Assembly: GCA_963692945.1 (NCBI GenBank) | Contig: OY843585.1 | Location: 1-32,000 of the forward strand | Direction: 5' to 3' | Length of the DNA stretch: 32,000 nt | DNA from: Bdellovibrionales bacterium | GTDB taxonomy: Bacteria; Bdellovibrionota; Bdellovibrionia; Bdellovibrionales; UBA1609 | Shown here: piece by piece, positions 1-32,000 of the stretch | How the letters are laid out: each line of letters opens with the position of its first letter | Numbering within the stretch: position 1 is the stretch's first letter | The notes under the pieces: generated by a model | Database searches by the model: none | What the model saw: the letters and a program-made list of their open reading frames with translations, nothing else | Told to the model about the DNA's origin: nothing | Program-made: the position numbers and the translations under genes

Positions 1-1
1 A

Positions 2-271
2 GGGTGGATGGAATGGAATATCCATCCTCTCCATTTTAATCTTTATGCTAATATAGACACTTATGGAGCCAACTATGCCAAAGGATTTCATATAGGTCTC
101 ATAACAAGTTTTAAATGGGATACAAAAAGAAATCAACGCTCTCATGTTAATCATTTTTTTAAAAGAAGAAGGTCCACTTCCAAAAAAAATATTTATTTCA
201 CAGAAGATGAAGACGAAACTTCCAATGAAATCAATGAAGAACTTATGGAAGAATTAAAACATCTTCGTTAA
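2..271 (+). CDS. 3-prime end of a CDS truncated by the left window edge; product unknown
   Basis: The frame is open from nt 2 (GWMEWNIHPLHFNLYANIDTYGANYAKGFHIGLITSFKW...), so the ATG at 8 is probably internal. A beta-strand-like aromatic pattern is followed by a basic patch (KRRRSTSKK) and an acidic tail. The TAA at 269-271 overlaps the stop of the convergent gene as TTAA. No family recognised. Confidence 0.35.
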   Translation, partial: GWMEWNIHPLHFNLYANIDTYGANYAKGFHIGLITSFKWDTKRNQRSHVNHFFKRRRSTSKKNIYFTEDEDETSNEINEELMEELKHLR

Positions 272-1782
272 AAACTATCTTCAATCTCTTCTAATTCTTC
301 TAAATCTTCAAATTCATCTTTAATATTTTCCATATCATTGTTTTCATCACTCTCATCTTCTTCCATCTCTTCTAAATTCTCATCCTCTTCCACTTCTTCT
401 AAATTCTCATCCTCTTCCACCTCTTCTAAATTCTCATCTTCTTCTAAATTCTCATCTTCTTCCACTTCTTCTAAATTCTCATCCTCTTCCACCTCTTCTA
501 GGTTATAAGAATCCTTAGAGCTATCTATAGATTCATGACTTTCTGATTGTCCAAGATCTGAAACTGAATCTAAAGAGCTAGAAAAGAAATCATTAAGGTA
601 TATTTGATCTTTAGCTTGAATAATAATGGCTGTAGATACATCAGGATTGGTATGTATCACCCTTAACTGACCTATAGATGGCTTTTTATATTCATAAGGT
701 CTTTTATTGTGTTTTTTAAAACTATGAGCAGACTTTGCCTTTATATAATACAAATCACCCACTCGCACACCATGAGATTCTCCCTTACCCAAATAAACAA
801 TGGAATAAAGTGAAAGCATTTGCATTTTTTTATTAGGAGATCCTATAATGATTCCATTCGCTGTTCCGTAACTTCCTTTTTGAGAAAGCGTAAACACAGG
901 TCTTGCCCCTGCTAAAATAGAATCACCTTCAGCTATTCCTTCTAAAGATTTAGTAACTTGAGCTCGGTACATTGATTCTGTCCCTGAAATATAACCCAAT
1001 ATTTTTATTTCTCCCTTGATTTGAATTTCATAACTGTTAGTTTTTAATAAATTAAAAAAAGAAGAGTTTAAAGAACCTCTATTTTTAACCACAGTGTATT
1101 TACCACCAATAGAAACATCTCCTCTAATTTGTACGATAATATTTTCTCCGTTTAAACTCAAAAAGCCATACCCATCTTTACCTATGACTTCACCTAATTT
1201 TAAAGGTTTTTCATCACTCAAATAAAAAGGAAGTAGAGCTTTTTTATTAATCTCAATCAAATTCAAAGAAAGGCTTATTTTGCTACTTACAGGCTCTAAA
1301 CTTATGTTTTCTTTAATAAAAGGTAAAGAAGAAGGCATTTCATACTCTCTCAAGGATTGTCTTTTATAAAGCTGAGGGGGTATCTCAACACCAGGAAATT
1401 GTTCAGAAACAGGAGTGCTGTATTCAGAGGTATTAACTGCACTTAAAGTTTTAATATCAAACTTTAGAGAATCTCCTTTATAAATACGATGAGGGTTTTC
1501 TACTAAAGGATTAGCAACCCATAATTTAGACCAATAAAGATTATCTTTAAAAAAGGTTTTACTTAAATCCCAAAAATTATCTTTATGTTGCAATTGATAA
1601 GATTTTTTTAAAAAACCAATCAATTCAGACCATTCATCATTAGTGACAGGATTTTTATAATTTTTTAAATATATTCTATGAAGACGATCTTCATAACTTC
1701 TATCTTCATTCTCATTAGCATTTACTAAAAAACTAAAAACATAGAGAAGTAAAATAAAAAAGTAACTTACAAGTCTAATCAT
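268..1782 (-). CDS. Secreted LysM-domain protein, TsaP-like (type IV pilus secretin-associated family), with an acidic repeat tail
   Basis: ATG start and a signal peptide (MIRLVSYFFILLLYVFSFLVNA/NE). The segment YQLQHKDNFWDLSKTFFKDNLYWSKLWVANPLVENPHRIYKGDSLKF fits the DTLW.IS..FL..PW.WP.IW..N..I.NPH.IYPGD LysM pattern I recall for TsaP-type proteins. The middle of the protein is beta-rich. The C-terminus is almost pure E/D/N/L repeats. Confidence 0.65.
   Translation of the reverse strand: MIRLVSYFFILLLYVFSFLVNANENEDRSYEDRLHRIYLKNYKNPVTNDEWSELIGFLKKSYQLQHKDNFWDLSKTFFKDNLYWSKLWVANPLVENPHRIYKGDSLKFDIKTLSAVNTSEYSTPVSEQFPGVEIPPQLYKRQSLREYEMPSSLPFIKENISLEPVSSKISLSLNLIEINKKALLPFYLSDEKPLKLGEVIGKDGYGFLSLNGENIIVQIRGDVSIGGKYTVVKNRGSLNSSFFNLLKTNSYEIQIKGEIKILGYISGTESMYRAQVTKSLEGIAEGDSILAGARPVFTLSQKGSYGTANGIIIGSPNKKMQMLSLYSIVYLGKGESHGVRVGDLYYIKAKSAHSFKKHNKRPYEYKKPSIGQLRVIHTNPDVSTAIIIQAKDQIYLNDFFSSSLDSVSDLGQSESHESIDSSKDSYNLEEVEEDENLEEVEEDENLEEDENLEEVEEDENLEEVEEDENLEEMEEDESDENNDMENIKDEFEDLEELEEIEDSF
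352..504 (-). repeat. In-frame tandem coding repeat: five 27-nt units plus one 18-nt unit, encoding NLEEVEEDE
   Basis: Units start at 352, 379, 406, 433 (18 nt), 451 and 478. The plus-strand unit is ctcatc[c/t]tcttccac[t/c]tcttctaaatt. The peptide reads NLEEVEEDE NLEEVEEDE NLEEDE NLEEVEEDE NLEEVEEDE NLEEMEEDE. Confidence 0.9.
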
Positions 1783-1870
1783 AACATCTAAATAAAAAGA
1801 TTTTTTTTATAATAACACGGCTCATAAACTATCGTTATAAGGTGATGAATAAAGACAGACAAAGGTCTTA

Positions 1871-2839
1871 ATGTCAGATACCGAACAATTCCAAATTTTT
1901 CTTTTTTTTAAGTCAAAGGTTTTTAAGCCCTTTTTTGCTTATAAAAATCTAATGGTTTTACTCATTCCTTTATTGTTTATTTTATCTTCCTGGATTCCTA
2001 TGCTCTCTCTTACGGCTGTATCTCAAATCATTCATAATCAATGTCTTGATCTTATTTCTTTTGATAGCTATTGGAAAAATATTTATGAAGCCCTTATTTG
2101 TGGAAAAAAATTACCTGTAGGATATTTGAAAGAAATTTTTTTAAAAGGAGGGCTTATTCATTTGATGGTTATTTCTGGAGCTCATCTTTTATTTTTAGAA
2201 AAATTTTGGAAAATCCTCCCATTACCTTATAAAATAAAAAAACTATCTCTTTATTTGATACTCATTTTATACACACTAGGAGCATCACTCTATCCACCTG
2301 TAACAAGAGCTTTATTTGCTTTTTGTTTATTTAGATTTTCTGAGAGCAAAAAACTTTTTTTAAGTTCTACTTTTGTCACTCATTTAAGTGGATTTCTATG
2401 CTTGATTTACAACCCCTCATGGGTTCACTCTTCTTCTCTACAGCTCAGTTGGTTAGCTTCTTTATCACAAAATACAAAAACATCTCTTAAAAAATGCATC
2501 TTAACTTATTTCATTATTTTACCTATTATAAATCGCTGGCAAGAGTTGCACTATTTAACTATTATTATTAATTGGCTCATCTCTCCTTTAATAGGTGCTA
2601 TCTTATTTCCTTTAAGTTTTTTGAGTGTTCTGTTTCATCCATTACATTTTCTAACAGATAAACTATGGAATATTATTTTTGATATTTTACAAATCGTAAA
2701 ATTCTTTCCACCTTCTATTTCTTTTTTAAATTTCTCTGTCCCGAAAAATTGGACTTGGCTATATATTAGTTTTACACTACTAATATTTTATATAATAAAC
2801 TCTTATAAAAGATTTTCTTTGTATAAAAAAGGGACTTAA
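1871..2839 (+). CDS. comEC: ComEC/Rec2-family integral membrane protein, Competence domain only
   Basis: A polytopic hydrophobic protein. GGLIHLMVISGAHLLFL matches the ComEC Competence-domain signature (G.SHLLAISGLH). At 322 aa it lacks the N-terminal OB-like domain and the C-terminal metallo-beta-lactamase domain. Confidence 0.7.
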   Translation: MSDTEQFQIFLFFKSKVFKPFFAYKNLMVLLIPLLFILSSWIPMLSLTAVSQIIHNQCLDLISFDSYWKNIYEALICGKKLPVGYLKEIFLKGGLIHLMVISGAHLLFLEKFWKILPLPYKIKKLSLYLILILYTLGASLYPPVTRALFAFCLFRFSESKKLFLSSTFVTHLSGFLCLIYNPSWVHSSSLQLSWLASLSQNTKTSLKKCILTYFIILPIINRWQELHYLTIIINWLISPLIGAILFPLSFLSVLFHPLHFLTDKLWNIIFDILQIVKFFPPSISFLNFSVPKNWTWLYISFTLLIFYIINSYKRFSLYKKGT

Positions 2840-2870
2840 CTATCTTATAAATCTTAAATAAAGATTCTTT

Positions 2871-3254
2871 TTACTTGATACTATCATTGATAGTAGAACT
2901 ACCTGCTGGAATAAAAATATCTTCCTCTTCTTTATTGATATTTTGAGCAGGATTATGATTATTACTTACTGGAGTAGGTTCTTTTTTAGGCTCTTCAATT
3001 CGGATGAAATCTGCTAAAGGTAAGGTCCAAACAATTTCTGTTCTTCTAGATATATTTAGTTTTTTATAAACATTTGTCAGGTGGAATTTCACTGTTTTCT
3101 CAGCCACACAAAGATCACTAGCAACCTTACTATTAGTGTAACCCTGAAGGACTAGAATAACGACTTCCACTTCACATTTTGAAAGGTTTTTACTGCAAAA
3201 ATAATCTCTTAAAAATTTCTTTTTTTCTTTTGAAAAGTCTGAAAAAGGCTTCAT
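2871..3254 (-). CDS. Small GerE/LuxR-type helix-turn-helix transcription regulator
   Basis: SKCEVEVVILVLQGYTNSKVASDLCVAEKTVKFHLTNVYKKLNISRRTEI is a typical LuxR/GerE HTH. The longest ORF begins at 3269, but those first codons (ATGGAGGGAGAAAAC) themselves form a GGAGGGAG Shine-Dalgarno site 5 nt before the ATG at 3254, so I prefer 3254 as the start. Confidence 0.75.
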   Translation of the reverse strand: MKPFSDFSKEKKKFLRDYFCSKNLSKCEVEVVILVLQGYTNSKVASDLCVAEKTVKFHLTNVYKKLNISRRTEIVWTLPLADFIRIEEPKKEPTPVSNNHNPAQNINKEEEDIFIPAGSSTINDSIK

Positions 3255-3259
3255 GTTTT

Positions 3260-3267
3260 CTCCCTCC
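3260..3267 (-). promoter_or_regulatory. Shine-Dalgarno site GGAGGGAG for the LuxR-type gene
   Basis: The plus strand reads ctccctcc. A 5-nt spacer separates it from the ATG at 3254-3252. Confidence 0.55.
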
Positions 3268-3306
3268 ATGGATTAACAACTTTAATTTAACCAACCTTTC
3301 CCTACT

Positions 3307-5931
3307 TTAATCAATACTAAAATCTAAAAAACTAGACTTTAATTCAGCTCCAGATTCTTTCATTTTATTTTTCTCAAGGTTTGTAAGGTTTTTTTGCCAC
3401 CTTTGTATTTGATTCATTGCTTCTATTGGAGTCTTATCAAATAAAGGATATTGAATTAATTCTTTAATAATAGGACTCTCCTTTAATTTATTTTGTGTAT
3501 TTTGTTGAGGCTTTTCAACTCGTTCTGTCTTCTGTTCTTTAGTAAACAAGTCCATTTGATCTATCTTTTGTTTATTCTTCTTAATACCTTCATAAGATTT
3601 TAATAAACCAGAAGCACGGTTAACAACAGAAGCAGGTAACCCAGCTAATTTTGCCACTTGTATCCCATAAGATTTGTTAGCTGGCTCCTTTAATAGAGTG
3701 TATAAAAAATAAATTTGCCCTTCTTTCTCTCTAATAGCCATAGACCCATTATGAATAACAGGATGTTTTTTAGCCAATTGAGTCAATTCATGATAGTGAG
3801 TTGCTGATAAAAGAATAGGTTTCTTTTCTAAAGTTAAAAATTCCAAAATAGATTGAGCAAGACTCATTCCATCAAAAGTAGCTGTCCCACGACCAATTTC
3901 ATCTAATATAACTAAACTTTTTGAATCCGCTTTCTCTAAAATTTCTGCTGTCTCTTGCATTTCAACCATAAATGTAGATAAACCTTGAGATAAGAGATCA
4001 CTTGCACCTATCCGTGTAAACATCTTATGAAACAAAGGTAATATGGCCTTATCTGCTGGAACAAAAGAACCACTTTGAGCCAATAAAACTGTTAAAGCCA
4101 CCTGTCTCATAATAGTGCTTTTTCCAGCCATATTAGGTCCTGTTAAAATCAAGGATTCACTTTCTTTCAAATGTATCGTGTTAGGAATAAACTCTAGAAA
4201 AGATTTTTGTTCTAAGACAGGATGACGACTATTTGTAATTTTTAGTTCTAAACCAAACTTGGGACGAATGTATTTGTTTTCTATAGCCACAAAAGCTAAA
4301 GAACTAAAAACATCCTTTTCACTTAAGTCATAAGCTAGTTTTAATAAATAAGGAAGCTGCTTTAATATTTCTGTTTTTAAATCTTGAAAAATTTGATACT
4401 CCATCTCTACTTGTTTAGAATGAGCAGAAAGTATTTTTTCCTCCAAAACATTTAATTCTTCCATTGTATATCTTTCAACATTTACAAGAGTCTGTTTTCT
4501 TATATAATGAGAAGGAACTTTAGAACTGTAGGTTTTACGAACCTCAATATAATAACCAAAAATATTGTTGTAACGAATCTTTAAAGAAGAAATTCCTGTT
4601 TTCATTTGCTCTTCTTTTTCCATTTTTAATAATAAATGTTGGGTGTTTTTAGATAACTCTATCCATTGATCTAACTGAGGATTTACACCTTTATTGATCA
4701 AACCTCCTTCTTTTAATAAAATGGGAGGAGAAGGCTTAATGGTTTTTTCAATATTGTATTTTATATTTTTTGCAATTTCTAATTCCTTCAAATAAGATTC
4801 ATCATTCATTAACTCATAAATTTGAAGTCCATAGGAAAGCACTTCAGAAATAGCCAAAAGATCGCGACCATTACAAGTGGGCTGAACCACCTTGCCTAGT
4901 TTTCTTTCTCCATCACCAATACAAGACAAAATATTTCTAATATTTTCTAATTTTTCTTTTTGAGATATCCACATGTCAATTTGATCCCAACGTTCCTCTA
5001 TATCTTTTTTGTTGACTAAGGGAGTTTGTAAAATTTTTCTTAAGTATCTAGCACCACCAGGTGTTTTTGTACGATTTATAGATGAGAAAAGAGTGTCTTT
5101 GTGTGACCCTTCATAATTTTTAAAAACCTCCAGGTGATGAAACAAATGAGTAGAATAATACATTTCTTGATTTAATTTTTTATGTTCAAAAGAATGAAGA
5201 ATATTTAAAACAGATTCTCCTTGCATAAACAAAGCATAACGGATAAGTCTCTTCACACTTTCAGGATAGAGATCATATTTCTCTAAAATAGAATTTGAAA
5301 AATCTCTCCCCGTAAGATCTCTAATTTCCTTTTTATCAAAGACTGTTAAATGATAGTTTTGAAAAATAGGAGATTTTAAAAACTTTTCTTTTTGAGAAGA
5401 AGTGACAATCACTTCAGCTGGAGATAAAAGATTAAATAACTTAAAAAAATCTTTTTTATCTTTCACTTGATAGTAATAAGCCGTTCCTGTTGATATATCT
5501 AAGAAACTTATGTGATTCTTATCAATAGCAGCCATATAATTATTTTTTAGTTGATCAATGGTTTCGGGATCATAAACCATACCTGGACTTAAAATTCGTG
5601 TTACAGCTCTTTTTACTAAACCTTTGTTAGAGGCTTCATAAGGTTCAATCTGATCACATATAGCCACATTAAAACCAGCAGCAAGAAGTTTTGAAATAGG
5701 ACTCGCAATACTATGATGAGGCATTCCACACATTTTAGTTTGCACTTTAGACTTTTTATTTCTAACTGTTAAAGCAATATTTAAAATAGGAGCTGCTTTT
5801 TCAGCATCTTTACCGAACATTTCAAAAAAATCTCCCATTCTAAATAACAGAATTTTATCTGGATGTTCTTTTTTAATTTTTAAGTATTGCTCCATTAACG
5901 GAGTTGTCTTTTCCATAAGTTTTTTTAACAT
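3307..5931 (-). CDS. mutS: DNA mismatch repair protein MutS
   Basis: N-terminus TPLMEQYLKIKKEHPDKILLFRMGDFFEMF, Walker A TGPNMAGKSTIMRQ, Walker B LVILDEIGRGTATFDG, length 874 aa. Confidence 0.97.
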   Translation of the reverse strand: MLKKLMEKTTPLMEQYLKIKKEHPDKILLFRMGDFFEMFGKDAEKAAPILNIALTVRNKKSKVQTKMCGMPHHSIASPISKLLAAGFNVAICDQIEPYEASNKGLVKRAVTRILSPGMVYDPETIDQLKNNYMAAIDKNHISFLDISTGTAYYYQVKDKKDFFKLFNLLSPAEVIVTSSQKEKFLKSPIFQNYHLTVFDKKEIRDLTGRDFSNSILEKYDLYPESVKRLIRYALFMQGESVLNILHSFEHKKLNQEMYYSTHLFHHLEVFKNYEGSHKDTLFSSINRTKTPGGARYLRKILQTPLVNKKDIEERWDQIDMWISQKEKLENIRNILSCIGDGERKLGKVVQPTCNGRDLLAISEVLSYGLQIYELMNDESYLKELEIAKNIKYNIEKTIKPSPPILLKEGGLINKGVNPQLDQWIELSKNTQHLLLKMEKEEQMKTGISSLKIRYNNIFGYYIEVRKTYSSKVPSHYIRKQTLVNVERYTMEELNVLEEKILSAHSKQVEMEYQIFQDLKTEILKQLPYLLKLAYDLSEKDVFSSLAFVAIENKYIRPKFGLELKITNSRHPVLEQKSFLEFIPNTIHLKESESLILTGPNMAGKSTIMRQVALTVLLAQSGSFVPADKAILPLFHKMFTRIGASDLLSQGLSTFMVEMQETAEILEKADSKSLVILDEIGRGTATFDGMSLAQSILEFLTLEKKPILLSATHYHELTQLAKKHPVIHNGSMAIREKEGQIYFLYTLLKEPANKSYGIQVAKLAGLPASVVNRASGLLKSYEGIKKNKQKIDQMDLFTKEQKTERVEKPQQNTQNKLKESPIIKELIQYPLFDKTPIEAMNQIQRWQKNLTNLEKNKMKESGAELKSSFLDFSID

Positions 5932-6246
5932 ATCAAAAAATAGGTTTCCTAATCAAAAATAAAGTAAGTCTAGTTCGTTTTTCTGACATTATGCAACGCA
6001 TATTAAAAAATCAAGCCTCTATAAAGCGTTAAATAGCCAAACAGATATCTGTATCTAGTCCATATTATACGCATATAAAAATAAGTTTTAAAAAAGGATT
6101 TTTCTTTAACTTAAAAATCTCTAGAAATTCTTTATGCACCAAAAGGAATGTATAGAAAAAAATTTATCTAAAAAATCAAAACGGCTTTAAACCTGGTTTA
6201 ATTTATTAAGATTTCCTATATATTCTTTATCTAATATTATGATATT

Positions 6247-7512
6247 TTATTTTTGAATTATCTTCTTTAATTCTATTTGTTGCTCTTCTGCTTTTGGTTC
6301 ATCTAGAAGAACCTTCATAAACCCTTTAAACAAATTTCCAAATATTTCAGTGACACCAATGTAATTCACCGAAACATTTCGCTCAGTTTGTTTTAAAATA
6401 CTCTCATGATACACCGTAATGGTATCGTATATATTAATACTAGGAAAAACAGTTTGAATAAGTTTTAAATTGATTTTTTTAGGTATCTCTTTGTTTTTCA
6501 ATATATAATTGAAAACCACCCTTTCAGTAAAAAATGGCTTTAAAACAAATGAGAAAAAACGATCTTCTAAAGAAATCATTGTGAAAAGAGCAATGATTGG
6601 TTTGAATAAACAAAAAATGGGACGTAACTCATCAGATTCTAAAATAAGGTTATGATTCTTATCATAAAGATTAAAAAACATTTCAACTAAATACAAATTC
6701 AATAGCATATATTTGATATGACTTCTTGTTAAAATTCCTTCACCATGGAGTTTGTCATAATCAAAGAGCATGACTGTCAAAGAAGATATAACAGCATCTA
6801 ACTGATCTTCATCTAAAGATTGAAAATTTGAAGATGCATTCCATAGTTTATTTTTAATAACTCGCTCAAAAGATGGTAACAAATGATCCTTCTTTAAAAG
6901 AATAGGTGATGTACCTTGTAAATCGTGGAAAAGATTAAAAAGTTTTTCTGCAGATGTATTAATAGAAATAAGGAAATCAGAAAAATCTTCAAGAAATACA
7001 GTAAAGGTATCAACCTCTTCTCTAGAAACAGCCCCTTTCTTTATCTTAGGACAATAATCTTCAAATTCAATACTCTCCTTACTTTGATATTTTTTCATAG
7101 CATCAATGAGTGAATCTTTAGAACTGCGAATTTGATGGTAATAATTATGACTTGTAATAGCTTCTATAATAGGTGCTGTACTTTCCGTTTTTATAAAAGG
7201 TTCATTAAGTAATTTAAAAATCTCCTCATCTGTAAAATAGTCTTGATTATCTCCAACGACACTCTTTACATATTGATTGATTTTAAAAACAAAACAACTT
7301 AAGATATGTTTCACTCTGCGATTAGATTCTGTATAATCTGTATCGTTCACATAACTTTTTAATTCACTTTTATAGTTTAAGATGTCACAAAAACTATCAC
7401 TACCTTCAATTTTATAAATAAATGGATTGGCCGTTTCCTCTCCAACTTCTAAACCACAATGAGGGAGAAATAATAAACTAGCCAATATAAAAAATAATTT
7501 TTTAAAAAACAT
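6247..7512 (-). CDS. Secreted or lipid-anchored protein of unknown function with an EF-hand-like loop; short paralogue of the 8884-11118 product
   Basis: ATG start and a signal peptide MFFKKLFFILASLLFLPHCG with a Cys in a non-canonical lipobox. It shares these motifs with the larger paralogue: DYFT.EE.FK, VS.EE...F...LE.F..FL and the loop DKNHNLILESDE. The start overlaps the upstream barrel gene by 11 nt. Confidence 0.75.
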   Translation of the reverse strand: MFFKKLFFILASLLFLPHCGLEVGEETANPFIYKIEGSDSFCDILNYKSELKSYVNDTDYTESNRRVKHILSCFVFKINQYVKSVVGDNQDYFTDEEIFKLLNEPFIKTESTAPIIEAITSHNYYHQIRSSKDSLIDAMKKYQSKESIEFEDYCPKIKKGAVSREEVDTFTVFLEDFSDFLISINTSAEKLFNLFHDLQGTSPILLKKDHLLPSFERVIKNKLWNASSNFQSLDEDQLDAVISSLTVMLFDYDKLHGEGILTRSHIKYMLLNLYLVEMFFNLYDKNHNLILESDELRPIFCLFKPIIALFTMISLEDRFFSFVLKPFFTERVVFNYILKNKEIPKKINLKLIQTVFPSINIYDTITVYHESILKQTERNVSVNYIGVTEIFGNLFKGFMKVLLDEPKAEEQQIELKKIIQK

Positions 7513-8884
7513 ACCCTAATCTCCATCCAAAATAATCATTAGCACGAAATTTGTATAAGAAGCTTTTTGTTTCAATACTTTTAGCACCTAGGACATTGAT
7601 TGTCACTGAAGTGTATAATTTGGGAGACATATAATAAGTGGCTTTCATAAATAAAAGTCCTCCTTTATTGTAAGGAGAATATTTATAATTGACATCTAAT
7701 TGTCTCTTTAGACGATTTGATCCTAGATACTCCACATGTAGATCAAAACCTATACCATTTAAGATTTTATACTGATTAAAGAAAAAAGGAGTTTTCTTTA
7801 TATCTTGATAGGCATCTTCTTTATCATTTTTTTTACTAAAAAAAGATTTTAAAAAACTTAGCTGCAAATAATTTTTAGAAGATATATTGTATTTTGTTAA
7901 AAGAGAAAAGTAGGTGAAGTGACCCCTTTCATGAAGGAAATCCCAATCTTCTAAGCCTTCTAACTCTTCTTCACCTTCCTGAACAAAAGTATGTCCCATA
8001 GATAAGACAGCTGAAATATCCTTATGTTTACCCCCCCACTCAGAAGATATAATTGTGTGTTTTACAGGTATAGCTGTAATTTCTTTAGAAATCTGCATAT
8101 CTTTTATTTCTAAAACACGACTTGTATTTGTAACAATAAACAGATCGTTAATGGGTTTATAACCATAACTCCATTTTGTCCAGAAAGTACGTTCTTCATT
8201 TAACCAAGTTTTAAAATTTAAAATATAACTTTGTTGAGAAAAAATATCTAAAAGAAAAGGTATTTTTATAAGGTACTCAATATCTAAAAGACCACGACCT
8301 AAAACATCCACTTTATTAGGAACTCCCAAAAACCATCTAGAATAAGAAAAAATTAAGTTATCTTTCAACTCCACTTTTGCATAACTACTAGGCAAATACA
8401 ATCCACCAACTAACATATCAATAGACCAATTTTTTGACTCTATATTTACAAAAGTACCAATCAGCCCCTTAGAAATAGGGTGTAAAAAATCCCAACGATT
8501 TAGAGGATTCCATAAGCCAAACTCCCAATACTCATCGGAAATACTCCAAGAGTTTATTTTTCGTCCAATAGCAACTCCTATAGATTTTATATCTAAATAT
8601 TTAGTATTAAATACATAGGAATAAGAGAAATACATTTCTGGAGCAGAATAGTAGATCATTTTGCTAGAATCTAAAAAATACTGACCAGCAAAATGACTAT
8701 TAAAATAAATATTTCTCCAGTGACGATCAAAATTATAATTTATTTCTAAAGATTTATAATTACTCAACTGGGCACCACCATAAGATGAAGATGTAAAGTG
8801 ATCCCATTGTAGTTCAATATGACTAGGACTAGTAAAAGCTGAAAAACTCAAACTTAACAAGAAGATTGTTATAAAAGTTTTCAT
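7502..8884 (-). CDS. Predicted outer-membrane beta-barrel protein, family not recognised (module B)
   Basis: Signal peptide MKTFITIFLLSLSFSAFT. Amphipathic Y/F/W-rich strands run throughout and the C-terminus is ...GWRLGYVF with a terminal Phe. It is paralogous to 11108-12487: WSISDEYWEFGLWNPL versus WNESDRYWNLGLWQPR, and YGYKPINDL versus YTYKPKNQL. The junction with the upstream gene is TAATG at 8882-8886. Confidence 0.8.
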   Translation of the reverse strand: MKTFITIFLLSLSFSAFTSPSHIELQWDHFTSSSYGGAQLSNYKSLEINYNFDRHWRNIYFNSHFAGQYFLDSSKMIYYSAPEMYFSYSYVFNTKYLDIKSIGVAIGRKINSWSISDEYWEFGLWNPLNRWDFLHPISKGLIGTFVNIESKNWSIDMLVGGLYLPSSYAKVELKDNLIFSYSRWFLGVPNKVDVLGRGLLDIEYLIKIPFLLDIFSQQSYILNFKTWLNEERTFWTKWSYGYKPINDLFIVTNTSRVLEIKDMQISKEITAIPVKHTIISSEWGGKHKDISAVLSMGHTFVQEGEEELEGLEDWDFLHERGHFTYFSLLTKYNISSKNYLQLSFLKSFFSKKNDKEDAYQDIKKTPFFFNQYKILNGIGFDLHVEYLGSNRLKRQLDVNYKYSPYNKGGLLFMKATYYMSPKLYTSVTINVLGAKSIETKSFLYKFRANDYFGWRLGYVF

Positions 8885-11118
8885 TAGAAGTGATTCCTAT
8901 ACAATGTATAAAATTTTAATGTCGTTGAGTACAGTGACCCTTTAGTAATATGAAATGGCTCGTCCTTATGATTTATATGCCAATCAAAAAATTTAAGAGA
9001 AGAGAAAGTCTGACCTTCTTCTTGAAGAAAAGGAATAGATCCTGTTTTAAAACTATACATAAGAAAAGACCTGGATTGAGAGCTCTCTCTGATATACGGT
9101 ATAGACTGAACGATCTGATCAGAAAACTTTTTAACAACTTGAAAAACCTCCTGACTCTCTAAACGAACATCTCTATTTCTATCGTTAAGATGAAATTGCA
9201 CTTCTAACATTTGTATAATTAGAAACACATCCATTAAGTCAGATGGTTTGGTTAGAGCCGATCTACCCTTCAATAATTTTTTTGTACTTAACTGATATTC
9301 ATTGGAATCATAGTTAGTTAAATAACTTTGCAGCCTTGGAAAAGGTTTCATAATGTCTTTCTCAAAAAGATGATCTCCTACACAGGAGACTTCTAGAACA
9401 TCAGAGCAAGACTGAATCAGTTTATTATAAGCATACTGACTGTTTTCTCTAGCAGACATAATATGTACAATTAAATCTAAAACTTCCTTACTATCTAATG
9501 ATTTATCACTATTAGAAGAGTTTAAAAAATGATCGGCATAATCAAAAAGACCTATAAGCTGTTTTCTTAAAGAAAAATCATAACCTTCTTTTTCAAAAGC
9601 CAATAAAACAGGTAACACCTCATCAACAACACTCTTCCAATCTTTTGAAGAAAGATTATAAACTTTTCCTTCTTTTTTATAAGGAGTTAAAAATAAATCC
9701 GATAGAAAGCGATAATTTAAAAGGCGGTAAGGCAATGCCCGATAAGTTGTAGGAGAAGAAAAGAAAGTATAAAAAAGGATACGAGAATCCCCTTCTACTT
9801 CTCCAAAAGAAGACTCAAGCCAATGATCAAACTTATAAAAATCAGAAACAGGTTTGATTTGATGTTGAAACAAACGTTCGTAACCTACAACATAGTCTGA
9901 AAGCCAGTTTTGAATGGATTCTAACTGAGAAGGTGTCACTTCAAAATCAACTCCTTGATTAGGCAACCATTTTTGTTGATCTCGGTAAAACTGAAAAGTT
10001 CCATCTGGAAAATGATACTCTATAGATAAAAAGTTTCTCTGCCCCACTTTGTAAGAACAATCCTTTGAATGTTTTGTCTTGAACACAAAACAAACTAAAC
10101 TTCTTGTAAATAATGGAATAGGGTTTGCTTTTTTGTTTGTAAAAATACGAAGATTATCAAACTGTTGAACTTGGTCTTTTGATAAAGAAACCATAATGGA
10201 TAACATCTCATCTATATTTTTAATAGGAAATCCTCTTTTTTGTGGAGAAGACTCTACAAAAGATAAAGAAGAAACAAAGTATTCTAAACTCTTTAGAACC
10301 CTAGCTAAAATTTCTGGCTGAGAAAGATTTTGTTCTAAGGCATATCTTTTATAATAAAGAAACATAGATATCATTTTATGAGAAGATTTGAAGAAATAAT
10401 CCCAACTACTCTCTTTTATAAAAGTCTTTGGAAGTAAAAAACCTTTCACCCATAATTTTAAAAATTGAGCATACTTCTTCCAACCAGGAGTGCTCTGATT
10501 GTAGTCCTCTAAATAACTGAATAAATGGTCAAGATCACTCACACGATAGGTGACCCCTTTTTCCTGATAAGACTGACTTAAAAATCTAAATGCTTCTTCC
10601 AGTTTTGATAAAGTAAATTGAAACTCTTTTTCAGAAACCTCACCCCTCTGTTCTGGATGAAGTATTTTATTTATTACTCCTATCCTCTTATGAATAATAT
10701 AATAAAAATCAGCATAAACATTAACAAGTTCATAAATAGTTTTTAACTCTTCATCTCTTAATTGTTGTCGCTCACCACCAACAATAAGATGTTTGATTAA
10801 AAATAGGTTATCTACTAAATCTTGAGAAAGATCTTTTTCCAATTCAAAATGAACATGAAACATTTTGAACATCTCTTTTTTTGTAAAATAATCTCGAGAA
10901 GGATCATGTATGAAAATTTTATTTACAACAATCAATTCTAAAGAATCGTGAACACAACGAAAAAACCTCTCCTGTTTTTCCAACTTAAGCTGTCCTGTTT
11001 TTAAATAAGGGTAGTAACTCTTCATTTCTTTTAAACAGGTTGAATTCTCTATAAGTCCAAAAACAGGAAAAGAAAAACTTATAAGAAAAAATATAGAAAA
11101 TAGGACTTTAAAAAACAT
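8884..11118 (-). CDS. Large secreted protein of unknown function with two EF-hand-like loops; long paralogue of the 6247-7512 product
   Basis: The longest ORF starts at the GTG at 11127. The ATG at 11118 gives MFFKVLFSIFFLISFSFPVFG and reproduces exactly the 11-nt overlap and MFFK start of the paralogous junction at 7512. Loops are SSNSDKSLDSKE and DRNRDVRLESQE. Confidence 0.8.
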   Translation of the reverse strand: MFFKVLFSIFFLISFSFPVFGLIENSTCLKEMKSYYPYLKTGQLKLEKQERFFRCVHDSLELIVVNKIFIHDPSRDYFTKKEMFKMFHVHFELEKDLSQDLVDNLFLIKHLIVGGERQQLRDEELKTIYELVNVYADFYYIIHKRIGVINKILHPEQRGEVSEKEFQFTLSKLEEAFRFLSQSYQEKGVTYRVSDLDHLFSYLEDYNQSTPGWKKYAQFLKLWVKGFLLPKTFIKESSWDYFFKSSHKMISMFLYYKRYALEQNLSQPEILARVLKSLEYFVSSLSFVESSPQKRGFPIKNIDEMLSIMVSLSKDQVQQFDNLRIFTNKKANPIPLFTRSLVCFVFKTKHSKDCSYKVGQRNFLSIEYHFPDGTFQFYRDQQKWLPNQGVDFEVTPSQLESIQNWLSDYVVGYERLFQHQIKPVSDFYKFDHWLESSFGEVEGDSRILFYTFFSSPTTYRALPYRLLNYRFLSDLFLTPYKKEGKVYNLSSKDWKSVVDEVLPVLLAFEKEGYDFSLRKQLIGLFDYADHFLNSSNSDKSLDSKEVLDLIVHIMSARENSQYAYNKLIQSCSDVLEVSCVGDHLFEKDIMKPFPRLQSYLTNYDSNEYQLSTKKLLKGRSALTKPSDLMDVFLIIQMLEVQFHLNDRNRDVRLESQEVFQVVKKFSDQIVQSIPYIRESSQSRSFLMYSFKTGSIPFLQEEGQTFSSLKFFDWHINHKDEPFHITKGSLYSTTLKFYTLYRNHF

Positions 11119-12487
11119 ACTTAACACCTAAAAGTAACCGTGAAAGATCTCTATATTTACTAATTAAAGAAGTTCCATTTTCAATAGTTTCATCTGAAAA
11201 TCTAAACAAAACATCTCCAGAAATATAAACTTGAAAGTTAGGAGTCATATTAAAAAAAGCATCTAAAATAGTAGCATAAATTTGATTATCTAAAGCATAA
11301 TTGAGTCTAAAATTAAATTGCAATCCAGAAAATAAAGCCGCTGTCCAGTATTCCATAGACCAACTCAAGGCATGTTTCCAATCAAAACCTGTCCCAAAGA
11401 TAACTTCTAAATCTTCTGTAACAATATTACTCGATTCCACATCATTCTCACTCTCAAAATTTTTGATATACCCCAAAGTGAAAACAGTTTTTTCTACCTC
11501 TTTTATTTCCTCTTTAAAATACACTAAAAAACTTGTTATTAAACTAGGTTCAAAACTATCTGTAACCCAATCTTTTTTGATCGTTAATTTGTCAGGTCTT
11601 TCATAAAATAAAGAAGCAAATATAGAAAGATTATCATTTAGATCCATTTCTGATTCAATAGTAAATAAGTGATGCCTAACTGTACCGTAATCTAAACCTT
11701 TGACAGTTATTTTTGAGGAATCCGTTTCAGAAAGACTTATACCTCCAGTTTGCACAAAAAATTGCAGCTGATTTTTAGGCTTGTAAGTATAAGACAAAAA
11801 AATCTCTGAGTAAGACAATTTATGATAAACTTGAACGGCCAACATAGGTTGAAGGAAAGACAAGAAATCAAAAGATCGTAATTGATCCACATCCCATTTA
11901 ACATTTTTCAAACTAGCATTAGAAAAATAAGGATTCTCAGAAGTGACAACTCCATCTTTTATCTCTGGATAAATAATCACATCTGGTAAATAAAAATAAG
12001 AAAAATAGAAAGTAAGGGAAGTATTAGGAGAAGGGAAATAATCCAAATACACACCGGGAAGACTTGTTTGTAGAGGACGGAAGGCATCTAATAAATAACG
12101 AGGCTGCCACAGTCCTAAATTCCAATATCTATCTGATTCATTCCAAACAAAATCTCTAAAACCTAAAACAAGATTTAATTGATTTTTAACGACAGGCAAA
12201 ATAACAGAGAGTTCTCCAAAACGATAATAATGTTTTTTTTCAAAAAAAGAATAACGATAGCCAACATCTATATCAATTTTAGAGTTGTGATACTCCCATT
12301 TTCCACCGACAAAACTAGAGTATCTATTCTCAAAAAAGTAAGAAAAATGAAAGTCAAATTCTAAATAATTTTTTTGCTCCGTATCTTTAAAAAGCACCCA
12401 TGGATAAGATATTCCTATCTGTGGAATAAGCAAAAAAGCAATACAAAACCATTTTATAAAAACCTTATTTTTCATCTTTTTGACCAT
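11108..12487 (-). CDS. Predicted outer-membrane beta-barrel protein, family not recognised (module A)
   Basis: The signal peptide is within MVKKMKNKVFIKWFCIAFLLIPQIGIS. The composition is beta-strand rich and the C-terminus is ...LLLGVKYVF. It is a paralogue of 7502-8884. Confidence 0.8.
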   Translation of the reverse strand: MVKKMKNKVFIKWFCIAFLLIPQIGISYPWVLFKDTEQKNYLEFDFHFSYFFENRYSSFVGGKWEYHNSKIDIDVGYRYSFFEKKHYYRFGELSVILPVVKNQLNLVLGFRDFVWNESDRYWNLGLWQPRYLLDAFRPLQTSLPGVYLDYFPSPNTSLTFYFSYFYLPDVIIYPEIKDGVVTSENPYFSNASLKNVKWDVDQLRSFDFLSFLQPMLAVQVYHKLSYSEIFLSYTYKPKNQLQFFVQTGGISLSETDSSKITVKGLDYGTVRHHLFTIESEMDLNDNLSIFASLFYERPDKLTIKKDWVTDSFEPSLITSFLVYFKEEIKEVEKTVFTLGYIKNFESENDVESSNIVTEDLEVIFGTGFDWKHALSWSMEYWTAALFSGLQFNFRLNYALDNQIYATILDAFFNMTPNFQVYISGDVLFRFSDETIENGTSLISKYRDLSRLLLGVKYVF

Positions 12488-12770
12488 TGAAATATAAGTT
12501 AATTTACCAAATTTTTAAGGAAAAAGATACAAAATCCAAGATTTTGAAAAACTTTCAGTAAGTATACAAAAATTGAACATTTCTTTAAACCTTTTAAATA
12601 TTTAATAAAAAAATAAAGTTTTTGAGTGATCTTAATGGGTTTTGAGTTTTAACACGCTGTCTTTTGATATTTCATACGAAAATCTAGAAACCATAAAAAT
12701 TCAGAGTCTTAATTTGACTTATTTTATAGCTAAATCTACCTTTAAAATATAAAGATTAAGGAATAAAAAA

Positions 12771-15200
12771 ATGCATGAGATCGATTCTCTAAATAATACG
12801 GCTTCCCTTGAAGACGAAGAAAAAATTTCTATAAATAAAAATCCACCCATTCTTAAAGATAAGTCTCATGATGATAGTGGCCCAAAAGTCATGAGGGTAA
12901 AAAAAAGAGACCATAGTTTTGAAGCTGTTAATGTTAATAAAATTATAAATGTTGTTTTAGCCTGCTCTTCAGGACTAAAGGAAGTGGACCCCATGAGAGT
13001 GGCTACAAAAGTAATTAGTGGTTTATATGATGGAGCTAGCACGAAAGAATTAGATCGTCTTTGCATCCGAACGGCCTCTCTTTTAATGGCTGAAGATCCC
13101 GACTACTCTAAACTTTCTGCCCGGTTGCTTGCTCGTTACATTCAAGAAGAAGTTGAAAATCAAGAAATTAACAATTTTTTTAATTCTGTTAAAAAAGCTT
13201 ATAAATCTGGTCTCGTTAGTAAAGAAAAATATGATTTTATAAGAGAAAATAAAGAAGCTCTCAATATCATTATAGATCAATCACGCACAAAAAAGTTTGA
13301 ATATTTTGGTCTTCGTACCATCTATGATCGTTACCTTCTTAAAAACCCAGAAACAAGGCAAGTTATTGAAACACCTCAATATTTTTTCCTGCGTGTGGCT
13401 TGTGGTTTAGCGGATAACTTTAAGTCTGCAAAAGAGTTTTACGAGTTGATCTCTAACTTAGACTATATGCCAAGTTCTCCAACCTTATTTAACTCCGCTT
13501 CTAATCGTTCTCAGCTTTCTTCTTGTTATCTTTTAGATTCCCCTAAAGATGACTTATCCGCTATTTATGAGAAGTACAAAGATGTTGCCCTACTTTCTAA
13601 ATTTGCTGGCGGTATCGGTCTTTCTTTTTCAAGGGTAAGAAGTCGCGGTTCTCTAATAAAAGGAACCAATGGACAATCTAACGGGATTATTCCTTTCTTA
13701 AAAACTTTAGATTCCTCAGTGGCTGCTGTGAACCAAGGTGGTCGCAGAAAGGGGGCGGCTTGTATTTATCTGGAAACATGGCATAACGACATACTCCCCT
13801 TCCTTGAATTAAGAGACAATACAGGTGATGAACAACAAAGAACCCATAACTTAAATACAGCAAATTGGATTCCTGATCTCTTTATGAAAAGAGTAGAAAA
13901 AGATGAACAGTGGTCTCTTTTTGACCCTAAAGATGTTCCCGATTTAGTGGATAGTTACGGAGAGGAATTTGAAAAAAAATACTTGCAAGCAGAAAATGAT
14001 GGTTTGGCTAAAAGTACAATTTCTGCTAGAAAACTTTACGCTAGTATGATGAAAACTCTTGCAGAAACTGGTAACGGCTGGATGAATTTTAAAGACCATA
14101 GTAATAGGAAAAGCAATCAAACTTTAAACCCAGGAAATATCATCCACTTATCCAACTTATGCACAGAAATATTAGAAGTGACCTCAGAAAAAGAAACAGC
14201 TGTCTGCAATTTAGGATCTATCAACATTGGTAATTACTATAATCATTCTACAAAAAAAGTTGAGTGGGATAAGTTAGCTAAAAATGTAAGAATAGCTACA
14301 ACTTTTCTAGATAAAGTTGTGAATATTAATTTTTACCCTATAGGTACGGCTAAAAAATCTAATAAATGTTGGAGACCTATAGGACTTGGCTTGATGGGGT
14401 TACAAGACCTCTTCTTTAAAATGGAAATACCTTTTGAAAGTGAACAAGCCCGACAACTAACTGGTAAAATACAAGAAGAAATTTATTACCATGCCTTATC
14501 TACTTCATGTGATCTTGCTAAAAAATTAGGTCCTCATGAAAACTTTCAAGAAACTAGAGCTGCGAAAGGCTTACTACAATTTGATTTATGGAACATAAAA
14601 CCCACAGATCAAAAAAGATGGGATGAACTTAAAAAACAAATTAATAAACATGGCTTAAGAAATTCTCTTACAATAGCTATTGCTCCAACAGCCACCATTG
14701 CTTCTATTGTAGGAGCCTATGAAGCCATTGAACCTCAGTTATCTAATCTATTTAAAAGAGAAACTCTTTCAGGAGAGTTTATACAAATTAATAAATATCT
14801 TGTTAGGTGTTTAAAACAAAAAAAACTATGGACTCAATCTGTACAAGATCAGCTCAAAGCCAATAATGGTTCTATTCAAAATATTCCAGAAATTCCCCAA
14901 GATATTAAATCTATTTTTAAGACGGTTTGGGAAATATCTCAAAAAACACTCATTGATATGGCTGTTGCTAGGGCTCCTTATATTGATCAAAGCCAATCTC
15001 TTAATTTATTTGTAGAAAGCCCTACTATTAACAAGCTCTCAAGTATGTATATGTATGCTTGGAAAAAAGGATTGAAAACAAGTTACTATTTACGATCACG
15101 TCCTGCAACAAATATTGCAAAAGTGACTGTAGGTCATACACAATCTAAAGAAGACCAAACGGATCTTGAGAATCCAGAAATTTGTGAGTCTTGTCAGTAA
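12771..15200 (+). CDS. nrdA: Ribonucleoside-diphosphate reductase, alpha subunit (class Ia)
   Basis: ATP-cone (VMRVKKRDHSFEAVNVNKIINVV), catalytic SNLCTEI, a C-terminal redox tail ending CESCQ, and AAGGA upstream of the ATG. Length 809 aa. Confidence 0.97.
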   Translation: MHEIDSLNNTASLEDEEKISINKNPPILKDKSHDDSGPKVMRVKKRDHSFEAVNVNKIINVVLACSSGLKEVDPMRVATKVISGLYDGASTKELDRLCIRTASLLMAEDPDYSKLSARLLARYIQEEVENQEINNFFNSVKKAYKSGLVSKEKYDFIRENKEALNIIIDQSRTKKFEYFGLRTIYDRYLLKNPETRQVIETPQYFFLRVACGLADNFKSAKEFYELISNLDYMPSSPTLFNSASNRSQLSSCYLLDSPKDDLSAIYEKYKDVALLSKFAGGIGLSFSRVRSRGSLIKGTNGQSNGIIPFLKTLDSSVAAVNQGGRRKGAACIYLETWHNDILPFLELRDNTGDEQQRTHNLNTANWIPDLFMKRVEKDEQWSLFDPKDVPDLVDSYGEEFEKKYLQAENDGLAKSTISARKLYASMMKTLAETGNGWMNFKDHSNRKSNQTLNPGNIIHLSNLCTEILEVTSEKETAVCNLGSINIGNYYNHSTKKVEWDKLAKNVRIATTFLDKVVNINFYPIGTAKKSNKCWRPIGLGLMGLQDLFFKMEIPFESEQARQLTGKIQEEIYYHALSTSCDLAKKLGPHENFQETRAAKGLLQFDLWNIKPTDQKRWDELKKQINKHGLRNSLTIAIAPTATIASIVGAYEAIEPQLSNLFKRETLSGEFIQINKYLVRCLKQKKLWTQSVQDQLKANNGSIQNIPEIPQDIKSIFKTVWEISQKTLIDMAVARAPYIDQSQSLNLFVESPTINKLSSMYMYAWKKGLKTSYYLRSRPATNIAKVTVGHTQSKEDQTDLENPEICESCQ

Positions 15201-15232
15201 ATAATTAACCAAGAGAAAGGTGGTAGAATTTT

Positions 15233-16231
15233 ATGATTTTAGATCCAGGGTTAGAGCTCACTTTGAGACCCATGAAATACCCAAATTTTTATGAAATGTA
15301 TAAAGACGCTATTAAAAACACGTGGACTGTAGATGAGGTTGACTTCTCATCTGATGTTGTAGATTTAAACACAAAATTAAATCCGAATGAAGTTTTCCTC
15401 ATTAAAAGATTGGTTGCTTTTTTTGCAACTGGAGACACCATTGTAGGAAACAATTTAGTTCTTAATCTCTATCGTCACATCAACTCTCCAGAAGCTCGTA
15501 TGTATCTAGGTCGCCAACTCTATGAAGAGATGCTTCATGTCCAATTCTACTTAACGCTTTTAGATACCTACATTCCTGATACAAACGAAAGAGCTCAAGC
15601 TTTTTCAGCTATCAATGATATTCCTTCCATTAAGAAAAAAGCCGATTTTAGTTTTAAATGGATTGATAGCATGTTTAATATGAACTCCTTAGATTCAAAA
15701 GAGAAAAAACAGCTCTTTTTAAAAAATCTCATTTGTTTTGCAGGAACTATTGAAGGACTTTTCTTTTTTGCTGCCTTTGCCTATGTCTATTTCCTTCGTT
15801 CTAAAGGATTATTAAACGGATTAGCCTCTGGAACAAATTGGGTTTTCCGAGATGAAAGTTGTCACATTGAATTTGCCTTTGCTGTGATTGATATCATTAG
15901 AAAAGAAGAACCTTATCTATTTGATAGTAATTTTAATGACAATGTTACAGCTATGTTTCAAGAAGCCATTGAGTGTGAACTATGTTTTGCTGAAGAGATT
16001 TTAGAACGAGGTGTTGGAGGCTTGAGTTTAAAAGATATGAAGTCTTACCTACAATATATCACTGATATTCGTTTAGAAAGATTGAACATTCCTGCTAAAT
16101 ACAAATCAAAAAATCCTTTTGATTTTATGGAACTTCAAGACACCCAAGAGCTCACCAATTTTTTTGAACGTAGAGTTTCTGCGTACCAAAAAGGTATAAA
16201 AGGTGAAGTTTCTTTTGATGAAAATTTTTAG
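15233..16231 (+). CDS. nrdB: Ribonucleoside-diphosphate reductase, beta subunit (class Ia, radical Tyr retained)
   Basis: Di-iron ligand motifs FFATGDTIV, EEMLHVQFY (Tyr four residues after His, the radical position) and EGLFFFAAFA...RDESCHIEF. It lies 32 nt downstream of nrdA, behind AAAGGTGG. Confidence 0.95.
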   Translation: MILDPGLELTLRPMKYPNFYEMYKDAIKNTWTVDEVDFSSDVVDLNTKLNPNEVFLIKRLVAFFATGDTIVGNNLVLNLYRHINSPEARMYLGRQLYEEMLHVQFYLTLLDTYIPDTNERAQAFSAINDIPSIKKKADFSFKWIDSMFNMNSLDSKEKKQLFLKNLICFAGTIEGLFFFAAFAYVYFLRSKGLLNGLASGTNWVFRDESCHIEFAFAVIDIIRKEEPYLFDSNFNDNVTAMFQEAIECELCFAEEILERGVGGLSLKDMKSYLQYITDIRLERLNIPAKYKSKNPFDFMELQDTQELTNFFERRVSAYQKGIKGEVSFDENF

Positions 16232-16269
16232 ATGAGATCCTATTAAAGCCTTCAAACAAATGAAGTCAC

Positions 16270-17340
16270 TCATGAAAGTTTAAAGCCTTTAGGTTCTTTG
16301 TTATATACAAAGTAAGCATAACTAGCACTCACTAAAATAAGAAAAAGACTCAACCATTGCCCTCTTGTAAGGTGCAAGAATTGATAACCTATTGCCGCAT
16401 CTGGCATCCTAAAAAATTCTGTAAAAATACGACCTACAAGATAACTTACAACCCAAACTAGAGAGATGACACCAGCCTTTCTTGGTTTCAACCATACAAG
16501 ACACACCAGAAGAAAAGGGATAAAACCACCAAAAAAAGACTGATAAAACTGAGAAGGATGACGAAGAAAAAGAACCGATTCAAGAATGGCTCTCACATTA
16601 GGTTCTTTAGACATATCTATAATGAGATTACAAATATAAGATATCCTTCCTTTATAGAAAGGATCTTCCACAGCTTTACGGACCCATTCCTCCCAGACAT
16701 AAGGGCTAGGTATTTGTATCTTTAGATTGGATAAACCACTAAAAGTAGGTAATACCTGTTTTAAAGAAATCAATTCTTTTTGATACTCACCAGCTCTTTC
16801 CACCCATAAAAAGATCTCACTTGGAAATTTCACTCCTAATAGGGCTTTTTTTTCTATAATTCTCCCAAACAGTTCTCCATTGATAAAGTTTGATATACGA
16901 CCCAAAAATATCCCTACAGAACCTCCTATAGCGGCTAAATCCATAAGAGAATAAAAAGATATCTTATGATAACGACCATAGAACCATTGAGATACAATAA
17001 GCCCTAAAATACCTCCATGACTAGACATCCCACCTTGATGCACTTTCAAAATACCCAAAAAAGGAAAAGAACTATCTATATCTATAAATAAAGAAGGGCT
17101 ATAAAAAAGACCATAACCTAATCGCCCTCCGAGAATAGCACCCATAGCCCCATAAGTTACAACATCTATAATTTTAACTTCGGGAATAAATAGCCTGCCC
17201 CTTCTCACAAAATAAAAGGCTAAAAAGTAAGTCGCTATAATTCCACAAAGGTAAGCCAACGAATACCAACGAATACCAAAGTTTTCTGTAAACTGAATTA
17301 AAAAAGGATCTAATTGATGATAGTATAACCACTGAACCAT
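16270..17340 (-). CDS. lgt: Prolipoprotein diacylglyceryl transferase with an enlarged periplasmic insert
   Basis: Motifs QGGMSSHGGILG, GRISNFINGELFGR and RHPSQFYQSFFGG. The ORF track starts at the TTG at 17379. The ATG at 17340 (MVQWLYYHQLDPFLIQF) aligns with the E. coli Lgt N-terminus (..HFPEFDPVIF), so I use 17340. Confidence 0.9.
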   Translation of the reverse strand: MVQWLYYHQLDPFLIQFTENFGIRWYSLAYLCGIIATYFLAFYFVRRGRLFIPEVKIIDVVTYGAMGAILGGRLGYGLFYSPSLFIDIDSSFPFLGILKVHQGGMSSHGGILGLIVSQWFYGRYHKISFYSLMDLAAIGGSVGIFLGRISNFINGELFGRIIEKKALLGVKFPSEIFLWVERAGEYQKELISLKQVLPTFSGLSNLKIQIPSPYVWEEWVRKAVEDPFYKGRISYICNLIIDMSKEPNVRAILESVLFLRHPSQFYQSFFGGFIPFLLVCLVWLKPRKAGVISLVWVVSYLVGRIFTEFFRMPDAAIGYQFLHLTRGQWLSLFLILVSASYAYFVYNKEPKGFKLS

Positions 17341-17387
17341 GACTGTATTGAATTTACTATTTAGATATCTTAAAAACAAGTAGGTCC

Positions 17388-17975
17388 ATGAATATTATAC
17401 TAGCAAGTCAATCCCCCAACAGACAAAGCCTTTTAAAACAGGCTAATATAAAATTTCAAAGTTGGACACCAAATATAAAAGAGGAAAAATATCTGAATGA
17501 CAAAGATAACCCTCAACATATATGTCTTAAAATAGCTCAAGCAAAATCTTTAAAAGCCTCTAAAATTTATCATGGATCTATAATTATTGCCTCTGATCAA
17601 TTAGCCTACTTGGATGGAAAATTTTATGGAAAAGCTTTGAGTATTGAAAAAGCCTGCCAAACTCTATTAGATCTCCAAGGGAAAACTCACGACCTTATAA
17701 CAAGCCTCCATATGTGTTATAAAGAAAAAACTTTCTCTCATATCTCCGTAAGTAAAATGAGCATGAGACACTTAAACCTTAAACAAATTGAAAAATATGT
17801 ATCTCTAGATAAGCCTTTAAATTGTGCCGGTTCCTATCATATAGAATCTTTAGGTATTGGTCTTTTTGAAAAAATAGAAACAGATGACTTTAACTCTATT
17901 ATTGGATTACCTTTAACCGCTTTAATCAATCAATTGATTCTTTGGAAATACCCTTATCTTAATCAATCTCTATAA
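17388..17975 (+). CDS. maf: Maf-family nucleoside triphosphate pyrophosphatase
   Basis: MNIILASQSPNRQSLLKQ matches the Maf ILAS.SPRR..LL N-terminus. Length 195 aa. Confidence 0.9.
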   Translation: MNIILASQSPNRQSLLKQANIKFQSWTPNIKEEKYLNDKDNPQHICLKIAQAKSLKASKIYHGSIIIASDQLAYLDGKFYGKALSIEKACQTLLDLQGKTHDLITSLHMCYKEKTFSHISVSKMSMRHLNLKQIEKYVSLDKPLNCAGSYHIESLGIGLFEKIETDDFNSIIGLPLTALINQLILWKYPYLNQSL

Positions 17976-18349
17976 GCCCAAACCTCAACTTCTACAAGAA
18001 CAGATTTTGGTAAGGCCGATACCTCTACACAAGATCGTGCTGGTTTATGGTTAGAAAAATAAGTTTTATAAACTTTATTAAATGGTTCAAAATTTTTTAA
18101 GTCTGTCAGAAATACAAGAGATTTAACTACATGTTTTAAGGTCATTCCTTCTGAAGATAACACCGATTTAATATTGTCTAGAACTTGTTGGGTTTGAACA
18201 GAAACATCTTCTCCTACCACTTGTGCTGTCTCTGGATGAAGAGGTATTTGTCCAGAACAAACAAGCCAAGGTCCGATGCGAATCGCTTGCGAGTAAGGGC
18301 CAATAGGAATGGGAGCCTTTGAAGTACAAACTGATTTTAAAAATGTCAT
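17963..18349 (-). CDS. ridA: RidA/YjgF/L-PSP family reactive-intermediate deaminase
   Basis: APIPIGPYSQAIRIG at the N-terminus and SCVEVSALPKSVLVEVEVWA at the C-terminus. Length 128 aa. The start overlaps the upstream stop as ATGA. Confidence 0.9.
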   Translation of the reverse strand: MTFLKSVCTSKAPIPIGPYSQAIRIGPWLVCSGQIPLHPETAQVVGEDVSVQTQQVLDNIKSVLSSEGMTLKHVVKSLVFLTDLKNFEPFNKVYKTYFSNHKPARSCVEVSALPKSVLVEVEVWAYRD

Positions 18350-19527
18350 TTTACGTTTTTCTCACGAAAAATATTAAAATTTAATGGACGATAGTAAACG
18401 GTGTATTGATTATCTTGGACGATCGGTGATTTTTTATAATTGTAATATTTAAAGTCTTCACCAATATGAATAGACATTGTTTCAGCATTATAATACCAAC
18501 CCTCATGTGTATCATTTGGTATCTCATAATCATTGTATAGAACTCTTATTGTATCCACTAAAGGAACTTCTTCAATTAAAATCACCGGAACATAAAAAGA
18601 ACGTTCTATATCCTTTGATATAACAGTTAGTTTTTTTCCCCAACTCTCTTTATCACAAACAGAAAAAGCATGACCACTAGTCTGCTTAATAAAGTTATGA
18701 GCATGAGCTGGAAATGGAACAATCGCATGAATATTCTCCGAACAGTTATCTACATGATTCTTTGTTCTTTCTAGAGGTAAGACTCCATAAGCTTTGATTT
18801 GATCATCTCCTTTATGTTTAATAATTTCATTGAATTTACCTAATCCAACCCTCTCCCCTTCTTTAGTAATAGATACATTTGAAGAACCCTCAGAAAGTGA
18901 ATAATGAGCTTCAGTCATCTCTCCTAAAGCATCAGATACAAAAATGATAACTAGAAAATTTTTTTCACTAAAAAAATCTCTGGCAATATCTTTATCATTT
19001 TGTTTCATTAAAAAATCTAAAGCAGAGAAGTACCATTCGTATCCTGCATCATTATAACCGCTTACGCTATCTACACTCTTAGATAAAAGACAAGATATAC
19101 TTTCAAAGTTTACATCATTAGAATCTTGAGTTTTATATTTAAAGTAGTTTCCTACAGTCGTTTTATGAACAAATTTCTTAAAATCCTTGCAACTTTCTAA
19201 TAATTCATCAGTCGCTATGAAAAGAGGATGTCCATAAGAGGTGTTAAATGTCTTATAAGGAGACATTGTAGTTATAGCAAAATTATAATTGTAATAAGAA
19301 TGTTCTTTCATAATTGGAAGAAAGTACTGAAAATTCTTCACTATTGTTTTACGAAAATCACCTGTACTACCAGAAGTATCTAATACAAATAAAAAACTTA
19401 TATCTGAAAATCCAGCAACAGATGTAGAAATAATTTTTTTTAAAGGTTTCGCAATAGAGATGAGCTTAGGAGATGGCCCACAACCCACTAAAAACAATAC
19501 GAAAACTATACTAATAATTCTTTTCAT
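18346..19527 (-). CDS. von Willebrand factor A (vWA) domain lipoprotein; candidate CglB-like adhesin
   Basis: Canonical lipobox FLVGC/GPS. MIDAS motif FLFVLDTSGSTGDF (D.SGS), with a later beta-strand plus Asp at LVIIFVSDALGE. AAGGA lies 7 nt upstream of the ATG. Confidence 0.8.
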   Translation of the reverse strand: MKRIISIVFVLFLVGCGPSPKLISIAKPLKKIISTSVAGFSDISFLFVLDTSGSTGDFRKTIVKNFQYFLPIMKEHSYYNYNFAITTMSPYKTFNTSYGHPLFIATDELLESCKDFKKFVHKTTVGNYFKYKTQDSNDVNFESISCLLSKSVDSVSGYNDAGYEWYFSALDFLMKQNDKDIARDFFSEKNFLVIIFVSDALGEMTEAHYSLSEGSSNVSITKEGERVGLGKFNEIIKHKGDDQIKAYGVLPLERTKNHVDNCSENIHAIVPFPAHAHNFIKQTSGHAFSVCDKESWGKKLTVISKDIERSFYVPVILIEEVPLVDTIRVLYNDYEIPNDTHEGWYYNAETMSIHIGEDFKYYNYKKSPIVQDNQYTVYYRPLNFNIFREKNVK

Positions 19528-19545
19528 TTTTCATCCTTTTAAACA

Positions 19546-21090
19546 TCATAAAGTATAAGATTTTTTGGGACAAGCTTTTGAAAAAGAAGTCTGATAATCA
19601 CCAATTTCATCGCCCCAGATTTCTCTCGCATCAAAAGGAAAAGTAACCTCGTAACCAACCCCTTCTTTCAAATTAGAAATAACAGATTTCCAATTTGACG
19701 TAGGGAAAAGATTTTTTCGATTCCTATGATAACCATGAATGCGATAAAGAGCTTCCATTTCAATAAAATACATCTGACTTAAAGTTTCAGCAATTTGAGA
19801 AACTTCTTTTTGAAAAAATACTGAAATTTTTCTATCAATTTGCTTATCCAAATTTTTTACAAAATCATTGTATTGCTTTTCTAGAGGCTTGAATCCTTCC
19901 ACAGAAGACATCTCATTATTTGTAAATTTTTTTAGTAAAATGAGATTTTTTATGGAACGATTACTTTTTAACAAACTAGATAAATGTTTAAAAGACAATA
20001 ATTTATTATCTATAGAGTAAGACGCTAAAAGATCTGTTTTAACATCTTCAAAAAAATTCTTTTTTAGTGAATTTTTTAGATAACTCTGTCTTTTAGAAAA
20101 ATGCTCTTTAAAATAAGATAAAGAAGAATTGAGATTAGGGTAATCACAATTTTTTAATTGAGAAAGAGAAAGAATAAGAAACATACTTGGTGTCAACACA
20201 TCTTGCAAAGGAGGATAAGTAAAAGAAGAAACAGAGGAAAAAGACTGAGCATAATCACCTTTATTATAGTGAATCCAAGATTTTTCTTCCTGAGCTAATA
20301 ACCATTTAAAAGATAACTTTTTCACCTTATTGTAATAATAAACAGCAGACTCATACTCGCCTATCTCATTAAGTAATCTAGCAATAGTTAAATAAATTGT
20401 ATTTTTATGATTTAAATCTTCCGTTTGTTTAAGTAACCAAGCTAAAATCTTAGTGGCAGAATTCATATCGTTTTTTTTAATCAAATGACGAACTAGAGAC
20501 CATTCCAAATAATAATCATTATTTTTATCATGAACTGGAAGTTTTAAAAAATATTCTATCTGTTTTCTATCTTTAACAAGAGAGAACTCTTTTTTAGATC
20601 CTACTTTCAAAGCAATATCTTCATTAAAAAAATCAGTCCAATCTTTTGACCAAGTCCCTATAAAATAATTCCAAACATCTTGGTTAGAATTAAAATTTGT
20701 CCTCCATAAATTATAAATAATGGGATTAACTTTTTTAGGCTCTACTTCATTAAGGAGGTGATTTAAACCCAAAACTTGAAATCCATTTTTAAACATTAAA
20801 AAAGCATAGAGAGCCTTACCTGTAGAGGTTTTTGCAAAAGAAGTTTTTTGAAAAGAAGACGACCACAATTTTAAAGACTGACTATAATCTTTTTTTTCAA
20901 GAGCAATGTATAAGTTTTTATAGTTTTTTTCTAAATAGGACGGTAATAAAGAAACTACATCTTTTTGTAGATGCTTATCTAAAGTGAATTCAGAATCTTT
21001 AGTTTCCTTTTTTAATATATCCAATACACTTGCTTGTGCTTCACCCATAAAAAAGTTAGAAAATAAAAGAGAAATACAAAAAAGAATCAA
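19546..21090 (-). CDS. Secreted TPR-like repeat protein (GltC/GltE-like by context)
   Basis: TTG start overlapping the upstream TGA as TTGA, with AGGAG 7 nt upstream. Signal peptide MILFCISLLFSNFFMGEAQA/SV. TPR-like helices include IARLLNEIGEYESAVYYYNKVKKL and WIHYNKGDYAQSF. Confidence 0.75.
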   Translation of the reverse strand: MILFCISLLFSNFFMGEAQASVLDILKKETKDSEFTLDKHLQKDVVSLLPSYLEKNYKNLYIALEKKDYSQSLKLWSSSFQKTSFAKTSTGKALYAFLMFKNGFQVLGLNHLLNEVEPKKVNPIIYNLWRTNFNSNQDVWNYFIGTWSKDWTDFFNEDIALKVGSKKEFSLVKDRKQIEYFLKLPVHDKNNDYYLEWSLVRHLIKKNDMNSATKILAWLLKQTEDLNHKNTIYLTIARLLNEIGEYESAVYYYNKVKKLSFKWLLAQEEKSWIHYNKGDYAQSFSSVSSFTYPPLQDVLTPSMFLILSLSQLKNCDYPNLNSSLSYFKEHFSKRQSYLKNSLKKNFFEDVKTDLLASYSIDNKLLSFKHLSSLLKSNRSIKNLILLKKFTNNEMSSVEGFKPLEKQYNDFVKNLDKQIDRKISVFFQKEVSQIAETLSQMYFIEMEALYRIHGYHRNRKNLFPTSNWKSVISNLKEGVGYEVTFPFDAREIWGDEIGDYQTSFSKACPKKSYTL

Positions 21091-21863
21091 AATAAAACTC
21101 CTATTGAGACGTGACCTTTAGATAAGTAATTATTTATAACATCAAGTTTTTTGCCTACCTCATACGAATAATAAGAACCAGATAATCCTATTCTAGCACT
21201 CACTCGTTGACTCAACCAAAAAACCAAACCTCCTCCAACAGAAGCTGTCGGAATATTTTTTTCATCCAATCTAAGTAACTTTAAAACACCACCAGAAAAA
21301 AACAAATAAACATCAAAGTGTATGATTTTATTTAATACCGCTATTTTCCCATAAAAAGGAGACCAATCAAAACCTAAAGAATACTCTTGTTGTTGAGCAT
21401 ACTCTAACTCTAAAGGGTTTTGACCATAATTCAAAGTATCCTCTCCTTCTTTATTGATCTTGTTCAAAAAATAAGAGTATTTTAAATGGACACTCCAATA
21501 ATTACTTAAATAAAACCTATAAGTTACATCTAAAGAAGCCGTGTTCAAATAAGTAACACCTTTCATTACAGGGGAACCAACTAAGCTCAACTCAGATAAA
21601 AACCTCTTAGGTAATAACCGTTTTTGAACAACATTTAAACTAGACCTATACTCAAATTGAGAACTCATAATTTGTAAAGATTCAGAATTTTCTCCTAAAG
21701 ATTTAAATTCCTTTTCTTCTTTACTTTTTTGTTTTGTATAGTCTTGCTTTTTACTAAAACCATGAAAAGAAGTGAGGATGATTCCAAAAACAATACATTG
21801 TTTTAAAATAAAAAGTAAAAATATTTTTTGCTTTAATTTTATCATAACAAATACCCTTCTCAT
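21087..21863 (-). CDS. Small outer-membrane beta-barrel protein, GltA/GltB-like (myxobacterial-type OMP barrel)
   Basis: It has a signal peptide. VVQKRLLPKRFLSELSL...WSPFYGKIAVLNKIIHFDVYLFFSGG fits the ..PiYGK......hFD.Y..G.G pattern I recall for the OMP_myx_plus-type barrels. The C-terminus is HVSIGVLF. The start could instead be the ATG at 21845. Confidence 0.72.
   Translation of the reverse strand: MRRVFVMIKLKQKIFLLFILKQCIVFGIILTSFHGFSKKQDYTKQKSKEEKEFKSLGENSESLQIMSSQFEYRSSLNVVQKRLLPKRFLSELSLVGSPVMKGVTYLNTASLDVTYRFYLSNYWSVHLKYSYFLNKINKEGEDTLNYGQNPLELEYAQQQEYSLGFDWSPFYGKIAVLNKIIHFDVYLFFSGGVLKLLRLDEKNIPTASVGGGLVFWLSQRVSARIGLSGSYYSYEVGKKLDVINNYLSKGHVSIGVLF
21098..21102 (-). promoter_or_regulatory. 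Shine-Dalgarno site AGGAG supporting the TTG start at 21090
   Basis: The plus strand reads ctcct. A 7-nt spacer separates it from the TTG. Confidence 0.5.
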
Positions 21864-21871
21864 TTCCTCAT

Positions 21872-24800
21872 TTAGTGTAGTATAGCACCTGGCCGTGTTT
21901 TTCTAAAAGAATCTATATCCGATACATCCATTTCATCTGTAGTATGTATAAAAAAGACATCCTCTCTATTCGTTCTTAATGTAGAAACAATCACTCCATG
22001 TTCCTCTTTTTTAAATTCACATTTTTTAGAAATAGTACCATTTTCTCCATCCAATTGCGTAAAATTTATTTTCTCTTCACAATCACAAGGCCGCTTTACT
22101 CCATTAGAATCTGTACAAGTCAGATCAATAATGAAAGAATTTTTTTGGTTAAGATCCTCTATCTCTTCCGGAGGATTCTCATAATTATAAAACACTGTGC
22201 ATATTTTAACTTCTGATGATGCAGAATTCAAACAGTTCATAGATGGGGTTAAATTTAAAAAGAAATGACGACCACCTAAAGATATATCATATTTGCTTTC
22301 CATTTCCTTATACTGTATTTCTTGCGTTTTTTTATCTTTAAAAATTAAATAGTCTACCATAGAAAATGCACTGGTTTTTCTAAAAAGGTCATTCCTAACA
22401 TGAACCCTATTTTTATCAAATCCATATTTATAAAAAACATAGACAGGTTTACTAGTTTCAGAATTGAAACCCATTTTTACATTAAAAGTACACTCTTTTT
22501 CTAAGACCACTTTTTCAATAACACTCTTTGTTTCAAGTTCATGAACTGGCTCACAAGGACAGGATATTGATTCAAAAATATCTCCATAAACTTCTTCATT
22601 AGAAATATTTGTTTTTATACAATTAAAACCATTAGAACGGGTAATACTATAAGGTTCTAATTCAATATCAATAATATCCTTAAATTGTGTTATCTCTGTT
22701 TTTTCCGTGATATGAGTTAAATCTCTCTCTAATGGAAGCATTGAAAACAACCTAAAAGCATTGGTAGGGAATACATATTTGATTTTTACATTGTGTGATA
22801 AGTTAAAAAGGGTTTTATTAACTTTTTTTAGAGATTGATTACCTACCTCTTGCGTAGTATCTGCTGAAGCTGGTTCTACCCCTTGTGGTGTAGCTGGAGC
22901 TGGTTCTACCCCTTGTGGTGTAGCTGGAGCTGGTTCTACCCCTTGTGGTGTAGCTGAAGCTGGTTCTACCCCTTGTGGTGTAGCTGGAGCTGGTTCTACC
23001 CCTTGTGGTGTAGCTGGAGCTGGTTCTACCCCTTGTGGAATTAAACCCACCAAATGCCAAAATAAACCTACCTCTTGCGTAGTATCTGCTGAAGCTGGTT
23101 CTACCCCTTGTGGTGTAGCTGAAGCTGGTTCTACCTCTTGTGGTGTAGCTGAAGCGAGTTCAATAACTTCTATTTCCTGAGTGATTTCCATATCTTTTGA
23201 ATCTTTTTTGGACTGATTTTTGAAAAAAGATTGTATTCTAGGGAATGCATGAAGAACAAAAGGAATCTCTCTACCATTTTGAATACGCCCCTCTAATATC
23301 GTTGGTTCAAAAGAAACTAGCAGAGAATAAAAATTATTAAAAATACCATCCGTAATACCTTTCCGTAAATAGGTTTCATTATTTTTTACACCTAAAAATT
23401 TCTCATTTTTTACTTCATATTTAAAATTCCAAATGAAATCGTTATCATATGTTCTGCTAACCAAATCAAGGGATATAGGTGGAAACACATCTCCTCTTTG
23501 TGATGACAGTAAAGAAGATCCTTTCCGCGTTTGATTTACATCTCTCACATGAATCTCAAATGTATCACTAGAAATAAGATCCGAACTAAAAAAAATGAGA
23601 TGAATACCTGTATCAAGAGATTGAGGAGAAACACCTGAAACTAATGATTTTAAATATTTTGGCATTAAACGAAATTTCTTTTTCAACTGACTGTTTTCTA
23701 TAGGATATAAAACTGTATCATCTCCATTTGGTGCATAATACAAATCATACTCTTTCTCTCTAATGAAAACATCCCCATAAAGAACCTGAACATAACAATT
23801 ATCTCCCTCATCAAACTTATTTCTACTAAAATCACCATCCCAACAACGACCCTCTCTTCCATTGAAACCTATGTTTTTATATATAGATGTTGTTTTTCTA
23901 TCAAAAATAATCTTTTGCATGTCACCAGTAGCATGTTTATAAATAAGCTCATCTGGAAATTCATAATAAGTTTCATAAATGTCTGTATCTATACTTATAT
24001 CTTTATCCCCCATACCCTCTAATTCAACATAACAAATCGTCTTTCCATTTTCTGTTTCAATGAAACTATTAGAAGGACAATCTTTTTCTTCTTTTTTCTC
24101 ATAAATAGGTTTTTGTAGACGAAGATAAATAGATCTTTCAATTGGTTTGAAATCACTTTTTTGTTTGTATATAAGTTTTGAATCATATACGAATTTTTTC
24201 TTAAATTCGTCAATATTTTTTATAGGAGGACCAAATTTATAAACACCATCTTCAGCATCCGAAAAATAGTCATAAATTTCTCTATTTAATTTTAAATTGA
24301 TTTTTCCATCTTTAGGGATTTCATAAAAATTTCCATCCTCCATTTTTTCATAATCAAGAGTATTATATGTATATTTGACAATTTCAGGAATCTCATAAAC
24401 TTTTTCAACTTCTAAAAATAATTTTTTAGAAATAACAAAAGCAGGTTTTTTTAGATTGCTAAGATCTCTTAATTCAATAAAAAAAGGTATCTTTATTTTC
24501 CGAGTCTCTTGATATCCTACAAAAAATCTATCCGGCTTCCAAGTTATTACAAGTTCTCTTCTATCCTTATAGTAAACCCATTTAAAATCTTTATATAATT
24601 TGACTGTTCTCTCCGAAAATTTGACATCTATATCAAATGGAAAATCTTTATACAATGGTTTGATTTTAATAACATGTCCTGAAGTCTCTCCTTCTCTAAA
24701 TGGCAAAGTCAAATCTACCTTATTCTTAAAAGTCACCCCTACTGAATTAGAAGATAAAAAATTATCTTTAAAAACATTTTGATTATGAGGACCTGTATTA

Positions 24801-24910
24801 TAAATACCCTTTCTCATATTTTCTGAAATACCTTTTAAAGGGTCTTGACTGCAAGATATAAATACAAAGAAAATAAAAACTAAAAATACTTGTTTTGATA
24901 AATTGAACAC
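21872..24910 (-). CDS. Large Cys-rich lipoprotein with a central Pro-rich decapeptide repeat; no family recognised
   Basis: GTG start with AAGGAGG 6 nt upstream. Lipobox-like VFISC/SQD. There are 14 further Cys residues in pairs or clusters (ISCPCEP, RPCDCEE). The central array reads ATPQGVEPAP/S. Confidence 0.85.
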   Translation of the reverse strand: MFNLSKQVFLVFIFFVFISCSQDPLKGISENMRKGIYNTGPHNQNVFKDNFLSSNSVGVTFKNKVDLTLPFREGETSGHVIKIKPLYKDFPFDIDVKFSERTVKLYKDFKWVYYKDRRELVITWKPDRFFVGYQETRKIKIPFFIELRDLSNLKKPAFVISKKLFLEVEKVYEIPEIVKYTYNTLDYEKMEDGNFYEIPKDGKINLKLNREIYDYFSDAEDGVYKFGPPIKNIDEFKKKFVYDSKLIYKQKSDFKPIERSIYLRLQKPIYEKKEEKDCPSNSFIETENGKTICYVELEGMGDKDISIDTDIYETYYEFPDELIYKHATGDMQKIIFDRKTTSIYKNIGFNGREGRCWDGDFSRNKFDEGDNCYVQVLYGDVFIREKEYDLYYAPNGDDTVLYPIENSQLKKKFRLMPKYLKSLVSGVSPQSLDTGIHLIFFSSDLISSDTFEIHVRDVNQTRKGSSLLSSQRGDVFPPISLDLVSRTYDNDFIWNFKYEVKNEKFLGVKNNETYLRKGITDGIFNNFYSLLVSFEPTILEGRIQNGREIPFVLHAFPRIQSFFKNQSKKDSKDMEITQEIEVIELASATPQEVEPASATPQGVEPASADTTQEVGLFWHLVGLIPQGVEPAPATPQGVEPAPATPQGVEPASATPQGVEPAPATPQGVEPAPATPQGVEPASADTTQEVGNQSLKKVNKTLFNLSHNVKIKYVFPTNAFRLFSMLPLERDLTHITEKTEITQFKDIIDIELEPYSITRSNGFNCIKTNISNEEVYGDIFESISCPCEPVHELETKSVIEKVVLEKECTFNVKMGFNSETSKPVYVFYKYGFDKNRVHVRNDLFRKTSAFSMVDYLIFKDKKTQEIQYKEMESKYDISLGGRHFFLNLTPSMNCLNSASSEVKICTVFYNYENPPEEIEDLNQKNSFIIDLTCTDSNGVKRPCDCEEKINFTQLDGENGTISKKCEFKKEEHGVIVSTLRTNREDVFFIHTTDEMDVSDIDSFRKTRPGAILH
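22841..23155 (-). repeat. Near-perfect 30-nt in-frame tandem repeat in two blocks, with a duplicated 56-nt flank
   Basis: Block 1 has 30-nt units starting at 22869, 22899, 22929, 22959 and 22989, plus a partial unit at 23019-23038. They are identical except for one G/A (Pro/Ser) position. Block 2 has units at 23094 and 23124. The segment 22841-22896 is identical to 23066-23121 apart from that G/A site. The blocks are separated by a unique 27 nt (23039-23065) encoding LFWHLVGLI. Confidence 0.95.
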
Positions 24911-24916
24911 CTTTTT

Positions 24917-24923
24917 CCTCCTT
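24917..24923 (-). promoter_or_regulatory. Shine-Dalgarno site AAGGAGG supporting the GTG start at 24910
   Basis: The plus strand reads cctcctt. A 6-nt spacer separates it from the GTG. It overlaps the stop codon of the upstream gene. Confidence 0.6.
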
Positions 24924-26106
24924 ATGCTCCTAAAGATTTCAAATCAAAAGGAAAAACAACTTTAATAAGCCCCTCTTGATTAAGATTAATGTTAAACTTA
25001 ATTTTATTTATTATACTTAAAATACAATCTGATATTTTTTGAGATCTTATTTTTGAAGTTTTATGAACTTTAGAAGATACAACTCTTCCTCGTTTATTTA
25101 TTAAAAATTGAGATACAAAGATACCATCTAAATTAGAATCAAATTTTAAAGCTTGATCATAACAAGAATGAATTTCCCCACTTTTTTGCAAAATTTGACG
25201 CTCTATCAAACTAAAATCAAAACCTCCACCTTGAAGACTCATAGATGTTGTTTCTGAAAGGTCTTCCGTTCCACCAGAACCTACCAATGTCAACTTACCA
25301 TAACCAGCCTTACCACCTCCAGGAGTATTGCCTTTAGTGCCATAACCTCCACCACCTTTAATATTACCACCAGAACCTAAAGCCGCTGTAATCATTCCCT
25401 TGCTATAAATAGAAGATTGCACTCCGCCACTTCCACTGTTTGCAGACAATGCCCTTAAACCAGGTCCATCAGAAGTAACAGAAGCTCCTAAATTTAATCC
25501 ACCTTGTTGGTTTGATTTATCTTTAGATAAACTTCCTAAAGCTGCTAAAGCACCCATTCGTTTCAAAGATTTTTTAACCTTTTTCTTCTTCACTTTAATC
25601 TTACTATCACGAATAGAACTACTATTACTAGCAATAACTACTTTCTCTGGAGTAATAATAGCTGGAGGTTTAACAATTTTCACAACATGTTGCTCTATTT
25701 TTTGTTCACTTTGTTTCGGACTAACATTTTTATAAACCCATACAAGACCTGTAGTAAAAACCAAACAGAACCCACAAACAGAACCAATAGATAACAAAAA
25801 ATCTTTTTGATCTTTCACAGATAGAGCTGGAGATAAAGGGACATTGACCACCTCGTCAACCAACTCTAAGTAATAATCTGAAAAAATAGGTGCTTTATTT
25901 TGCTCTAAACTTTTAACTGTGAATTCCTGTAAAACTTTAACCTTCTTTTTCTCTTGTTCAGAAGAAGGAACATCAGATGCAAAATCTAACCTCCCTGTAT
26001 TTTTTTTATAAAGAAGATAAAATTTATTTGTAGAGCAATGAAAAACTCTTATCACTTCATTATTTTTATTCTTTAAAACTAAATTCTTCATTACAAGCTT
26101 TCCCAT
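24922..26106 (-). CDS. Bitopic TonB-like protein with an AgmX(GltG)/PglI-type C-terminal domain and a Gly-rich linker
   Basis: A cytoplasmic N-domain is followed by one TM segment (LLSIGSVCGFCLVFTTGLVWVY), a Lys-rich patch and a Gly-rich stretch (GGNIKGGGGYGTKGNTPGGGKAGYG). The C-terminus reads IHSCYDQALKFDSNLDGIFVSQFLINKRGRVV...ISDCILSIINKIKF...LIKVVFPFDL. An alternative start is the ATG at 26091, which forms a TAATG junction with the upstream stop. Confidence 0.75.
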   Translation of the reverse strand: MGKLVMKNLVLKNKNNEVIRVFHCSTNKFYLLYKKNTGRLDFASDVPSSEQEKKKVKVLQEFTVKSLEQNKAPIFSDYYLELVDEVVNVPLSPALSVKDQKDFLLSIGSVCGFCLVFTTGLVWVYKNVSPKQSEQKIEQHVVKIVKPPAIITPEKVVIASNSSSIRDSKIKVKKKKVKKSLKRMGALAALGSLSKDKSNQQGGLNLGASVTSDGPGLRALSANSGSGGVQSSIYSKGMITAALGSGGNIKGGGGYGTKGNTPGGGKAGYGKLTLVGSGGTEDLSETTSMSLQGGGFDFSLIERQILQKSGEIHSCYDQALKFDSNLDGIFVSQFLINKRGRVVSSKVHKTSKIRSQKISDCILSIINKIKFNINLNQEGLIKVVFPFDLKSLGA

Positions 26107-26375
26107 TCAAAAATTCTATCTCTTACACTATGCTTTATAGAAAAAACTTCACTTTCAACTATACTTTCACCTTCTATTTTTAAATCCTTTGATTCTTCTG
26201 AGAAACGTTTTTTACCTTGAATCAAAAGAGGACGAAAAGAATAAGATGTTTTTGAAATTGAGGATTTAACTGACTGTTTTGAGCTTACAACATCCCCCTC
26301 TTTTTTTGCAAAAACAAAATGAGGAAGAAATAAAAAATAAACAAGATATAAAAGAAATAATTTTTTTGCACTCAT
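26091..26375 (-). CDS. Small secreted protein, unknown function (positional analogue of GltF at best)
   Basis: Signal peptide MSAKKLFLLYLVYFLFLPHFVFA/KK. Length 94 aa. The start is coupled to the upstream stop as TAATG (26373-26377). No motif recognised. Confidence 0.5.
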   Translation of the reverse strand: MSAKKLFLLYLVYFLFLPHFVFAKKEGDVVSSKQSVKSSISKTSYSFRPLLIQGKKRFSEESKDLKIEGESIVESEVFSIKHSVRDRIFEWESL

Positions 26376-29300
26376 TATAACTCCACTCTACCCTTTCTAG
26401 ATTTATTGATTCTTTCTATTCTATTCATAAGATAATAAGACATTACATCATCCTTTTTAAATTTTCCCATCTTTAAAAGATTTTTAAGATAAACCTTATT
26501 GAAAGGATTAGACCTTAAACCAGTATAAATATCTTTTGTCTTATTATTGGGACTAAGCATTATAGGCGAACTCTTTTGACTAGAAAATTTTATAAGATTT
26601 AACAAGGTAGATATCTTTGCTTTTTGATTCTCATCTTTAATTAACGGGCTCAATTGATCTATTTCCCATTTCAATAGACCATGGAAAACTTTATGATTTT
26701 TAGCAACTTCTATATATTTATCTATATAATTTTGAGCAAGCAATTTATCTATTTCTTCCTTTAATTTAACAGCACGGACTTTATAAGACATGATTTGGTC
26801 TTCCAGAAGTTTTGTATATTGCCTTTGCTCTTCTAATGTCAAATTTTCAGGCATAGGCAGTTTCAAAATAGATTCATAAAAACGAACCAATTCATCATAG
26901 ACCCTAGAAAAGGCTACAAATTGTGAAGGCCAATCTTTCATTTCAACAGATAGCTCGGCCTGTTTCTCAAGTTGGCTAATAAGACCCTTATAAGTTTTAA
27001 TTGATCGTGTTAAATGTTTTACTGATAAAGAAAACGAACGAACTTTTTGATAACTTTCATTAAAAGATTCAATAAAAGACTTCCGTTTTAAAAACTTGCT
27101 TATAGAAGAATCCTTCATAAAAGAAAGATCAGCAAAAGATTTTATAAAAAAAACATCTAATGCCTGATTATCTAGCTTTAACACCATATAAGAAAGATCA
27201 TCTGGTTTTTTAGCAAAGTAAGAAGCATATTTTTTTAGGAACCTTTTTTTATCTTTTTTAGAAGCTTTATCTATGATATGCCTAACTATACCAAAACTCT
27301 TATCCGATGTAGGATATCTTTCAATGTATTTTTCATAGTAAGAAATATAATCTTTATTAGCCAATTCTGCTAAGTAGGACAATCGCAAATAATGCCCCTC
27401 GCTTGTTTCTTTAGGCTTAAGCATCTTAACGAGTTTTAATGTTTCTTTAAAATCAAAACGAATCTCTGCTAACCATAATTTCCAAGTTAAAACCACCTTA
27501 TAATCTTCTTTAGATAAAGATTTCATATTCATCATTTGAGATATAATTTCATCCATTTCTTTTAACTTAAGAAGCTCCTTAGCTAAAAGAAGTTTATTCA
27601 TATAGTATTTCAATTTCTCTTCTTTATTCAAATAAGACCTATTGACAGAATTAAGAATCTTCCAAGCCTTTAAAACATTCCTATCCGAAGAAGGTTTTAA
27701 AGGATAACTTGAAAAATCTTGATTAGATAATAAATTTTTCACCATATTAAAAACAGCAGTGTAGTGAATTCTTATAAATTCTTTATTCAATGGAAACTTT
27801 TTATAAAAAAGATTAGACCACTCAGCCATAAGAACATCTTTATCTTCTAGAAAATTTAAAGAAGATAAAGCCAAATGAGCTGATTTTAAAGCAAGGGCTT
27901 GCATTTTTTTATCGGGTTTTTCTATTTTTAGAAGAGCTAAATCTTTAAATAGATTTGCAGCTTGTTTGTATTTTTTATCTTCATAAATAAGATAGGCTTT
28001 TTGATATTTACTTTGGTATATAATCTTTTCATTAGATCCATTTTTCAAATAGAAATCATAAGATTGATATCTTCTGGTTTTACTTTTAGAAAGCTCAGCC
28101 ACCTCCATTTGAAAAATATTAACCTGCTCTAAATCCTTTTTAATATTTTTAATTGCTTTTACATCAGAAGATTGTTTCATTTTGATATGCAAAGCTTTCG
28201 CTGATTTTTGGAATAAATCTTGAGACAATTCATACTTCTTTAATTCTTTAGAAAGAAAAGCCGATTTAACTAACATATCAAATTCATTAGGATAGAAAGT
28301 GTTGTAAGTTTTATAAAGAGAAAGCAAGTAAGGTTTTAATTTTTTATCTTTCTCAGACCGCCTATGCAGTTCTTTCACATATCTTTTTTGTTGTTTATAT
28401 AAGCTTGCACAAATTTCTTTAGGACAATTATCAATTGTTTTTTGTAAAGCAAATAATTTTTCAATGACTTGACCCGTCCTTAAAATCCAACCCTTATCAT
28501 GTATTACAAAATGGTTATCAACAATGGATACATAAGCCCTTATTTGATTGAATAGAGATGGATTTTTTCCTAGATAAACATTCCAAACTTTATTAGAAAA
28601 TTTCCCTCGTCCAATACGATTTAAATCTTTGGCCAAATCAAAAAGTCTTTGATTCCTAGCTTCTATTGTATTTGCTTGTTTATCATCTTTATCAAAATGA
28701 TAGAGAAATTGAAGCCGTTTATCTGTGAGTTCACTACGAGAATAAAGAACAATCAATTCCTGTTGAAGTTTTTTCTTTAAAGAATCTTCTATTTCTGTAC
28801 GAACCCCTTTCTTATAGAGGTCTGATTTAAGGAATGCTTCTAAAAAATCAACCGATTTATTATAAGAAAATAGATTGTATAAACTCCAAATTTTACGATA
28901 ATGAGAACGAAATTCCCAAGGCGTCTTCCCTCGTTTAAGAACTTCGCTAAAAGCCTTTAAAGCAAGAGAATACCTATAAGATTTAAAATAAATTTCACCA
29001 AGATTAAAATAAGATTTTACCACAAAACTATCTTTTACATTAAGTTTTATGATCTGCTTTAAATAAGTTACAGATCGCGAGTCCTCTTCCATCAAGCTAT
29101 GAAGGTAAGCCATTTGAAAAAGAGAGTGAGAATAAAGAATGGGATGCTTACTTTTAATTGTAACCCCTATTTGCCGATAAAGAGATAGAGACCTTCTTGC
29201 ATCTCTAGTTCCCAAAACTAAACAATTTTTACAAATTTTATGATATTTTTGAGACAGTCTATCTTCTGCTCTCAAAGATAAAATATGAGCCAATCGCAAA

Positions 29301-29464
29301 GCCATTGGTTTCTTAGAAAAGTCATGGGAATTCGTGGTTCGGTAAATATGTTCCAGTTTTTTTATAAGATAATCTCTTGAAATGTCTTCCGTAGATTCTT
29401 TAGAATCTGCTAGTGAAACTCCGATAAAGAAACTTAAAAAAATCAAAAAATATTTCTTCAACAC
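26375..29464 (-). CDS. Large secreted TPR-repeat protein (GltD/AgmU-like by context)
   Basis: GTG start 4 nt after GGGGAG. Signal peptide MLKKYFLIFLSFFIGVSLA/DS. Many TPR-like helix pairs, for example YFNLGEIYFKSYRYSLALKAFSEVLK and KAYLIYEDKKYKQAANLFKDLA. Length 1029 aa. Confidence 0.85.
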   Translation of the reverse strand: MLKKYFLIFLSFFIGVSLADSKESTEDISRDYLIKKLEHIYRTTNSHDFSKKPMALRLAHILSLRAEDRLSQKYHKICKNCLVLGTRDARRSLSLYRQIGVTIKSKHPILYSHSLFQMAYLHSLMEEDSRSVTYLKQIIKLNVKDSFVVKSYFNLGEIYFKSYRYSLALKAFSEVLKRGKTPWEFRSHYRKIWSLYNLFSYNKSVDFLEAFLKSDLYKKGVRTEIEDSLKKKLQQELIVLYSRSELTDKRLQFLYHFDKDDKQANTIEARNQRLFDLAKDLNRIGRGKFSNKVWNVYLGKNPSLFNQIRAYVSIVDNHFVIHDKGWILRTGQVIEKLFALQKTIDNCPKEICASLYKQQKRYVKELHRRSEKDKKLKPYLLSLYKTYNTFYPNEFDMLVKSAFLSKELKKYELSQDLFQKSAKALHIKMKQSSDVKAIKNIKKDLEQVNIFQMEVAELSKSKTRRYQSYDFYLKNGSNEKIIYQSKYQKAYLIYEDKKYKQAANLFKDLALLKIEKPDKKMQALALKSAHLALSSLNFLEDKDVLMAEWSNLFYKKFPLNKEFIRIHYTAVFNMVKNLLSNQDFSSYPLKPSSDRNVLKAWKILNSVNRSYLNKEEKLKYYMNKLLLAKELLKLKEMDEIISQMMNMKSLSKEDYKVVLTWKLWLAEIRFDFKETLKLVKMLKPKETSEGHYLRLSYLAELANKDYISYYEKYIERYPTSDKSFGIVRHIIDKASKKDKKRFLKKYASYFAKKPDDLSYMVLKLDNQALDVFFIKSFADLSFMKDSSISKFLKRKSFIESFNESYQKVRSFSLSVKHLTRSIKTYKGLISQLEKQAELSVEMKDWPSQFVAFSRVYDELVRFYESILKLPMPENLTLEEQRQYTKLLEDQIMSYKVRAVKLKEEIDKLLAQNYIDKYIEVAKNHKVFHGLLKWEIDQLSPLIKDENQKAKISTLLNLIKFSSQKSSPIMLSPNNKTKDIYTGLRSNPFNKVYLKNLLKMGKFKKDDVMSYYLMNRIERINKSRKGRVEL

Positions 29465-29465
29465 T

Positions 29466-29960
29466 CTACTCCCCTAAAACTGCAAATTTAATTTCACTAA
29501 ATCCAGCATGACTACAAGCTTGTATAATAGAACTCAATTGACTGTACTTAATTTTTTTATCGGCTTGAATAGTAATTGTTTCCAATTGACCAGGATCATT
29601 ATTATGAAAATTTTGAACAAGTGATTTTTTTAAATCAATTAGAAAGGATACCAAGTTAGATTCTTCTATTTGCCTTTCTTCTACAAAATAACCACTTTCT
29701 TTAATTTGAATAATAGAATATCTATCCAGTCTTTCAAGCGTAGAAGCCTTTGGAAGTTCTATTTCAGCATTAACATAAGTCATCTCACCAGTATTGGAAA
29801 AAAACATAAGAAGATAGACAACCAAAATAGAGAAAGCATCAATAAGAGATGTTAACATTAAAGTTGCTCCAATTTTTTTCTTTTGTTTTTTAATTTCCTT
29901 AGTATTTAACAAAGAAGATCCTGCTACAAAACTTTGATTTAAAATAGAATCTGATGACAT
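29466..29960 (-). CDS. ExbD/TolR-family protein (AglQ/AglS-like) that retains the TM aspartate
   Basis: MLTSLIDAFSILVVYLLMFF...EIELPKAS aligns with the ExbD segment VTPFIDVMLVLLIIFM...VNLPAS. Confidence 0.85.
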   Translation of the reverse strand: MSSDSILNQSFVAGSSLLNTKEIKKQKKKIGATLMLTSLIDAFSILVVYLLMFFSNTGEMTYVNAEIELPKASTLERLDRYSIIQIKESGYFVEERQIEESNLVSFLIDLKKSLVQNFHNNDPGQLETITIQADKKIKYSQLSSIIQACSHAGFSEIKFAVLGE

Positions 29961-29989
29961 AATATTACCTTCTTTAAACTTACAACTCT

Positions 29990-30460
29990 CTAAATAGGTG
30001 AAACGCCTAAACTAAAAACACCTGACTGACGAACACCATCCATAATTTTTATAATATCTTCATAAATAATATCTGACTTAGGAAGAATAAAAGCCTGATT
30101 CAAATCTGGAATTTGTTTTTTCACAGACAAGACATACTTTTTAAAATCTTTATGATTAAATTCTTTTTCTAGCTTTTGAATATCTTTAACTTTTTGAGAA
30201 TTTATAATTTTTTGAGATATATACTTTTTACCTATTTTAGTTTTAATTAAAATTCTTTTCTTGGATTCTAAATGAATCCAAAGAGAAGGTTTATTCTTCT
30301 CAGAGACCTCACTAGTATCTCCACCCATAACCTGTTTCATAGTCAAAGAACCAACTTGATACCAAGCCACAGTCACTAACAAAAAACAAATACAAACCGA
30401 TAACAGAGAAATAAAGGGAGTTAAATCCAACTGGTAATCGTAATCATCTTTTCTTGCCAC
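29990..30460 (-). CDS. ExbD/TolR-family protein (AglQ/AglS-like) with the TM aspartate replaced by Ser
   Basis: GTG start with AAGGAG 5 nt upstream. LDLTPFISLLSVCICFLLV aligns with the ExbD segment INVTPFIDVMLVLLIIFMV. Confidence 0.8.
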   Translation of the reverse strand: MARKDDYDYQLDLTPFISLLSVCICFLLVTVAWYQVGSLTMKQVMGGDTSEVSEKNKPSLWIHLESKKRILIKTKIGKKYISQKIINSQKVKDIQKLEKEFNHKDFKKYVLSVKKQIPDLNQAFILPKSDIIYEDIIKIMDGVRQSGVFSLGVSPI

Positions 30461-30465
30461 TTTAT

Positions 30466-30471
30466 CTCCTT
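30466..30471 (-). promoter_or_regulatory. Shine-Dalgarno site AAGGAG supporting the GTG start at 30460
   Basis: The plus strand reads ctcctt. A 5-nt spacer separates it from the GTG. Confidence 0.6.
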
Positions 30472-30481
30472 ATGTTACTCT

Positions 30482-31153
30482 CTACTTCCCTGCTTCTAAT
30501 TTTTTCTCAAATAATGTTTGATATTTATAACTAAGCAGATTAAAAATCTTTAAAGCTCCTTGAGTTAAATCTTCCTGTAAAGCATTAGAACGATTTTGTA
30601 ATACAGCAAACATAACCAAAGCAGGTATGGCCATAATCAATCCATAAGCGGTTGTATTCATCGCTTCAGACACACCAGAAGATAGCAAAGTTGCCTTTTC
30701 TGCAGGGTTAGCATAAGTCACAGCAGAGAAGGCTTTAATCATACCCACGATAGTCCCCAATAAACCTGTTAATGTTCCTACATTACCTAACATAACTAGA
30801 AAAGATGTTCTTTTATCTAAAGCCGCTGTTTCCACAAGTAAAACTTCATCCATTTTTCCTTGAATTTCCTCACGACCACCACAATCCAAAGCCGCCTGCG
30901 TTCCCATTTGAATCGCTAAAGCAAGGGGTTGTTTTTCATAATCTCTTTCTGTCTGTTGAATAACAGAGGACAAATCCCCTTTGCGTATAAATTCTGAAAA
31001 ACCCTCAGCATATTTTTTTTGCGTTTCTTTTCTCCTATGAAAAAGAAAAAGACATCTATCTACAATAATAATTACAGAAATAATTTGAAAGACCAAAATA
31101 GCCCACATCCAAATTCCACCGTTTTGAAAAGCTAAAATAATTTGTTCTATCAT
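30482..31153 (-). CDS. MotA/TolQ/ExbB-family proton channel protein (AglR-like by context)
   Basis: Three TM segments. The signature GNVGTLTGLLGTIVGMIKAF is followed by NTTAYGLIMAIPALVMFAVLQNR. Confidence 0.92.
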   Translation of the reverse strand: MIEQIILAFQNGGIWMWAILVFQIISVIIIVDRCLFLFHRRKETQKKYAEGFSEFIRKGDLSSVIQQTERDYEKQPLALAIQMGTQAALDCGGREEIQGKMDEVLLVETAALDKRTSFLVMLGNVGTLTGLLGTIVGMIKAFSAVTYANPAEKATLLSSGVSEAMNTTAYGLIMAIPALVMFAVLQNRSNALQEDLTQGALKIFNLLSYKYQTLFEKKLEAGK

Positions 31154-31158
31154 TCTTT

Positions 31159-31164
31159 CTCCTT
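31159..31164 (-). promoter_or_regulatory. Shine-Dalgarno site AAGGAG of the first gene of the locus
   Basis: The plus strand reads ctcctt. A 5-nt spacer separates it from the ATG at 31153. Confidence 0.6.
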
Positions 31165-31658
31165 TTCTATTTGTAAGATATTAAATTGAATTGAGGTTTC
31201 ATATTTGATTCTAAATTTATCATAAAATCCCTAGTAGTGCATTACAATAAGCTCATAATACAAAGATGACTCATAGACGAATGTGCTAAAAAGAAATCAA
31301 AAAATGATACTTGAGACTGAAAGAAAAATAAAAACTTCATAAATTAAAGGTTTTCTATAATGAAAAACTTAAATTATATTAAATGCTCTAGTTATCTTAA
31401 ATAAAACATCTCCTTATAATAGTTCAAAATATTTTATCTCAACTAAAAAGTTAAGATACTTTTACAACTCGTAAGATCATTTCAAATTTACAAATCCATT
31501 TCAATACAAAATTTAAGAGGAAAAGACCTCTTACAAATTAAAAAAACAACTTCAAACTGATAAGATTGAATTCTCTGAGAAACAAACTCTTAGTTTGCTC
31601 TCATTGCAAGAAAGATCATTGAATTAGAAATTTTTATTTAAAAAAATAATTTTGTTAT

Positions 31659-32000
31659 CTAAGCTATTAAAGACATTTTTGACTTATCCGTTGTAAGAAC
31701 AGGTAGTTTGACAAGTACTTTTGTTCCCTGAGAAGAACTTATAATATTAATCTCACCTTTATGAGCTTTCACAACTTTTAAAACATAAGCCAAACCAACA
31801 CCACCAATACCCATTTTTTTACTAAACAGTGGGTCAAAAAGATTCTTTTGATCCTTTTGCTCTATACCATGACCATTATCCAAAAACTCCAAAACAATCT
31901 TATCCACCTCTTCATAAACTTCGATATTTAACTTTGGATGATTCTCATTTTTAAGGGCTTGAAAAGAATTTTCAATAATATTTTCAATAGCTATTTCCAG
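31659..32000 (-). CDS. Sensor histidine kinase, C-terminal HATPase domain (5-prime end lies beyond the window)
   Basis: The frame is open to nt 32000 (LEIAIENIIENSFQAL... N-box). G1 box is FLDNGHGI, followed by F.P.F as LFDPLFSKK. G2 box is GIGGVGLAYV. The ATG at 31907 in the ORF track is internal. Confidence 0.85.
   Translation of the reverse strand: MEIAIENIIENSFQALKNENHPKLNIEVYEEVDKIVLEFLDNGHGIEQKDQKNLFDPLFSKKMGIGGVGLAYVLKVVKAHKGEINIISSSQGTKVLVKLPVLTTDKSKMSLIA

Follow-up and report, generated by a model that had tools for sequence, protein, structure and literature searches.

A tandemly duplicated pair of genes for a porin-like barrel and an exported partner in Bdellovibrionota, with a predicted outer-membrane complex

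Does an outer-membrane barrel act together with the exported protein encoded next to it? This question is raised by a stretch of 32,000 nucleotides from a Bdellovibrionales bacterium (contig OY843585.1, positions 1 to 32,000; the window), in which a tandemly duplicated two-gene module had been noticed from the sequence alone (the original prediction).

Two overlapping gene pairs

Four minus-strand genes, overlapping and alternating as originally predicted, lie in the order barrel A, partner A, barrel B and partner B. Barrel A (11108..12487) has 459 amino acid residues and ends in KYVF. Partner A (8884..11127) has 747 residues if translated from the GTG at 11127; the recorded gene call begins at the ATG at 11118, and this 744-residue form is more likely. 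Barrel B (7502..8884; 460 residues) ends in GYVF, and partner B (6247..7512; 421 residues) is a probable lipoprotein, the shortest of the partner forms. On inspection of the sequences, all four proteins have the N-terminal hydrophobic stretch of the predicted signal peptides.

An 11-nucleotide overlap (TATGTTTTTTAAA) was found at each of the two barrel/partner junctions. At 11108..11118 (minus strand), Y V F and the stop codon of barrel A are read over M F F K of partner A (tATGTTTTTTAAa), and the same reading applies to barrel B and partner B at 7502..7512 (minus strand). The overlap at 11108..11118 coincides with the DNA repeat D3. The stop codon of partner A overlaps with the start codon of barrel B in TAATG. 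Outside the window, one Bdellovibrionota junction was read, that of Bdellovibrio sp. HCB274; it has a YVF-stop/MF.K overlap of 11 nucleotides in the layout of both window pairs. Judged from the sequence, the four genes are translationally coupled.

Is the pairing common? A homologous barrel gene is followed by an overlapping gene for a homologous partner in all 24 Bdellovibrionota loci having sufficient DNA downstream of the barrel. All partner homologues whose contigs were looked up adjoin barrels, which agrees with the pairing originally claimed. The barrel family comprises 941 cluster representatives at E<=1e-3, and the named genomes with barrel matches all belong to Bdellovibrionota, apart from two suspect MAG labels. 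Among the genomes sampled, the pair is confined to this predatory phylum and its genes are always adjacent. A single pair is present across the Bdellovibrionota genomes sampled, with one locus in each of five complete Bdellovibrio genomes. The same order of four genes is seen in at least nine small-genome, low-GC relatives; the duplicated pair is retained on genome-sized contigs (1.1-2.2 Mb), and synteny is kept within the window's clade. The sequences indicate that the tandem duplication is ancient, not recent. Since the genes flanking the pair differ between genomes, the pair itself is the conserved unit. No substrate, transport or energy-coupling genes linked to the pair were found.

A porin-like barrel with conserved outer loops

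The two barrels align over 378 residues with 24% identity (BLASTP E=1e-11), and both carry the motifs W.(I/E)SD.YW..GLW.P and Y.YKP.N.L and the terminal YVF from which their paralogy had been proposed. Neither barrels nor partners were recognised by Pfam, NCBIfam or PDB sequence search, so the description as an unrecognised family held, and no confident match of both proteins to a well-characterised system emerged from the searches. The barrel family has no Pfam or NCBIfam match, and its profile has no PDB sequence match at E<=1. Plug, TonB-dependent receptor, porin, POTRA, SusD and DUF560 gave no matches in Pfam or NCBIfam, in keeping with the predicted lack of TonB/plug, porin, two-partner and Sus-like signatures.

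The AlphaFold model of barrel B (pLDDT 72.8, pTM 0.70) is a plug-less, porin-like barrel of about 18 strands. Its 18 long strands are joined by short turns on the periplasmic side (2-7 residues) and by long loops on the outer side (as many as 56 residues), an assignment that comes from a medium-confidence model in which loops L3 and L4 have a pLDDT of just 54-68. In Foldseek, the structural matches of the model (probability 1.0) were limited to generic porins, OprD-type channels and AlgE, and the proposed barrel fold was thus supported. The best superpositions were with the 18-strand alginate exporter AlgE (TM 0.45-0.49), while OccK and BenF-like channels gave 0.39-0.42. AlgE and the OprD/OccK channels share with the barrel the 18 strands and a monomer-like form; however, identity is just 8-9%, and the barrel has no Alginate_exp or OprD Pfam match. 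Another divergent porin-like outer-membrane protein of the same phylum is PopA (Bd0427), the main outer-membrane protein of Bdellovibrio, which has 353 residues, 16 strands and a helical plug like that of FadL, and whose pentamers enclose a lipid chamber (PMC12228718). PopA differs in lacking a lipoprotein partner, and it was absent from the best 50 Foldseek matches of the barrel model.

Conservation is concentrated on one side of the model. The scores are 0.38 in the outer loops as predicted and 0.55 in L3, as against 0.18 in the periplasmic turns; 24 of the 45 most conserved positions lie in loops and none in turns. Within the family, conservation is highest in L3, which in barrel B lies at 8456..8566 (minus strand; residues 107-143) and has the motif GRK..WS..D.YW.GLW.P...P...GL.G; its equivalent in barrel A lies at 12053..12163 (minus strand; residues 109-145). 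Barrel B retains every loop motif of the family (GRK..WS..D.YW.GLW.P, SRW, YKP.N and FRANDY). Barrel A has kept the L3 motif, but the SRW motif of L4 and the FRAND motif of L9 have been replaced.

A helical partner with an EF-hand

Partners A and B resemble each other weakly in a pairwise comparison (BLASTP E=0.01). HMM-HMM comparison by hhalign gave 80% probability (E=1.4e-5), and against the profile of the Bdellovibrio-type partners the values were 98.2% (E=4e-14) for partner A and 96.8% (E=2e-10) for partner B. These results support the distant paralogy originally suggested, and the quoted motifs DYFT..E.FK and L.D.N....LES.E were confirmed. Partner A is longer by 326 residues (about 330 had been predicted).

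The single-copy form in Bdellovibrio and Pseudobdellovibrionaceae is a predicted lipoprotein of about 1,000-1,100 residues, in which an N-module occurs twice (internal repeat, hhalign 99.8%) and is followed by a C-module. The model of partner A is almost all alpha-helical; it comprises a single N-module, a small insertion of beta structure and a C-module that carries the EF-hand. Partner B consists of a shortened N-module and the EF-hand part of the C-module. Through loss or concatenation of modules, partner B varies from 387 to 1504 residues across relatives, while the barrels keep a nearly constant length (437-486 residues), as would be expected if the partner reached into space where its size is not constrained. 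The partner A model has no relative among solved structures.

The C-terminal L.D.N....LES.E loop proved to be a canonical EF-hand calcium loop. It lies at 9148..9183 in partner A (DRNRDVRLESQE; minus strand, residues 649-660 of the 747-residue form) and at 6628..6663 in partner B (DKNHNLILESDE; minus strand, residues 284-295), and was found in 23 of 25 Bdellovibrio-type partners, every partner A and every partner B. EF-hand proteins were the sole sequence matches of the partner profile in the PDB. The loop has the helix-flanked 12-residue form D-x-[DNS]-x-[DNSG]-x-x-h-x-x-x-E of calbindin, KChIP and ALG-2. In contrast to these proteins, the partner has one clearly canonical loop in 400-1,100 residues, its other helix-loop-helix units lack calcium ligands, and its Pfam EF-hand matches (13 of 27 members) are below the gathering thresholds; no family of Pfam or NCBIfam matched above them. 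The partner is thus a large, helical envelope protein predicted to bind calcium.

The lipobox pattern is matched by 23 of 25 Bdellovibrio-type partners, and nearly all have a strongly conserved peptide after the cysteine, C-[DS]-x-x-[IL]-[GN]-E-x-P-P. Partner B retains the cysteine (Cys19, in a non-canonical lipobox L-P-H-C) and the peptide C-x3-[IV]-G-E (C-G-L-[EKR]-[IVL]-G-E), here CGLEVGEE at 7435..7458 (minus strand). Partner A has a signal peptide without a lipobox and has also lost the peptide. The partner is predicted to be a lipoprotein by ancestry; partner B probably remains one, and partner A does not.

How the two proteins may act together

A role in export, display or uptake, as originally suggested, may be inferred. 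The reading I prefer, with a probability of about 0.45, is a predicted fixed-ratio outer-membrane complex in which the partner is held, and displayed or capped, by the conserved outer loops of the barrel. In pair A, the barrel has lost its L4 and L9 motifs and, together with them, the partner its lipobox and tether; this co-variation represents a single evolutionary event. By contrast, pair B retains the cysteine, the peptide and every barrel loop motif. Counted against the complex are the non-canonical lipobox of the window's partner B and the aspartate at position +2 in about half of the Bdellovibrio-type partners; in E. coli, Asp at +2 causes inner-membrane retention.

Could the partner instead face the periplasm beneath the barrel, with its anchor in the outer membrane's inner leaflet or in the inner membrane? 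In that case it would be a helical scaffold, plug or regulator of polymer or lipid export, in the manner of AlgK-AlgE, LptE-LptD or MlaA-OmpF, or an envelope-spanning tether. Most bacterial outer-membrane lipoproteins face the periplasm, and AlgK and MlaA are helical outer-membrane lipoproteins working with barrels. The AlgK gene adjoins that of AlgE, whose fold superposes best on the barrel, the same aspartate at +2 would suit this location, and the anchorless partner A could be a soluble periplasmic protein. However, the periplasmic turns, very short and least conserved, leave little surface for docking, and the roughly four-fold length range of the partner in close relatives fits poorly with a fixed periplasmic geometry. 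The gene order is the reverse of that of AlgE/AlgK, no polysaccharide or other polymer synthase, Lpt or Mla genes were found beside the pair, and its flanks vary. An EF-hand is present in the partner but TPR/Sel1 gave no match to it, and the partner A model has no structural match to AlgK, LptE, MlaA or SusD-like proteins. LptD/LptE, MlaA-OmpF/C and RcsF-OmpA/C/F are likewise cases of a lipoprotein physically tied to a barrel, as is proposed here, but they have no sequence or fold match to the window pair; LptE, MlaA and RcsF are small (about 130-250 residues), and the genes are mostly neither adjacent nor overlapping. A periplasmic location is considered rather unlikely.

A role of the barrel as dedicated exporter of its neighbour, in the manner of Slam (type XI) or two-partner secretion, is more doubtful still. 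Once exported, the partner would act alone, partner B as a lipoprotein on the surface and partner A as a protein released from the cell; it could be an adhesin, for instance, or a factor for contact with prey. Other secreted proteins also rely on calcium to fold outside the cell. Each partner paralogue has retained its own barrel, even the un-anchored partner A, and the partner is modular and variable in length like many surface proteins. Slam barrels likewise adjoin the lipoprotein they serve and form paralogous barrel-cargo pairs. Adjacent exporter and cargo genes are typical of Slam and TpsB systems (PMC8406197). Nevertheless, the barrel did not match DUF560, POTRA or ShlB, it lacks a domain in the periplasm such as the N-terminal TPR domain of Slam, and it has about 18 strands as against 14. 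The almost all-helical partner model lacks the C-terminal beta-barrel (handle) domain typical of Slam substrates. Translational coupling, which would give roughly 1:1 synthesis, is easier to reconcile with a stoichiometric complex than with a catalytic exporter.

It is very improbable that the two proteins do not interact, the barrels being ordinary porins for diffusion and the partners unrelated envelope proteins sharing an operon. The Foldseek matches are indeed generic porins, but the adjacency in 24 of 24 loci with a conserved 11-nucleotide overlap, the joint duplication with retention of both pairs in at least nine genomes, and the joint change of barrel loops and partner N-terminus all argue against it. 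Finally, a transposon-type region, suggested by the NCBI name "transposase" of the Bdellovibrio barrel homologues WP_413584594.1 and WP_413574948.1, was refuted by domain and structure evidence and deserves practically no credence: the protein begins with a signal peptide, is modelled as a barrel and ends in YVF, Pfam and NCBIfam searches gave no transposase domain, the locus is single in the five complete Bdellovibrio genomes and syntenic within the window's clade, and no flanking inverted repeats were found.

In the preferred complex, both proteins would be produced at a constant ratio and remain stably associated in the outer membrane. The N-terminal tether of the partner would be gripped by the long conserved loops L3, L4 and L9, which are called extracellular or lumen-facing from the model topology, and the partner would thus be placed on the outer face of the barrel. 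RcsF offers a precedent for a lipoprotein whose short N-terminal tether passes through the lumen of a barrel. Since a folded helical protein of 400-1,100 residues is too big for an 18-strand lumen, surface display would need a further translocation route. The helical, calcium-stabilised partner would cap the outer face or extend outward from it. This geometry resembles that of SusC/SusD (RagA/RagB), the lid-on-barrel nutrient importers of Bacteroidota, where barrel and lipoprotein genes are also adjacent with the barrel first, the lipoprotein is all-helical, and the pair has been duplicated and diversified within genomes. In contrast to SusC/SusD, the window pair belongs to another phylum, and its barrels lack the TonB box, the plug and the 22-strand TonB-dependent barrel. 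For its partner, neither Pfam nor structural comparison gave a SusD-like match; the partner consists of helical units resembling EF-hands instead of TPRs, and is up to twice as long. The complex may serve as a specific channel with a lid or as a receptor on the surface, similar to SusC/SusD but without TonB coupling.

Gene arrangement and distribution of the barrel-partner pair

Four overlapping ORFs on the minus strand alternate between barrel and partner, exactly as the original prediction had laid them out, and every motif quoted there is present in the encoded proteins. They are barrel A (12487-11108, 459 aa), partner A (11127-8884, 747 aa when counted from a GTG codon), barrel B (8884-7502, 460 aa), and partner B (7512-6247, 421 aa). 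Judging from the sequence, the GTG codon of partner A (11127) is probably not the true start, since the ATG codon located three codons further on gives M-F-F-K, as in the orthologues and in partner B, and since the recorded gene call (P0167, 744 aa) also uses this ATG (11118). The sequence of the barrel/partner junction, tATGTTTTTTAAa, is identical in both pairs. Thus, 11 nucleotides are common to the Y-V-F-stop end of the barrel and the M-F-F-K beginning of the partner. The stop codon of partner A overlaps with the start codon of barrel B in TAATG. The genes are tightly coupled, and this coupling is translational. Promoter and terminator scans were uninformative in this AT-rich DNA (about 30% G+C), where the counts equalled those of shuffled controls. 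A 101-aa ORF on the plus strand (11301-11606), antisense within barrel A, is of low complexity and almost certainly spurious.

The cluster is flanked by divergently transcribed ribonucleotide reductase genes on one side and by mutS on the other. Elsewhere in the window (18346-31153, minus strand), an ExbB gene (30482-31153) is followed by two ExbD genes (29990-30460 and 29466-29960) and by six ORFs on the same strand, none of which has a family match above threshold. These encode proteins of 1029 aa (weak TPR), 394 aa, 1012 aa (with a lipobox-like FISC), 258 aa, 514 aa (weak TPR_21), and 393 aa, the last having an LVGC lipobox and a DTSGS vWA-like motif. ExbB, ExbD, and the six ORFs may constitute an uncharacterised ExbBD-powered envelope machine. 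These ORFs and the other large unknown ORFs of the window are unrelated to the barrel and partner families.

Is the pairing common in other genomes? A pattern-based scan of one genome per species, which may miss divergent members, yielded 29 loci. Wherever the downstream DNA sufficed (24 of 24 loci), a barrel ORF of 433-520 aa overlaps a downstream ORF of 1,006-1,116 aa, the latter encoding a single-copy lipoprotein homologue of the window partners (hereafter the Bdellovibrio-type partner). The gene pairing is thus strict. In Bdellovibrio sp. HCB274, where WP_413584594.1 and WP_413584593.1 make up the pair, the junction, tATGTTTTCTAAa, has a Y-V-F-stop/M-F-S-K arrangement like that in the window. 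The flanking genes are housekeeping genes that vary among genomes and offer no functional clue: ribonucleotide reductase and MutS in the window, and, in other genomes, FtsH with SecA, enolase with DivIC, or genes for an alpha/beta hydrolase, an HD-domain protein, or an M14 peptidase. Therefore, the pair itself is the conserved unit.

The 29 loci are labelled as Bdellovibrio, Pseudobdellovibrionaceae, Bdellovibrionaceae, Bdellovibrionales, or Bdellovibrionota, except for one 'Bacillota' and one 'Proteobacteria' metagenome-assembled genome (MAG); B. bacteriovorus is not among them. The two exceptional contigs carry typical Bdellovibrio-type pairs (loci L023 and L022, respectively) and are probably mis-binned. 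For the 'Bacillota' contig this is suggested by the N-terminus of its partner, which hardly differs from the one in a Bdellovibrio sp. MAG (L038). Within the genomes sampled, the distribution is confined to one phylum, Bdellovibrionota. I found no description of the barrel or the partner family in the literature, and the public name of the partner is 'hypothetical protein'. Two barrel homologues, WP_413584594.1 of strain HCB274 (6623-8062 of locus L017) and WP_413574948.1 of strain HCB290 (6623-8062 of locus L029), are named 'transposase' in NCBI and UniRef. This looks like a mis-annotation, since neither Pfam nor NCBIfam revealed a transposase catalytic domain in them and the family is one of secreted beta-barrels; a mobile element was also rejected.

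The barrel/partner/barrel/partner order was found again in at least nine other contigs (loci L001-L004, L008/L009, L010, L039, and L040, with L041 ending at a contig edge), several of which are genome-sized (1.1-2.2 Mb). Their barrel B sequences are 38-62% identical to that of the window, and two four-gene loci occupy different genomic neighbourhoods. In a neighbour-joining tree, the barrel A sequences, the barrel B sequences, and the single-copy Bdellovibrio-type sequences form separate clades. A recent DNA duplication was rejected, as the only DNA-level repeat left in the cluster is the 31-nt junction and the two barrels belong to separate old clades. The tandem duplication is old and lineage-specific. 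Directly upstream of one four-gene cluster (L008, in a relative whose contig measures 1.15 Mb) lies a gene for a 238-aa ankyrin-repeat protein (5701-6417). Together with the small genomes (1.1-2.2 Mb) and the G+C content of about 30%, this protein may hint at a host-associated lifestyle of the clade.

Fold and family of the barrels

Barrel A and barrel B share 24% identity across 378 residues (BLASTP, E=1e-11), which bears out their proposed paralogy. When 1.84 billion cluster representatives were searched with the barrel profile, 941 relatives, counted as clusters at 50% identity, passed E<=1e-3, of which 575 also passed E<=1e-30. Neither barrel has a match in Pfam, NCBIfam, or the PDB sequences, the 53 barrel relatives scanned against Pfam show no family above noise, and the PDB contains no chain that the barrel profile matches at E<=1. 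The family was thus rightly called unrecognised. Pfam and NCBIfam scans of the four window proteins, of 53 relatives of the barrels and 27 of the partners, and of Bdellovibrio representatives returned only sub-threshold EF-hand matches and noise, the latter including a weak PorU_N match on the signal peptide and single-member matches to DUF6029 and DUF6588.

Modelled with AlphaFold2 on an alignment of 14 sequences, barrel B (pLDDT 72.8, pTM 0.70) is predicted to have 18 long strands, the first of which comes directly after the signal peptide. With this even predicted strand number, the signal peptide, and a C-terminal aromatic residue in a YVF terminus that is near-invariant across the family alignments, the protein has the features of an outer-membrane beta-barrel. 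The turns on one side of the model are 2-7 residues long and the loops on the opposite side reach 56 residues; the long loops would be extracellular or lumen-facing, since the termini are taken as periplasmic. No plug, TonB box, POTRA, or further periplasmic domain is seen in the model, in agreement with the original prediction as to the plug and the TonB box. A Foldseek search of the PDB with this model gave probability 1.0 to many porins, all generic matches: E values were about 1e-8 for OmpC, OmpF, and MOMP, with TM scores to OmpF and OmpC of just 0.33-0.39. The best superpositions are on the 18-strand AlgE (TM 0.45-0.49) and then on OccK/BenF-like channels, at 8-11% identity.

How does the module compare with known systems? 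By analogy, it may work most like SusC/SusD, AlgE/AlgK, or Slam with its surface lipoproteins, while it lacks each testable hallmark of membership in these families. OmpF and OmpC (Porin_1/Porin_4) are classical general porins with 16 strands; the window barrels and the 53 members have no porin Pfam match, and the modelled strand number is 18. There is no Alginate_exp or OprD match in Pfam and no PDB sequence match to AlgE or OprD (OccD/OccK) proteins, with TM scores not exceeding 0.49 at 8-9% identity. SusC consists of a Plug domain, a TonB box, and a 22-strand barrel, and SusD/RagB is a TPR lipoprotein, whereas the module shows no Plug, TonB_dep_Rec, or SusD-like Pfam match and the partner no structural match to SusD. 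Slam (type XI secretion) has a DUF560 barrel with an N-terminal TPR domain; the barrels have neither a DUF560 match nor an N-terminal domain. In two-partner secretion, TpsB/Omp85 proteins combine POTRA domains with a 16-strand barrel and the cargo carries a TPS domain, while no POTRA, ShlB, or Bac_surface_Ag match and no TPS domain was found here. LptD (OstA) has a jellyroll and a 26-strand barrel, and LptE is a small lipoprotein; no Pfam or NCBIfam match links them to the module, which also departs from them in size and number of strands. PopA (Bd0427), the major outer-membrane protein of Bdellovibrio, has 353 residues, 16 strands, and a helical plug and forms pentamers (PMC12228718). Membership in the PopA superfamily was rejected because of the lack of a PDB chain for the barrel profile and of an N-terminal plug in the model.

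The module is classifiable only as an outer-membrane beta-barrel with an EF-hand-bearing partner. Its architecture, in which a lipoprotein has a barrel of its own, is a familiar one; new are the two unnamed families and a partner whose modelled fold has no relative among solved structures.

Modular partners and their EF-hand

The partners had been described as distant paralogues. By BLASTP the relationship between partner A and partner B is barely detectable (E=0.01), and it emerges from hhalign comparison of profiles built from their orthologues (E=1.4e-5, 80% probability). Against the Bdellovibrio-type partner profile, the two score 98.2% (E=4e-14) and 96.8% (E=2e-10). Sliced alignments revealed a modular architecture: the Bdellovibrio-type partner of about 1,000 aa has an N-module twice (99.8%) followed by a C-module, partner A has a single N-module and a C-module, and in partner B a shortened N-module is joined to the portion of the C-module that carries the EF-hand. 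The length of partner B varies roughly 4-fold among orthologues, between 387 and 1,504 aa (387 aa in L010, 607 aa in L039), while the barrel length is constant. The longest, in locus L040 (8706-12322, running on past the locus), is a tandem array of three or more complete units (hhalign 99.9%, 99.4%, and 97.9%), with a canonical EF-hand loop in each of the first two.

The N-termini point to a lipoprotein ancestry of the partner. Among the 25 Bdellovibrio-type partners, 23 have a lipobox, defined as [LVI][ASTVI][GAS]C ending the signal peptide, and nearly all have the peptide C-[DS]-x-x-[IL]-[GN]-E-x-P-P directly behind it. The lipobox of the window partner B, L-P-H-C, is non-canonical at -2 and -1, and its Cys is invariant among orthologues, which have L-S-S-C, C-S-C, T-H-C, T-Y-C, or S-H-C at this site; C-G-L-[EKR]-[IVL]-G-E is retained. 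Partner A has an ordinary signal peptide that no conserved Cys ends, with neither a lipobox nor the post-Cys peptide, and its first invariant Cys is C31, past a PA(L/F)(A)G-type signal-peptide end.

Every partner A and partner B, and 23 of the 25 Bdellovibrio-type partners, contain one canonical EF-hand loop, D-x-[DNS]-x-[DNSG]-x-x-h-x-x-x-E, which is separated from the C-terminus by about 100 residues (98-138). The 12-residue loop has ligands at positions 1, 3, 5, and 12 and is predicted to lie between helices. Pfam EF-hand matches are sub-threshold in 13 of 27 members, with best E values of 7e-5 to 7e-4 and bit scores below the gathering cut-offs, and single-protein and profile searches of the PDB sequences retrieved nothing besides EF-hand proteins (calbindin, E=1e-3). 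The model of partner A, built from just 12 sequences (pLDDT 79.9, pTM 0.79), is almost wholly helical, with predicted repeats of a helix-loop-short-strand-helix unit and a small beta insertion. Foldseek gave no PDB match for it at E<0.1; the alpha-solenoids listed (CRM1 and cohesin regulators) have TM scores of at most 0.16 and are not meaningful.

A possible outer-membrane complex and its meaning

In ordinary porins, the outer loops are the most variable part. The conservation pattern of these barrels is the reverse. Over 53 barrels, conservation is 0.55 in loop L3, 0.49 in L9, and 0.42 in L4, against 0.18 in the periplasmic turns, and loops account for 24 of the 45 best-conserved positions and turns for none of them, the loops and turns being assigned from a medium-confidence model whose pLDDT is just 54-68 within L3 and L4. 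This pattern points to loops folding into the lumen or holding a conserved ligand. In the barrel A clade, S-R-W of L4 is replaced by N-P-[YF]-F and F-R-A-N-D of L9 by Y-[KR]-D-L-S-R, with the L3 motif and Y-K-P-x-N retained. The clade with the altered L4 and L9 is the one whose partner lost the lipobox and the tether, a co-variation that represents one evolutionary event only.

From the loop conservation, this co-variation, and the variable length of the partner versus the constant length of the barrel, it is proposed that the barrel and the partner form a 1:1 complex in the outer membrane. L4 and L9 would bind the lipidated N-terminal peptide of the partner, and the helical body of the partner, stabilised by Ca2+, would rest upon the outer face or extend from it. 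The body may serve as a lid or receptor upon a specific channel that the Trp-rich L3 would line. The probability of this whole proposal is put at roughly 45%. The partner might instead be a periplasm-facing scaffold or plug, as in AlgK/AlgE, LptE/LptD, or MlaA/OmpF; AlgE gives the best superposition, the conserved positions avoid the periplasmic turns, and I regard this arrangement as somewhat unlikely. It is less probable still that the barrel is an exporter and the partner its cargo, as in Slam or two-partner secretion, systems with which the module shares the adjacency of the two genes and none of the diagnostic domains. That the two proteins do not interact at all is highly improbable, the pairing being strict.

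Beyond the 1:1 complex, the module could be an outer-membrane machine of a class that has not been described before and is restricted to predatory Bdellovibrionota, an idea that is speculative and rather unlikely. A long, modular helical arm, switched by Ca2+, would be displayed on the cell surface by a TonB-independent barrel that holds it by a threaded lipopeptide tether and by the conserved outer loops. The arm would serve for prey contact or for taking up prey-derived material, and the window lineage would have split this machine into anchored and un-anchored, possibly releasable, forms.

Bdellovibrio and related bacteria are under study as 'living antibiotics', and the predator surface is little characterised; the structure of PopA was solved only in 2025 (PMC12228718). 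The barrels form a sizeable unnamed family (941 clusters), paired with a large lipoprotein of unmatched modelled fold, and a misleading 'transposase' annotation is corrected here. The pair is carried by the cultured strains Bdellovibrio sp. HCB274, HCB290, ZAP7, and KM01, and mutations could be aimed at three barrel loops (L3, L4, and L9) and at two partner elements, the EF-hand and the C-x3-IGE tether. That contigs of genome size (1.1-2.2 Mb) have retained the pair, and even carry it in duplicate, suggests a core role in the envelope.

Follow-up and report, generated by a model that had tools for sequence, protein, structure and literature searches.

A probable Agl/Glt-type trans-envelope machine encoded by an operon-like gene block of a Bdellovibrionales bacterium

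The locus raised the question of which trans-envelope system is encoded by a run of close-packed minus-strand genes: a gliding or focal-adhesion machine, as the original prediction had claimed, or an apparatus of another use. The whole stretch of DNA analysed, 32,000 nucleotides of contig OY843585.1, is referred to as the window. Its list of open reading frames contained, at 17963-31153, ten close-packed genes followed by a coupled ridA gene, and all eleven were located where they had been predicted. The gaps of -16 to +29 nt were reproduced with the ORF-caller starts, and the quoted minus-strand junctions were all found, namely TAATG at 26373-26377, TTGA at 21087-21090 and ATGA at 18346-18349. 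The ten genes form an operon-like block. The features were the following.

31154..31658, minus strand: upstream intergenic region with a terminator-like hairpin and promoter-like hexamers
30482..31153, minus strand: AglR-like MotA/TolQ/ExbB proton channel, 223 aa (PF01618, 85.6 bits)
29990..30460, minus strand: ExbD/TolR paralogue 1, 156 aa (PF02472, 36.2 bits)
29466..29960, minus strand: ExbD/TolR paralogue 2, 164 aa (PF02472, 54.8 bits)
26375..29464, minus strand: secreted helical-repeat scaffold at the GltD position, 1029 aa (signal peptide, weak TPR matches)
26091..26375, minus strand: secreted protein at the GltF position, 94 aa (signal peptide)
24922..26106, minus strand: GltG-like bitopic protein, 394 aa (NF033768, 56.2 bits; start probably 26091)
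21872..24910, minus strand: clade-specific lipoprotein, 1012 aa (lipobox FISC)
21087..21863, minus strand: GltA/GltB-type beta-barrel (OMP_myx_plus), 258 aa (TIGR04565, 71.1 bits; cut-off 60)
19546..21090, minus strand: GltC-like secreted TPR-like scaffold, 514 aa (NF033756 GltC, E 9e-12)
18346..19527, minus strand: MIDAS/vWA lipoprotein, candidate surface adhesin, 393 aa (lipobox LVGC; profile and structure)
17963..18349, minus strand: ridA, Rid family deaminase (PF01042, 137 bits; coupled through an ATGA overlap)

We concluded that the block probably represents a trans-envelope machine of the Bdellovibrionota Agl/Glt type ('expanded core') and a homologue of the focal-adhesion gliding apparatus of Myxococcus. 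Leaving ridA aside as the eleventh gene, homology was found for eight of the ten envelope genes. The predicted Agl/Glt-type reading was supported, and none of the computable refutation tests that were run went against it.

The predicted MotA/TolQ/ExbB channel and two ExbD/TolR paralogues were recognized by Pfam at the scores given above. The channel was aligned with the protein family at the Bd1481 position (hhalign 99.8%, E 4e-29) and was 71-75% identical to its versions in two related loci, L003 and L004. Among the proteins of Bdellovibrio-type loci, ExbD paralogue 1 matched the first ExbD only and paralogue 2 the second only. The canonical transmembrane-helix position of paralogue 1 carried no Asp, and paralogue 2 retained the transmembrane Asp (LIDAF).

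A signal peptide or lipobox was visible in the 1029-, 94-, 1012- (FISC), 258-, 514- and 393-aa (LVGC) products. The 1029-aa product had been described as a secreted TPR protein; secretion agreed with its signal peptide, and the TPR match by Pfam was weak (E 0.004). It was aligned with the family at the position of Bd1478 (hhalign 96.5%, E 7e-10, 422 columns), which is given as a GltD homologue in Table S3 of PMC3169522. On sequence grounds the protein may be called GltD-like, the link being indirect, via Bdellovibrio proteins. The 94-aa protein, correctly predicted to be secreted, had no family match in Pfam or NCBIfam and did not resemble the 82-aa protein encoded in Bdellovibrio loci (hhalign 1.8%); the position of its gene was kept in five related loci.

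The GltG-like protein consisted of a cytoplasmic N-terminus, one transmembrane helix (~103-125), a linker that was Lys-rich and then Gly/Ser-rich (the latter part ~110 residues), and an AgmX/PglI domain at 299-389. The predicted C-terminal pattern CY..AL...L.G / C / V.FPF was present in the translation (as VVFPF). The assignment of this C-terminus to the AgmX/PglI type rather than to TonB_C held: NF033768 was passed at 56.2 bits against a cut-off of 40, GltG and GltJ were matched in part, and the Pfam scan gave no TonB_C match. The protein was also aligned with the family at the Bd1476 position (hhalign 95.7%). The gene start in relatives corresponded to Met6, and with this start the -16 overlap becomes a second TAATG junction at 26089-26093. 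The 514-aa protein matched the GltC model over residues 227-347 (~120) at 44.5 bits, far under the equivalog cut-off of 450; the same match was obtained for its relatives, and alignment with the Bd1474-position family gave hhalign 93.6%. It had been predicted as another secreted TPR protein, of which secretion was borne out by the signal peptide and TPR_21 fell short (24.3 bits, cut-off 25.5).

The 258-aa product was a barrel as predicted, passing TIGR04565, and both the WSPFYGK...HFDVY motif and the terminal Phe were in its translation. Its start is probably at Met7, coordinate 21845, and it was aligned with the Bd1475-position family at hhalign 92.3%. Upstream of it lay the 1012-aa lipoprotein, for which the lipobox was confirmed and the predicted Cys richness proved modest (15 Cys, 1.5%); 12 Cys were invariant in the alignment across five relatives. 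This was the fastest-evolving gene of the block (21-40% identity to relatives). The lipoprotein had no match in Pfam, NCBIfam or PDB and no counterpart in Bdellovibrio-type loci by BLASTP or hhalign. It is probably a second surface-exposed component. The evidence suggests that both this lipoprotein and the 94-aa protein belong to the Agl/Glt-like unit as components peculiar to the clade; their roles are guesses since neither has detectable relatives outside the clade.

Sequence searches of Pfam, NCBIfam and PDB detected no vWA domain in the 393-aa lipoprotein. The predicted vWA label was instead upheld by alignment to a MIDAS lipoprotein family (hhalign prob 100%, E 1.4e-53), all 30 of whose 30 members hit NF052240 'MIDAS family adhesin' and CglD and which also matched Pfam VWA, and by the predicted structure. 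The best Foldseek matches of the AF2 model (pLDDT 77.8) were integrin beta subunits (E ~1e-8), with the SpaC fold also matched, and the predicted fold resembles an integrin beta headpiece. Candidate MIDAS residues, based on invariant positions, were D50, S52, S54, T86/T87 and D199. By profile and model, the protein is placed with the Bdellovibrio MIDAS/vWA lipoprotein adhesins of the Bd1483/Bd0875 type, with which it shares the lipobox, a MIDAS domain set into the chain with beta-rich segments on its N- and C-terminal sides, and the conserved DxSxS...T...D residues. Unlike that family (PMC11003981; NF052240), the window protein itself had no NF052240 match, and its divergent subfamily (34 representatives at E<=1e-30) contained an extra Cys-containing insertion at ~residues 95-145. 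A homologous lipoprotein headed an Agl/Glt cluster in five of five sampled Bdellovibrio/Bacteriovorax-type contexts. The barrel and the 514-aa protein were related to Glt families, and the nearest known relatives of the 393-aa lipoprotein were Bd1483 and Bd0875.

Single-locus 'expanded core' Agl/Glt clusters have been described in Bdellovibrio (Luciano et al. 2011, PMC3169522); Bd1483-Bd1474 is one of four in B. bacteriovorus, with Bd1474-1481 given as Glt/Agl homologues (PMC3169522), and Medina et al. (2008, PMC2277423) had earlier assigned Bd1483 to a gliding cluster. Proteins of the B. bacteriovorus locus, which agreed with Bd1474-1483 in order and size, matched GltG (146 bits), AgmX/PglI (107), OMP_myx_plus (92), GltC (67) and CglF/GltF. 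By BLASTP and hhalign, the window-clade families matched their positional counterparts only (92-99.8% for seven families). The shared order comprised AglR, two ExbD/TolR, the GltD-like, small secreted and GltG-like proteins, the OMP_myx_plus barrel and the GltC-like protein, with the MIDAS/vWA lipoprotein inside the same co-directional block. In contrast to Bd1483-1474, the window block carried the adhesin gene at its tail rather than its head, lacked a PilZ/GYF gene, had an extra ~1000-aa lipoprotein inserted after the GltG-like gene and ahead of the barrel, and ended with coupled ridA; the small secreted proteins showed no sequence relationship, the counterparts of GltD, GltG and GltC were 100-200 aa shorter, and pairwise identity was just 21-36%. 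As this kind of cluster is already known, the result amounts to a sound annotation rather than a discovery; the differences from the Bd1483-1474 type are the tail adhesin gene, the missing PilZ gene and the inserted fast-evolving lipoprotein.

Gene content and gene order were shared by five related loci (L001, L002, L003, L004 and L011); L003 and L004 carried all ten and ridA, L001 and L002 were truncated in the second ExbD gene, and L011 was truncated in the small gene. The NCBIfam and Pfam matches recurred in the relatives' proteins. Identity dropped from the motor through the scaffolds to the two lipoproteins, where the lowest values are expected of surface-exposed parts. One of these loci belonged to the sponge MAG SP5OBV1 (1.6 Mb, 30% GC, no flagella), and the source genome is small, AT-rich and akin to a sponge-associated bacterium.

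It was proposed that an inner-membrane proton-driven stator, made of the AglR-like channel and two non-equivalent ExbD/TolR proteins, one with the canonical transmembrane Asp, would act on the GltG-like protein. The Gly/Ser-rich part of the GltG linker would span the periplasm, and the AgmX/PglI domain would dock on the large GltD-like scaffold. The GltC-like scaffold may join this periplasmic module to the GltA/B-type outer-membrane barrel, which would hold or expose the lipoprotein with its integrin-beta-like MIDAS/vWA head. The latter could bind a substratum, host or prey surface via its metal-dependent site, the output being surface-coupled force for gliding and/or regulated adhesion. We infer the protein contacts between locus products after the M. 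xanthus AlphaFold model (PMC11761067). Surface exposure, dependence on the PMF and the output of the cell (gliding as opposed to adhesion or invasion) are likewise inferred.

The M. xanthus Agl-Glt system shares with the window a TolQR/ExbBD-type PMF stator, a large periplasmic scaffold, a GltG-type AgmX/PglI C-terminal domain, a GltC-like region, an OMP_myx_plus barrel and a vWA/MIDAS lipoprotein adhesin. Its genes are spread over at least four loci and those of the window lie in one block, as the original prediction noted, yet this arrangement was already described for Bdellovibrio (PMC3169522). The claim of a complete machine was not supported: GltE, H, I, J and K had no counterpart within the locus, which encoded one barrel against three in M. 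xanthus, where these proteins and the further barrels are essential. Moreover, the window proteins missed all equivalog cut-offs by a wide margin, and the adhesin contained 5 Cys compared with 17 in CglB.

The same homologous machine may serve only for attaching to the surface of a host or prey cell or for entering such a cell, as a motor-tensioned adhesin device without locomotion. This was considered rather unlikely. The nearest named relative, sponge-associated, flagellum-less and ~1.6 Mb in size, was judged an unlikely predator, an ankyrin-repeat protein adjoined the locus in L003, and the two lipoproteins evolved fastest, all of which favor such a device. The related lipoprotein Bd0875 works where predator and prey meet, and its MIDAS motif is required for prey invasion (Tyson et al. 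2024, PMC11003981), but deletion of Bd1483 caused no invasion defect. The closest cluster type, Bd1483-1474, is tied to gliding-like behavior in biofilms, in which predation was reduced by Tn insertions in Bd1481 and in Bd1483 (PMC2277423), and sequence alone cannot separate gliding from adhesion. Against the main reading itself stands a 2026 review, according to which the gliding machinery of Bdellovibrio is still unidentified (PMC13104615).

It is less probable still that a Glt-like 'core complex' has a non-motility envelope role, such as surface-polymer transport or assembly (Nfs-like) or Tol-Pal-like outer-membrane tethering in a reduced genome. Bacteria that do not glide, e.g. gammaproteobacteria, do carry the Group B genes (aglRQS, gltD, E, G, C) as single operons of unknown function, and Nfs of M. 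xanthus is a Glt paralogue serving sporulation; the best scores of the motor were to TolQ/TolR models, and the relatives' GltD-like proteins weakly matched YbgF/CpoB. However, the motility-type additions (OMP_myx_plus barrel and MIDAS lipoprotein adhesin) and the collinearity with the Bdellovibrio cluster rather than the gammaproteobacterial core argue against this role, and no polysaccharide or spore-coat genes were adjacent to the locus. A classical TonB-ExbB-ExbD uptake or Tol-Pal system was regarded as highly improbable. In such systems the stator is homologous to that of the window and the transducer domain is likewise TonB-CTD-like; MotA/ExbB, a pair of ExbD genes and a TonB-like bitopic protein were all present in the window. 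The transducer domain of the window, however, was of the AgmX/PglI type. As predicted, the scanned window ORFs gave no hit to a TonB-dependent receptor, Plug, TolA, TolB or Pal, and the gene tables of L001-L003 listed none. The orthologous loci examined kept the block and were linked to neither TonB-dependent receptors nor Bat genes.

In the upstream region, a terminator-like hairpin (31533-31514) followed a histidine-kinase gene fragment. Promoter-like hexamers at 31400-31373 and 31247-31219 were consensus matches only, and the count of such sites in 31154..31658 was not above that of shuffled sequence. A window-specific 30-nt tandem repeat was located inside the 1012-aa gene at 22863-23155. 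At the other end of the block, ridA trailed the vWA gene in five of five related loci, including L003, whose flanks were unrelated on both sides.

Eleven consecutive open reading frames, ten envelope genes followed by ridA, were found on the minus strand from 31153 to 17963, exactly at the coordinates given in the original prediction. The three overlapping junctions that it had quoted were also found, and the gaps ranged from -16 to +29 nt. The signal peptides and lipoboxes, as well as the motifs named there, were readable in the translations, and the 394-aa protein possessed one transmembrane helix. Since the GltG-like gene encoding this protein started at Met6 in the relatives, the -16 overlap becomes a second TAATG stop/start junction; the barrel gene probably started at Met7 likewise. 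The following features of the region were distinguished.

Features in and next to the gene block
17963-18349, minus strand, ridA
18346-19527, minus strand, gene of the 393-aa MIDAS/vWA lipoprotein, the adhesin candidate
22863-23038 and 23088-23155, 30-nt tandem repeat in the gene of the 1012-aa lipoprotein
29466-29960, minus strand, ExbD paralogue 2
29990-30460, minus strand, ExbD paralogue 1
31659-31907, 3' end of a histidine-kinase gene (HATPase_c), running beyond the window end

The block was preceded by a 505-nt intergenic region, which followed the 3' end of the histidine-kinase gene and contained a terminator-like hairpin. The window was ~30% GC; promoter and terminator scans performed no better than on shuffled sequence, and a search of the window against Rfam gave no match. 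Downstream of the block, ridA converged on maf and overlapped it.

The family assignments of the motor, transducer, barrel and GltC-like products were obtained from curated models.

Model matches of the envelope gene products
MotA_ExbB channel, 223 aa: PF01618, 85.6 bits
ExbD/TolR paralogues, 156 and 164 aa: PF02472, 36.2 and 54.8 bits
AgmX/PglI C-terminal domain, 394 aa: NF033768, 56.2 bits (cut-off 40)
GltG and GltJ equivalog models, 394 aa: partial matches
OMP_myx_plus barrel, 258 aa: TIGR04565, 71.1 bits (cut-off 60)
GltC region, 514 aa: NF033756, E 9e-12, ~120 residues

One MotA/TolQ/ExbB channel gene and two ExbD/TolR genes lay adjacent, as in an AglRQS-type stator. The GltG-type AgmX/PglI end proposed for the 394-aa protein was confirmed, as NF033768 passed its cut-off and TonB_C gave no match; the full GltG equivalog model reached 54.6 bits against a cut-off of 650. 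The 514-aa protein scored 44.5 bits with NF033756 (cut-off 450), and hhalign related it at 93.6% to the family in the GltC position of Bdellovibrio. The 1029-aa protein gave no direct match to a GltD model and was aligned by hhalign (96.5%, E 7e-10) to the family in the position of Bd1478, which has been entered as a GltD homologue (PMC3169522). When searched on their own against Pfam and NCBIfam, the 1029-, 94-, 1012- and 393-aa products gave no significant family match. The 94-aa family did not match NCBIfam and showed no similarity by hhalign to the 82-aa protein of Bdellovibrio; only in its position does the 94-aa protein resemble GltF.

The canonical transmembrane Asp was missing in ExbD paralogue 1 (PFISLL) and retained in paralogue 2 (LIDAF). 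This asymmetry was also present in the Bdellovibrio-type loci (compared were the window, L003-L006, L009 and L010), which suggests that the stator is heteromeric and that one of its subunit types is protonatable.

Single-locus 'core complexes' composed of aglRQS and gltD, E, G and C have been described in several phyla, and Bdellovibrio was shown to have four 'expanded core' clusters (Luciano et al. 2011, PMC3169522). In Table S3 of that work, Bd1474 is listed as GltC, Bd1475 as the barrel, Bd1476 as GltG, Bd1477 as GltF, Bd1478 as GltD and Bd1479-1481 as AglS/Q/R, along with Bd2369-2376 and Bd0828-0838 (PMC3169522). Bd1483 bore the label 'protein in gliding motility cluster' as early as 2008, in a study in which insertions in Bd1483 and aglR (Bd1481) were found to lower biofilm predation (PMC2277423). 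Given the 2011 clusters and this label, a compact single locus that includes an adhesin candidate is a known feature of Bdellovibrionota.

In all five contexts sampled, from Bdellovibrio, Bacteriovorax and related metagenomic contigs, the MIDAS lipoprotein gene headed the series lipoprotein, PilZ/GYF, MotA, ExbD, ExbD. Four contigs were long enough to show what comes next: a ~1235-aa TPR protein, a small protein (75-89 aa), a ~488-aa product, the barrel and a ~710-aa product. The B. bacteriovorus copy matched the models of GltG (146 bits), AgmX/PglI (107), OMP_myx_plus (92) and GltC (67), and CglF/GltF weakly. The families of the window clade (the window and five related loci) matched only their positional counterparts in the Bdellovibrio-type loci (BLASTP; hhalign 92-99.8%), except for the 94-aa protein, which showed no similarity, and the 1012-aa lipoprotein, which had no counterpart.

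The window and the Bd1483-1474 type thus share the collinear order aglR-exbD-exbD-gltD-small-gltG-barrel-gltC. However, the adhesin-candidate gene stands at the tail in the window clade and at the head in the Bdellovibrio-type clusters, and no PilZ gene like that of the latter was seen over the available length of the six loci of the window clade. Furthermore, the window clade has an inserted gene for a large lipoprotein, shorter scaffolds and ridA coupled at the end. The window clade is a rearranged version of the Bdellovibrio-type cluster with lineage-specific changes. In two Bdellovibrio-type loci, L007 and L009, the adhesin gene was preceded by genes for a CHASE2 histidine kinase and a sigma-54 response regulator, and the kinase gene of the window lies just upstream of the block.

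The reading of the locus as an Agl/Glt-type machine was supported by both the curated-model matches and the positional homology to the Bdellovibrio loci. The claim that the machine is complete was not upheld, since GltE, GltH, GltI, GltJ and GltK had no counterpart among the ten genes in Pfam and NCBIfam searches. Bdellovibrio likewise has no GltH-K (PMC3169522). A single OMP_myx_plus barrel was present in the locus, whereas three are needed by M. xanthus (GltA/GltB and GltH).

The 393-aa lipoprotein (lipobox LVGC) was investigated separately. Whether used by itself or together with its three nearest relatives, the protein gave no match in sequence searches of Pfam, NCBIfam and the PDB, and NF052240, the Bdellovibrio model of a 'MIDAS family adhesin' (equivalog cut-off 700 bits), gave no match to it at a threshold as loose as E<=10. 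Three relatives were retrieved by a word-indexed search and 572 by an exhaustive profile search, 34 of them at E<=1e-30. All 30 distant relatives tested matched both NF052240 and the CglD vWA region, and 13 of the 30 matched Pfam VWA. The window subfamily was aligned to the distant-relative set by hhalign with a probability of 100% (E 1.4e-53, 336 columns). Across 61 sequences, D50, S52, E164 and D199 were invariant and S54 nearly so; T86/T87 were invariant in the four closest sequences and fell in a conserved 'TT' strand with the family-wide consensus VTT. A profile of these 61 sequences gave only sub-threshold vWA matches in the PDB.

An AlphaFold2 model based on a 120-sequence alignment reached a pLDDT of 77.8 and a pTM of 0.75, the one from four sequences being unusable (pLDDT 47). 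Foldseek found 129 PDB matches at E<=0.001, led by integrin beta subunits (E ~1e-8) and the SpaC pilus adhesin. In the integrin match the betaI domain sits within the hybrid domain; the model had N- and C-terminal strands. In integrin beta and SpaC the MIDAS domain is inserted in a beta domain built from flanking segments. The same inserted architecture has been described for Bd0875 and Bd1483 (PMC11003981). On the basis of the profile-profile match, the conserved MIDAS residues and the predicted fold, the label 'vWA lipoprotein' proved to be right. The nearest known relatives of the protein are the Bdellovibrio MIDAS lipoproteins; it has 5 Cys in 393 aa, one being the lipobox Cys, as compared with 17 in 416 aa in CglB. 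One relative gave a weak match to the vWA region of CglD (E 0.093). The window subfamily carried an insertion at ~95-145 with conserved C113 and C146, which was absent from the broader family and, by its position, could cap the MIDAS site like the Bd0875-specific 'cap'.

The 1012-aa lipoprotein contained 12 invariant Cys, and searches of its family against Pfam, NCBIfam and the PDB gave no match and no detectable homologue or fold. The 30-nt tandem repeat in its gene (5.9 and 2.3 copies, 97% identical) encoded PQGVEPA(P/S)AT units. The whole tract was specific to the window; its absence from all five relatives points to a recent, possibly length-variable, expansion of a linker. The protein is a new and testable candidate component.

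The five related loci (L001, L002, L003, L004 and L011) had the same gene order with ridA last, as far as their contigs reach, and all ten envelope genes and ridA were seen in L003 and L004. The latter was the only locus found by a profile search of genome contigs with a trimmed barrel alignment; the same alignment found nothing in a metagenome search. It belongs to SP5OBV1, a MAG of 1.59 Mb and 29.8% GC from the sponge Lamellodysidea, assigned to 'Oligoflexia; Bdellovibrionales' and possibly a new order. According to the sponge paper, SP5OBV1 has no flagellar or fatty-acid synthesis genes, was judged an unlikely predator and was credited with twitching motility only. The contig carrying the window was 1.56 Mb.

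Identity of the related loci to the window
Motor channel: 71-75% (L003 and L004 only)
GltD-, GltG- and GltC-like proteins and barrel: 33-72%
MIDAS lipoprotein: 29-48%
1012-aa lipoprotein: 21-40%

Such a gradient would be expected if both lipoproteins face outward. The L003 flanks differed from the window on both sides, with an ankyrin-repeat gene upstream; this gene, immediately upstream of the cluster (L003 1-44 and upstream), encodes a multi-ankyrin-repeat protein, which hints at a eukaryote-associated lifestyle. The L002 assembly (GCA_029782575.1), with contig numbering above 200,000, is probably a host genome assembly. In all six loci, including L003, ridA trailed the block, and in the window it was coupled translationally to the adhesin-candidate gene via ATGA; a functional link to the envelope machine was not apparent.

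By analogy with the M. xanthus structural model, the AglR-like channel and the two ExbD paralogues would act together as a stator powered by protons. The GltG-like protein has one transmembrane helix and a TonB-CTD-like end, joined by ~170 residues of linker that is first Lys-rich and then Gly/Ser-rich; through this protein, the work of the motor would reach the GltD-like scaffold across the periplasm. The barrel, to which the GltC-like protein would link, may hold the MIDAS lipoprotein at the surface; we infer all of these contacts by analogy. The most likely output is a surface-coupled force, used for gliding, for regulated adhesion to the surface of a host or prey, or for both.

A non-motility role in the envelope, of the kind known for Nfs or for the core complexes of gammaproteobacteria, is less likely, because the locus holds the barrel and the adhesin that mark motility-type clusters. 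The gene content led to the rejection of both a TonB-ExbBD uptake or Tol-Pal interpretation and a Bat/aerotolerance one. TonB_C, a TonB-dependent receptor and TolA/TolB/Pal/CpoB had no Pfam or NCBIfam match on the window ORFs scanned, and none occurred in the gene tables of L001-L003.

The lineage is flagellum-less, has a genome of ~1.6 Mb and is probably host-associated. A rather unlikely reading is that it retains just one Agl/Glt machine, complete in itself, with the fast-evolving 1012-aa lipoprotein as a novel part of the outer membrane or cell surface. This lipoprotein would either replace the missing GltK/H/E-type parts or partner the MIDAS adhesin in binding a host. Were this reading true, the ten genes would be the smallest natural gene set for a motor-coupled adhesion or gliding device of this class.

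The main value of the analysis lies in a reliable annotation of the block, most genes of which have neither a Pfam domain nor a source name in the retrieved relatives, and in a possibly minimal, host-associated version of the Bdellovibrio-type machine. Both the cluster and its MIDAS lipoprotein have been kept despite genome reduction in a lineage akin to a flagellum-less sponge symbiont. The gliding machinery of Bdellovibrio is still called unidentified (PMC13104615). With four partly redundant clusters in Bdellovibrio, a compact-cluster lineage could be a simpler system for defining the essential parts and the adhesin ligand.

Two further regions of the window were recorded.

6247-12487, minus strand, four-gene block (459, 747, 460 and 421 aa)
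268-1782, minus strand, gene of a 504-aa secreted protein

The four-gene block gave no match in a Pfam search and was kept beside nrdAB in L001 and L002. Its 459- and 460-aa products were distant paralogues (24% identity, E 7e-10), both ending in YVF like outer-membrane barrels, and the 421-aa product had a lipobox-like N-terminus; the block is an uncharacterised envelope system. The 504-aa protein, likewise without a Pfam match, carried a highly acidic C-terminal repeat (EEVEEDENLEE...).
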